DNA of 50,652 nt from Candidatus Eiseniibacteriota bacterium (GCA_043810925.1 JBDRNT010000028.1:1-50652), one strand, 5' to 3'. Numbered from the stretch's first letter, positions 1 to 50,652 are shown. Notes: generated by a model from the sequence alone, not told the origin. Program-made: numbers and translations.

Positions 1-18
1 CCTCATGTCCATCCCCAT
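1..18 (-). CDS. 5' end of an unidentified gene running off the left edge, divergent from the cassette array
   Basis: The minus strand reads AGGAGG (32-27), then GTG CAG ATG GGG ATG GAC ATG AGG. The ATG at 18 lies 8 nt from the RBS. Too short to identify. Confidence 0.5.
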
Positions 19-145
19 CTGCACTACCTCCTGAGATCCGATCACACCGATTCCCGGAGGTTATCGCAGGCATATTTCGAATACTTTTTATTTTTGAGGC
101 AACGAACCCCGTTCGAATACATTTATTATGAGGCAATTCGATCTG

Positions 146-174
146 TTGACCCAGTGTAATACATTTGTTATAAT
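146..174 (+). promoter_or_regulatory. sigma70 promoter of the AbrB/Doc toxin-antitoxin pair
   Basis: TTGACC (146-151), 17 nt spacer, TATAAT (169-174), with an extended -10 TG. Confidence 0.8.
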
Positions 175-197
175 ATCCCATGAAAGGAGAGACTCCT

Positions 198-422
198 ATG
201 CGCAAGACTACTCTTCGCCGTGTTGGCAATAGCCTTGGTATAACTCTGCCCAAGACCGTCGTCGAGAACTACCACCTGGCTGAGGGTGACCAACTGAACC
301 TGTTGGAAACTGACGAGGGACTTGTCCTGACCCCGTTCAATCCAGAGTTCACTGCCTGGGCTAAGGCTTACGAGAGAACCAACCGCAGGTACCGCAATAC
401 CCTCAAGGCCTTGGCACGCTGA
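198..422 (+). CDS. AbrB/MazE/SpoVT-family antitoxin
   Basis: MRKTTLRRVGNSLGITLPK is the AbrB-fold signature. RBS AAAGGAGA precedes ATG 198. The stop overlaps the doc start (TGATG). Confidence 0.88.
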   Translation: MRKTTLRRVGNSLGITLPKTVVENYHLAEGDQLNLLETDEGLVLTPFNPEFTAWAKAYERTNRRYRNTLKALAR

Positions 423-817
423 TGGCGACCCGGTTCGTGCCTGAGGAGATCGTCCCTCGACTTCAGGCCGACCTGATCCAAAGGTATGGCGGCCGCCGCG
501 GCCTCCGTGACCCGGGTCTTCTTTCCTCCGCTCTGGCCCAGCCGAAAGCGACCGCTGGCCGTAAGTACGTTCACCGAACCATTTTCGACAAGGCTGCCGC
601 ATATGGCTACCATCTGGCACGGAATCACCCGTTCGTTGACGGCAACAAGAGAGTCGCTTTTGTGGTGATGGACGTCTTCCTCCAGATGAATGGCTGGCAG
701 ATTGATGCCCCTGAGAAAGAAGTATATAAGGTGGTTGCCGCCCTGGCTGCCGGCGAGACATCAAAGGCTGCCCTGGCCAAGTGGCTGAAAGCCAACTGTT
801 CTCGTCTCTCACCATAA
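422..817 (+). CDS. doc: Doc/Fic-family (death-on-curing) toxin
   Basis: HPFVDGNKR Fic motif and the GLRDPGLLSSALAQP N-terminal motif. Coupled to the antitoxin. Confidence 0.92.
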   Translation: MATRFVPEEIVPRLQADLIQRYGGRRGLRDPGLLSSALAQPKATAGRKYVHRTIFDKAAAYGYHLARNHPFVDGNKRVAFVVMDVFLQMNGWQIDAPEKEVYKVVAALAAGETSKAALAKWLKANCSRLSP

Positions 818-828
818 CCCTTCCCGCA

Positions 829-932
829 GCGTAACGAATAGGATTGTATCCGTAATGCTCGCCAAAACAACTCTGCGAGACAACCTGTACCTGACACCAC
901 GAGCACTACGGATACAATCCTATTCGTTGGAC
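829..932 (+). mobile_element. attC-like site 1 (atypical, near-perfect palindrome)
   Basis: GCGTAAC (829-835) to GTTGGAC (926-932, fits GTTRRRY). The 29-bp arms at 833-861 and 900-928 differ at one position. GTTGGAC is the exact complement of the next site's inverse core GTCCAAC. Confidence 0.6.
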
Positions 933-964
933 GGACTGAAATGGATGGAGAGAGTGGTAGTTAA

Positions 965-1690
965 ATGAATGGCAGCGCAGAAGGTCAGGCACGCTTGAGC
1001 CTGAAGTGGCTTCCCGTCGCTTGGGTCGGCCTAGGATTTACGGCGCTTGTTTTCGTCGTATTCGGAATGATCGAACGGGGTGACCCGACGCGAATTATCG
1101 AGGCGCGCTTTGGCGATGTCCCGCTGTTCGCATTTGCCGTGTACACGATTGGACTACTGGTCGCACTCCTCGTATTGCGTTATCTACTAAGTCGGCGGCA
1201 GCTCGGGTGGCGAAATGTGGGTGTAACGGGAGGGCTGTCTAGTAAGTCGGTACTCTATGCGTTCATTGGATGGCTTGTCGGGTTCTTCTTGTACTATATC
1301 GTGGAGATATCGCTTACTCGTATCGGCATCAGGATGTTCTGGAACGAAGGTGACTTCTTCGGGCTCGACACGCCCTGGCGGGTAATCGGTATCTGCTTCG
1401 CAACCCTGGTCATTGCCCCAATCGCGGAGGAGATCCTCTACCGTGGTTACGTACTTCAGGCATTGCTTGCCAAATTCTCTACTACACTCGCCGTACTCCT
1501 GTCCGCTCTGATCTTCGCGAGCATTCATATTGGTATTGGTCCCTGGATGGTCGTCTACCTGTTCTTGGGGGCTCTCATTCCTGCATATCTGTTTATCAGG
1601 TTCAGGAGTATATATCCGTGCGTGCTTATGCATTTCTTGAACAACATTGTCGCTTATGTCGTCATTCCTATGGTTGTTGGAAAGGGGTGA
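965..1690 (+). CDS. CPBP (CAAX/Abi) family intramembrane glutamic protease, cassette-borne
   Basis: APIAEEILYRG (EExxxR), FASIH (FxxxH) and MHFLNN (HxxxN) motifs. Multiple TM segments. Visibly more AT-rich than the backbone genes. Confidence 0.9.
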   Translation: MNGSAEGQARLSLKWLPVAWVGLGFTALVFVVFGMIERGDPTRIIEARFGDVPLFAFAVYTIGLLVALLVLRYLLSRRQLGWRNVGVTGGLSSKSVLYAFIGWLVGFFLYYIVEISLTRIGIRMFWNEGDFFGLDTPWRVIGICFATLVIAPIAEEILYRGYVLQALLAKFSTTLAVLLSALIFASIHIGIGPWMVVYLFLGALIPAYLFIRFRSIYPCVLMHFLNNIVAYVVIPMVVGKG

Positions 1691-1698
1691 GCGTGGCC

Positions 1699-1796
1699 GT
1701 CCAACAAGCGCTTGCACCTGACAATCGCGTCTGTCACGCTTCGTGCTGGCGCACGAACCGCGCCAGCCACGCTTGCAGGTGAAGCCAACGTTCGGC
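1699..1796 (+). mobile_element. canonical integron attC site 2 (98 bp)
   Basis: Inverse core GTCCAAC (1699-1705). The left arm gcttGcacctgAcaa pairs with the right arm ttgcaggtgaagc, leaving two unpaired bases. Internal hairpin ttcgtgc/gcacgaa. Core GTTCGGC (1790-1796). Confidence 0.85.
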
Positions 1797-1810
1797 AGGA
1801 GAAAATGGAC

Positions 1811-1846
1811 TTGACAAACTGTCAAGCGATATGTACAGTGTACATA
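1811..1846 (+). promoter_or_regulatory. cassette-internal brnTA promoter with overlapping palindromic operators
   Basis: TTGACA (1811-1816), 17 nt spacer, TACAGT (1834-1839). Palindromes TTGACAaacTGTCAA and ATATGTACAgTGTACATAT cover the -35 and the -10/start. Confidence 0.7.
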
Positions 1847-2130
1847 TGAATGATATTCGATTTGAGTGGGACGAAAGGAAGAACCGGGAGAACCGGCGAA
1901 AACATGGGATCTCATTCGAGGAAGCCCAGACAGTTTTCGTGGACGAGAATGCTATTCGCTATTTCGACCCGGATCATTCTGAGGATGAGGATCGGTTCCT
2001 GATTCTGGGGATGAGTTTCACCCTTCGTGTCCTCGTTGTGTGTCATTGCTACCGGGCCGACGATTTGGTGATCCGTATCATCTCTGCGAGGAAGGCTGAC
2101 AAGAGGGAACAATCAGCTTACTGGAGTTAA
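1846..2130 (+). CDS. brnT: BrnT-family ribonuclease toxin
   Basis: FEWDERKNRENRRKHGISFEEA, EDRF and IRIISARKA are the BrnT signatures. Start placed at MNDIRF (ORF track start 1831). Confidence 0.92.
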   Translation: MNDIRFEWDERKNRENRRKHGISFEEAQTVFVDENAIRYFDPDHSEDEDRFLILGMSFTLRVLVVCHCYRADDLVIRIISARKADKREQSAYWS

Positions 2131-2133
2131 GTC

Positions 2134-2352
2134 ATGAGAAAACATTACGACTTCGACAAAATGAAGGGCGAGAAGAATCCGTACGTCAAGGACCTCAAGC
2201 AACCCATTACAATCCGGCTGGACAAGGCCACCGTTGCTTACTTCAAGGCATTGGCCGCAGAACTGGGCATGCCCTATCAGAACTTGATCAACCTCTACCT
2301 CCGAGACTGCGCTTTGCATCACAAGAAGCTCCACATCAAATGGGCAAGATAG
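2134..2352 (+). CDS. brnA: BrnA-family antitoxin (RHH)
   Basis: MRKHYDF...KQPITIRLDKATVAYFK...GMPYQNLINLYL, directly after brnT. Confidence 0.9.
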   Translation: MRKHYDFDKMKGEKNPYVKDLKQPITIRLDKATVAYFKALAAELGMPYQNLINLYLRDCALHHKKLHIKWAR

Positions 2353-2356
2353 TTTT

Positions 2357-2413
2357 GCCGAACAAGAGCGTGCACAGGAAGCTTAACGGCGGCTGTGATG
2401 CCCACCGTTACGG
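2357..2413 (+). mobile_element. degenerate or truncated attC site 3
   Basis: Inverse core GCCGAAC (2357-2363) is the exact complement of core GTTCGGC at 1790. It is followed by aagagcgtgcacagg, resembling the left arm of site 2, then a short TAACGG...CCGTTA hairpin. Confidence 0.6.
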
Positions 2414-2490
2414 AAAGAGGATCAGAAGTATAGTATAGTAAAGTAGTGACGGTGGATGCTGCAGATGTCGAGAAGTGAGAGGAGGCGCGC

Positions 2491-3027
2491 ATGACGATTG
2501 GCATGGCATCAAAGAGCAGGCGGCCGGTGGCCAGTCGGCTCGCCTGCACGCTTGTAGCGATACTGGCAGCCGGATGCGCGCATATGGGTCCTGCGGTTAC
2601 TCCTGTCTACGAGGTAACCGGTACCGTCGGCTGCAAGGATGAAAGAACGAACCAGTTACTGGGCGGAGTACACGACCCGGAGGAGTGCGTTCAGTTCGAC
2701 TATGATGGAGAGAGCGTTCTCACTCTCAGGCATGTCAATATTCGCGAGAACTGCGCTGTAGTGCAAATCGCGGGCGAGATTGAGTTTGGCAGCGGCAACG
2801 TGATTCGGATCGAGGAATGGCCAGAGATGGATGGCTCTCCTTATCTCGCCTTCTGCACCTGTCTATTCGATGTTGATTACAGAATTACTGGGCTCGGTTC
2901 TGGAGAGTATCGAGTGATGATCGGGTCGCCCGGCTTCTCCATCCCGCACACAGATTTTGAGCTTCGTTTGCTCGACCGCCCATGCAGGGGGGAGTTACGC
3001 ATTCATCGGACGGGCGATTCCGGGTAG
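2491..3027 (+). CDS. hypothetical Cys-rich lipoprotein
   Basis: RBS GGAGG. Basic N-terminus, hydrophobic stretch and lipobox LAAGC. Beta-rich mature region with NC and CxC motifs. Confidence 0.65.
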   Translation: MTIGMASKSRRPVASRLACTLVAILAAGCAHMGPAVTPVYEVTGTVGCKDERTNQLLGGVHDPEECVQFDYDGESVLTLRHVNIRENCAVVQIAGEIEFGSGNVIRIEEWPEMDGSPYLAFCTCLFDVDYRITGLGSGEYRVMIGSPGFSIPHTDFELRLLDRPCRGELRIHRTGDSG

Positions 3028-3060
3028 AACGTCTGCCCACTTGCTGATTCTCTTTCCTCG

Positions 3061-3143
3061 TGCTCAGACTCGCTGGTGCGGCCTTTTGGGACGCAAGCGA
3101 ATGCCTTTTCTGAGCAGGGCGGGCCGAAAGGCCGCACCAGCGA
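3061..3143. repeat. intergenic inverted repeats
   Basis: A perfect 17-bp IR, tcgctggtgcggccttt (3070-3086) and aaaggccgcaccagcga (3127-3143), plus tgctcaga (3061-3068) and tctgagca (3109-3116). Confidence 0.7.
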
Positions 3144-3164
3144 TCATCCCCTGTTCATAAGGGA

Positions 3165-3193
3165 TTGACTGGGCTTTCCGGGCGTGTTAGCTT
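3165..3193 (+). promoter_or_regulatory. putative sigma70 promoter of valS
   Basis: TTGACT, 17 nt spacer, TAGCTT, with an extended TG. Confidence 0.5.
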
Positions 3194-3229
3194 CTGCACC
3201 AAGAACCTCAAGACCCGGGAGACATATAT

Positions 3230-5848
3230 ATGGAGAGTCGATACGATCCTCGGAGTGCCGAAGAGAAGTGGTACTCATTCTGGCTCAAAAGGAATCTCTT
3301 CACGCCCGAACCGCGGGATGGGGAGCCTTTCGTCATTGTTATGCCTCCACCGAACATCACGGGAATGCTCACCATCGGACACGTTCTCAATATGTCCATA
3401 CAGGATGCGTTGATCCGGTGGAACATGCTCTCCGGACGTGAATCTCTCTGGCTACCGGGTAAGGATCATGCCGGCATTGCCACCCAGACCGCCGTCGAAC
3501 GCCAGCTCGCCGAAAAGGGACTGACACGCCACTCGATCGGCCGCGAAAAGTTCCTCGAGCGCGTCTGGCAGTGGAAAGACGCCATGAACAGCAAGATAAC
3601 CGAGCAGCTCCAGCATCTCGGTTGTGCCTGCGACTGGACAAGGGAAAGATTCACGATGGACGATCAACTGTCGCGGGCGGTGAGGACGGCGTTTGTCACA
3701 CTCTTCAAGGAAGGTCTGATCTACCGCGGCGAGTACGTTATCAACTCATGCCCCAGGTGCCTGACCACGCTCTCAGACGAGGAAGTCGAGCGGGAAGATG
3801 TCGCGGGCAAACTCTACTACATGCGCTATCCCATCGAGGGAGGCGGACACGTCACCGTCGCCACGACAAGACCTGAGACCATGCTCGGCGATGTCGCCGT
3901 CGCCGTCAGTCCCGACGACAAGAGGTATAAGGACTCGTGGGGTAAGACGATTGTGCTCCCGATCATCGGGCGGAAGATGCCGTTTATAAAGGACGAATTC
4001 GTCGATCCGGAGTTCGGGACTGGAGCAGTGAAGGTCACCCCGGCCCATGACGCGGATGATTTTCTGATGGGCCAGCGGCACGGGTTAAAATCGGTTGTGG
4101 TCATGGATAAGACCGGTGTGATGAATGACAATGCAGGTCCGATGAAGGGCCTTGACCGGTTCGAGGCAAGAAAGCGTGTACTCGAACAGCTCGAGCAGGA
4201 AGGTCTGCTTGAGAAAGTGACCGACTATGCTCTTTCGCTGGGCAAGTGCTATAGATGCTCTACGGTCGTGGAGCCCCATTTGTCAAAGCAGTACTTCGTA
4301 AAGATGGAGCCGCTGGCCAAGCCGGCCATCGATGTGGTGAGAAGTGGCAGGGTCACGTTCCATCCCGACCGGTGGACCAAGGTCTACTATAACTGGATGG
4401 AGGGAATACGCGACTGGTGCATATCGAGGCAGCTCTGGTGGGGCCATCGCATACCCGTCTGGCACTGTAAGAGTTGTGATGAGATGGTAAGCGAGATCGA
4501 TGATCCCACCGAATGTCCGTCGTGCGGAGGCGCGTTGGTCCAGGAGGAGGATGTCTTGGACACGTGGTTCTCCTCGTGGTTGTGGCCGATTTCGACCCTC
4601 GGCTGGCCGGGTGAAACGGCGGACCTCAAGCGATACTACCCGACGTCGGTCCTGGTCACCGGGCCGGACATAATATTCTTCTGGGTTGCGCGAATGATAA
4701 TGGCCGGACTCCACTTCGCCGGGGAGATTCCGTTCCGGGATGTGTACCTTCACGGCCTGATAAGAGACGAGTTCGGGCAGAAGATGTCCAAGTCGCTCGG
4801 CAACTCACCCGACCCGTCGGATCTGACAGCGAAGTACGGTGCGGATGCGCTCAGGTTCACCATAATTTCACTGACACCCAAGGGATCGGATGTTCTCTTT
4901 GCTGAGAGGCAGGTCGAGACCGGGCGGAATTTCGCAAACAAGGTCTGGAATGCCTCGCGGTTGATCAATGCGGCAACGGAGGAAATCCGGGCCGGGGATA
5001 TCGATGCCGGGAAGATGGAGCTCTCCGACAGGTGGATCATAAGCCGCACGGGGGAAGTGACTCGCCAGATCGCCGGCTACGTGGATGGCTTTGAGCTCAA
5101 CCAGGCCGCAAAGACGGTCTATGACTTCGTCTGGCACGAGTTCTGCGACTGGTATCTTGAGATCGCGAAGGAGAGATTCTACGGGGACGATGCCGCCGAC
5201 CGGCGCCAGGCAGGCGCCGTGGCGAAAACCGTGCTGTCACAACAGCTCAAACTGCTTCATCCGTTCATGCCTTTTCTCACCGAAGAGATCTGGAGTGTGT
5301 TGGATCTGGGTGGCGGAAGCATCCTTGACGAGAGGTTTGGCGGTACTGAGGACTTCGCGCGCGACACCGAAGCGGAAGGCGTAATGGCAGCTCTTGTCGA
5401 AGTCGTGGAAGCGGTGAGAAACATAAGAGGAGAGATGGGAGTTCATCCTTCGGCAAGCGTACCTGTCTTTCTCGATTTCTCGGGTGACGAGGGGTCACGG
5501 GAAGGCGTGCTCGCCGCCGAGTCTTACATAGTCAAACTGGGGAAAGTGTCACAGGTGAGCGAGGGTAAGCCTTCGGAGGCCGAGGGCCCGGTCGCCACGA
5601 GCATCGTAAGAGGGATAGAGGTCGGAGTCCCGCTTGGAGACGTGATCGACGTCGAAGTTGAAAAAGCGCGACTTGGAAAAGAGCTCGCACGGATCGACGG
5701 GCTTATCAAGCGGACCGAGGCGAGGCTTGATAACCCGGATTTCGTCAGCAAGGCGCCACCGGAAGTCGTGACCAAGGAGAAGGACAGGATCGAGCAGCTC
5801 TTGCAGACCGCAACCAAGCTCAAGAAGAACCTCTCCCTGCTGGGCTGA
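3230..5848 (+). CDS. valS: valine--tRNA ligase
   Basis: PPPNITG.LTIGH (HIGH variant), DWCISRQLWWGHRIP, DVLDTWFSS, KMSKS and a C-terminal coiled coil with FVSKAP. Confidence 0.98.
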   Translation: MESRYDPRSAEEKWYSFWLKRNLFTPEPRDGEPFVIVMPPPNITGMLTIGHVLNMSIQDALIRWNMLSGRESLWLPGKDHAGIATQTAVERQLAEKGLTRHSIGREKFLERVWQWKDAMNSKITEQLQHLGCACDWTRERFTMDDQLSRAVRTAFVTLFKEGLIYRGEYVINSCPRCLTTLSDEEVEREDVAGKLYYMRYPIEGGGHVTVATTRPETMLGDVAVAVSPDDKRYKDSWGKTIVLPIIGRKMPFIKDEFVDPEFGTGAVKVTPAHDADDFLMGQRHGLKSVVVMDKTGVMNDNAGPMKGLDRFEARKRVLEQLEQEGLLEKVTDYALSLGKCYRCSTVVEPHLSKQYFVKMEPLAKPAIDVVRSGRVTFHPDRWTKVYYNWMEGIRDWCISRQLWWGHRIPVWHCKSCDEMVSEIDDPTECPSCGGALVQEEDVLDTWFSSWLWPISTLGWPGETADLKRYYPTSVLVTGPDIIFFWVARMIMAGLHFAGEIPFRDVYLHGLIRDEFGQKMSKSLGNSPDPSDLTAKYGADALRFTIISLTPKGSDVLFAERQVETGRNFANKVWNASRLINAATEEIRAGDIDAGKMELSDRWIISRTGEVTRQIAGYVDGFELNQAAKTVYDFVWHEFCDWYLEIAKERFYGDDAADRRQAGAVAKTVLSQQLKLLHPFMPFLTEEIWSVLDLGGGSILDERFGGTEDFARDTEAEGVMAALVEVVEAVRNIRGEMGVHPSASVPVFLDFSGDEGSREGVLAAESYIVKLGKVSQVSEGKPSEAEGPVATSIVRGIEVGVPLGDVIDVEVEKARLGKELARIDGLIKRTEARLDNPDFVSKAPPEVVTKEKDRIEQLLQTATKLKKNLSLLG

Positions 5849-5949
5849 CACGCCGTGCATCGTCACAGAACCGGAATCAAGGGAGTCGGGACACCGGCCC
5901 GGACCTGCTGGCGCGCGTACATCAAGTTGAGGGCCGGGGGAAACACGTA

Positions 5950-6726
5950 ATGGAAAGGATCGGCGACAGGCTTAGGAAGAGGAGAGAAGAACTAGGTTTT
6001 ACCATAGATGACATAGCCAGGGTCACCAGGTTTCGACCGGAGACCATCATGGCCGTCGAAGAGGGTAGAGCCGGTATCTTTCCCGCTGAAGCCTACCTCA
6101 AAGCCTTCCTGAGAGCTTATGCAAATACACTTGGATTGAATGCCGACGAGATCGTCCGGGAGCAGAAGAGCGAGGAGGAGCGCATCCGGGACGCCATAAA
6201 GGGAATCAGAGTGCAGCCCCGGAGAAACCTGAACATGCGGAAGATACTTCCGTGGCTTGCGGTCATTGCCGCAGTCGTGATAGTGGTCCTGGTCTTGTTC
6301 GACCGGTTCTACGCGGCGAAGGACGCTCCCGAGCAGAGGACGAGTGTCATGGGTGATTCGACCGGCGGGGAGACCGAACCCGGTAGCATCGTTGCCGTGC
6401 CCGAGACTCCGCTCAGTGGGCCTGTTGATGAGGAAGCCCAGCCGGGTAAGACACCGGCGCTTTCCACCGTTGGGTCGGTTTCGAAGCTCGAGGTGGCCGT
6501 AAGCGGCTGGCCGATCAGGGCCCGCCTTAGAAGCGGGGACAGTGTCCTTGTGGAAGGCTGGCTCAGACCGGGCTATGCCGATACCTTCTATTGTACCCAA
6601 CCCTTTGTCATCGATTATCTGACCGACAGGGACGCTGTCTCTCTCACACTTGACGGTAAGCCTGTCGAACTTCCCGCGTCCAGGGACAAGCAGATCTCCG
6701 AATTCGAGATCGGCTCCGGACAGTGA
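5950..6726 (+). CDS. rodZ: RodZ-like HTH membrane protein
   Basis: N-terminal HTH ([13 protein letters not shown]...[15 protein letters not shown]), one TM helix, a low-complexity linker and a C-terminal beta domain. Confidence 0.8.
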
Positions 6727-6739
6727 GAGCAACGAGACG

Positions 6740-8770
6740 ATGAAATTCAAGCTCGTGTCCAAGTTCAAGCCAACGGGTGACCAGCCACGGGCCATAAGCG
6801 AGCTGGCCGAGGGCATAAGACTGGACAAGAGGTGGCAGACGCTGCTCGGTGTGACGGGCTCGGGTAAGACCTTTACGATGGCGAACGTCATAGCCGAGAT
6901 CGGACTCCCCACGCTGATCATGTCGCACAACAAGACACTGGCTGCGCAGCTCTATGCGGAGTTTCGAGGTTTCTTTCCGGACAACGCCGTTGAGTACTTC
7001 ATAAGCTACTACGACTACTACCAGCCGGAGGCGTATCTGCCGTCCACCGACACCTATATAGAGAAGGACGCCTCGATCAATGAGGATATCGACAAACTGA
7101 GACTCAGGGCGACCTCATCCGTGCTTGAGCGACAGGACGTGATCGTGGTTGCAAGCGTGTCCTGCATATACGGAATCGGATCTCCTGAGGATTTCAAGAG
7201 CATGCTTGTCAGCGTAGACAAGGGCGAGACTGTCCCGCGGGATGCGCTCTTAAGAAAGCTCGTCGACATACAGTATGCCCGCAACGATTATGATTTCGTG
7301 CGTGGCACGTTTCGTGTCAGGGGCGACACGGTTGAGATAAGACCGTCCAGCGAGGAGTATGCGGTCCGCATCGAGATGTTCGGTGACGAGGTGACACGTC
7401 TTTCGACCGTGGATACGCTCACCGGAAATATCCTCAACGAGAAGGAGTCGGTGAGCATATACCCGGCGAAGCACTTCGTGATGCCCTACGCGCAGATGGA
7501 GGCCGCCTTAAAGGACATAGAGGATGAGCTTAAGGAGTCGCTTAGGAGGCTTAGAGACGACAACAATCTTCTTGAGGCCCAGCGGCTTGAGACCCGGACA
7601 AGGTATGATTTAGAGATGATAAGGGAACTGGGGTATTGCCCCGGGATTGAGAACTATTCACGACATCTTAGCGGCAGATCGACGGGTGAGCCTCCATGCA
7701 CGCTTATCGATTACTTCCCCGAACGATTCCTGATGATCATAGATGAATCTCACGTGACGCTTCCCCAGGTGCGGGGCATGTATGAAGGTGACAGGTCCCG
7801 GAAAAGCACGCTTGTCAAGTACGGTTTCAGGCTGCCTTCAGCGCTTGATAACCGGCCGCTTAAGTTTCCGGAGTTTGAAGCGAAGATCAACCACGTGGTG
7901 TTCGTCTCCGCCACTCCCGCGGACTTCGAGCTGGAAAAGTGCGGCGGCGTGGTGGTCGAGCAGATCATCCGGCCGACCGGGCTCGTCGATCCCGAGGTTG
8001 AGGTCCGTCCCGTCGGTGACCAGGTCGACGATCTCATAGGCGAGATACGCGAAGTGACGGCACGCGGTGAGAGAACGCTCGTCACCACGCTTACCAAGCG
8101 GATGGCCGAGGATCTTACCGACTATCTCATCTCACTTGAGATGAACGCACGCTACCTGCACTCGGATATCGACGCCATAGAAAGAGTGGAAATACTCAGG
8201 GGTCTCAGGCTCAGGGAATTCGATGTGATTGTCGGGATCAACCTTCTTCGTGAGGGCCTTGACCTGCCCGAGGTTTCGCTCGTTGCCGTGCTGGATGCCG
8301 ATAAGGAGGGCTTCCTGCGCTCGGAGACCTCGCTCATACAGGTTGCCGGCAGGGCCGCCAGACACGTAGCGGGGAAGGTCATTTTGTACGCCGACAAGAT
8401 AACGGGTTCCATGGATCGGGCGATGAAGGAAACCCGCAGGCGAAGGAAAATCCAGATGGAGTACAACAAGAAGCATGGGATCATACCGAGGACGATCGTA
8501 AAGACCGCTGAGGAGATTCTCCAGGCAACTTCCGTTGCCGACTCAGGCCGGGGAGAATCGCAGAGTCCCGGTCAGGAATTCGAAGCCAACGACTACGAGG
8601 ACATGCTTGTTCGTCTTGAGCACGAGATGATGGAGGCGGCGAAGAATCGCGAATTCGAAAAAGCTGCATCCCTTCGTGACCGGATGGAGGACATCGTAGC
8701 AATGATGGCGATGGAAGGGACGAGGCCGTCCAGGGCGAAAACGATGCGAAGAAGAGGTAGGAGACGATGA
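6740..8770 (+). CDS. uvrB: excinuclease ABC subunit B
   Basis: [28 protein letters not shown] and a C-terminal UVR domain. Start at ATG 6740. Confidence 0.98.
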
Positions 8771-9645
8771 AGTTTCCATTCCGCGTGACCCTGCCTGAAG
8801 ACGTTGTGAACGATGTGATCCGGATGGCGCTCAGCGAGGATGCAGGTGGCGGTGATGTCACCACAGAGGCCACGGTGGGCTCTCGTGCACGGGGGCGGGC
8901 CCGGCTTACGCTCAAAGACGACGGCGTGGTCGCTGGGTTGGAGGTGTTCCGGGCCGTGTTCGCAGCCTTTGACCCGAGGGTGAAGGTCATGCTTAAGAGC
9001 CGGGAAGGACGGTTCTACCGGCGAGGTCGCAATCTGGCGGAGGTAGAGGGCAGGATACGGAGCATCCTTACCTGTGAGCGTGTGGCGCTTAATCTGCTTC
9101 AGCGCCTGTCAGGAATTGCGACGCTTACCCACCGGTTCGTCGAGCAGGTAAAAGGTACGGGGGTCAAGATAGTAGATACGAGGAAAACCACGCCGGGCCT
9201 GAGGCTGCTTGAGAAGTACGCGGTTCTTACGGGAGGTGGTTTCAACCACCGGTTCACGCTGTCGGATCTGGCTCTCATCAAGGACAACCACATAAAGGCG
9301 GCCGGGGGAATCGAGCAGGCGGTACGCAGAGTAAGACGGGCGGGTGGTGGAGTGCCGGTTGAAATCGAGGTCGGACCTGAAACGGATCCTTCCGACCTGA
9401 GAGGTCTCGATGTGGATATAGTCATGCTTGACAACTGGCCGGTGAGCGATCTTAAACGTGCGATCAAAGTCATAAAGGGATTCCCATCGAGACCGTTGAT
9501 CGAGGTCTCCGGCGGCATAGGCCTTGATGGTGTGAGGAAGATCGCGATGTGCGGTCCCGATGTCATCTCCGTCGGCAGCCTCACGCACTCTGCGCCTTCA
9601 CTTGACATAAGCCTGGATCTTAAGGGTCGGGCGCTAAATGGCTGA
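8767..9645 (+). CDS. nadC: quinolinate phosphoribosyltransferase
   Basis: [30 protein letters not shown] and [15 protein letters not shown] motifs. Confidence 0.96.
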
Positions 9646-10615
9646 TCTTGAAGTCGGCATAATCCTCAGACTGAAGTCATCTGCGAGGTATCTCACGCAG
9701 GAAGAGTTGGGGCGCACACTCGGCGTGCCCCGGGGGGAGGTTGTGACGGCGATGGAGGCCCTGACCGGCAGGGGTTACAGAATAGATGAGGTCCCGGGGG
9801 AGGGCTACAGGTTGCTCGAGACACCTGCCTTGCTGGATGGGTGCGATATCAGAACTGCGCTCGCAGGTCACGTCCCGGGCAGGGAAGTCTACACATTCGG
9901 AAAGATCACTTCGACAAACGATGTCGCAACGGCACTTGCCAGGGGAGGAGCAGCTGAAGGAACGCTGGTCGTAGCGGAGGAACAGAGCAGGGGCCGTGGC
10001 CGGCAGGGGAGACAATGGCATTCGCCGCCGGGTACCGGACTGTGGTTTTCGATCGTGCTGAGACCCGTGGTCGAAGCCGCCGATTGTCCGGCGATCTCGC
10101 TGGCGGTCGCGCTTGGTGTGTCGGGCATGCTCCGAAGGCGTCATGCAGTCAAGGCGAAGATCAAATGGCCCAATGACATAATGGTCAACGGACGCAAGAT
10201 CTGTGGCATACTGACCGAGGGCGAGTTCATAGGAAGCAAGGTGAGTTTCATAGTCGTAGGTGTCGGTCTTAACGTGTTGACCGAAGTGGAGGAGTTTCCC
10301 CCGGAGATCAGGGACATTGCGACATCGCTTAAGCTCGAGAGTCCGGGAGTGACCGGGCGAACCCGGGTTCTGGCCGATCTGCTTGAGAGCATAGAGAGGG
10401 AATACAGCCGGTTTTGCACAGGAGGTTTTGAGGAGATCAGGCAGGAGATCCTGGAGCACTCGTTCCTGGTCGGCCGGCTCATCAGGGTGGTAACCGGGGG
10501 AGGTGAAGTGGAGGGGATAGCCCACGATATCGACGAGGTGGGCGCACTCATTGTGCGGAAGGACGATGGGTCGCTTGAGAGGGTAATTGCCGGGGACGTT
10601 GTACGCGTGAATTAG
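9638..10615 (+). CDS. birA: bifunctional biotin--[acetyl-CoA carboxylase] ligase/repressor
   Basis: N-terminal HTH, STND, QSRGRGRQGRQW, KWPND and KICGILTE motifs. Confidence 0.95.
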   Translation: MADLEVGIILRLKSSARYLTQEELGRTLGVPRGEVVTAMEALTGRGYRIDEVPGEGYRLLETPALLDGCDIRTALAGHVPGREVYTFGKITSTNDVATALARGGAAEGTLVVAEEQSRGRGRQGRQWHSPPGTGLWFSIVLRPVVEAADCPAISLAVALGVSGMLRRRHAVKAKIKWPNDIMVNGRKICGILTEGEFIGSKVSFIVVGVGLNVLTEVEEFPPEIRDIATSLKLESPGVTGRTRVLADLLESIEREYSRFCTGGFEEIRQEILEHSFLVGRLIRVVTGGGEVEGIAHDIDEVGALIVRKDDGSLERVIAGDVVRVN

Positions 10616-10626
10616 GAGGCTCGAAA

Positions 10627-11394
10627 ATGATCGTATGTGTGGACCTTGGCAACACGGTAACCGCGATCGGGGTTCTGGACGGCACGGAGGTGAGGGCGTT
10701 CTGGCAGATCGCCACTCGTGAGAGGACCGGTGATGAGTACGGCAGGGTAATGGCGTCCCTGTTAGCTCGTGACCGTATCGACGTTGAGCGGGTGACACAT
10801 GGCGCCGTGTGTTCCGTGGTGCCGTCAGAGACCCGCGAGATGTTGGCGGCGATCTCGGCGGAGTTGGGAGTCCAGGCAGTCCTGGTGGACGGGCTGAACG
10901 ACTGCGGTATTCGCGTGGTGACCGATGACCCTGAAGAGGTGGGAGGGGACAGGATCGCCAACGCGATCGGCGCGTTCCACGCATACGGCGGACCGGCGAT
11001 AGTCGTGGATATGGGGACGGCCACCACGTATGACTATGTCTCGGACGATGGTGAGTACAGGGGTGGCGTCATCGCACCCGGTATGAACGCGGGTGCGGGG
11101 GACCTCTGGAAACGAGCCCGGAAGCTGCCTGCGGTGGAGATCATGCGTCCGCCCAAACTGATCGGGACATCGACTGTGGCGTGCATGCAATCGGGAATCT
11201 ACTTCGGTGCGGTCGGCCAGGTGGAAGGCATAGTAAGAAGAATGTGGAGTGAGATCGGTGCTGAGTGCAGAGTCATAGTGACGGGGGGACGGGCTGGGCT
11301 TATCCGGGATGACCTGGGTTTTGAGGTGACGTATGATCTGCACCTGACACTCAAAGGGCTGGCCTACGCCGTCGATCCGGCCCTGCGCCGGTAG
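10627..11394 (+). CDS. coaX: type III pantothenate kinase
   Basis: DLGNT, SVVP, GGDR, VDMGTATT, GGVIAPG and TGG motifs, adjacent to birA. Confidence 0.95.
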   Translation: MIVCVDLGNTVTAIGVLDGTEVRAFWQIATRERTGDEYGRVMASLLARDRIDVERVTHGAVCSVVPSETREMLAAISAELGVQAVLVDGLNDCGIRVVTDDPEEVGGDRIANAIGAFHAYGGPAIVVDMGTATTYDYVSDDGEYRGGVIAPGMNAGAGDLWKRARKLPAVEIMRPPKLIGTSTVACMQSGIYFGAVGQVEGIVRRMWSEIGAECRVIVTGGRAGLIRDDLGFEVTYDLHLTLKGLAYAVDPALRR

Positions 11395-11431
11395 CATCTA
11401 CTCTCCGTGCCCGCCGGTTTCTCTATAGGCT

Positions 11432-11535
11432 GGCACGCCTTTCGGTCCGCCTGCTCAAGTGAGGCATTCGCTTGCGTCCCGATAGGCGCGCCAGCGTTCC
11501 TCTTGACCGTGCCCGGCACGCCGTTTGGTCCGCCT
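11432..11535. repeat. imperfect 21-bp direct repeat in the coaX-groEL spacer
   Basis: ggcacgcctttcggtccgcct (11432-11452) and ggcacgccgtttggtccgcct (11515-11535) match at 19 of 21 positions. Confidence 0.65.
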
Positions 11536-11623
11536 CCCTCCCGGGAGACTCCGCCGGTATTCCTCTCCAACGGTGGAAATAGAGCTTGCCTATACTTGCG
11601 CGGGTTTGTATTTTGTTGCTGTG

Positions 11624-11650
11624 TTAGCAGACTCGCTACACGAGTGCTAA
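11624..11650 (+). promoter_or_regulatory. CIRCE element (HrcA operator)
   Basis: TTAGCAgaC-N9-GAGTGCTAA against the consensus TTAGCACTC-N9-GAGTGCTAA, 54 nt upstream of groEL. Confidence 0.88.
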
Positions 11651-11704
11651 GATCTCATAAAGCAGCGTAGAACGCACCAACAGGAACACTTAAGGAGGAA
11701 CGGC

Positions 11705-13288
11705 GTGGCTAAGCAGATAGCATTCGACGGAACTGCACGGGCGCATCTTAAGACAGGTGTCGAGAAGATCGCAGAAGCCGTAAAGATAACCCTGGGGCCC
11801 AGGGGAAGGAACGTGGTGATCGACAAGAAGTTCGGATCTCCTATCATAACCAATGACGGGGTGACTATTGCGAAGGAGATCGAGCTCGAGAACCCCTATG
11901 AGAACCTCGGTGCCCAGATGATCAAAGAGGTCGCGACCAAGACCCAGGATGCTGCCGGCGACGGCACGACGACTGCGACGGTCCTGGCATATTCCATGGT
12001 GACCCACGGCCTGAGGAATGTCGCAGCAGGGATAAACCCGATTGCACTCAAACGGGGGATGGATAAGGCCGTCAAAGTAGTCGTGGAAGCGATCAAGAAA
12101 CAGGCGAAACCGATCAAGACAAAGGAAGAGATTGCCCAGGTAGCAACGATTTCCGCGAACAACGACGGGGAAGTGGGCCGGCTGATTGCGGATGCGATGG
12201 AGGAGGTCGGCAAAGAGGGTGTGATCACCGTTGAGGAAGCAAGCACGATGCAGGCCGATCTTGAGGTGGTCGAAGGTATGCAGTTTGACCGGGGCTATCT
12301 GTCGCCGTATTTCGTAACCGACCCGGGAAAAATGGAATGCGTGCTGGACGACTGCTCCATACTCATCCATGATAAAAAGATAAGTGTGATGAAGGATCTG
12401 GTTCAGATCCTCGAGAAATCCGCCCAGACGGGAAGGCCATTGCTGATCCTCGCCGAGGATGTGGACGGTGAGGCATTGGCTACGCTGGTCGTGAACAAGA
12501 TCAAGGGTACGCTGGCCTGCTGCGCGGTCAAGGCACCGGGCTTCGGGGACAAAAGGAAGGCGATGCTCGAGGACATCTCGATACTGACCGGAGGAAAGGT
12601 TATATCGGAGGAGGCCGGCTTCAAACTTGAGAACGTGCTCCTCAGTGATCTCGGTACGGCCAGGGTCGTCAAGGTGGACAAGGAGAACACGACGATAGTC
12701 GGCGGCAAAGGCAAGAAGGCGGACCTTGAGCTCAGGATCAAGCAGATCAGAGCACAGATCGAAGCTTCCACGTCGGACTATGACAAGGAGAAGCTTCAGG
12801 AGCGGCTCGCGAAGCTGGTCGGCGGTGTTGCGGTGATACGAGTCGGGGCAGCCACCGAAACCGAGATGAGGGAACGCAAGGCACGGGTCGAAGATGCGCT
12901 TGCAGCCACAAGATCCGCGGTCGAAGAGGGTGTGGTCCCCGGTGGTGGTGTCGCTTTCCTCAGAGCGATTGCCGCCGTCGAACGGATGGACTTGCCCCCG
13001 GACGAGAAGGCCGGGGCGGGCGTGATTGCCAGGGCACTCGAGGAACCCGCGGGCATGATTGCTTCGAATGCCGGGTTCGAAGGTTCTGTTGTGGTTGAGA
13101 AGATAAAGGAGAAATCCGGTGCCTGGGGTTTCAACGCCGCCAAGGGCGAGTACGAAGATCTCGAGGCAGCCGGCATAATCGACCCTGCGAAGGTGGCGCG
13201 GTCCGCGCTGCAGAATTCCGCGAGCGTCGCATCAATGATGTTGATAACCAAGGCGATAGTGACGGAGAAACCCGAAGAAGAAGAGTAG
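11705..13288 (+). CDS. groEL: chaperonin GroEL (no GGM tail, no adjacent groES)
   Basis: [38 protein letters not shown] and GIIDP motifs. RBS AAGGAGG before the GTG start. Confidence 0.98.
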
Positions 13289-13304
13289 CAGGGTCGGGCA
13301 ACAG

Positions 13305-13402
13305 ACACTCATCTGCTGCGTTACGCTAATCCATCGTCACTGCGACGTACATACCCGTACGTCTCGTTCCTCGGGATGTCGCGTGCCTTGCATCTGAGTG
13401 TT
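13305..13402. repeat. structured REP/MITE-like intergenic element between convergent genes
   Basis: Ends acactca...tgagtgt are inverted. Central hairpin gacgtac-ataccc-gtacgtc. From memory, the pattern catctgctgcgtt...tcgtcactgcg.cgtac...gtacg.ctc.ttcctc.gga...gccttgcatctg resembles a dispersed repeat in anaerobe genomes; not verified. Confidence 0.55.
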
Positions 13403-13420
13403 CTTGACCGGCCTCAATAG

Positions 13421-14650
13421 TCACTTATAGCGGACGAGCAGCGGCAGACTCAGCGCCAGGCACGAGCCGAGAATCACGATGAGCGCACTCTGGAGGCCGA
13501 GCAGAGTACCTGCAGCCGCCGCAAGACCTGCCGCTGAGACAATTGCGATCTTCATCAGCATATCCCTGACGGCGAAGACCGTGGCCTGCCTTCTATGAGG
13601 TGTCTCCTCCTGTATGGATGTCTCACTTGAGACCAGGACGGGCCCCGCTACGAAGCCGGCGGCTGTGACTGCGATTCCAATGGGGATCAGCCGATCGACC
13701 ACCCCGATCACTATCAGTGAAAGTATCGCGAGTGCTGTTCCCGTTACGGCAAGCCGCGCGCGGCCGGTGTTGTGAAGCGTTTTACCGGTGAAGTAGCACC
13801 CTGCCGCCATACCCGCTCCTGCTAGGCCTACAAGGAATCCCACGTGCATCGTCCCCTCAGGGCTCATGCCTTCGACGATCGCGACGCCGAGGACATAGAC
13901 CGCCGCTCCCGCCACCGCCAGCAGCGATGGAGCAAGGACCCCGGCCTGCAGTGCGGCGGTCCTGCGGATCTCTCCCAGGGCGTCCCTTATGATCCTCATG
14001 TAGGGCACCTGGGCGGTGGGCTGAGACTCCGGCGGCATCACGCTTGTCCTTATCAAGGTCAGAGCACCGGCCGAGACAAAGTACGTGACGGAATCTATGT
14101 AGAGCGCAGTGCGCCAGCCGGCACGAGAGGCGAGGATGCCGCCGACGCCGAACCCCAGGATCGTGGCGACGGTCGCTCCCAGCGAGAGAATGGAATTTGC
14201 CTTGATCAGGCTCTTATGGGAGACTATCTCGGCTACGATTGCGCATCGTGCCGGTAGGAAGAAAAGGTTCGCCACATAGAGCATGGCAACCACCACGTAG
14301 ACCGTCCATAGAGGCAACGCCGGTCTCAGGAATGGTATCGCCACTACGGCGGCCCCTCGAATGACGTCTGTTATTATCAAGGCCTGCTTCCGGTCGACGC
14401 GATCGATGTAGGCCCCCGCGAGCGGGCCGAGGATGATGGCGGGCAATGTCATCGCGGCGGCCAGTTTTGAAAGCTCGAATGTCGAACCCGGTGCCGCGAA
14501 GCGCCCCGTCTCGATCGAGAGCATCTCGATCAGGGCTATGTTTCCCAGCCGGTCCCCCAGTATGGACACGATTTGACCGGCGAGAAGCGCCGTGAAAGAG
14601 ATCGTGAAGAGGCTAGAGTAGCCTGATGCTTTTTGCCCGTTTAGGCTCAC
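13421..14650 (-). CDS. MFS transporter (12 TM)
   Basis: Motif A GAYIDRVDRK and a repeated TM pattern. GTG 14650 follows RBS AGGAG. Confidence 0.88.
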   Translation of the reverse strand: MSLNGQKASGYSSLFTISFTALLAGQIVSILGDRLGNIALIEMLSIETGRFAAPGSTFELSKLAAAMTLPAIILGPLAGAYIDRVDRKQALIITDVIRGAAVVAIPFLRPALPLWTVYVVVAMLYVANLFFLPARCAIVAEIVSHKSLIKANSILSLGATVATILGFGVGGILASRAGWRTALYIDSVTYFVSAGALTLIRTSVMPPESQPTAQVPYMRIIRDALGEIRRTAALQAGVLAPSLLAVAGAAVYVLGVAIVEGMSPEGTMHVGFLVGLAGAGMAAGCYFTGKTLHNTGRARLAVTGTALAILSLIVIGVVDRLIPIGIAVTAAGFVAGPVLVSSETSIQEETPHRRQATVFAVRDMLMKIAIVSAAGLAAAAGTLLGLQSALIVILGSCLALSLPLLVRYK

Positions 14651-15788
14651 AGGTTCTCCTGTACACCGGTCGTGTGTGAAGGTCCGCGTAAATGTCTGCA
14701 ATCCGTCGTGCGATACGCGGCCAATCGAACAGGATGGCTTTCTTCTGTCCCATCCGGCCCATCGTGGTTCTCAACTCGCTATCCCTCACAAGCCTGCCGA
14801 GCGCACCTGCGAGTCCGGCCGTGTCGCCGGGTTTGACCAGGATACCGTCGACCCCATCGGTGACGACCTCGCGGTACCCCTCTATTCGTGTGGCTACGAT
14901 CGGTAGCCCGGCAGCCATCGCCTCGAGCAGGACTATGCCAAAACTCTCACTGCCGGCCGGTACCGAAGAGAAGATGTCCGACGAACCATAGTAAGAAGGC
15001 AGGTCGGAAGGGGATACCCTGCCCACAAAGACTATGTCCTTCCCGGTGAGCGGGTAAGCGGCCGCCCGGCATGCGGGTTCCATGAATCCCTTTCCGACAA
15101 TCACCAGTCTGGAACCGGGGTGCTCGCGCCGGAGCATCTTAAAAGCCGATATCAGCAAGGGTGCTCGTTTACGTATGTCCAGTCTTCCGACAAAGAGGAT
15201 GTTGGTCCTGCCATCGGCCAGCTTCCGAACGGGTTCTACCCGCCCGGCAAAACGGCTGAACGCCACTCCGTTGGGGACAACCATGTACTCACCGGGGAAG
15301 TAGCGCATCGCGAAACTCCGGGCCGCATGCGAAACGGCAATGCGGGCATCGAGCCTCAGAGCGTGGGTGCGCAGCACCTCTGAGAAGACCTCGTAGGCCG
15401 GCGAAACCCCGGCGGACATGTGGAAGGTCCCGACCACCGGACACTCCACCGATCCGGCCGCCGTCAACGCGGCAAGCGGCAGTGTCGGTTCAAGCGGGCT
15501 GTGAATATGTATGATGTCGAAATCGCCGCACCTGAAGACGTTCTCAAGACGCTTTCTCAAGCGCAGCCCGACCGTGACATTGACCAGCGCTCCGTTTATG
15601 GGGAAGAGGGCGTTCCTTCCGATGCGTATCACTTCCCCCGGGCGGTCTCTGCCGTCGTTATGATGACCGGCTGTTATGATCGTGACCTGGTGTCCGAGTG
15701 AGCGCAGGGCCCCGCACAGGTGATGCACGTGTTCCGTGACACCACCGAGACTCGGGTAGTATGATTGAGACACCATCGCGATCTTCAC
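14613..15788 (-). CDS. GT4 glycosyltransferase, PimA-like
   Basis: GGVTEHV..L, PINGA, DIIHIHSP, VGTFH, RIAVS, PNGV, GRLDIRK and ESFGIVLLEAMAAG align with PimA motifs. The GTG start overlaps the upstream stop (GTGA). Confidence 0.8.
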   Translation of the reverse strand: MKIAMVSQSYYPSLGGVTEHVHHLCGALRSLGHQVTIITAGHHNDGRDRPGEVIRIGRNALFPINGALVNVTVGLRLRKRLENVFRCGDFDIIHIHSPLEPTLPLAALTAAGSVECPVVGTFHMSAGVSPAYEVFSEVLRTHALRLDARIAVSHAARSFAMRYFPGEYMVVPNGVAFSRFAGRVEPVRKLADGRTNILFVGRLDIRKRAPLLISAFKMLRREHPGSRLVIVGKGFMEPACRAAAYPLTGKDIVFVGRVSPSDLPSYYGSSDIFSSVPAGSESFGIVLLEAMAAGLPIVATRIEGYREVVTDGVDGILVKPGDTAGLAGALGRLVRDSELRTTMGRMGQKKAILFDWPRIARRIADIYADLHTRPVYRRTCEPKRAKSIRLL

Positions 15789-16639
15789 TGCGCGTTCTCC
15801 CAGATCAACCGGAACATGCACCACTGGTCGGCATAACGCCTGATACGGTCTTCGACCACGGCTGCGACGCTCGCGGTCAGTATGTTCTCATCCGGACCAT
15901 GGACCGGAATCTCCTCCTCGATGCGCACTGTTATCTTACCTCTTGCGGTCCTGATTGCAAATGCCGGTATGATCGCCGCGCCGGTCTTGATCGCGAGACC
16001 TGCAGGTCCCCTCGGTAGCACGGTCTTTCTGCCGAAAAAGTCCGTGGTAATGCCGCCCAGGTACTGATCCCCGTCGATGTGCAACGCGACGGCCTCACCC
16101 CTGCGGAGGGCCCTTACTATGCTGAGGGTCCCACCCTCCGCAGAGACGACCTCGATTCCGCGGGCGCGCTTCATTGCTTTGATGTGCGGTGACAGACTCC
16201 TCGTGAACTGAGTCCCCGCTACCGTAGTGATCTTATAACCCATGGCGGCGAGTGCGGCCCCGCCGAGTTCCCAGCTGCCGAGATGAGCGGTCACGAGGAT
16301 CACCCCTCTACCCGCCGATACTATCGAGTCAAGACGCTCGCGTCCTTCGATTGTTGTATTGGCAAGCAGATGCTTGTCGCTCAGATGAGGGATCATGAAC
16401 ACCTCGGTCACACCCCTCCCGAAATTGAGCATCACCCTGAATACCACCCTGCTGAGCCCGGACAGGTTGCTGTCCCCCAGAACGATCCTCAGATTGCTTG
16501 TGAGATTGCGGCGCCGGCCGGTGCAAAGCAAGAAACAGACAACCGCCAGCGTCTCACCTATTAGATAGGAGATCGATGGAGGCAGGATGCGTGCAAGGGT
16601 GGAGAGAACGACATAGCATATTCTTGAGAGTACAGACAT
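15785..16639 (-). CDS. lysophospholipid/lipid A acyltransferase family (PatA/LpxL-like)
   Basis: GRGVILVTAHLGSWE (HxxxxE), DG..FFG..T.LP.GPA.LA and DQW motifs. Start placed at MSVLSR. Confidence 0.85.
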   Translation of the reverse strand: MSVLSRICYVVLSTLARILPPSISYLIGETLAVVCFLLCTGRRRNLTSNLRIVLGDSNLSGLSRVVFRVMLNFGRGVTEVFMIPHLSDKHLLANTTIEGRERLDSIVSAGRGVILVTAHLGSWELGGAALAAMGYKITTVAGTQFTRSLSPHIKAMKRARGIEVVSAEGGTLSIVRALRRGEAVALHIDGDQYLGGITTDFFGRKTVLPRGPAGLAIKTGAAIIPAFAIRTARGKITVRIEEEIPVHGPDENILTASVAAVVEDRIRRYADQWCMFRLIWENAQ

Positions 16640-16649
16640 TTCTGATTGC

Positions 16650-16738
16650 TGTATATGCCACATGTGCGCGTTTGTCAAGTCTGGTCAGGATTTGCAGGGA
16701 TTTGCATCTTGACAAGAAGATTAACACAGAAGTAACCT
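16650..16738. promoter_or_regulatory. divergent sigma70 promoters flanking a tandem direct repeat
   Basis: Minus strand: TTGACA (16678-16673), 17 nt, TATACA. Plus strand: TTGACA (16709-16714), 18 nt, TAACCT. GGATTTGCA occurs at 16688 and 16698. Confidence 0.55.
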
Positions 16739-16754
16739 GTCGCAGGAGGTAGCC

Positions 16755-17168
16755 GTGGCAAAAGAGAAGATCGTCCGCTGCATGGTCTCGAGAAACGGGT
16801 CAAACGGTGGTGAAAAATCGGTCCGCTATATCCCTCTGGAGATCTTCGAGCTCTGGAAGATCGTGATGACGGAGCGGCATGAGTTTAAGATTGATGACGA
16901 TTGCATCTCTCTCTGGTTTGACATAGACGGCGACCCGAACGTAACGTATGCCGATGCAAACTACAACAAGGTGGTCCGGCTTTCATTATCCCTTTATTCA
17001 GAAAAGCACGGGATGTTCAAGACGGTCACAAGATACTTCCCGTCGGATTCTTATCACGAGATCAAACCTTGCTTTCTCTCACACTATAAAGATTACCTTA
17101 CCGCTTAACGTTTTCCTCCCGGTGTAAATGAGACGTACGGCGTGTGGCTGAAGCCCATCGACCGCTGA
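16755..17168 (+). pseudogene. hypothetical two-repeat protein, probably interrupted by a premature TAA at 17106-17108
   Basis: RBS AGGAGG plus GTG start. The ORF ends at 17108 but the frame continues RFPPGVNETYGVWLKPIDR to TGA 17168, completing an internal repeat. Confidence 0.45.
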
Positions 17169-17307
17169 CGCTGTTGCATTTTGCCGAGCAGATTGCCGGG
17201 TGCAACGTACGTTGAGTCCGTCGTGTTCGGGCTTTTTGCAGGGCCGACTATCCTCTTATAATTCATGGCACTACATTCACGCGTTCTCCCGCAACCCTTG
17301 ATTTTAC

Positions 17308-17323
17308 TGGCATGCTTGTTGCT
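17308..17323 (+). promoter_or_regulatory. sigma54 (RpoN) -24/-12 promoter
   Basis: TGGCAT-GCTTG-TTGCT matches TGGCAC-N5-TTGCW with exact GG/GC spacing, about 60 nt upstream of the GTPase start. Confidence 0.7.
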
Positions 17324-17382
17324 GTATGATGGTATCGGAGGACTTAAGAAAGAGGAATCGGAACACTGGGGAGATCGGGCGA

Positions 17383-18402
17383 ATGGTTGTCTTTAACTAC
17401 TCCGGCAGAGAGATCAACGCAAAGGTCGTCTATTACGGGCCGGGGCTGAGCGGTAAGACCACCAACCTCGAACACATCTACAGCAAGACGGCCGGGCATC
17501 TTCGCGGGAAGATGGTGTCCATGAAGACGAAAGTCGACAGGACGCTCTTCTTCGATTTCCTTCCGATAGAAGGTGGGGAGATAGCCGGCTTTAATCTGCG
17601 ATTCCTCCTGTACACCGTGCCGGGACAGGTGTATTACAACGCAACGAGGAAGCTCGTGCTCAAGGGGGCGGACGCGATCGTCTTTGTCGCCGATTCTCAG
17701 GCCGAGGAGATGGCGGCGAACAGAGAAAGCCTCAAGAACCTCAGGGAGAACCTCGACGAGCACGGCAAGGACCTCGATGATATCCCGCTTGTGATTCAAT
17801 ACAACAAGCGGGACCTGCCCTCAGCTCTGTCCGTCGAGAAGCTCAACGAGGAATTGAACCCCAAAGGTGTGACGATCTTCGAATCGGTAGCAACAACGGG
17901 TACAGGTGTTTTTGAAACGCTTGCGGCGGCAACCAAGATGGTGATGGGCGACCTGCGCAAGCAGTTGGTCAAAGATCAGGCAGAAGAAGTTGATTCGGGT
18001 GGACGGGAGATCTCATTCGGTTTCACTCCGGAACCGGCTGGGGCTCGGGCCACGGGGGAACAGGCGGAACAAGACTCCTCCACGAACAAGGATACGGTTC
18101 CAGATGTCCCCTCCCCGGGTGAAGAACCCTCCCCTGTTCCCACGGATACGGGCGCTCCCTGTCCACCCGATCGACAAGCGAAGACGGAAGCCGGTACGGG
18201 AACATCGCCCCCAACCGGGTCCGGTGAGACCCCTGACGCGGAAACCGGGCAGACCGTCGTGATTGCGCACTCCGCCAGGATCGCCGCCGGTGAAGGCGGC
18301 AAGCTCAGGATACCTGTCAAGCTGGCTGGAAACGGAAAGCCCGGTCACGTCATACTCAATCTCGCGGTCGACATCGAGATCCTCACCGAAGACGACGAAT
18401 AA
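17383..18402 (+). CDS. mglA: MglA-family small GTPase with a Pro/Thr-rich C-terminal extension
   Basis: INAKVVYYGPGLSGKTTNL, RTLFFDFLP, YTVPGQVYY and QYNKRDLP are MglA motifs. About 150 extra C-terminal residues. Confidence 0.85.
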   Translation: MVVFNYSGREINAKVVYYGPGLSGKTTNLEHIYSKTAGHLRGKMVSMKTKVDRTLFFDFLPIEGGEIAGFNLRFLLYTVPGQVYYNATRKLVLKGADAIVFVADSQAEEMAANRESLKNLRENLDEHGKDLDDIPLVIQYNKRDLPSALSVEKLNEELNPKGVTIFESVATTGTGVFETLAAATKMVMGDLRKQLVKDQAEEVDSGGREISFGFTPEPAGARATGEQAEQDSSTNKDTVPDVPSPGEEPSPVPTDTGAPCPPDRQAKTEAGTGTSPPTGSGETPDAETGQTVVIAHSARIAAGEGGKLRIPVKLAGNGKPGHVILNLAVDIEILTEDDE

Positions 18403-18468
18403 GACGGTTTGACAGCCCTTCCTTGCTGTGATACGCTCTCCGGCAGTCGCATATCCAGAGGTGTAGCG

Positions 18469-19539
18469 GTGAGTGAGAGAACCGTCAAAGCACTGAAGAC
18501 CCAGTTCAAGCGGAAGCCCGGTGATTCCACTGCGCTTCACGAGCTTGTCGTCGCCCTCCGGTCTGCAGGCAAGTACGATCAGGCGATCTCGCTGCTTGAG
18601 AGGTTCCTGTCGGAGAACCCCGGCCATTTCGCGACGATGATAACTTACGGCGAAACCCTGCTGGACGTGCGCTCATATGAAGAATCGATAGCCGTTTTCA
18701 GGAGGGCCTGTGATGCCCAACCGTGTGCGGAGGCCCACTACAGCCTGGCGCGGGCACTGGATCTCAGGGGCGTGTACGAGGAGGCGATCAAGGAACATAA
18801 TGCCGCCATCCGGCTTGAACCGGAATGTGCGGAGGCCTACTACCGGCTGGGGATGACATATACGCGAGGCGGCAAGCACGAGGACGCCCTGACGGCCTTT
18901 CAGAAGTGCCTGAGGTATGACCAGTCCTGTGCGAAAGCCCACAGCGAGATGGCCTTGCTCTATGATAAGAAGGGACAGAAAGACCTTGCGATAGTCGAGC
19001 TGAAGAAGGCGGTTGAAAAAGACCCGCGTAACGCACAGTGGCACTGCAACCTTGGTGCTGTCTATGGTGATGAACGGATGTTCAATGAGGCGATCGAGGA
19101 ATTCAGGATTGCGATTTCACTCGGGGGTGACGGCGCCGAAGAGCATTACAACCTCGGTGTTGCCCTGAGTAATAGGGGCGATGTCGAGGAGGCCACGGTG
19201 GAGTTCAGGAAAGCTCTGAGTATCGATCCCAAGTCGTCCAAGACGTTGTTTCACCTCGGGCTGGCCTACCTTCGCAAAGGACTGTACGCCAAGGCGATCC
19301 GGTCCCTTACCAAGTGCTTGAATGTCGATGCCGACAACGCGAAGGCATACTTCTACCTCGGTTCGGCCTATCTCGGCAAGGGTGATGTTGATGATGCGAT
19401 AGCCTCGCTTGAGCGTGCCGTCGCGATCCAGTCTCAAGACTGGAGAGGTTACTACTACCTTGGCGTTGCATACGATCACAAGGGTGACGGGCAGAGAGCC
19501 AGGGAAGCCTACAAAAAGGCAGAGAGTCTTCACCGGTGA
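18469..19539 (+). CDS. tetratricopeptide repeat protein
   Basis: About 10 tandem 34-aa TPRs (AEAHYSLA, AEAYYRLG, HYNLG, AKAYFYLG). GTG start after GAGGTG. Confidence 0.9.
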   Translation: MSERTVKALKTQFKRKPGDSTALHELVVALRSAGKYDQAISLLERFLSENPGHFATMITYGETLLDVRSYEESIAVFRRACDAQPCAEAHYSLARALDLRGVYEEAIKEHNAAIRLEPECAEAYYRLGMTYTRGGKHEDALTAFQKCLRYDQSCAKAHSEMALLYDKKGQKDLAIVELKKAVEKDPRNAQWHCNLGAVYGDERMFNEAIEEFRIAISLGGDGAEEHYNLGVALSNRGDVEEATVEFRKALSIDPKSSKTLFHLGLAYLRKGLYAKAIRSLTKCLNVDADNAKAYFYLGSAYLGKGDVDDAIASLERAVAIQSQDWRGYYYLGVAYDHKGDGQRAREAYKKAESLHR

Positions 19540-20393
19540 TTTCACTGCGGGCCTGCCGGCACGTTCTCGTGCTTCTGAGACTGCACAACTGCGTGATTGC
19601 CTGGGGCTCGGTCGCGCTGGGCTCGTTCCTGGCAGGCGGCACGATCGGTTACGAGTCTATGACGGCCTCTTTGATGGCGTTCTTCGTCTGCGCGGGAGGC
19701 TATGCACTGAATGACATCTTTGATGTCGAGACTGACAGAGTGATAAAACCCTGGCGGCCGCTTGTCGGCAACCGGCTCAGGCGTGAGACTGCGGTCACGG
19801 TCGTCATCGCGGTCTGGGCAATCGGATGCGGTTTCGCCCTGCTTTCCGGCCGCTCGGCGGTGGGATTCTTCCTGGGCTGGGCCGTTCTTCTTTACCTCTA
19901 TTCCTGGAAGATCAAGTCGTATGGCGTGGCAGGTCCGATTGTCGTCAGCTTCTTCGCCTCGTCCGGTTTCCTGCTGGGGGGGCTGACCGGCGGCAGTCTG
20001 GGTGCGGCGGTCTTTCCATTTGTGATTGCCATGTCGCTGCACATGGCCAGGGAGACCGTCAAGAGTGTAGCCGATATCAGAGGTGACTCGAAGGCCGGCA
20101 TATCCACGGTGGCGGTCCGACTCGGGGCAAGGAAGACTCTGGGGCTATCGCTCGGGTGTATCGCCGCGGTGATCATAACGAGTCTGCTGCCGTTTGTGCT
20201 GCGGGTTTATGGCTATCTCTACTTGCTGCCCGTGGTGATGGTGGTCTATCCGTTGCTTGCGGTCTGCATCTATCTGATAACCAGAGCACGGATCGACCTG
20301 AACCGCGCCGAGCGGAACTCCGGCTCGGTCACGACGCTTCTCAAAGTTGCGATGCCGATCGGTCTTGCAGCGCTCCTTCTGGCGGGGATCTAA
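19536..20393 (+). CDS. UbiA-family prenyltransferase, DGGGP synthase-like
   Basis: GYALNDIFDVETDRVIKPWRPL, YLYSWKIK and ARETVKSVADIRGD..AG..T match the pattern of the digeranylgeranylglyceryl phosphate synthase subfamily. Confidence 0.8.
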   Translation: MISLRACRHVLVLLRLHNCVIAWGSVALGSFLAGGTIGYESMTASLMAFFVCAGGYALNDIFDVETDRVIKPWRPLVGNRLRRETAVTVVIAVWAIGCGFALLSGRSAVGFFLGWAVLLYLYSWKIKSYGVAGPIVVSFFASSGFLLGGLTGGSLGAAVFPFVIAMSLHMARETVKSVADIRGDSKAGISTVAVRLGARKTLGLSLGCIAAVIITSLLPFVLRVYGYLYLLPVVMVVYPLLAVCIYLITRARIDLNRAERNSGSVTTLLKVAMPIGLAALLLAGI

Positions 20394-20394
20394 G

Positions 20395-21201
20395 ATGGTT
20401 GTGATTGACGAGATGCTTAAGGCAGCCGCACTCGGAATTGTCCAGGCGTTGACCGAGTTTCTGCCGGTCAGCTCAAGCGGGCATATGGTGATTGCCAAGA
20501 CATTGCTCGGGATAAACGAGGAGCACATTTCCATTGAGGTCGTCACGCATTTTGCCACGGCCCTCGCGGTACTGATCTACCTGAGACACCGCGTGGTGGA
20601 AATCCTGCGCGCTGTGGGAACAAGGTTGACCGTGCGGCGTGAAGATATGACGGAACACCAGCAAAAGGACTTCAGGCTCCTTCTTCTGGTGATCGTGGGT
20701 ACGATCCCTGCTGCTATAGTGGGGTTGGCGGCGAGAGACCACATAGGCCGTTTCTTTGAGGATGTGACGACCACATCGACAATGCTGATCGTGACCGGTG
20801 TCTTTGTGCTGGTCTCGGGACGTCTCGGCAGACCGGGCGCGTCACTTGGTCTCGTGCGGGCACTGATCGTGGGTATCGGACAGGCGTTCGCGATCATCCC
20901 CGGCATCTCGAGATCGGGTTTCACGGTCGGCACCGGTCTGCTTGCCGGTCTCGAGAGGAAGGAGGCATTTGAATTCTCGCTTCTCCTGTCGCTGCCCGCA
21001 ATCATCGGGGCCTCAACCATCGAAGTTGTATCCGGGCGAGTGGGAGGGGAGCCTGCCATCCTTCTTGCCGCGGCCTTACCGGCGTTCGGAGGGGGCTACC
21101 TCGCCATCTCACTCCTCTTCAGAGCAATCGTCCGGAACAGGTTTCATATGTTCGCCTACTACCTCATCCCCCTCGGCATAGCCCTCCTCATCTTCCGGTA
21201 G
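20395..21201 (+). CDS. uppP: undecaprenyl-diphosphate phosphatase
   Basis: GIVQALTEFLPVSSSGH and QAFAIIPGISRSG motifs. Confidence 0.95.
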   Translation: MVVIDEMLKAAALGIVQALTEFLPVSSSGHMVIAKTLLGINEEHISIEVVTHFATALAVLIYLRHRVVEILRAVGTRLTVRREDMTEHQQKDFRLLLLVIVGTIPAAIVGLAARDHIGRFFEDVTTTSTMLIVTGVFVLVSGRLGRPGASLGLVRALIVGIGQAFAIIPGISRSGFTVGTGLLAGLERKEAFEFSLLLSLPAIIGASTIEVVSGRVGGEPAILLAAALPAFGGGYLAISLLFRAIVRNRFHMFAYYLIPLGIALLIFR

Positions 21202-21322
21202 CATCGGGTCACCGCACCGGACGGATTTACGTGGCTGACTGCAGTATGGATGCACTATTGTGCATTTGTTGAATAATATCCCAGTAATACCGATTTCTAT
21301 CTGGGTTATCATACTTATTATG

Positions 21323-21352
21323 TTGACAAGACGCATATTATCATGCTATACT
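21323..21352 (+). promoter_or_regulatory. strong sigma70 promoter of a short stand-alone transcript
   Basis: TTGACA, 18 nt spacer, TATACT, with an extended TG and AT-rich upstream DNA. Confidence 0.7.
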
Positions 21353-21426
21353 GCGCACCGTCGGAGACAACGTGGGTGGTATTGCGTCGGCAGAGCGAAA
21401 ATCCGTCGCTGGAGGTGGCGTGTACA

Positions 21427-21564
21427 ATGCATGACCCTGGTGGCTTGCCGGCCGTGTGGCTGGGAGGAGCTCCGGGTCTTGGTGGGGTGCGCGGCGGTTG
21501 CTGGGGCCCGGTTCCGCCCGGGCCGAGCACGTGGGGTGACATCACGATGATGTACGGGGAGTAG
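21427..21564 (+). CDS. putative 45-aa Gly/Pro-rich peptide ending STWGDITMMYGE
   Basis: GGAGG lies 11 nt upstream of the ATG. The ORF sits between a promoter and a terminator. Its C-terminus resembles a (S/T)WGxIKxxY tail motif. Confidence 0.45.
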   Translation: MHDPGGLPAVWLGGAPGLGGVRGGCWGPVPPGPSTWGDITMMYGE

Positions 21565-21625
21565 AGAACCAATTGCCCGAGATCCATCCCTCATGCAGAG
21601 ATCGGTGAGATCGAAAGGGCACGAA

Positions 21626-21654
21626 GAGGGGTGCCTCCCGGCACCCCTCGTTTC
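21626..21654 (+). terminator. intrinsic terminator-like hairpin
   Basis: GAGGGGTGCC-tccc-GGCACCCCTC is a perfect 10-bp stem, followed by gtttc (weak U tract). Confidence 0.65.
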
Positions 21655-21672
21655 ATACCACCTACAATTATG

Positions 21673-21701
21673 TTGACCCGCCGGGCAGGGGGGATTATCA
21701 T
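21673..21701 (+). promoter_or_regulatory. putative sigma70 promoter of the TPR-uvrA-gcv operon
   Basis: TTGACC, 17 nt spacer, TATCAT. Confidence 0.55.
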
Positions 21702-21755
21702 ACCGAAAAACCCTCTTGAATGTTTTCCGTTGGGAAGTGTCGAGGTTCTGTCAGG

Positions 21756-24700
21756 GTGAGACAATCTGTAGGTATGTTGATTGCTCTTCTGCTTTGTGCG
21801 ATTCCTGTCCGGACGGCCGCCCGGGAGCCGTCGGACACGGATTTCATTGAATATCTTCAGAAGTCGAATCTTACGCATCTCTATGCAGCCGAGCTTCGGA
21901 ATCGGTGTCTTGAAGCGAATGACCTTGCCGCGTGCAATCAGTACCTGGCATTCCTGGAGCATAATCGTGAGACCGATCGTGCCATTGCCTTTACGGACAG
22001 CCTCAAGCGTGAAGACTCTCATGCCGACCTGGCCATCCGGCTGATGAAAGCGAGCGCCCTGGTCGATGCTTCAAGATACTCCGAGTCGGTCGAAATACTT
22101 GACGAGTTCATTGCCTCGCTTCCGCCCCGGGATTTTCTTATCCAGGCGGCATTCTTAAGAGCCCGGTGCCGGTTCGAGCTGGGACAGGTGGATGAAGCCC
22201 TGCTCAACCTGCGGTCGGTTGAACGCTTTGCGGCCGCCTCGCAGGCTGCGGTGTTCGCGGTCCTGCTGGGTGCGTGCGAAGAGGCGAAAGGCAACCTGGC
22301 GAGGGCGGAGACACTTTATCAAGAGGCGCTCGAGCAAGAAGGATCACGCGATGCCGCAATCGGTCTTCTGAGGTGCCGGCTCAAGCAGGGCCGCGTGGCG
22401 GGTTTCTTCGACCTGCGAACGGACATGATGAGCCGTGGTACCGCGCTGCCGCCGGGGCCCTCCCGCGAAATCGCAATCGCCGTCGGTGAGTTGATACCGG
22501 AAGTCTGGCACGTGCTGGCGGGTCCGGTGATGGCCGACTGCGGTCCGCGGAGCGATGCTTGTCGTGCCCTCGTGACCTCGGTAGTCCAGATTGCCGAGAG
22601 CGGGGAACCTGTCAAAGCGTATTGTGATTCCCTTCTGGCACTCGATTTACCGCCGGATCTTAAGCAGAGAGTCCGATACGCATGGGCGCTCTCACTGGCC
22701 GAGTCGACCTGGGCTGCCGACACACTTGCATCGCTTGCGAAGAGGGCGACACAGCCCGACCTCAAACTGCGGTATGCGTCCGCTGCGATCACGCCTGCGA
22801 GCGGTCAGGTCAGGCCTGCGCTTGCTGCGGGACTCGCACCAGGCATCCTTCGCTTCGCCGACCGGTTGTCGGCCGGCGAGCGTTTCGAACTTGCGTCCTT
22901 GCTTGTCGACGCGGGTCTCAACGAGGAGGCGGTCCGGCTGGCCGGAGCAGCCCGGGAGGGCCGCAAAGCGTATCCCCAATCGGTTGGTATGGCCATGGCC
23001 TCTCTGATGGAGCGTGCCGGCCAGACGACCAGAGCGCGGGATATCTATGAACTGGTAGGCGCGTCGCTCATACCCACCGGGTACAGTCTCGAAGGAGGGA
23101 AGCGCGCCTATCTCCTGATGGATACGAATTCAGCCTCGGCCGGGACGGAGGGATTGTCAACCGAGCTCGAACGAATCGCCAGCGAAGGGGCTTCCGACCT
23201 TGAACTGGGTGGTCTATTCGAACGCCTCAAGGACTTCGAACGGGCATCGAAACACTACCGGCGAGCGGTGGCTTCGCCTCAGGAGGGTACCCACCCGGAT
23301 GTCATAAAGGCCAAACTGATCGTCTCACTCGGTCGCCAGTGGATGGCTACCGGTGATGATACCGCGAGACGTGAGGCCATAGAACTCACGGATCAAATCG
23401 CAGACAGTCCCGAAGTAAGTCCTGCTGCGGTGAGGGCTGCACTCGAGATATCCACAGACTGGCTGCGTCTGGATCACGACCGCGCATTCCGGATCGCACA
23501 GAAGCTGAGCCACCGTGACGACCTCTCAAGCGGTGACCTTTACGAAAGCGCACGGATACTCTACACGCTCTTTCTCGAGCGCGACGGTAACGTCTATACC
23601 GAGTGCGTCCTGGCATTGAGAGGTCTTCTGGATGAGTTTCCCGGGTCACCCGATGCCCCGGGCGCAGCTCTGCTTCTGGGCAGGGCCAAGTTTGTGGCGG
23701 GGGACTATGTGGGCGCGCTTGAGGCGTACAAGTCCTGTCTGGCCAAATACGATGAGGATGAGATCAGACCTCTTTGCCGGTTGGGGGTGGGTGAGTGCTA
23801 CCTCTATTCGGGCGGGATCACCGATGCACTCTCGCATTTCAAGCAGGCCGGCAACTCACCTGAGGCCATGTACAACATCGCAATATGTCATGAGCTCATA
23901 GAAGAGGATGACTCGGCTCAGGTCTACTACAGAAGATCGCTTGCGCAACTCACTGATGTCTCGCTTGCAGGTGCCGCAAGTCTCAATCTGGGTCTTCTTG
24001 TGCTTGAAAGGGAAGGCCTGGATAAGGCCCTGGGCGAGCTCGACTCACCGCTTCCGGCGACCAGACAGCAACTGAGCATTGTGAGACGTGTGGTCAGGGC
24101 CTACGGCCTGGGGCTTGTGGGTTACAGGGTGCTTGCGGTCGAAGAACTCACACGAGTTGCCTCGGAGGGCGGGATGTTTGCCTGTGAAGCTCTCATCCTT
24201 GCGGCGTCGCTTGCCGGGCAGGATGACCCGACTGCGGCTTCTTCGCTTCTCGAACCCGGTCGCGAGCGGTGTGATGAGATCTTCGGGGTCTTCCGTCTGC
24301 TGGAGGACCGCGCGGCATACGCGTGCTCCGGCAGTTCACTTAAGCTCTGCAAGCAGGAGAGGATGGCCTTCAAGGAGCGCTTTCCGCTGGCTGAGCGGAG
24401 TCACCGCGGGCTGGACATAAGAACGCTCCTTCTCCTCTTCCGTGAGGGGGAAGGTGATAGTGCATCGGTCATGCTCGACGATCTGCTTGCAACCGGCCGG
24501 CAGCACGGTCTTTTGGCGGAGGCAATATACCGGAAGGGCATCGAGTACCTGGTTGCGGCCGACTACCGAAACGCGGTGGAGACTTTCAGCGTGATCGAGC
24601 GCGACTACCCTGATCACGATCTCTATCGTGATGCGTGCTTTAAGCTCGGGACCGCATACTACATGTCGGAAGGTTATGATTCATCCGCGATCTATTTCGA

Positions 24701-25265
24701 GCTGGCCACGGAGTCCCGGGAGGCTTCACTTGTCGAGAACGCGTTTTTCAATCTCGGTCTTGCACGTGAGAAGTACGGTGACCTTGAAGGTGCTGCACGG
24801 GCTTTCTGGTCGGTTGCAGTGAGATTCCCTCTGTCGGAGAGGTTCGAAAGATCACTTATGAGAACCGCGTACTCGCTTCAGCGGGCCGGCAAACCCGCGG
24901 AAGCGCTTCCCATCTACAAGGGGATCCTCAACTACGCCGGAGATCGGGAGACAGCGGCCGAGGCCTTGTACTGGATGGGTGAGTCATTCTCGGAAATGGG
25001 AGACCACCTGAGGGCGGCCGTCGAGTTTATGAGGGTCGGCCACGAGTTTCCGGGGGAGGCGGCCTGGGCGGGGACATCCTGGTTCCGGGCGGGTAATGAG
25101 TGCGAAGCGGCCGGTCTTACCGATCATGCGGTGGCGATCTATGAACGGACAGTAAGTCGCTTCGGGAAACGCACGGACTGGGGAAAAGCATCCGCGGAGC
25201 GGCTGATCGCGATCATGGCGCAGGACCCCGGGGGGGAATCATCCCGGCATGAAGAGGGTCTCTGA
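21756..25265 (+). CDS. large exported TPR protein with CpoB/BamD-like repeats
   Basis: Signal peptide ([16 protein letters not shown]) and an all-helical TPR pattern, with C-terminal [18 protein letters not shown] repeats. The start is uncertain (21720, 21756 or 21774). Confidence 0.8.
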
Positions 25266-28138
25266 TGCCCGGGGACAAGATAAAGGACCATATAGTAGTA
25301 AAGGGTGCGAGGGAGCATAATCTTAAGTCGATAGACGTGAAAATCCCCCGGGACAAGATCACGGTTATAACGGGTCTGAGCGGCTCGGGCAAATCCTCGC
25401 TGGCATTTGACACGATCTATGCCGAAGGCCAGCGACGTTACGTTGAATCCCTCTCTGCGTATGCGCGGCAATTCCTCGGGCAGATGGAAAAACCCGACGT
25501 CGACTATATCGAGGGACTTTCTCCCGCCATAAGCATAGAACAGCGTGTTGCGGGCACGAATCCAAGATCAACCGTCGGCACGGTCACCGAGATTTATGAC
25601 TATCTCCGGCTGCTCTTCGCAAGGGTGGGGACACCGCACTGCTACAAGTGCGGCAGAGCGATCTCGCGTCAGACTGCAGACCAGATGGTCGACCGCATCC
25701 TGGAATTCGAAGACGGGGACGCAGTCCAGGTAATGGCGCCGCTTGTACGAGGCAGGAAAGGCGAACACCGCAAGCTGCTTGAACGGGCCAAGAAGGAAGG
25801 ATTCGTCAGGGTGAGGATTGACGGCCGGCTCCACGACCTTGATCGCAGGATCAAACTGGATAAGAACAGGAAGCATACGATAGATGTGGTCGTCGACAGG
25901 TTGAAGATGGAACCGGGTCTCAGGTCACGGGTGGCGGATTCCGTCGAGACTGCGCTCAAACTGGGTGGTGGTGTCGTGATTGTGAGCGGGCCGGACGGCC
26001 GGGAGATCGTACTCAGCCAGTTGTTTGCCTGCGTGGATTGCGGGATCGGTTTTCCGGAGATTTCACCCCGTATGTTCTCCTTTAACAGCCCCTACGGGGC
26101 GTGCGAGACCTGTGACGGCATTGGGCGGAAGCTCGAAGTAGATCCGACGCTGGTCGTGCCCGACGGTCATGTATCGCTTGCTCAAGGGGCGGTGGTTCCG
26201 TGGGGGAAGCGAAGAGGCAGTATGACGTGGGGGATGATCGAGTCGGTTGCGGAGCGCTACGGTATCTCGCTGGATACGCCGTTTGATGATCTTCCGGAGC
26301 CCCAAAGGCGGATAATGCTTCGCGGTACGGGTGATGAAAGCGTCAGTTTCAAGATAAAGGGCAGCCGCAGCCGCTATGAGTATCTCTCGCCCTTCGAGGG
26401 CGTGGTACACAACCTCGAGAGACGCTTTGTCGAGACGGATTCGGACGATATACGCTCCTGGATCGGACAGTTCATGGCAATGAGACCTTGCCCGGGTTGC
26501 GAGGGTGCACGGCTCAAACCCCAGAGTCTTTCAGTCAAACTCGCCGGCAGCAATATCAACGAAGTGACCGGTCTGTCGGTGGACAAGGCTCTCGGGTTCT
26601 TCTCCGGACTCAGTTTCAGGGGCACGGCCGCGAAGGTCGCATCTCCGATCGTAAAGGAGATAAAGGACAGGCTCAGGTTCATGTCCGATGTCGGACTTTC
26701 CTACCTCACGCTCGGCAGGTCGGCTTCCACTCTGGCCGGTGGCGAGCTCCAGAGGATAAGACTGGCGACCCAGATCGGATCCAGCCTCGTCGGAGTGCTC
26801 TACGTACTCGACGAGCCGAGCATCGGGCTTCACATGCGTGACAACCGGAGGCTGCTTGATACGCTGACGCGATTGAGAGACCTGGGCAATACAGTTGTGG
26901 TCGTCGAGCACGACCGTGAGACCATACTCTCGGCAGACTATGTGATCGATCTCGGACCCGGTGCGGGGAAGGACGGGGGCAGGGTCGTCGCCGTCGGAAC
27001 GCCGGAGGCCATAAAGAAGACGCGGACTTCGCTTACCGGCAGGTATCTGACAGGAGAAAAGCGGATTCCGACACCCTCCAGCCGGAGGACGGGAAGCGGG
27101 CAGTCGCTTGTCATACGCGGTGCACGTCAGTTCAATCTCAAAGACATAGATGTCGCTATACCCCTGGGTGCTCTCACCTGTGTGACCGGCGTTTCGGGTT
27201 CGGGGAAAAGCACACTCGTCAACGAGATTCTCTACAGGGCCCTTGCCAGACAGTTCTACAGGTCGAAGGACGAACCCGGGGAGCATGACGCAGTCGAAGG
27301 TACGGATCTCCTGGACAAAGTCATAGATATCGACCAGTCACCGATAGGAAGAACACCGCGGTCTAATCCCGCGACCTACACCGGTCTCTTCTCACCCATA
27401 CGGGAGGTCTTTGCACGGGTGCCCGAGGCGAAGATGAAAGGTTACAAACCGGGACGGTTCAGCTTCAATGTAAAGGGCGGCAGATGTGAGGCATGCAGAG
27501 GCGACGGCGTAACGAAGATCGAAATGCACTTCCTGCCTGATGTCTACGTAAGGTGTGACGTGTGCAAGGGGAAACGCTACGAACGGGAGACTCTCGAGAT
27601 CAGGTACAAGGGCAAGAGCATAGCGGAAGTCCTGGAAACAACGGTCGCCGAGGCGCGGGAATTCTTCGAGAATATTCCGAACGTCAAGCGAAAGCTGGAC
27701 ACGCTCTATGATGTCGGTCTGGGTTACATCCATCTGGGCCAGCCCGCAACAACGCTTTCAGGCGGTGAAGCCCAGCGTGTGAAGCTTGCCCGCGAGCTAT
27801 CGAAAGTGAGCACCGGCCGGACCCTGTACATACTGGATGAGCCGACCACGGGTCTCCATTTCGAGGACACGCTCATGTTGCTCGGCGTGCTCAACCGGCT
27901 GGTGGACAGGGGCAATACCGTTGTTGTTATCGAACACAACCCGGACTGCATAAAGGTTGCGGATCACATAGTCGATCTCGGCCCCGAGGGTGGGGATGAC
28001 GGGGGCCGGATCGTTGCCGAGGGTACACCTGAGGAAATCTCGCTGTGCCGTGATTCGTATACGGGTGAGGTTCTGAGGCGTATCTTCGAAGACGAATCCG
28101 AGCTCTATGATCTTGAAAAGAAGATGACATCACGTTAG
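25265..28138 (+). CDS. uvrA: excinuclease ABC subunit A
   Basis: GAREHNLK, two Walker A motifs ([16 protein letters not shown]), Zn fingers and LSGGEAQR. Confidence 0.98.
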
Positions 28139-28150
28139 TGTATGTAGTTC

Positions 28151-29242
28151 TTGGGAGGACTATTGGAGACAAAAAAGACACCGCTTTATGAGAGGCAGGT
28201 CGCCCTGGGGGGGAGGCTGGTGGAATTTGCCGGCTTTCTCATGCCTGTTGAATTCACCGGGGTCGTTGACGAGCATATGAGTGTCAGACGCGAGGTGGGC
28301 ATCTTCGATGTGTCCCATATGGGAGAGATATCCATATCGGGTGACCGTGCCCTCGATTATGTCGGCAGGCTTACAACGAATGATGCTGCGGGGCTGGACC
28401 CTTTCCAGGCCCAGTACACCCTGATGCTCAACGACGACGGCGGGGTGATCGATGATTTGCTTGTCTACATAAGGAAGTACGACTACCTGCTGGTGGTCAA
28501 CGCGGCCAACACCGGCAGGGTGCTGGCATGGGTGACGGACCATGCTCCCGATGATGTACGCATTGAAAACCTCAGCGAGGAGACGGGGCTGATCGCGCTT
28601 CAGGGGCCGGGAGCCAAAGATGTGATGTCGCAGGTATGCGTCGATAACGTTGCGGGTCTCGATAGCTTCCGTTCCATGGGAGCGACAATCGGTGATGCAC
28701 CGTGTCTTGTTTCGCGGACCGGCTATACCGGAGAGGACGGTTTCGAAATCTTCACCAATGCTTCGAGCGCGGGCGATGTCTGGGACACGCTGATGGACGT
28801 GCAGCCCGTACCCAAGCCGTGCGGTCTGGGGGCAAGGGACACGCTGCGTCTTGAGATGGCCTTCAGGCTCCATGGCAGTGACATGGATGAAAGCACCACG
28901 CCCTTTGAAGCAGGGCTCGGCTGGACCGTCAAACTGGACAAGGGTGACTTCTACGGACGGGATGCATTGGTCCGCCAGAAGGAGAGCGGGATACCGAAAA
29001 AGCTCATAGGCTTAAGATCGGACGCCAGACGGTTTGCGAGACGCGGCTCGAAAGTCCGGTCGGGTGGAGAGGAGATAGGGGAAGTGACAAGCGGAGGCTT
29101 CTCGCCTTCACTTAAGTGCGGTATCGCGCTTGCCTATGTTCGATCGGACTATGCCAAACGCAGTACCGACTTCGAGATTGACGTCAGAGGCCGGCTCATT
29201 GATGCGAAGTATGAGAAGGGGCCTTTTTACAGGAAAACGTAG
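28151..29242 (+). CDS. gcvT: glycine cleavage aminomethyltransferase T
   Basis: KTPLY, FDVSHMGE, SRTGYTGEDGFE and GLGARDTLRLE motifs. The start may be TTG 28163. Confidence 0.96.
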   Translation: MGGLLETKKTPLYERQVALGGRLVEFAGFLMPVEFTGVVDEHMSVRREVGIFDVSHMGEISISGDRALDYVGRLTTNDAAGLDPFQAQYTLMLNDDGGVIDDLLVYIRKYDYLLVVNAANTGRVLAWVTDHAPDDVRIENLSEETGLIALQGPGAKDVMSQVCVDNVAGLDSFRSMGATIGDAPCLVSRTGYTGEDGFEIFTNASSAGDVWDTLMDVQPVPKPCGLGARDTLRLEMAFRLHGSDMDESTTPFEAGLGWTVKLDKGDFYGRDALVRQKESGIPKKLIGLRSDARRFARRGSKVRSGGEEIGEVTSGGFSPSLKCGIALAYVRSDYAKRSTDFEIDVRGRLIDAKYEKGPFYRKT

Positions 29243-29260
29243 GGATAGAAAGGAGATACA

Positions 29261-29641
29261 GTGATGATTCCGGACGATCTGCGTTACTCCGACAAGCACG
29301 AATGGGTCAAGGCCGATGGTGACATCGCTACGGTGGGCATAACGGACTATGCCCAGACCCAGCTGGGTGACATCGTCTATGTCGAGCTTCCCTCGGTGGG
29401 AACCAAGGTCGAGGCTGCAGCATCGTTTGGTACGATCGAGGCGGTCAAGGCGGTAAGCGATCTCTACTGTCCGGTCTCAGGCGAAGTCGTTGAGGTGAAC
29501 GACAACGTCACCGCCGATCCTGCCGTAATCAAGTCGTCACCGTACGGGGACGGGTGGATGGTAAAGGTCAGGATGGATAAGAAGGAAGAACTTGATTCGC
29601 TCCTCAGCGCGGGCAAGTACCGCGAGCTTACCGGGGAGTAA
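29261..29641 (+). CDS. gcvH: glycine cleavage H protein
   Basis: HEW, GITDYAQTQLGDIVYV, lipoyl-Lys in EAVKAVSD, and SPYGDGW. Confidence 0.97.
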   Translation: MMIPDDLRYSDKHEWVKADGDIATVGITDYAQTQLGDIVYVELPSVGTKVEAAASFGTIEAVKAVSDLYCPVSGEVVEVNDNVTADPAVIKSSPYGDGWMVKVRMDKKEELDSLLSAGKYRELTGE

Positions 29642-29646
29642 CCGAC

Positions 29647-31002
29647 TTGGTGTACATACCGAGGACCGAACAGGAAAAGGCTGAGATGCTGCGCGTGATC
29701 GGTGTGGAGGCCTTCGATGACCTGCTTGCCGACTTGCCGGAGGACCTCCGGCTTAAGCGCGCGCTGGATCTGCCGCCGCCTCTTTCGGAGTTCGAAGCGA
29801 AAACGACCCTCAAGAACTTGGCATCGCTCTCAGCCGATCCCGACGAGTGGACGTGCTTCCTGGGAGGCGGAGTCTATGATCACTACATTCCCAGCATTGT
29901 CGACCACATGTCGTCGCGCTCGGAGTTCTACACGGCCTATACGCCCTACCAACCGGAGGTGAGCCAGGGGACGCTCCAGTCGGTCTACGAGTTCCAATCA
30001 CTGATCACCCGGCTGACCGGCATGGATATCGCGAATGCCTCGCTCTACGATGGCGGTACTGCGATCGCCGAAGCCGCACTGATGGCGCATGCCGTAAACG
30101 GCAGGAAACATGTAATAGTCAGCGGTTGCATCAATCCGCTGAGGCTTGCGGTTCTTGAGGCGTATCTTGCGTCAAGTGGTTTCGAGATCAGCGTGACGGG
30201 CAGGCAGGGGGGGGCAACCGATCCTGAAGAGGTACGATCGCTTGCCGGAGACGACACGTGCTGTGTCGTCCTTGAGAATCCCAACTTCTTCGGTGTGGTC
30301 GAAAACCCGGGACCCATCGGCGAGATAGCCCGCACAAATGGGGCGCTCTTCATAGTGTCGGCGGACCCGATTTCCCTTGGACTTCTCAAAGCCCCTTCCG
30401 AGTACGGGGCCGATGTGGTTGTCGGTGAGGGCCAATCCCTCGGTAACAGCCTCAGTTTCGGGGGATCATGTCTGGGTTTCATCGCAACGCGAACGCAGTA
30501 CGTAAGGAGGCTTCCCGGCAGAATCGTCGGCCGCACGGTCGACGTCGACGGCAACCGGTGTTTCTGCCTCACCCTCCAGACACGCGAACAGCACATCAGG
30601 CGCGAGCGGGCCACCTCCAACATATGCACGAACCAGGCACTTCTTGCCCTGCGTGCCACCGTCTACCTTTGCTGGCTTGGAAAGCACGGGATCGCTGAAG
30701 TGGCAAACCTTTGTTTTTCGAAAGCCGTGTATGCCCACAAGCAGCTCCTTGCGGCCGGGTTCTCGCCGCGGTTCACCGGTCCCTTCTTCAAGGAGTTCGT
30801 GATCAAGCTGCCCGTCGATGCCGCCACGGTGGTTCAGCGGCTGGCCGGGCACCGGATCGCCCCGGGCATTGCGCTCGGCAGGTTCTATGAGAACGAGACC
30901 GATTCACTCCTTATCGCCTTTACGGAGAAGCGGACAAAGGCCGAGATCGACAGACTCGTCCTCGCGTTGAAAAACGCGGCAGGAACCGGGGGGCGCGGGT
31001 AA
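29647..31002 (+). CDS. gcvPA: glycine dehydrogenase (decarboxylating) subunit 1
   Basis: [16 protein letters not shown] and [19 protein letters not shown] motifs. Confidence 0.97.
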
Positions 31003-32444
31003 TGAAATCACGTACCACGATATTCGAAGAAAGCCGTCCGGGCCGCCGGGCATATACGCTGCCGTCCCTGGACGTGCCCGTTGTCAGAGCGGAGGCATTC
31101 TTACCATCGGATCTTATCCGCAGGGAGCCTCCGGGGCTTCCTGAGGTTTCCGAGCCAGAGATCGCCCGCCACTTCGTCAACCTGTCGGTTCTCAATCATC
31201 ATGTTGACAGGGACCTCTATCCGCTCGGTTCATGCACGATGAAATACAATCCCAAGGTCGGGGAAGACGTAGCCAACTTCCGGGGGTTTTCGGATCTGCA
31301 CCCTCTCATGGGCGAAGAACATGTGCAGGGCGCGCTCCGGCTCATGCACGGACTCGGTCTTGCTCTGTGTGAGATAACAGGGATGGATGATGTGACGATG
31401 GTTCCCGCAGCCGGTGCTCACGGCGAACTGACGGGGATGCTGCTGGTTCGCGCCTATCATGAGGACCGCGGCAGCCGGAGAAGCAAGGTGCTGATCCCTG
31501 ATTCCTCGCACGGCACCAATCCGGCCAGTGTGCAGATTGCAGGCTACAAGGCCGTGGAGATAAAATCGGATTCGAGCGGCAGGATTGATGCCGACTCGCT
31601 GAAGTCCAATCTCAGTGAGGACGTTGCAGCGTTGATGGTGACCAATCCCAACACGCTGGGGCTCTTTGAGACCGACATCTGTGAAATCGCCGGACTCGTT
31701 CATGATGCCGGCGGTCTGGTCTACATGGACGGGGCGAACATGAACGCGCTGCTGGGCATATCGCGACCCGGCGACTTCGGGATCGACATGGCCCATCTCA
31801 ACCTGCACAAGACATTCTCCACTCCGCATGGTGGTGGAGGTCCCGGGTCCGGTCCGCTTGTGGTCAAGGCGGACCTTGCAGAGTACCTGCCTGTACCCGT
31901 CGTCCGCCGGGAAGGGGACACCTTCAGGTTCGTGTATGACTTGCCGAAGTCGATCGGTCGAATCCATACCTTCTACGGCAACTTCTCAGTTCTTATCAAG
32001 GCGTACTGTTATATTCTGATGTGCGGGGCCGACGGTCTACGTGAGGCGGCGGAGAATGCGATAATCAATGCGAACTACCTTCTCTCCAAACTGAGAGACG
32101 ATTTCACGGTGCCCTATGGGGGGGCGTGCAAACACGAATTCGTGCTCTCGGGGAGGGACAAGCTCAAAGCCGGTGTAAGAACCGCCGACATCGCCAAGCG
32201 GCTTATGGACTATGGTTTTCATCCGCCCACGGTGTACTTCCCGCTGATTGTTGAAGAGGCTCTCATGATTGAACCCACCGAGACCGAATCCAGAGAAACC
32301 CTCGACAGGTTTGCCGAAGCGCTCCATCGAATCAGTACGGAGATAGCAACAGATCCCGAGAAGGTCAAAGGGGCGCCGTATTCGACACCCGTGCGCCGGG
32401 TTGATGAGGCGACGGCGGCAAGGAAGATCGATGTCGCAGAATGA
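31002..32444 (+). CDS. gcvPB: glycine dehydrogenase (decarboxylating) subunit 2
   Basis: [14 protein letters not shown]-Lys in [18 protein letters not shown], and MIEPTETE. Confidence 0.97.
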
Positions 32445-32871
32445 GGCCGGACAGGATATGGAGTGGAGCATATTCCCCTTCATGGAAGACCTGAAACGCT
32501 CGATCATCGTCGTGGTGGTGATACTTGTCTGCGGGCTCCTGGTCTATCTGGCGTTTAAGGACGTCTTCCTTGCACTGCTTTCGGTACTCATTCTCTTTGT
32601 GTCGCTCCATACGTATTTCAGCAAAACTACTTACCGGCTCGACCGCGACGGGGTCGTTATCAGAACTTCCCTTGCAAAAACCGTCAAGAAGTGGTCTGAT
32701 TTCAAAAGATACCATGCCGACCGGAAGGGGGTTACACTCTCTCCCTTTGCCAAACCATCGAGGCTTGAGCCTTTCAGGTCGGTGAGATTACTGTACAAGG
32801 ACAACAAAGACGATGTGGTGGAGTTTATTTCGACGAACATCGGGGGACCGACCCCCACTGACGCCGGTTAG
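32431..32871 (+). CDS. hypothetical membrane protein (2 TM plus a small beta/PH-like domain)
   Basis: A TM hairpin followed by [10 protein letters not shown]...W.DF...LSPF..PSRL..FR. Overlaps the gcvPB stop. Confidence 0.75.
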
Positions 32872-33211
32872 AGATGTTGCCGGCGAGGTCGAACCGGCTT
32901 CTGAGGAAGAGGAGCTCCTGAGGAAGGTGGCGGAGCGAATAGTCCGGATGAGGATGGCCGTACCTGCTATATTCTTTCTTGAATCGAGCAAACCGCTTGC
33001 TTTTCTGGGCGGCCAGTTGCTAATCTTTCTAGAACCGTTTGTTCAGACCCTGTTCAATATCCGTCAGTATCAGCAGTTTGCCTTGATGATGGAGGACAGG
33101 GACAACTGGGAGAAGATGATCAAGAAGGTAGAGGATCTGGAGGCCGAGTACTCCGAACGCGAGAAGGAGTCCAAGAAGAAGAAGGACTCCACGAGGGGAA
33201 AGAAGAAATGA
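32813..33211 (+). CDS. hypothetical helical protein
   Basis: KVAERIVRMRMAVPAIFFLESSKPLAFLGGQ core. Overlaps both neighbours. The start is uncertain. Confidence 0.72.
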   Translation: MWWSLFRRTSGDRPPLTPVRDVAGEVEPASEEEELLRKVAERIVRMRMAVPAIFFLESSKPLAFLGGQLLIFLEPFVQTLFNIRQYQQFALMMEDRDNWEKMIKKVEDLEAEYSEREKESKKKKDSTRGKKK

Positions 33212-35049
33212 CAGAAGGTGCCGATCTGAAGAAGGATCCGGATGCGATACGGACCATCATCGCGACCGACTGCGGGAGCACGACCACAAAAGCCATATTG
33301 ATAGAGAAACATGACGGTCATTACCGGCTTGTCAACAGAGGCGAGGCTCCCACCACGGTCGAAGCACCATTTGAAGATGTCACGCGCGGTGTTCTCAATG
33401 CGGTCGCGGAGGTCGAGGATCTCACGGGACGGAAGTTCATAAGAGACGATAAGATAGTGTATCCGAGGGACGGCGAGACAGGGACCGACCTCTATGTGTC
33501 GACTTCATCCGCCGGCGGCGGGCTTCAGATGATGGTCGCCGGGGTGGTAAAGGAAATGACGGCGGAGAGCGCCCAGCGAGCGGCGCTCGGGGCCGGTGCG
33601 ATCGTCATGGATGTGATCGCCTCCAACGACCGCAGACAGCCCTACCAGCGGATCCGGCTGATACGAAATCTCAGACCGGACATGATCCTGCTGTCGGGTG
33701 GAATAGACGGCGGGACGACGACCCATGTTGCAGAGCTGGCCGAGTTGATTGCGGCGGCCGATCCGAAACCCAGGTTGGGAATGGCATACTCCCTGCCTGT
33801 CATCTATGCAGGCAACGTCGACGCGAGGGAGATCGTCAAAGACAGGCTCGACGCCAAGAGCAGCCTGACGATCACGGAGAACCTGAGACCCGTCCTTGAA
33901 AGAGAAAACCTCCAGCCGGCGAGACTCCGGATCCAGGATCTGTTTCTCGAACATGTAATGATGCACGCACCCGGGTACAAGAACCTTCTTGAGTGGACCG
34001 CGGTGCCGATCATGCCGACTCCCGCGGCGGTCGGTTCGATAATGCAATTGATCGCCAAGAATGAGGGGATAGATGTGGTGGGCGTGGACATTGGAGGGGC
34101 GACGACCGACGTGTTCTCGGTGTTCGGTGAGGTTTTTAACCGCACCGTCAGCGCAAACCTCGGTATGAGTTACTCCGTATCCAACGTGCTTGCTGAGGCG
34201 ACCGTTCCCAATATCCTCAGATGGGTCCCGTTCGATGTTGAGGAAGCCGACCTCAGGAACCGGATAAAGAACAAGATGATCAGACCAACAACCATACCTC
34301 AGGCGCTCGAGGAGCTGATGATCGAGCAGGCCATCGCCAGGGAGGCACTGCGGCTTGCGTTCATACAGCACAAGCTTCTTGCGGTTGGACTCAAGGGCGT
34401 ACAGCAGGAACGGACCATATCCGATACGTTCGAGCAGACCGAAAGTGGTGCGACACTCGTCAACATGATGGAACTCGACATACTGGTGGGCAGCGGTGGC
34501 GTCCTGTCACATGCCCCACGCAGGGTCCAGGCGGCCTTCATGCTGATCGACGGGTTCTATCCTGAGGGCCTGACCCAGCTGGCCGTAGACAGCATCTTCA
34601 TGATGCCCCAGCTGGGAGTTCTTGCACAGGTACATCCCAAGGCGGCCCTCGAGGTGTTTCATAAGGACTGTCTGATCAAGCTGGGTACATGCGTCGCCCC
34701 CGTCGGCGTCGCCAAGGCGGGTGACCAGTGCGTCGACATAACACTTGAAATGCCGGACGGTAAGACCGAGAAGAGATCGATCAAGTTCGGCGAGATGGCG
34801 GTCATCCCGCTCGAGGTCGATGCGAAAGCAAAGGCGACCATACATCCGGCAAGAAAGTTCGATGTTGGGGCCGGCAGGGGTAAGGAGATCCACACCGAGA
34901 TTCTTGGCGGCGTGGTTGGGATAATCATAGATGCGAGGGGCAGGCCTCTGGTACTGCCCACCGACAGGGGTGAGAGGGTTCGCAGGCTGACTGAATGGAA
35001 CAAGGCCCTCGACGTTTATCCGGAAGACCGAGAATCAACGGAGGTGTGA
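33208..35049 (+). CDS. GlmL/MutL-family (glutamate mutase L-like) ASKHA/actin-fold ATPase, extended form
   Basis: Phosphate-1 DCGSTTTK, SSAGGGL, AALGAG, PDMILLSGGIDGG, MPTP, phosphate-2 DIGGATTDVFS, RTV.ANLGM and GSGGVLSH motifs. C-terminal extension with GIIIDARGRP. Confidence 0.85.
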   Translation: MTEGADLKKDPDAIRTIIATDCGSTTTKAILIEKHDGHYRLVNRGEAPTTVEAPFEDVTRGVLNAVAEVEDLTGRKFIRDDKIVYPRDGETGTDLYVSTSSAGGGLQMMVAGVVKEMTAESAQRAALGAGAIVMDVIASNDRRQPYQRIRLIRNLRPDMILLSGGIDGGTTTHVAELAELIAAADPKPRLGMAYSLPVIYAGNVDAREIVKDRLDAKSSLTITENLRPVLERENLQPARLRIQDLFLEHVMMHAPGYKNLLEWTAVPIMPTPAAVGSIMQLIAKNEGIDVVGVDIGGATTDVFSVFGEVFNRTVSANLGMSYSVSNVLAEATVPNILRWVPFDVEEADLRNRIKNKMIRPTTIPQALEELMIEQAIAREALRLAFIQHKLLAVGLKGVQQERTISDTFEQTESGATLVNMMELDILVGSGGVLSHAPRRVQAAFMLIDGFYPEGLTQLAVDSIFMMPQLGVLAQVHPKAALEVFHKDCLIKLGTCVAPVGVAKAGDQCVDITLEMPDGKTEKRSIKFGEMAVIPLEVDAKAKATIHPARKFDVGAGRGKEIHTEILGGVVGIIIDARGRPLVLPTDRGERVRRLTEWNKALDVYPEDRESTEV

Positions 35050-35052
35050 CAG

Positions 35053-36186
35053 GTGGCACACGCTTATTCACCCGGACTGAGGGTCGCCCGGCGGACCGAG
35101 GTACGGAAGGAGCGCAGACTGCCGCTGCGCGGTGAGGTTCTGGTCGCGGTAGGCGATCATGTTCAGGCTGAGACGGTCGTTGCGAGGACCGAATTGCCCG
35201 GAAACGTTCAGACGATCAATGTTGCCAATAAACTCAGCATCCTTCCCGAGGACATCGAGCGCCACATGCTTGCCAAGACCGGGGACTGGGTCGACGAGGA
35301 TGAACTCCTCGCAGAGAGCAGGAGTTTCTTCGGTCTCTTCAAGTCACACTGCAAGATGCCGATCGGGGGGACGATTGAATCCGTCTCCGAGATCACCGGC
35401 CAGGTGATCATACGTGAGAAGGCGATACCGGTGGAAGTGAACGCCTATGTCGAGGGTGAGGTGATGGAGGTCTTCGAGGACGAGGGGGTTCTCATCAAGA
35501 CCGAAGGGACGTTCGTCCAGGGCATCTTCGGAATCGGCGGGGAGGCGGTCGGCATGCTCGAAGTCGTCGCCGATAATGGCAGCGATATCCTGTCTCCCGA
35601 CGTGATTTCACCGTCGCACAAGGACAAGGTCATCATCGGGGGCTCGCTTGTCACCATGGACTCGCTCAACCGTGCCGTGGAGGTCGGTGTAAGGGGGATA
35701 ATCGTCGGTGGCATGGGCGACTCCGATCTGCGCACCATCCTCGGTTATGACCTGGGTGTCGCCATAACGGGCACGGAGGATATCGGGCTCAGTCTTATTG
35801 TGACCGAGGGGTTCGGCGAGATGACGATGGCCAAGCGTACGTTCGATCTGCTTGCTTCCAGACAGGGGATGAAAGCGTCCATAAGCGGGGCTACGCAGAT
35901 AAGGGCGGGCGTGATAAGGCCGGAGGTCGTGATTCCGCTCATCGGGACCGGAGAAGACAGTGAAAAGAGGAAACGCGGCGAGGCGCCCTCGACAGGTCTC
36001 GTCGTCGGAAGCTCGGTAAGGGTGATAAGAGTGCCATACTTCGGCCGGATCGGAAAAGTGACCAATCTGCCCCCGGAGCTCCAGAAGCTTGAGTCCGAGG
36101 CCATGGTGAGGGTGCTCGGAGTGGAATTCGAAGACGGCACGCACGCCGTCGTACCGCGGGCCAACGTAGAACTTATTGAAGAGTAG
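35053..36186 (+). CDS. hypothetical soluble protein with barrel-sandwich-hybrid (lipoyl/RnfC-N-like) half motifs and a C-terminal KOW/SH3-like domain
   Basis: GEVLVAVGDHVQAETVVA and KTGDWVDEDELLAE...PIGGTIESV motifs. C-terminal GSSVRVIRVPYFGRIGKV. RBS GGAGGTG. Confidence 0.75.
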   Translation: MAHAYSPGLRVARRTEVRKERRLPLRGEVLVAVGDHVQAETVVARTELPGNVQTINVANKLSILPEDIERHMLAKTGDWVDEDELLAESRSFFGLFKSHCKMPIGGTIESVSEITGQVIIREKAIPVEVNAYVEGEVMEVFEDEGVLIKTEGTFVQGIFGIGGEAVGMLEVVADNGSDILSPDVISPSHKDKVIIGGSLVTMDSLNRAVEVGVRGIIVGGMGDSDLRTILGYDLGVAITGTEDIGLSLIVTEGFGEMTMAKRTFDLLASRQGMKASISGATQIRAGVIRPEVVIPLIGTGEDSEKRKRGEAPSTGLVVGSSVRVIRVPYFGRIGKVTNLPPELQKLESEAMVRVLGVEFEDGTHAVVPRANVELIEE

Positions 36187-36188
36187 GG

Positions 36189-37307
36189 ATGGGAACCTCG
36201 TATAGATTCCTCTTCGTTTTGCTGCTTGTTGTTGTGTTCGGCTGGGTACCGGGATCGGTACTCGCATCTCTCCAGGTTTCGGTCGAGGACTTTCCGGACG
36301 ATGACGGCACGGCCCTCATTGTCAGGTGGGACGGTGTGATTACACCGGCTCAGACCCTGGTGATAGCAAGAGCCACCTACCCGGATACCACCTCCTGGTC
36401 GCAGGTCGCTGAGGTCGACGCGGAGCCCGGAGAGTTCGTCAACACGCGGCTCTCTAGGCACCGGTCCTACATCTACAAAGTGACTTCCCCCGACGGCGCC
36501 ATCGCGGTGACGGAAGCCGTGAAGCCCAGGGCGTCGATGCTGAGCCGCGGGAGGATCAACATGCTTGTGATCCTCGCACTCTTCCTCGCATTTGTCCTGT
36601 TCTACATACGGCTGGCCGCATCGGGCAGGGAACTCTTCGTCCGGAAGATCCCCGGACTCAGTGCCATTGAAGAGGCGATAGGCAGGGCCACGGAGATGGG
36701 CAGACCCGTTCTTTATGTTCCGGGCATTGACGACCTCAACAATATCCAGACGATAGCGAGCATGGTTATTCTCAGCGACGTCGCACGGCTTACGGCAACC
36801 TATGAGACCCCTTTGATAGTCCCCGTCTGCAAGCCCTTTGTCGTTCCTGTCGCCGAGGAGGCGGTCAAGCAAGGACATCTCAACGCCGGCCGTCCCGAAC
36901 TCTATAACCCCGATAACGTGAGATACCTGTCGGATGAACAGTTCGCCTTCACCGCCGGTGTCAACGGCATCATGCTGAGGGAGAAGACGGCGGCGAACAT
37001 CTATATGGGATCTTTTTTCGCTGAATCGCTTATTCTCTCCGAGACAGGCTTCTCGGCGGGTGCGATACAGGTGGCGGGAACCGCGAATATCCACCAGCTT
37101 CCCTTCTTTGTAGCTGCATGCGACTATACCCTGATAGGCGAGGAACTGTATGCGGCGAGCGCCTATCTTTCGAAGGAGCCGAAACTGCTGGGCACACTCA
37201 AGGCAAGTGACCTGGCCAAGGTCCTGATCTTGATAGTGCTGGTCGTTGGGTTCATTACAGAGACGCTGGGTCTTGAGCGTTTCGCCGAATGGTTTACGGC
37301 GAGGTAA
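36189..37307 (+). CDS. membrane protein: signal peptide, FN3-like domain and DUF6754-like domain
   Basis: Signal peptide, then D.P.DDG..L...W...Y.YKV beta sandwich, a TM helix, RKIPGLSAIEEAIGRATEMGRP...QLPFF..ACDY.LIGEELYAASAYL, and a C-terminal TM. The DUF name is from recall. Confidence 0.72.
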   Translation: MGTSYRFLFVLLLVVVFGWVPGSVLASLQVSVEDFPDDDGTALIVRWDGVITPAQTLVIARATYPDTTSWSQVAEVDAEPGEFVNTRLSRHRSYIYKVTSPDGAIAVTEAVKPRASMLSRGRINMLVILALFLAFVLFYIRLAASGRELFVRKIPGLSAIEEAIGRATEMGRPVLYVPGIDDLNNIQTIASMVILSDVARLTATYETPLIVPVCKPFVVPVAEEAVKQGHLNAGRPELYNPDNVRYLSDEQFAFTAGVNGIMLREKTAANIYMGSFFAESLILSETGFSAGAIQVAGTANIHQLPFFVAACDYTLIGEELYAASAYLSKEPKLLGTLKASDLAKVLILIVLVVGFITETLGLERFAEWFTAR

Positions 37308-37311
37308 AGGT

Positions 37312-37932
37312 ATGAAGAACGAGATCCCGGTTGCGATCGCGTTTGCAGCAGGCATGCTTATGGTCGTATCCCTCTTCGTTCCTCATCCGTACATAGCAGG
37401 CCCGGCGGCCGTTGCGAGGAGCTGGGCGATCATCATAACTGCGTTTGCGTATGTCCTTGGTGTTGCGAACATAGCCAGGATAAGCGTCAACACCGTGAGG
37501 AAGAAGTCGGCCGACTGGGAATACAAGACCGCGCTCTTGGTCGCGCTTGCGGCCATGGCCGGGGCCGGCATCGGCGGAGGCATCCACACCGGCGGTTCTT
37601 TCGACTGGACCTATCTCAATGTCTATGTCCCCATGCAGGCTACGATGTTCTCGCTGCTTGCCTTTTTCATAGCGTCAGCGGCTTTCAGGGCGTTTCGTGC
37701 ACGATCCGTTGAAGCGACGCTTCTTCTTGTCACAGCTGCGATCGTGATGCTCGGAAGGGTTCCCGTAGGCGAACAACTATGGGGCAGGCTCCCCGACTTC
37801 ACGGAGTGGATAATGGAAGTCCCCAACATGGCCGCGAAGCGGGGGATCATGATAGGCGCGGCACTCGGTGCGATATCCACGGGTCTTAAGATGATCCTCG
37901 GTCTGGAAAGATCCTACCTGGGTGGTGAATGA
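37312..37932 (+). CDS. hypothetical polytopic membrane protein (about 6 TM)
   Basis: Hydrophobic throughout, with P.QATMFSLLAFFIASAAFRAFR and AKRGIMIGAALG...G.ERSY motifs. Confidence 0.78.
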   Translation: MKNEIPVAIAFAAGMLMVVSLFVPHPYIAGPAAVARSWAIIITAFAYVLGVANIARISVNTVRKKSADWEYKTALLVALAAMAGAGIGGGIHTGGSFDWTYLNVYVPMQATMFSLLAFFIASAAFRAFRARSVEATLLLVTAAIVMLGRVPVGEQLWGRLPDFTEWIMEVPNMAAKRGIMIGAALGAISTGLKMILGLERSYLGGE

Positions 37933-38777
37933 TGAAGGAAACCGAAAACAACGGGGGTTTTATTGCACGGCTCTCGGGGATCGACAGGAGGGTTCTCTTC
38001 CTGATAATCCTGATCTGCGTGGTTATCCCGCTGCTTGCCGGAGCGAGGACGAAGATGTCGATCACCCCGCCGGTAAGAGGTCTCTACGATGCAATAGAAG
38101 GGCTTGAACCGGGTTCGTATGTATGGCTCGCGGCAGACTACGATCCGGGATCGATGCCCGAGCTCTACCCGATGAATATCTCTCTTGTCGAGCATCTCTT
38201 CTCGAAGGACATAAAGGTGATCTGTGCCGCCCTGTGGCCGCCCGGGCCGCCACTGGCGCAGAGGGTCTTCGATGAGATGGCTGCGAAGTACGGCAAGACA
38301 TACGGGGTCGACTACGTCAATCTGGGCTTTAAGGAGGGACGAGAGGCCGTGATGGTATCGGTCGCCGAGGACATGCGCACGGCGTTTCCCGAGGATTTCG
38401 CGGGCACCGCCTGGGACAGCATACCGATGCTCGAGGGCATCCGGAATCTCACGGATCTTGAGATGATCGTCTGCGTGTCGGCCGGCTACCCCGGTATAAA
38501 GGAGTGGATACAGCAGGTATCAACCCGGTATGACATCACGACCGGCGGCGGTGTTACGGCCGTGACCGGTCCCGAGATGTACCCCTATATCCAGTCCGGC
38601 CAACTTGTCGGTCTCCTGGCCGGAATGAAGGGCGCTGCGGAATACGAACAGCTGGTCGGCAAGCCGGGGCTGGGGCTGTCGGGCATGGTTGCGCAGTCGT
38701 ATGTGCACCTGATGGTCGTCGTTTTCATAATCTTCGCCAACATCATCTACTTCGTCGAGAAGCGGAGAGCAGGATGA
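37929..38777 (+). CDS. hypothetical membrane-anchored alpha/beta protein
   Basis: N- and C-terminal TMs around DYDP...ELYP, YGVDYVNLGF and YPY.QSGQLVGLL.G.KGAAEYE. ATGA overlaps on both sides. Confidence 0.78.
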   Translation: MMKETENNGGFIARLSGIDRRVLFLIILICVVIPLLAGARTKMSITPPVRGLYDAIEGLEPGSYVWLAADYDPGSMPELYPMNISLVEHLFSKDIKVICAALWPPGPPLAQRVFDEMAAKYGKTYGVDYVNLGFKEGREAVMVSVAEDMRTAFPEDFAGTAWDSIPMLEGIRNLTDLEMIVCVSAGYPGIKEWIQQVSTRYDITTGGGVTAVTGPEMYPYIQSGQLVGLLAGMKGAAEYEQLVGKPGLGLSGMVAQSYVHLMVVVFIIFANIIYFVEKRRAG

Positions 38778-39523
38778 AACTGAGGATAGCACTGACAGGT
38801 CTTGTGGTGGTGCTGGTCGTCATCGCATTGGCCTCGGGGCGAATTTCGTCACTCACGTTCGGCAAGTGGGTCGCCGCGCTCTTGACGCTCTCGATTTTCA
38901 GCTTTCTCTATAAGGATAACCCGGTCTACAAGATGGCCGAGCACGTCTTCATAGGCATTTCTGCCGGCTACTTTGTCTCGCTGGAATACTGGAATGTCTT
39001 CATACCGAACCTGTGGAATCCTCTCTTAGAGGGGACACGGGAGAATCTGATTCTGATAGTGCCGTTCGGTCTGGGTCTGCTCCTGTTTACGAGATTCTAT
39101 CCACGCATCGCCTGGCTCAGCAGGTGGTCTATGGCGGCGATGATAGGTTCCTATGCGGGTCTTGCGATAATAGGTGCCCTCCAGGGAGATCTGGTCGCCC
39201 AGATAAGGGCCAATATGATTCCCCTGTATTCTCCAGGGAGTGTTGTTGCGCTCGGGAACAGTCAGGGTGCGACCGAGATCTTTTTCGGCCTGCTTGAGGT
39301 TTTGCGCAACCCGCTGATCATAGTAGGTTTGATCGCCACACTCATATACTTCTTCTTCTCGCGGGAACACAAGGGCGGGTTCGGCGTCGTCTCGAAGGTC
39401 GGCGTTTGGTTCCTGATGATTTCCTTCGGGGCGTCTTTCGGCTACACCGTTATGAGCAGAGTCTCGCTTCTGATCGGGAGGCTCCACTTCCTCCTGAGCG
39501 ACTGGTTGGGCATAATCCCTTGA
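38774..39523 (+). CDS. hypothetical polytopic membrane protein (about 7 TM)
   Basis: TLSIFSFLYKDNPVYKMAEHVFIG, YFFFS.EH and FLMISFGASFGYTVMSR motifs. Confidence 0.78.
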   Translation: MKLRIALTGLVVVLVVIALASGRISSLTFGKWVAALLTLSIFSFLYKDNPVYKMAEHVFIGISAGYFVSLEYWNVFIPNLWNPLLEGTRENLILIVPFGLGLLLFTRFYPRIAWLSRWSMAAMIGSYAGLAIIGALQGDLVAQIRANMIPLYSPGSVVALGNSQGATEIFFGLLEVLRNPLIIVGLIATLIYFFFSREHKGGFGVVSKVGVWFLMISFGASFGYTVMSRVSLLIGRLHFLLSDWLGIIP

Positions 39524-40344
39524 CGAAACTCACGCAGAGACTTGAAACACTTGGGTTCGGTACGTATGACGCCGGCTACAACATGATGCTCGATCTCCGT
39601 CTCTATACGCTGTGCGAGAACGGTTCGGACAGCGGTTTCCTGAGGTTCTACACGTGGTCGGGACGAACGCTGTCGCTTGGTCACTTCGAGGATGCAAGTG
39701 TGATCGACATGGCCCGGGCCCTTGAAGACGGAGTCCAGGTGGTCAGGCGGCCGACCGGCGGACGGGTGGTTCTCCACGGGGATGACCTGACCTATGCCGT
39801 CGTTGTACCCAGAGGGGCCGGCCAGAGCCCCCTTGAGGCATACAGGATGATCTCGGAGTGCATAGTCAGAGGTTTCACCCGGCTGGGGATCGAGGTCGGG
39901 CTCGAACGCAGTTCTGCCTGCAAGTCCGATGTCACCAGAAAGCCGTGCTTCGTGTCGACAAGCAGGTATGAAATCCTGCATCGGGGCAGGAAGGTTGCCG
40001 GTAGTGCGCAGAAGACAGGCAGCAGCGCGGTCCTTCAGCACGGCAGCATTCCGCTGGGCAGGGAATACCTCAAGGTCGTCGACTACATGGCCTCCGACTG
40101 CAAAGACCGGGCGAGGCTCCGCTCGGATATTGATGCCGCCACGACCTGCATATATGACCTGCTCGGGTCGTGTCCTGCGCCCGAGGAGGTAGCTACAGCA
40201 CTGGCCCACGGCTTCACCGAACGATTCGATCTTGTTGGGCGCAGAGCTCACGCCGATGTTCTGGACAGGGAGGTGACGGACGCTCCTCAGAGGCTCGAAA
40301 ACGGGGTTTCGGGGGGCCCGCGCGGAGCAGACAAAAGCACTTGA
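39520..40344 (+). CDS. lipoate-protein ligase/octanoyltransferase family (LipM/LplA-like)
   Basis: NM.LD, LRFYTW, VVRRPTGGRVVLH, GRKVAGSAQ and LQHGSI motifs. The TTG start overlaps the upstream stop (TTGA). Confidence 0.9.
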   Translation: MTKLTQRLETLGFGTYDAGYNMMLDLRLYTLCENGSDSGFLRFYTWSGRTLSLGHFEDASVIDMARALEDGVQVVRRPTGGRVVLHGDDLTYAVVVPRGAGQSPLEAYRMISECIVRGFTRLGIEVGLERSSACKSDVTRKPCFVSTSRYEILHRGRKVAGSAQKTGSSAVLQHGSIPLGREYLKVVDYMASDCKDRARLRSDIDAATTCIYDLLGSCPAPEEVATALAHGFTERFDLVGRRAHADVLDREVTDAPQRLENGVSGGPRGADKST

Positions 40345-40370
40345 CAGTAAGTCTTTGGTTTTAATATAGT
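40341..40370 (+). promoter_or_regulatory. putative sigma70 promoter of the TonB receptor operon
   Basis: TTGACA, 18 nt spacer, TATAGT. Confidence 0.6.
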
Positions 40371-40435
40371 AACCTCGGATGATGGCTTCCATATCTAGGA
40401 TGATGTCGGCCCAACCCAAAAGGGGGATGGATACT

Positions 40436-43141
40436 ATGCCTTCCTTGTCGAAAGTCTTTGTAGCCGCTTTAGTAATTCTCCTGGCTCTCAGTGCCTCTTT
40501 GGTCTCCGCTCAGGACACTGGAAGAGTTTCAGGTATAGTTGTCGGCGCCAAGGATGGTAAGCCTCTGGGGTTCGCGAACGTGCTCTTGATCGGCACCGGG
40601 ATTGGAACGTTTGTTAAGGACAATGGCCGTTTCACACTCGAGAACGTCCCGCCGGGAACTTACACGGTCAAGGTCATGATGATGGGTTTTGGATCCAAGA
40701 CCCACGAAAACGTGGTTGTGACCGCGGGGCAGACGACCGACCTCAAGTTTGAACTTGCTGAAACCGTCGTCCTCGTCACCGACGTGATTGAGATCACCAG
40801 TGACCGACCGATGGTCGACACCGACCGCACCCAGACCACGCGGACTGTCACGTCCGAAGAGGCTGCGGTAAGGTCTATCAACACAGTCGAGGACGCTATT
40901 GCTGCACAGGCAGGAGTTGTACTTGAACAGGGCGAGATTCACATCAGAGGTGGACGATCGGGCGAGGTCAAGCAGTTCATCGACGGTATGCAGATCAGCG
41001 ACCCGTTCGTGGGTCGCAATACGATGGAGGTCAGCCTGGCATCACTCTCTGAGATCGAAGTGCTCTCGGGTGGCTTCGATGCTGAGTACGGCAATGTCCA
41101 GTCAGGCGTTATCAACCTGAAGACTAGGGAAGGCGGCACCAAATACTCCGGCGTGGTCAAGTTCATGACGGATGATTATGGTGCACCCGATAAGACTTAT
41201 TTCAACTATGACAATGTCGCGATCGGCTTCGGCGGACCGCTAATCACTCCCGATCTGAGGTTCTTCGCATCTGCTGAGGCTGTTTTCAGCGATACGTATC
41301 TGAAGACCCTGGAGCCCAGGCAGCAGAAGGAGCTATGGGGTTTCATCAAGTTCCGTGAACGGCAGGCCAACAACTACTCGGGCCAGGGCAAGATGACATA
41401 CTTGTTCTCACCTACCAAGAAGATCTCCGCTGAGATCCTGGTCTCCGGTGAAAAATACGATTTCTACAGTCACCCGATGAGCAGGGTGGGGTACTGGTCT
41501 GATCTCTATAACCACTGGTGGTTTGAGCCGCTGGATGAGACCTACAGCCTTTACCTCGGACCGTCTCACACGCCTGATATCACCAACACGCACCGGAGCA
41601 CAAAACTGGTGTGGAACCATACGCTGAGCCCGTCGGCGTTCTACACGATGAGATTTGGTCGTTACACCACGCTTCACAAGCTGGCTGTGCTGGACAAGGA
41701 GCCCTGGCAGTACCAGTGGCAGAGCCAGTTTGAGAGGCTCGATCCCCAGAACCGCTACTATGTTGTAAACGGTGACTATCCCCACTGGCAGCGTTACCAC
41801 ACCACGATGTGGACCGGTAAGGGTGACATGACCATCCAGAAGTCCACGACACATCAGATCAAGTTTGGGGCCGAGAGCAACATGTACAGGCTGGAGATGG
41901 AGGACTTGAGATGGCCCTCGCTGGACCAGCCGCTGGGTGTGTTCACCGACATTTACAAGTTCCATTGTTGGGGGCTTTCGGCGTTTTTACAGGATAAGAT
42001 CAAGTTCGAGGGTATGAACGTGAGGGTCGGGCTGAGGTTCGATCTCTTCGACCCCGGCCGGGAGTCAGTGGAGGCATATTACAGGTTCATAAGTTCCACG
42101 GGGCTGGCCAGCGGTGACGCGGGGTTCTTCAAACGGAGCGAGTGGCAGATAAGCCCGAGGCTTGGTGTGTCTTACCCCGTTTCGGAGAGGGACGCGCTTT
42201 ACTTCAACTACGGCAGGTTTTACCAGATACCGAGACTTGAAGTTCTGTTCCAGTTCCTGGGTCAGACAGAGGCGGGGCTTCTGGAGTTCGGCAATCCCCT
42301 GATGGAGGCAGAGACCACGATAATGTATGAAGTGGGAATTCAGCACCAGTTCACGCAGACAATCGTGGGTGACATAGCCTTGTTCTACAAGGACATATTC
42401 GGTCTGACCGGTACCCAGGCCGGCGACCTTACCGAGGACTCTGACTTCGTACAGCAGTATGGTCCTACTTCAACCCCGGTCGTTTACACCAACCTTGACT
42501 ACGGTTCAGTCAGAGGTATTGAGTTTAAGTTGACCAAGCGCTTCAGTAACCGTTTCAGCGGGAGTATGACTTACACGTTCTCGAAGGCAACGGGTTCGAG
42601 TTCGAACGAGCTTCAGGGCTCGAACGTGGTAAGCGGTGGCATGGATCGTGCGCCGATTACGGAGCTCCCCCTTGACTGGGACCGGAATCATGTGATTGCG
42701 GCAAACCTCTACATAAGTGAGCCGGGTCTGTGGGGCTGTAACGTGGATTGGAGTTACTCATCCGGAGCACCCTACACACCCATGATGCCGCGGGAGCGTG
42801 AGGTACGGGCGACTCTTATCAACTCAGAGAGGCTGCCGGCGCGCAGTACGGTCAACGTCAAGGCTGACAAGCGTTACAAGATTGCCGGTCAGGAGATATC
42901 TCTGTTTCTTGAGGGCCGGAACGTGCTTGACAGACGGAACATCGCAAATGAGGATCCGGCGGTCTGGCCCGGAGGCAGCGGCAACTACGTATCCTATTAC
43001 ACCACTGAGGGCGAGCTGGGCGGAGCATATGACATGGGTGAGTTGCTTGGACTTGCCGAGGTGGACTATCGAGCACTGAATGATCCAAGGGTATACGCGT
43101 CACCCAGGAATTTCAGAGTCGGCGTATCGTTTGACTGGTAA
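40436..43141 (+). CDS. TonB-dependent receptor with an N-terminal carboxypeptidase-regulatory-like domain
   Basis: Signal peptide, plug motifs HIRGGR and GGFDAEYG..QSGVIN..T, barrel motifs SPRLG.SYP and GNP, and a C-terminal aromatic end (FDW). The start is 40427 or 40436. Confidence 0.93.
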   Translation: MPSLSKVFVAALVILLALSASLVSAQDTGRVSGIVVGAKDGKPLGFANVLLIGTGIGTFVKDNGRFTLENVPPGTYTVKVMMMGFGSKTHENVVVTAGQTTDLKFELAETVVLVTDVIEITSDRPMVDTDRTQTTRTVTSEEAAVRSINTVEDAIAAQAGVVLEQGEIHIRGGRSGEVKQFIDGMQISDPFVGRNTMEVSLASLSEIEVLSGGFDAEYGNVQSGVINLKTREGGTKYSGVVKFMTDDYGAPDKTYFNYDNVAIGFGGPLITPDLRFFASAEAVFSDTYLKTLEPRQQKELWGFIKFRERQANNYSGQGKMTYLFSPTKKISAEILVSGEKYDFYSHPMSRVGYWSDLYNHWWFEPLDETYSLYLGPSHTPDITNTHRSTKLVWNHTLSPSAFYTMRFGRYTTLHKLAVLDKEPWQYQWQSQFERLDPQNRYYVVNGDYPHWQRYHTTMWTGKGDMTIQKSTTHQIKFGAESNMYRLEMEDLRWPSLDQPLGVFTDIYKFHCWGLSAFLQDKIKFEGMNVRVGLRFDLFDPGRESVEAYYRFISSTGLASGDAGFFKRSEWQISPRLGVSYPVSERDALYFNYGRFYQIPRLEVLFQFLGQTEAGLLEFGNPLMEAETTIMYEVGIQHQFTQTIVGDIALFYKDIFGLTGTQAGDLTEDSDFVQQYGPTSTPVVYTNLDYGSVRGIEFKLTKRFSNRFSGSMTYTFSKATGSSSNELQGSNVVSGGMDRAPITELPLDWDRNHVIAANLYISEPGLWGCNVDWSYSSGAPYTPMMPREREVRATLINSERLPARSTVNVKADKRYKIAGQEISLFLEGRNVLDRRNIANEDPAVWPGGSGNYVSYYTTEGELGGAYDMGELLGLAEVDYRALNDPRVYASPRNFRVGVSFDW

Positions 43142-43163
43142 TCTCTTGACGGAGGACCTGACG

Positions 43164-45296
43164 ATGACAAGGACGAGATCAGCATTTACCAGGGCCATCT
43201 ACCTCTTGCTGTTGTTGCTGACGGTTCATCTGGTGATGGTCTCTTCAGCATCTGCGCACTACGACGGGCCCATTCCCGAGCAGTATTCCGCCCCGGACCG
43301 CGGATTGGTGAAGTTCCTGGGTTGGTATCACAATGTGAACCAGTTACTGCTCCATGTCTGCAACATGGGCTTCTTCGGCGATTGGAACTCGGATCCTTCT
43401 GCTCCGTCATGCGAGTGGCCCGGTGGGAGCGGGATCGAATACCTCTTTGCGGCAGGACTCTGGGTGGGCGGGGTGAAGCTCGATGAATTCGGTAGACCCG
43501 ACACCCTTGTATCCGCCGCGGTCTATCAGCAGGAGTTCTATCCCAAGCCCGATCCAAGGGATGTTATCTACGAGGCCGCCGAGGGGCAGCAGGCAGGCGG
43601 CAGAAGGTGTGATGACGACTCCGACAATTCCAGGGATGAGGATTTTCTCGATGGCTGGGACAATGACGGCGATGGGCTTGTCGATGAGGATTTCTCCGCG
43701 ATATCGCAACAAATGTATACGTGTGTCTACTATGACACAAGCACGAGCATGAATGCGAACAGGTCTGAGGATTTCCATGTGCCCCTTGATCTTATGGTCA
43801 GGCAGGAGAGCTATGCCTGGACCAGCCCCGCCGTGGAAGATTTCATCGGTGTCGAATACAAGGTTACGAACATAGGCGATTCGACCATCTATTCGGCGTA
43901 TGTCGCATTCATGATTGACGGCGACATTGGTCCGATCCGACAGACGCCGACGTCTTACGTCGATGACATGGCGGCCTACATCGATACGGTGGTGACGCGG
44001 ACGGAGCTGGATGCGTCCGGAAACGAAAAGACCGAGGACTACCGTCTGACGGTCGGGTACATGTATGACTCCGAAGGTGGGGATGATGGTGATGTGGAAG
44101 GTTACATCGGGATCATGTTCCTGGGGCACACCACTGACGAGAGCGGTGAACTTGCCCCACAGGAAGTGGTGATACATATGTTCCGGAGCTGGTCAAGCGG
44201 TGAGCAAGACCCGCAGAACGATAAGGAAAGATACAGATACATGAGGGGAAATTCAGATTTCGCGCAAACGATAGACCCTCCGACATCAAGACCGTCCGAC
44301 TACCGGTTTCTGGTCTCGGCGGGGCCTTTTGCGGAGATCCGCCCCGGCAGTACACTGATCTTCCAATGCGCTTTTGTGGCAGGTTTCCCCTTTGATGATT
44401 TCATTGCCAACGCTACGAATGCTCAGAGGGTGTACAACATGAAGCCGATGATCAACTGCCACGGTGAGCAGATTGATGATAACTGGCTGGGTTCAAGTCC
44501 TCCGCCTCCTCCGAAGCAGCGGGTGATGGCAGGAGACAGTAAGGTGATTCTCGAGTGGGATGACTACTCAGAGAGAACCCCGGATCCGCTGATGCAGATC
44601 TTCGATTTTGATGGTTACAGGATATGGCGAGCGGTGGGGTGGAGGCACGAGAGCGAAGTTCCGGCTTCGGAGCAGTGGGAGCTGATCGCGCACTTCGGCA
44701 AACAGGACTTGCCCGCGATAGACACGGGTCTTATGGGAATAGGCAAGTACAGGTACGTGGATAGGTACGTCCATAACGGGCTTCCATACTGGTACGCAGT
44801 CACCGCCTTCGATAATGGAAGCGCCGAGAGGACATATGACAGAGAGACGGACAAGACCGATTCGATACCCAGATACGGAAGCTATGCTCAGGCCATGCAG
44901 CTTGTGTATCCGCGCAGCACGCCCGCCAGGACTACGGGCATGGTGCAGATCGTTCCGAATCCGTATCCGTGGAATCCAAGCAATCCGGCGATCCCCGCGG
45001 ATTTGAGGGAGACGCGCAAGGCGATCGGTGATCTGGCCGAGTATGACAGGGATCCTTCGGGGCGGCGCGTTACGTTCGTCAATCTGCCGAGACAGTCGAT
45101 GGTAAGGGTATACAGCCTTGCGGGTGACCTGGTGTGGACCCGCTACTTCGAAGGGCCGGTGGACCCGTTTACCGGTGCTCCGCCGCAGTGGAACCTGGTC
45201 TCGAGGAATGATCAGGAAATAGTCAGTGGAATATACATAGTCCATATCGAGTCGCCGGTGGGTAATCAGACAACCAAGTTCGTAGTGGTGAGATAG
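43164..45296 (+). CDS. secreted protein with DxDxDG motifs, an FN3-like domain and a T9SS-CTD/FlgD-like C-terminus
   Basis: Signal peptide, EWP.GSG..YLF..GLW.GG, DNDGDGLVDED, FDGYRIWR...YWYAVTAFD, and C-terminal VPNPY...F.NLP...YSLAGDLV...WNL...SGIY...KFVVVR. Confidence 0.8.
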   Translation: MTRTRSAFTRAIYLLLLLLTVHLVMVSSASAHYDGPIPEQYSAPDRGLVKFLGWYHNVNQLLLHVCNMGFFGDWNSDPSAPSCEWPGGSGIEYLFAAGLWVGGVKLDEFGRPDTLVSAAVYQQEFYPKPDPRDVIYEAAEGQQAGGRRCDDDSDNSRDEDFLDGWDNDGDGLVDEDFSAISQQMYTCVYYDTSTSMNANRSEDFHVPLDLMVRQESYAWTSPAVEDFIGVEYKVTNIGDSTIYSAYVAFMIDGDIGPIRQTPTSYVDDMAAYIDTVVTRTELDASGNEKTEDYRLTVGYMYDSEGGDDGDVEGYIGIMFLGHTTDESGELAPQEVVIHMFRSWSSGEQDPQNDKERYRYMRGNSDFAQTIDPPTSRPSDYRFLVSAGPFAEIRPGSTLIFQCAFVAGFPFDDFIANATNAQRVYNMKPMINCHGEQIDDNWLGSSPPPPPKQRVMAGDSKVILEWDDYSERTPDPLMQIFDFDGYRIWRAVGWRHESEVPASEQWELIAHFGKQDLPAIDTGLMGIGKYRYVDRYVHNGLPYWYAVTAFDNGSAERTYDRETDKTDSIPRYGSYAQAMQLVYPRSTPARTTGMVQIVPNPYPWNPSNPAIPADLRETRKAIGDLAEYDRDPSGRRVTFVNLPRQSMVRVYSLAGDLVWTRYFEGPVDPFTGAPPQWNLVSRNDQEIVSGIYIVHIESPVGNQTTKFVVVR

Positions 45297-45331
45297 ACAA
45301 TTTCCATATAGTATGGAAGGAGGATGTCAAA

Positions 45332-46309
45332 TTGAGAGGAACTCTGTCGATTGCGGTTGCAGTGATTCTGCTCCTGACGGTGTCATGCTGGTCCGGGGAG
45401 ATGTTTGAGAAAGTAGGGACGGTCGGCGCGCAATTCCTCAAGATCGGTGCCGGTGCCCGGGCAGTGGGCATGGGCGAGGCCTTTGTGGCTGTTGACGGAG
45501 ATGCTACGTGCATTTATTGGAATCCCGCCGGCGTGGCTACTATTGAGGGTAGCCAGTTCACCCTCAACCACGCATCCTGGCCTGCTGAAATGAGCCATGA
45601 ATTCGCGGCCTATATCTTTTCCTACAAGTTTATTCCCGGTGTTCTCGGTGTCAGCGCTACGGTGCTCCAGATGGATCCATTGCCCGAGACGACGGAGTAC
45701 AGGCAGGGAGGAACGGGATACTCCTTTGATGCAGGCAGTATGGCCTTCGGGCTCACGTTTGCAAGAATGCTGACGGATCGGTTCTCATTCGGTGCAACCG
45801 TGAAGTGGATTCATGAGGGCCTCGCGGATTTCAGCGGTGAGACGGTCGGGCTGGATCTGGGAACGATCTACAATACCGGCTTCCGCGACATCAGGATCGG
45901 GATGGCCTTTGTGAACATGGGCTCAGGGTATACCATCATCGAAAACGGCAAGGAAAGCCCGATGCCCGTGATGTTCAAGGTCGGCGGAGCGATGCCCCTG
46001 ATGAGCACGACTGATCACCGGGTGCTGGGCGCGCTTGAGTTCAATCACCCGCCCGACGGGGCGGAGAGACTCAACGCCGGTGCAGAATACATCTACCAGA
46101 AGTACGCTCCCAACTTCGAAGTTGCCCTGAGGGCCGGTTACAGGTTTAACAGGGATGAGGAAAGCCTCGCCGCCGGATTCGGCATAAGGTTTCCCTTTGT
46201 CAGGATAGGCCTGATCAACAGACCATCGATCTGGAGTATCGACTACTGTTACTCCGAGATGGGACTCCTTGAGAGTTCACACAAGATATCACTGGGCGCT
46301 CAATACTAG
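45332..46309 (+). CDS. PorV/PorQ (UPF0164)-family outer-membrane beta-barrel
   Basis: AQFLKIGAGARAVGMGEAF..V.GDA..IYWNPAG motif, amphipathic strands and a C-terminal aromatic residue. Confidence 0.88.
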   Translation: MRGTLSIAVAVILLLTVSCWSGEMFEKVGTVGAQFLKIGAGARAVGMGEAFVAVDGDATCIYWNPAGVATIEGSQFTLNHASWPAEMSHEFAAYIFSYKFIPGVLGVSATVLQMDPLPETTEYRQGGTGYSFDAGSMAFGLTFARMLTDRFSFGATVKWIHEGLADFSGETVGLDLGTIYNTGFRDIRIGMAFVNMGSGYTIIENGKESPMPVMFKVGGAMPLMSTTDHRVLGALEFNHPPDGAERLNAGAEYIYQKYAPNFEVALRAGYRFNRDEESLAAGFGIRFPFVRIGLINRPSIWSIDYCYSEMGLLESSHKISLGAQY

Positions 46310-46313
46310 GTTT

Positions 46314-47894
46314 ATGAAAAATACACTTATTAAGCGAGGGGCGGCATTGAGAATGTTGCCCCTCTTGCTTTTCGGGTTTGTGTGCGTTTGTGGTGTGACG
46401 GCCTCTCAGGCATGGGTCGAATACGCCGATGTGCCTGAATCCAGTCATGGAGACCTCGTCTTCCACGTGGACATAGTGACGTTTTACGGAGGTGACGGCG
46501 AGAACGTAGAGGAGATCTACTGTATTGTGGCCAACGACCAGGTTGTATTCCTTGAGGAGGACGGTACATACCGCGGCAGTCTGAGATTTAGAACCCGCAT
46601 CCTCGACGGTGACGGCAAGGCCGTCGGAGAGTCCGAGAACATCATCGAGGTCAGTGCTGCTACCCTGGATGACACAGTCAACAGAAGCGTCGTCCAGGTT
46701 CTTCAGTCCGAGGTCAGGGTGCCACCCGGCAGATATACAGCGGAGGTTACACTCGAGGATTTGAACAAAGTACAGAAAACGCTGGTTTCCTTCTTCCTCA
46801 AGCGATACATGAAGGGTGAGACCACAGTCGAGATAGAATCCCCGGAGTTCGAGGAGAGGAGGCTCGGGATCAGTGATATCGAATTCGCCCGCAGCCTCAG
46901 AAGGACGTCGGAGGGGGCCTTTCAGAAATCGGGTTTCGAGGTCATCCCGAATGCCCAGCGGCGCTATGGTCTGCTTCTAACCGAGCTACCGGTCTTCTTT
47001 GAGGTTTACGATTTCAGGGAGGACACGGGCGGTGACAGCCTTGTGGCGGCATACTCCATTCTAAACAAGACGGGCGACGAGATATTCACGAGCGAAAACA
47101 CAATTGCCATGCAGGGCCGCACATTCGGCAGCACAGCTCTCTTTGATATTCTCTCCCTGACTGCAGGGAGCTATCTTCTTTCCCTCAGCATATCGGACAG
47201 GGATGGGAATGCCCTGGCCCGGTCCGAGCGCAGATTCGACGTGGTCTGGTCGCCGCTGTCGTGGGGAAGATACGAGTCCGAGATGATCGAAGACATGGAG
47301 TTTGTTCTGACCGAGGATGAGATGAAAGACTTCAAGGTCCTGTCGACCGGTGAGCGCGAGCAGTTCATGAGGGAGTTCTGGCTGCGCATTGACCCGACTC
47401 CCGGAACTGCAGAGAACGAGGCCCTGGAGGAGCATTACAGACGTGTGAGATTTGCCGACCGCAGCTACGGTGGTTCGACACAGCGAGGCGCCTTGAGCGA
47501 TCGAGGCAGGATCTATGTCAAGTATGGACCTCCGGACGATATCCAGAGCCACTACTCCGACTTCGAGTTCGTGCAAGGCACGAGGCACATGGAAGGCGGA
47601 GAGAGTCCTGTGCCTACTGATCCGTTTTCGCGTGTGGGGCTCAAGACCGGCTCAGGTGGTTCATCGAGCTGGGACCGGGCGGGTTCCGACGCCGAGACAC
47701 ATTCCGACCAGAGGGGGGGAAGCATGGTACACGGGAAGGGGTATGAGATCTGGTCGTATGACGGCGCAGGGAACCCTGTCAGGAGGCTGTCGAAGCGAAC
47801 GGCAACGTCGGCGAGAATGCAGTTTATTCTGGTGGATGAGAGGGGTTTCGGGGACTACAGGTTGATCTACAGTACCGAGAAACATGAATACTAA
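46314..47894 (+). CDS. GWxTD-domain-like exported protein (variant motif GALSD)
   Basis: FW...DPTP.T.ENE..EEHY.RV..A...GALSDRGRIYVKYGPPD and EIWSY...F..VD..G.GDY.L motifs. Signal peptide. Confidence 0.82.
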   Translation: MKNTLIKRGAALRMLPLLLFGFVCVCGVTASQAWVEYADVPESSHGDLVFHVDIVTFYGGDGENVEEIYCIVANDQVVFLEEDGTYRGSLRFRTRILDGDGKAVGESENIIEVSAATLDDTVNRSVVQVLQSEVRVPPGRYTAEVTLEDLNKVQKTLVSFFLKRYMKGETTVEIESPEFEERRLGISDIEFARSLRRTSEGAFQKSGFEVIPNAQRRYGLLLTELPVFFEVYDFREDTGGDSLVAAYSILNKTGDEIFTSENTIAMQGRTFGSTALFDILSLTAGSYLLSLSISDRDGNALARSERRFDVVWSPLSWGRYESEMIEDMEFVLTEDEMKDFKVLSTGEREQFMREFWLRIDPTPGTAENEALEEHYRRVRFADRSYGGSTQRGALSDRGRIYVKYGPPDDIQSHYSDFEFVQGTRHMEGGESPVPTDPFSRVGLKTGSGGSSSWDRAGSDAETHSDQRGGSMVHGKGYEIWSYDGAGNPVRRLSKRTATSARMQFILVDERGFGDYRLIYSTEKHEY

Positions 47895-47931
47895 GAAAAG
47901 GGTTGACAACCTTTTAGGGTGGTATTAAAGT
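47895..47931 (+). promoter_or_regulatory. putative exbBD-tonB promoter with an inverted repeat over the -35
   Basis: TTGACA (47903-47908), 17 nt spacer, TAAAGT. An imperfect palindrome aaaagggttg-a-caacctttt overlaps the -35. Confidence 0.5.
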
Positions 47932-48045
47932 TTAGGCAATAATCTTGCGTGCTTGCGTGGTGCTGGTGTTCGGCGGTGTTTGCCGATAGCGTTGGGGCAC
48001 GTCAAAGGTTGATCTTGGGACAAATTTCTGCAAGGAGAGGGTTAC

Positions 48046-48900
48046 ATGAGCAGTGTCAAAAGCAGTGTCAAATTCTGGTCCTGTCTGATGGTCATTGCGG
48101 TTGGTCTTGTCTTGATCGCCAGTGTGTCGATGTCTCAGGAAGAGCCTGTGGCCCAAGAGGTGACCCAGCCCGATACGTCGCTTGCAGCGCTCCTGAGATC
48201 TGTAGAGACCGTTCCTGAGGAAGTGGATGTTTCGGATGAAGGCGTGGTTGCACGCTTGAAACAAAGCGGACTCATCGAGCTCTTCATCCAGGGCGGACCC
48301 TTCATGTGGCCTCTTCTGGCTGCTTCGATAATTGGGGCGGCCGTTATTATAGAACGGGCAGTGACCCTGAGCCGTGCCAGAACGGACGTGAGGAAACTGA
48401 TGAGACGGGTTCTTGATGCTCTTCATTCGAAGGGTATCGAGTCGGCGGCCGCTGAATGCGAGAGAACACGAGGACCGATCGCCGCGATTCTGCATGCCGG
48501 TCTCAAGCGGGCCGAGAGAGGTACGGAAGCGGTGGAGAGAGGTATCGAAACCGCCGCGACCATAGAGACGTCGTTCCTAGAAAGAGGGCTGATCTGGTTG
48601 TCTACGCTTGCGACAATCGCACCGCTTCTGGGCTTTCTTGGAACGGTCTCGGGTATGATCCGGGCGTTCAATGCTATCGCTGAAGCCGAACAGGTCAATG
48701 CCAAACTGGTTGCCTCCGGTATCTCCGAGGCGCTTATAACGACTGCGACAGGACTACTGATAGCGATTCCGATTCAGGCCTTCCACAACTTCTTTGTCGC
48801 GCAGATAGACCGCTTCATCATCGAGATGGAGGAGTCGACTGCCGATCTGGTGGACACGCTTGTGATGGTTGGCGGCACGAAAGAGGGCTCCGGCGCTTAA
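48046..48900 (+). CDS. exbB: ExbB/TolQ/MotA proton channel
   Basis: GGPFMWPL, APLLGFLGTVSGMI and GISEALITTATGL.IAIP motifs. Confidence 0.92.
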   Translation: MSSVKSSVKFWSCLMVIAVGLVLIASVSMSQEEPVAQEVTQPDTSLAALLRSVETVPEEVDVSDEGVVARLKQSGLIELFIQGGPFMWPLLAASIIGAAVIIERAVTLSRARTDVRKLMRRVLDALHSKGIESAAAECERTRGPIAAILHAGLKRAERGTEAVERGIETAATIETSFLERGLIWLSTLATIAPLLGFLGTVSGMIRAFNAIAEAEQVNAKLVASGISEALITTATGLLIAIPIQAFHNFFVAQIDRFIIEMEESTADLVDTLVMVGGTKEGSGA

Positions 48901-48915
48901 GGAAGGTGAACGGCA

Positions 48916-49320
48916 GTGAAATTCGGAAGAAAATCGAAGGTACCTGACGAGATACCGAACTCATCACTGGCAGACATAGCGTTCCTTCTGCTCATATTCT
49001 TTATGGTAAGCACAGTGTTTGCCATTGAGGAGGGTTTGCTTCTTCAGCTTCCCAGTCAGGAGGGCGTTGTCAAGAAGATATCCCGGAAGAACATCATGCG
49101 GCTGTCCGTGTATCCCGACGGCCACGTGAATATGGATGATGAGCTGATCTCCGTCGATAATATCAAGACCCGTGTTGAGATGGCTATACTTGAGAACGAC
49201 AAGCTGGTCGTCGTAGTTGAGACCCATCCCGATGCAAAATACGGCCTGATGATCGATGTTCTTGACGAGCTCAAACTGGCCAGGGCGACGAGGATTTCAC
49301 TCAAACCGCTTCTGGAGTAA
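48916..49320 (+). CDS. exbD: ExbD/TolR
   Basis: SSLADIAFLLLIFFMV TM with the conserved Asp. Confidence 0.9.
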   Translation: MKFGRKSKVPDEIPNSSLADIAFLLLIFFMVSTVFAIEEGLLLQLPSQEGVVKKISRKNIMRLSVYPDGHVNMDDELISVDNIKTRVEMAILENDKLVVVVETHPDAKYGLMIDVLDELKLARATRISLKPLLE

Positions 49321-49334
49321 CAGGCGGGGAATAG

Positions 49335-49754
49335 ATGGCGAAATTTAAGAAGAACGTGTCGACGGAAAGCAAGATTCCGACCTCCTCCATGGCCGACATT
49401 GCCTTTCTCCTGCTGGTTTTCTTCATGGTAACGACGGTCCTCAAACTGGAAGAGGGACTGCCGGTTGCTTTGCCGAAGGCTGAGGCAGCACAGGATATTC
49501 CGCGTGAGCATGTCGTACGTTTGTGGGTTGACAGGTCGGGCAAGATATCGATCAATGACATGATAGTGCCCATGAATGCGGTTGAGGGGATTATAGCCCA
49601 AAGAATTCGCGGGAACCCGGGTATCATCGTTGCGTTCAACACCGATGAGAATGCTCCGTACGGTGTGATGTCGGACATAATGGAGCAGCTCAAGCGGGCA
49701 AGCGCTGTGAGAGTGTCGTTCACATCGAAAAAGGAAAAGATGCGTTTTCGTTAG
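49335..49754 (+). CDS. exbD: ExbD/TolR, second copy
   Basis: SSMADIAFLLLVFFMV TM, V.LP.A and D..APYG motifs. Confidence 0.9.
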   Translation: MAKFKKNVSTESKIPTSSMADIAFLLLVFFMVTTVLKLEEGLPVALPKAEAAQDIPREHVVRLWVDRSGKISINDMIVPMNAVEGIIAQRIRGNPGIIVAFNTDENAPYGVMSDIMEQLKRASAVRVSFTSKKEKMRFR

Positions 49755-49757
49755 GAG

Positions 49758-50378
49758 TTGGCCAACGTGACTGCGAACGCCGAACTGAAATCCAAGTATG
49801 CCAAGTACCTCAACATCGGGTTTCTCATTGCCATACTGATCCATGCTGTGGCGTTTGCGTTCTGGCCCGAGTATGTTCCCTCTGTCTATAAGCTGCGGGA
49901 GGAGAAGATCATGGTAATTGATATCCCTCCCGAGATAGAGATACCTCCGCCGCCTGAGGAGATTTCACGCCCTGAGATCGCCGTCGAGATTGAGGCCAGC
50001 GATGAGGCAAGTGAAGATGAGACGATAGCCCCGACGTTTTTGGATGCCGAGAATCTGCCTCCGGCCCCACCTCCTCCGCCACCTGAGCCCGAGATGTTCT
50101 TTGCGTTCGACACCTACCCTGTGGTTGTTGAGAGCGCGAGGCCGAAGTACCCGGAGCTGGCACGGAAGGCCGAGGTCGAGGGTACCGTGATTGTGATGGT
50201 TACCATAGACGAGAGCGGCAGGGTGCTCAGCGCATGGGTCGCGGAGTCCAGTACTGCCGTCCTTGACGAGGCAGCGGTAGAAGCAGCATACAAGTTCAGA
50301 TTTACACCAGCCAAGCAGCGCGAGGTCCCTGTTAAGGCGACGATAAGTATCCCGTTCAGATTCTCGCTGACGGACTGA
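49758..50378 (+). CDS. tonB: energy transducer TonB
   Basis: TM with His, a Pro/Glu-rich linker, then YPELARKAEVEGTV...LDEAA..A...F.PA. Confidence 0.92.
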   Translation: MANVTANAELKSKYAKYLNIGFLIAILIHAVAFAFWPEYVPSVYKLREEKIMVIDIPPEIEIPPPPEEISRPEIAVEIEASDEASEDETIAPTFLDAENLPPAPPPPPPEPEMFFAFDTYPVVVESARPKYPELARKAEVEGTVIVMVTIDESGRVLSAWVAESSTAVLDEAAVEAAYKFRFTPAKQREVPVKATISIPFRFSLTD

Positions 50379-50521
50379 TGTCGCCCGGTGCTTTCCCTCT
50401 GATCAGCCGATGTCGGTGGGCAAAGCTTTAAGGTCGGCCTCAAGCAGCCCTTGTAGGTTTTCCCGTCGCATGGTATATGTGGGTATCGAATAAAGTCTGA
50501 GGGCAAGGGGGTACGGTATGA

Positions 50522-50652
50522 GGGTGCCAAGCGAAATGCATCATCTCCAGTTGGTGAGAATCCAGCGCGTACAAAGGTTAGCCGCCAGTACGAAACCGAG
50601 CTCTGCACTTAGTGAGGCAACGAGCTAAGTGAAGCCAGGGGGACGGATGTAT
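50522..50652 (+). mobile_element. probable 5' end (domain I) of a group II intron, cut by the window edge
   Basis: G(G)GTGCCAAG start, then tGGTGAGAATCCa hairpin, gtac-AAAGGTTAGCCGCCA-gtac, AACCGAG.TCTGC and cacttag-tgaGGCAAC-ctaagtg-AAGC. This is the motif order recalled for IIB-type introns. Confidence 0.6.

Follow-up and report, generated by a model that had tools for sequence, protein, structure and literature searches.

Eight tightly spaced genes lie inside a glycine cleavage operon of Candidatus Eiseniibacteriota bacterium (GCA_043810925.1 JBDRNT010000028.1:1-50652; the whole stretch of 50,652 nucleotides is called the window here). What do these genes encode, and does their position mean that they serve glycine metabolism? 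An earlier prediction, made from the sequence alone, had described them as an undescribed ATP-linked membrane machine tied to lipoyl-GcvH and glycine metabolism. Gene content and recurrence in other genomes bear out the machine, and we conclude that the evidence supports a widespread, very conserved, undescribed ATPase-linked membrane system. The tie to glycine metabolism fares less well. A literature search on the system found no paper.

The gene array

ORF calling on the window recovered the predicted gene set at 28151-40344, in the co-directional order gcvT-H-PA-PB, g1-g8, and a lipoate-ligase-family gene (Table 1). With the longest ORFs, the junctions from gcvPB to the ligase-family gene range from +4 to -118 bases. 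The ligase-family gene probably starts at TTG 39520, which turns the last junction (g8/ligase) into a 4-base overlap, and g1 probably starts at 32404 or later; the longest ORF for g6 begins at 37246. The ligase-family gene scores far below every NCBIfam cut-off. The original prediction had named a 2-TM protein (g1), a GlmL-type ASKHA ATPase (g3), a barrel-sandwich-hybrid protein (g4), an FN3 plus DUF6754-like protein (g5), a 6-TM protein (g6), a membrane-anchored protein (g7), and a 7-TM protein (g8), and the hydrophobic segments, profile matches, and predicted g4 model agree with each of these descriptions.

Table 1. Genes of the array, with window coordinates and the basis for each assignment
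Gene	Coordinates	Strand	Description	Basis
gcvT	28151..29242	+	Aminomethyltransferase, context upstream of the system	GCV_T PF01571 3.5e-85, PF08669 1.9e-21
gcvH	29261..29641	+	Lipoyl carrier H protein	GCV_H PF01597 4.4e-46
gcvPA	29647..31002	+	Glycine dehydrogenase subunit 1	GDC-P PF02347 1.3e-125
gcvPB	31002..32444	+	Glycine dehydrogenase subunit 2	GcvP2_C PF21478 6e-31, PF02347
g1	32401..32871	+	Small, predicted two-helix membrane hairpin with beta-rich tail, module A	Longest ORF
g2	32813..33211	+	Small, helical/amphipathic, Lys/Glu-rich tail, module A	ORF
g3	33208..35049	+	Long-form GlmL/MutL-family actin-fold (ASKHA) ATPase, 613 aa, module A	PF13941 1.3e-126
g4	35053..36186	+	Three-domain partner of g3, module A	Model, fold matches
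g5	36189..37307	+	FN3/DUF6754 protein, first gene of module B	PF20539 2.3e-113
g6	37312..37932	+	Predicted six-helix membrane protein, module B	Six hydrophobic peaks
g7	37929..38777	+	Predicted TM helix at each end, module B	Hydrophobic segments 21-39, 258-276
g8	38774..39523	+	Predicted ~7-helix membrane protein, module B	Seven to eight hydrophobic peaks
Ligase-family gene	39406..40344	+	Lipoate/octanoate-protein ligase family (LplA/LipB catalytic domain), last in array	PF21948 (LplA-B_cat) 1.8e-27, PF03099 3.7e-15

Module A: a probable actin-fold ATPase and its partner

The g3 protein aligns with the whole PF13941 profile over residues 17-488 and shares the ASKHA nucleotide-binding motifs of the GlmL/MutL and Or-4 proteins. 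It differs from them in an extra C-terminal beta domain of ~125 residues, which begins after approximately residue 490, and in its scores of 223.7 bits against NF040745 (cut-off 475), 209.9 bits against NF040744 (cut-off 600), and 159.6 bits against TIGR01319 (cut-off 204). The phosphate-1, phosphate-2, and adenosine motifs (D21-G-S-T-T-T-K28, D294-I-G-G-A-x-T300, and G428-S-G-G431) are invariant in 28/28 sequences of an alignment that has a mean column identity of 66% and draws on loci spanning 36-70% G+C. Judged by these motifs, g3 is likely an active ATPase. The genome holds one copy.

Its partner g4 has no Pfam match itself, although certain homologues carry precomputed PF13375 or PF00364 assignments and certain homologues show weak PF13375 or PF05896 matches. 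The predicted model (pLDDT 84.5) comprises a barrel-sandwich hybrid, a swivelling beta/beta/alpha domain, and a KOW/SH3-like barrel. Residues 49-123 superpose on the N-terminal hybrid domain of Azotobacter vinelandii RnfC (8ahx_C; rmsd 2.6, 64 aligned) with a Z of 7.5, a value in the range that the fold-search tool calls common. Residues 152-299 match Enzyme I (2wqd_A; Z 9.4, rmsd 3.0, 108 aligned), and residues 315-375 match the KOW domain of NusG (1m1g_A; Z 8.9). A search among 50%-identity representatives gives 2521 relatives of g4 at E<=0.001, of which 522 reach E<=1e-30.

Linkage in metagenomes was scored in the 80 best of 593 loci recovered with g4 as the seed. In this sample, g3 lies directly upstream of g4 in 48/62 loci and is missing there in the other 14. 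In addition, there are 137 g4 matches among proteins of 661-2000 aa, most of which carry PF13941 and are ~990-1005 aa long, that is, g3-g4 fusions; in one (P0241), MutL occupies residues 12-484 and is followed by an RnfC_N-like stretch. The existence of these natural fusions in other lineages argues that g3 and g4 act as one unit.

Neither g1 nor g2 belongs to a family in Pfam or NCBIfam. The g1 protein has hydrophobic peaks at residues 34-48 and 55-69, and its gene is single copy by whole-genome tblastn; g2 has two weaker hydrophobic or amphipathic stretches. Among the 28 of the best 80 of 593 g4 loci that have enough flanking sequence, g1 is upstream of g3 in 14 and g2 in 22. At two loci (L159 and L165), g2 sits between g4 and g5.

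Module B: a four-protein membrane set

The g5 protein is a full-length member of DUF6754 (PF20539), a family without a described function whose members are often annotated as "fibronectin type III domain-containing protein"; a literature search by family name gave no paper. Its layout is a signal peptide, an exported FN3 domain, a TM helix, the cytoplasmic alpha/beta DUF6754 domain, and a second TM helix. The FN3 domain resembles those of titin and neogenin by profile and has a fold match at Z 11. In the model (pLDDT 78.3), helices 120-144 and 331-359 flank a domain of alternating strands and helices; this core had no match in two fold-search hit lists, both of which were filled by FN3 domains.

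The other three proteins have no Pfam family, bar one chance match among the 32 g7 members searched. In g7, a conserved domain of ~215 residues, which has no PDB relative by profile, lies between the terminal TM helices and is probably outside the cytoplasm. Together, the four proteins would form an inner-membrane complex with ~17 membrane helices that exposes two domains, the g5 FN3 domain and the middle of g7, outside the cytoplasm. On the cytoplasmic side it would carry a single alpha/beta domain of very high conservation, DUF6754. No transporter family in Pfam or NCBIfam matches any of the eight proteins.

Two modules rather than one cassette

Searching the whole genome by tblastn revealed g1-g4 in the window alone, while paralogous g5-g8 sets occur on contigs C12, C69, C81, and C171 and a lone g5 on C161. 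The genome thus contains one module A (g1-g4), five complete modules B (g5-g8), and one additional g5, for six DUF6754 matches; g7 and g8 have four paralogues each, and those of g6 on the four contigs are 40-48% identical. The extra B sets adjoin unrelated neighbours, including an M28 peptidase, a transketolase, and a glycogen debranching enzyme. In two genomes of the same class (G016 and G017), the order is uvrA-gcvTHPAPB-g2-g3-g4, so that g2 keeps company with the ATPase pair, and g5-g8 map to another contig.

In the metagenome sample (best 80 of 593 loci), g5 follows g4 within 2 kb in 19/52 loci and does not follow it in 33, and the DUF6754 copies per locus number 0, 1, 2, and 3 in 55, 15, 8, and 2 loci, respectively. 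Since g5 is so often not after g4, and g3 is sometimes missing upstream of it, parts of the system can be encoded apart, a point against the working partnership proposed below. The genes do recur as a block elsewhere, as expected for the single eight-gene cassette originally described, but its being one unit does not hold, given the five copies of g5-g8 here and their separation from g2-g4 in class-level relatives. We are confident of the two-module architecture.

A shared motor for several membrane modules?

None of the system's members has an experimentally assigned function, and any mechanism therefore rests on gene order, fusions, and models. Setting out from the observed gene content, modules, copy numbers, and fusions, we infer ATPase activity, docking, and translocation as follows. 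Module A would make up the cytoplasmic side, where the g3-g4 pair would act as a shared ATP-hydrolysing motor. By binding the conserved DUF6754 domain of each B module, this motor would power a cycle of conformational change or translocation across the inner membrane. The six g5 paralogues of the genome average 60% identity in the cytoplasmic core and 31% in FN3, which makes a common docking site plausible; variation among the B modules would lie chiefly in the parts that face outward, and what each of them acts on would probably differ accordingly. That the ATPase pair works on module B at all is the step we hold to be reasonably probable. We regard the fuller proposal, one ATP motor serving several membrane modules in an undescribed translocase, as evenly balanced, and a transport or translocation role as such remains tentative, somewhat short of even. 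A role as an amino acid or peptide transporter is possible.

Complex prediction, which the original prediction had suggested for the membrane proteins, ATPase, and hybrid protein, lends the docking step weak support. The pair of g3 and g5 residues 116-372 scored 0.59, against 0.00 for the best of three controls, with at least 93% of contacts shared between runs and a partner pLDDT of at least 74. This score passes a mark reached by 58/80 solved complexes and 2/110 mismatched pairs, rates that are approximate here since our own alignments were used. Nevertheless, the passing scores at or below 0.60 comprise 7/80 solved complexes and both passing mismatches, and in the band of 0.59 false passes outnumber true ones unless the pairing was already probable from the start.

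One energiser with many membrane units has precedents in modular transporters, for example, group II ECF systems and the PTS, with EI/HPr and many EII complexes; the motor set and five membrane modules here are alike in arrangement. The swivelling domain of g4 resembles Enzyme I, and its hybrid barrel belongs to a fold class that, by clan assignment, includes EIIA-Glc. However, g4 lacks an invariant His or Cys as a possible phosphoryl carrier, the system has no ABC or ECF family match in Pfam or NCBIfam, and its ATPase has an actin fold rather than a P-loop.

A possible role in envelope maintenance

The same parts might instead do a housekeeping job, transporting or remodelling a lipid, a lipid-linked compound, or an envelope component and not importing nutrients, with several B modules serving different envelope tasks. 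We consider this reading rather unlikely. In other lineages, the genes beside the ATPase pair mostly have housekeeping or envelope functions and not functions in nutrient use, so envelope maintenance fits at least as well as nutrient transport, and for a system that is not universal, g3 is very strongly conserved over loci of 36-70% G+C. In the best 80 of 593 loci, the genes at most two ORFs away from the block include accA (7 loci), lpxB (3), lpxK (1), cdsA (2), DAGK/YegS-like genes (3), a phospholipid methyltransferase (1), and ExbB/TolQ-type genes (9). These counts are not independent because the neighbour sets come in lineage blocks, for example, g4, a PorV-like barrel, accA, and era. The first Foldseek match of the g5 model is the HAD-like, phosphatidic acid-binding LNS2 domain of Nir2 (E 7e-5), a weak lead only, given an rmsd of ~26 A over an alignment that includes FN3. 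No lipid-transport family in Pfam or NCBIfam matches any subunit.

A possible link to glycine cleavage

A second alternative ties the system to glycine cleavage (GCV) and lipoyl-GcvH: it would supply GCV by importing glycine or peptides, or act as an energy-coupling or L-replacing module. As originally noted, the window has neither a lipoamide dehydrogenase nor a B12 mutase, and profile searches place no match on its contig (C28). The accompanying idea of GCV without an L protein is contradicted by the rest of the genome: lpdA is observed at C35:6088-7449 with 540.7 bits against a curated cut-off of 408.8. Whole-genome presence checks, which covered 18 genomes of this phylum, place lpdA above that cut-off in 18/18, and in three of these (G002, G005, and G011) it is on the operon's contig, ~25-30 kb away. 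The eight genes thus do not stand in for the L protein, whose gene lies elsewhere in the genome.

The position inside the operon is an old, recurrent gene order that is not universal. It appears in 14/46 scorable loci, which fall at five or more positions in the g4 tree and span 39-70% G+C, and is absent from the other 32; in the best 80 of 593 loci, gcvPB is present in 11/80 and lies just upstream of g1, g2, or g3 in 8/28 with enough flank. Class-level relatives keep module A beside gcv, but uvrA, an unrelated gene, is part of the same conserved order, which shows that neighbouring genes in this lineage do not necessarily work together. Probably, the position reflects co-expression.

Several other observations fit the glycine reading. 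The ligase-family gene follows the last g8 in four loci (L087, L107, L113, and L137) and in nine of nine order-level loci, genes for FAD-dependent DAO-family oxidoreductases precede g3 in 4 further loci, and a TonB-dependent receptor is downstream in several. No E2 acyltransferase was found in the 91.7%-complete genome, and GCV may therefore be its only lipoyl enzyme. On the other side, four of the five B modules are far from gcv, and no Lys, His, or Cys of the g4 hybrid domain is invariant in the homologue alignment. The absence of an invariant Lys, the limited gcv linkage, and the presence of uvrA in the conserved order count against the specific tie to lipoyl-GcvH that had been predicted. 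For energy coupling, the likeness of g4 to the hybrid domain of RnfC/NqrA is not matched by cofactors: no redox cofactor family in Pfam, and no Fe-S, flavin, or NADH-binding one, is found in any of the eight proteins, and g6 has no Cys. We judge the glycine reading improbable.

Possible cytoskeletal or B12-related roles

Still less probable is that the actin-fold protein polymerises or switches state on the membrane modules, as a membrane-anchored cytoskeletal element, scaffold, or signalling device like FtsA, MreB, or PilM rather than in powering transport. Actin-fold proteins that dock on membrane partners include PilM (with PilN/PilO), FtsA, and GspL through its cytoplasmic domain, and the arrangement here is alike: an ASKHA-fold cytoplasmic protein is encoded beside a membrane complex and small membrane proteins of bitopic or hairpin type. 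The g1 and g2 proteins may be comparable to PilN/PilO-type anchors, and an actin fold with conservation as high as that of g3 is typical of proteins with many contacts. A divergent g3-g4 paralogue also occurs as a fusion with an HTH_3 DNA-binding domain or zinc ribbon, as confirmed for P0347 and P0299, with several more in precomputed domain lists. However, that paralogue is distant, with 28-35% identity to g4, and is not a g3-g4 orthologue. There is no sequence match to the PilM, FtsA, or GspL families in Pfam, neither pilus nor divisome systems have a known equivalent of g4 or of the four-subunit module, and GlmL-family proteins are not known to polymerise. The many paralogous membrane modules with variable ectodomains better fit substrate-handling units.

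Finally, a classical role for g3, as reactivase or chaperone of a coenzyme B12 mutase encoded elsewhere with the membrane genes as unrelated neighbours, is very improbable: apart from its PF13941 match, this reading draws on two methylmalonyl-CoA mutase genes (C173), nine B12-binding-domain matches (eight over the cut-off), and methylmalonyl-CoA mutase in all 18/18 phylum genomes, but methylmalonyl-CoA mutase is known to use a G-protein chaperone, not GlmL, and the genome has no detected E subunit of glutamate (methylaspartate) mutase, the enzyme for which GlmL/MutL is an accessory protein. As predicted, g3 is not beside a B12 mutase, the mutases being on another contig, and it falls under the GlmL and Or-4 equivalog cut-offs; its constant company is g4, to which it is sometimes fused, and the membrane modules.

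Two Modules with Different Copy Numbers

The genes g1 to g8 lie between the glycine cleavage genes and a gene of the LplA/LipB ligase family, in an array with junctions of +4 to -118 bases between gcvPB and the ligase gene when the longest open reading frames are taken; starting the ligase at TTG 39520 brings its overlap with g8 to 4 bases. The array may end at the ligase gene because a near-consensus sigma-70-type site (TTGACA, 18 bases, TATAGT; 11/12) precedes the receptor gene and fills the 34-base gap between the two, as picked out by a promoter scan that gave no excess overall (6 sites versus a mean of 8.8 in shuffled sequence). The receptor and the 738-amino-acid protein with a type IX secretion (T9SS) tail may form a separate transcription unit. 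Two uvrA genes, 48% identical over 945 residues, occur in the genome; every relative examined keeps the window copy ahead of its gcv operon.

Features of the window, of other contigs of the same genome, and of two related loci (the five extra DUF6754 loci are L053-L057)
Feature	Contig or locus	Position	Strand	Remark
TPR protein	window	21720-25265	+	closely spaced run
uvrA	window	25265-28138	+
gcvT, gcvH, gcvPA, gcvPB	window	28151-32444	+	Pfam matches
g1 to g8	window	32401-39523	+
LplA/LipB-family ligase gene	window	39406-40344	+
Sigma-70-type site	window	40341-40370
TonB-dependent receptor	window	40379-43141	+
738-aa protein	window	43080-45296	+	weak type IX secretion (T9SS) tail
Second uvrA	C61	1709-4471
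Extra DUF6754 locus	C12	from 36929
Extra DUF6754 locus	C69	from 4991
Extra DUF6754 locus	C81	from 18202
Extra DUF6754 locus	C171	from 66595
Extra DUF6754 locus	C161	from 6734
Lipoamide dehydrogenase (L002)	C35	6088-7449
Weak GcvH-like stretch	C161	41893-42132
gcv-linked locus	L148	12465-14687		no membrane module after g4
Locus of G016	L078	11022-13241		synthetase-like gene after g4

The original prediction described the individual genes well: g3 is a full-length PF13941 protein, g5 combines FN3 with DUF6754, g7 carries a hydrophobic helix at each end, and the hydrophobic peaks of g1 (two), g6 (six), and g8 (seven to eight) are as described. It had also treated g1 to g8 as a single cassette, and this unity was not borne out. 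In a tblastn search of the whole genome, g5 to g8 recur jointly and in the same order on C12, C69, C81, and C171 at 36 to 50% identity, and a lone g5 lies on C161, while g1 to g4 are found in the window only. Profile counts (six DUF6754 matches and one PF13941 match) agree with this result, so that g5 to g8 (module B) are present five times and g1 to g4 (module A) once. The neighbors of the four extra complete sets include an M28 peptidase, a transketolase with a zincin-like peptidase, and a glycogen debranching enzyme, among others, and the lone g5 adjoins a two-component system and an S41 peptidase.

At the order level, the arrangement uvrA-gcv-g1 to g8-ligase-receptor is kept whole in all nine loci examined. 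In the class-level relatives G016 and G017, the two modules are unlinked: uvrA-gcvTHPAPB-g2-g3-g4 is followed by an ADP-forming acyl-CoA synthetase-like gene, and their single g5-g8 set lies on a different contig, where genes for an M1 peptidase and a deoxyhypusine-synthase-like protein precede it. In the G016 locus, the gene right after g4, where the window has g5 to g8, encodes CoA_binding, Succ_CoA_lig, and ATP-grasp_5 domains. A tree of 43 g5 copies places the paralogues of our genome in different old subfamilies, and the closest grouping of the window g5 is with the final copy in tandem arrays, L090 and L096 among them (support 97); duplication therefore came before these lineages diverged.

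The Actin-Fold ATPase g3

g3 matches the Pfam MutL family (PF13941) over profile positions 1 to 450 of 450 with 423.5 bits, against a gathering score of 27. All three nucleotide-binding motifs of the actin (ASKHA) fold, for phosphate and adenosine, are invariant in 28 of 28 g3 sequences, and the mean column identity is unusually high (66%). By profile search against PDB sequences, no related solved structure was found.

The database label for this ATPase is "glutamate mutase L." As the original prediction had stated, g3 is a GlmL-type ATPase with no adjoining mutase: genes for glutamate mutase (glmS/glmE) or for ornithine/lysine aminomutase subunits are absent from the window. Moreover, the 91.7%-complete genome gave no match to PF06368 (glutamate mutase E subunit); PF09043 is also unmatched there, but as it is unmatched in every control genome too, that search is uninformative. 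g3 shares PF13941 with GlmL and Or-4 but lacks mutase adjacency and falls below their curated equivalog cutoffs (GlmL NF040745, 223.7 bits versus 475; Or-4 NF040744, 209.9 versus 600), as it does for the GlmL subfamily TIGR01319 (159.6 versus 204.05). The label misleads metabolic reconstructions of uncultured phyla.

The Three-Domain Partner g4

The structural model of g4 (pLDDT 84.5) comprises three domains by fold search: a barrel-sandwich hybrid resembling RnfC (8ahx_C; Z 7.5, rmsd 2.6, 64 aligned); a domain of the swivelling beta/beta/alpha type, resembling Enzyme I (2wqd_A; Z 9.4, rmsd 3.0, 108 aligned) as well as rifampin phosphotransferase (5hv1_A; Z 9.0) and RraA (3c8o_A; Z 8.3); and a KOW/SH3-like barrel resembling NusG (1m1g_A; Z 8.9, rmsd 1.2, 52 aligned); these matches name folds, not functions, because the Z values lie in or just above the common range. 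A profile search against PDB sequences returned NusG only (E 0.009), and Foldseek matched only the KOW end of the model. Among the invariant columns of 16 g4 sequences there is no His, Cys, or Lys, nor is there a near-invariant His or Cys, which argues against a role as a phosphoryl, lipoyl, or biotinyl carrier. With the EI/EIIA phosphorelay of the PTS, g4 shares a fold resemblance to Enzyme I but no invariant phospho-accepting His on the swivelling or hybrid domain. As for Rnf and Na+-NQR, the resemblance seen is that of the g4 N-domain to RnfC, and a comparison of g5 to g8 with Pfam and NCBIfam sequence families gave no match to RnfA, RnfD, RnfE, or RnfG.

The Membrane Module and Its Predicted Contact with g3

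g5 matches DUF6754 (PF20539) with 378 bits, against a gathering score of 27, over profile positions 3 to 256 of 257. Its model (pLDDT 78.3) runs from a signal peptide through an exported FN3 domain, a helix at 120-144, and an alternating strand/helix domain at 155-328 to a second helix at 331-359. If FN3 is outside, the model would place the DUF6754 core in the cytoplasm. Across the six g5 paralogues of the genome, mean identity is 31% in the FN3 part and 60% in the core.

The FN3 domain dominated fold matches of the g5 model. With the core, a Protein Atlas structure search returned DUF6754 clusters only, and a feature search gave no usable named cluster besides them. No solved structure is related by sequence to the g5 core or to g7, for which a profile search against PDB sequences gave nothing meaningful. 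Pfam, NCBIfam, and PADLOC hold no model that matched g6, g7, or g8. Two ideas about the module were dropped: a pseudo-symmetric duplicated pair, because neither g6 with g8 (probability 0.6) nor g5 with g7 (probability 2.7) showed homology in hhalign, and a P-type-like phosphorylation site in DUF6754, where no Asp that follows the first strand is invariant or nearly so.

Of the complex foreseen in the original prediction, one contact gained weak support. When g3 was modeled with residues 116 to 372 of g5, each with its own alignment, the pair scored 0.59, and the best of three controls scored 0.00. At least 93% of contacts agree between runs, and partner pLDDT is at least 74. In calibration, 58 of 80 solved complexes and 2 of 110 mismatched pairs passed the mark, figures that are approximate since the alignments are our own; of these, only 7 of the solved complexes but both of the mismatches passed with a score of 0.60 or less. 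Because gene order had made this contact likely beforehand, the modeling is taken as modest support for docking of the ATPase on g5 of the membrane module, short of proof.

Distribution, Linkage, and Fusions

Relatives of g4 number 2521 among 50%-identity representatives, and searches with g4 and with g5 each scored at least 8000 90%-identity clusters. DUF6754 has no match in the 14 model genomes that served as controls, which may explain why the domain went unstudied. A scan of metagenome contigs was seeded on the g4 alignment, and because the best 80 of 593 matched stretches were kept, the sample leans toward relatives of the query. Among these best 80, g3 immediately precedes g4 in 48 of the 62 loci that show at least 2 kb on that side, and g5 lies within 2 kb downstream of g4 in 19 of the 52 that show at least 2.5 kb; DUF6754 copies number 0 in 55 loci, 1 in 15, 2 in 8, and 3 in 2, the multicopy loci being tandem g5-g8 sets. 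Some loci (L133, L134, L140, and L147) have a second, diverged g3-g4 pair. A separate scan of genome contigs gave only five loci, all from close relatives.

In addition, 137 proteins of more than 660 amino acids match g4, most of which are g3-g4 fusions, as evidenced by a length of about 990 to 1005 amino acids and PF13941 in front of g4. The source names of the fusion set include Neomarinimicrobiota, Planctomycetota, Cloacimonadota, and Zixibacteria. P0260, a single-member protein of 707 amino acids with a full g4 (49% identity, 100% coverage) and the first half of DUF6754, was not counted, as it is possibly a gene-calling artifact. In P0347, P0299, and others, a diverged g3-g4 paralogue (28 to 35% identity to g4) is fused to an N-terminal HTH_3 (XRE-type) domain or a zinc ribbon, which hints that one branch of the family may be regulatory.

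In eight loci (L102, L111, L135, L142, L153, L155, L157, and L160), g4 occurs without g3. The gene after it encodes a conserved, outer-membrane beta-barrel-like protein of about 280 to 315 amino acids with no Pfam match at E ≤ 0.001, and accA comes next in seven of the eight, the exception being L153, a short contig. In L155 and L160, era follows accA.

A Candidate Modular Translocase

The best-supported reading is that one cytoplasmic ATP motor serves several paralogous four-subunit inner-membrane modules. The motor would consist of g3 and g4 and would probably be kept at the membrane together with g1 and g2; the B modules would turn a constant face to the cytoplasm and variable faces outward. 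Such a combination is the plan expected of a modular translocase. It is comparable to the plans of group II ECF transporters and of the PTS with its general and sugar-specific parts, although the present system is a member of neither. A further step is more tentative, and we regard it as possible, short of probable: a new class of primary translocase with an actin-fold (ASKHA) ATPase motor, in which a single g3-g4 unit, sometimes one fused protein, would dock on the invariant cytoplasmic DUF6754 domain of several paralogous four-subunit complexes with differing outward domains. Solutes, peptides, lipids, and envelope polymers are all candidate cargoes.

To our knowledge, every well-understood case of ATP-driven membrane transport relies on a P-loop (ABC, AAA+, or SecA), rotary, or P-type motor. 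Among g1 to g8, neither Pfam nor NCBIfam detected a P-loop ABC ATPase or a known permease family above threshold; the sole ABC-type match, ABC_membrane_3 in g1, is subthreshold (17.7 bits versus 27) and has no NCBIfam counterpart. None of the eight proteins matched a defense model of PADLOC-DB (E ≤ 0.01). An actin-fold ATPase coupled to a dedicated multisubunit membrane complex would, if true, be a new energy-coupling principle in a system that is common, strongly conserved, and multicopy in some genomes. In literature searches that covered sources other than subscription journals, we found no paper on the system, DUF6754, PF13941, or TIGR01319, and nothing relevant under GlmL, glutamate mutase L, or glutamate mutase with ASKHA; to judge from these searches, the system is not in print.

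Two physiological roles fit. Nutrient import is consistent with the gcv, peptidase, and receptor neighbors in this genome. Envelope maintenance is consistent with the extreme conservation and with the housekeeping and lipid neighbors in other lineages, where a census of 200 of 216 neighbor ORFs and 12 of the remaining 16 counted ExbB-type genes at nine loci, accA at seven (usually preceded by a PorV-like barrel gene), lpxB at three, lpxK at one, cdsA at two, and DAGK-like genes at three. These neighbor sets form lineage blocks, and the counts are not independent. Further neighbors of g3-g4 are DAO-family oxidoreductases (four loci), prfA, era, ispH, and carB.

Relationship to Glycine Cleavage

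A specific tie between the system and glycine cleavage fares less well. Among the best 80 of 593 metagenome loci, gcvPB is present in 11, and in 8 of the 28 with enough flank it is the gene right before g1, g2, or g3; in four of these loci the last g8 is succeeded by a ligase-family gene. In a FastTree phylogeny of g4, the gcv state is known for 46 of 83 rows, of which 14 are linked and 32 are not, and the linked rows require at least five changes and span 39 to 70% G+C. On this basis, the linkage is old and recurrent and exceeds what chance gene order would give; a single ancient origin followed by losses and several gains are indistinguishable because the deep branches of the tree are weak. 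However, uvrA shares the same conserved order, four of the five B modules of the genome are located elsewhere, and the other neighbors of g3-g4 are mixed and mostly housekeeping. At the gcv-linked locus L148, which has no membrane module after g4, a large transposase gene (Transposase_29, 2.9e-177) lies about 1.3 kb downstream, which suggests a rearrangement at this locus.

Part of the original prediction was the idea that the eight genes replace the L protein of glycine cleavage. The window encodes the T, H, and P proteins and no lipoamide dehydrogenase, yet such a replacement is not needed. The genome encodes a lipoamide dehydrogenase on C35 (TIGR01350, 540.7 bits versus a cutoff of 408.8) with Pyr_redox_2 and Pyr_redox_dim domains, and a count across the phylum gave one such gene, no more and no fewer, in 18 of 18 genomes. 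In G002, G005, and G011, lpdA and the gcv operon share a contig about 25 to 30 kb apart, a distance that would carry lpdA beyond the end of the 50.6-kb contig studied here. The glycine cleavage system is complete in this organism, and an unusual redox partner need not be invoked. Because a search of the 91.7%-complete genome turned up no E2 acyltransferase (PF00198), glycine cleavage may be the only lipoyl enzyme of the organism, with the C35 lpdA product as its L protein. The C35 gene, the only lipoamide dehydrogenase gene of the genome, adjoins one for a CCG-domain (heterodisulfide-reductase-like) protein. C161 carries a second stretch with weak similarity to GcvH (27.5% identity over 80 residues).
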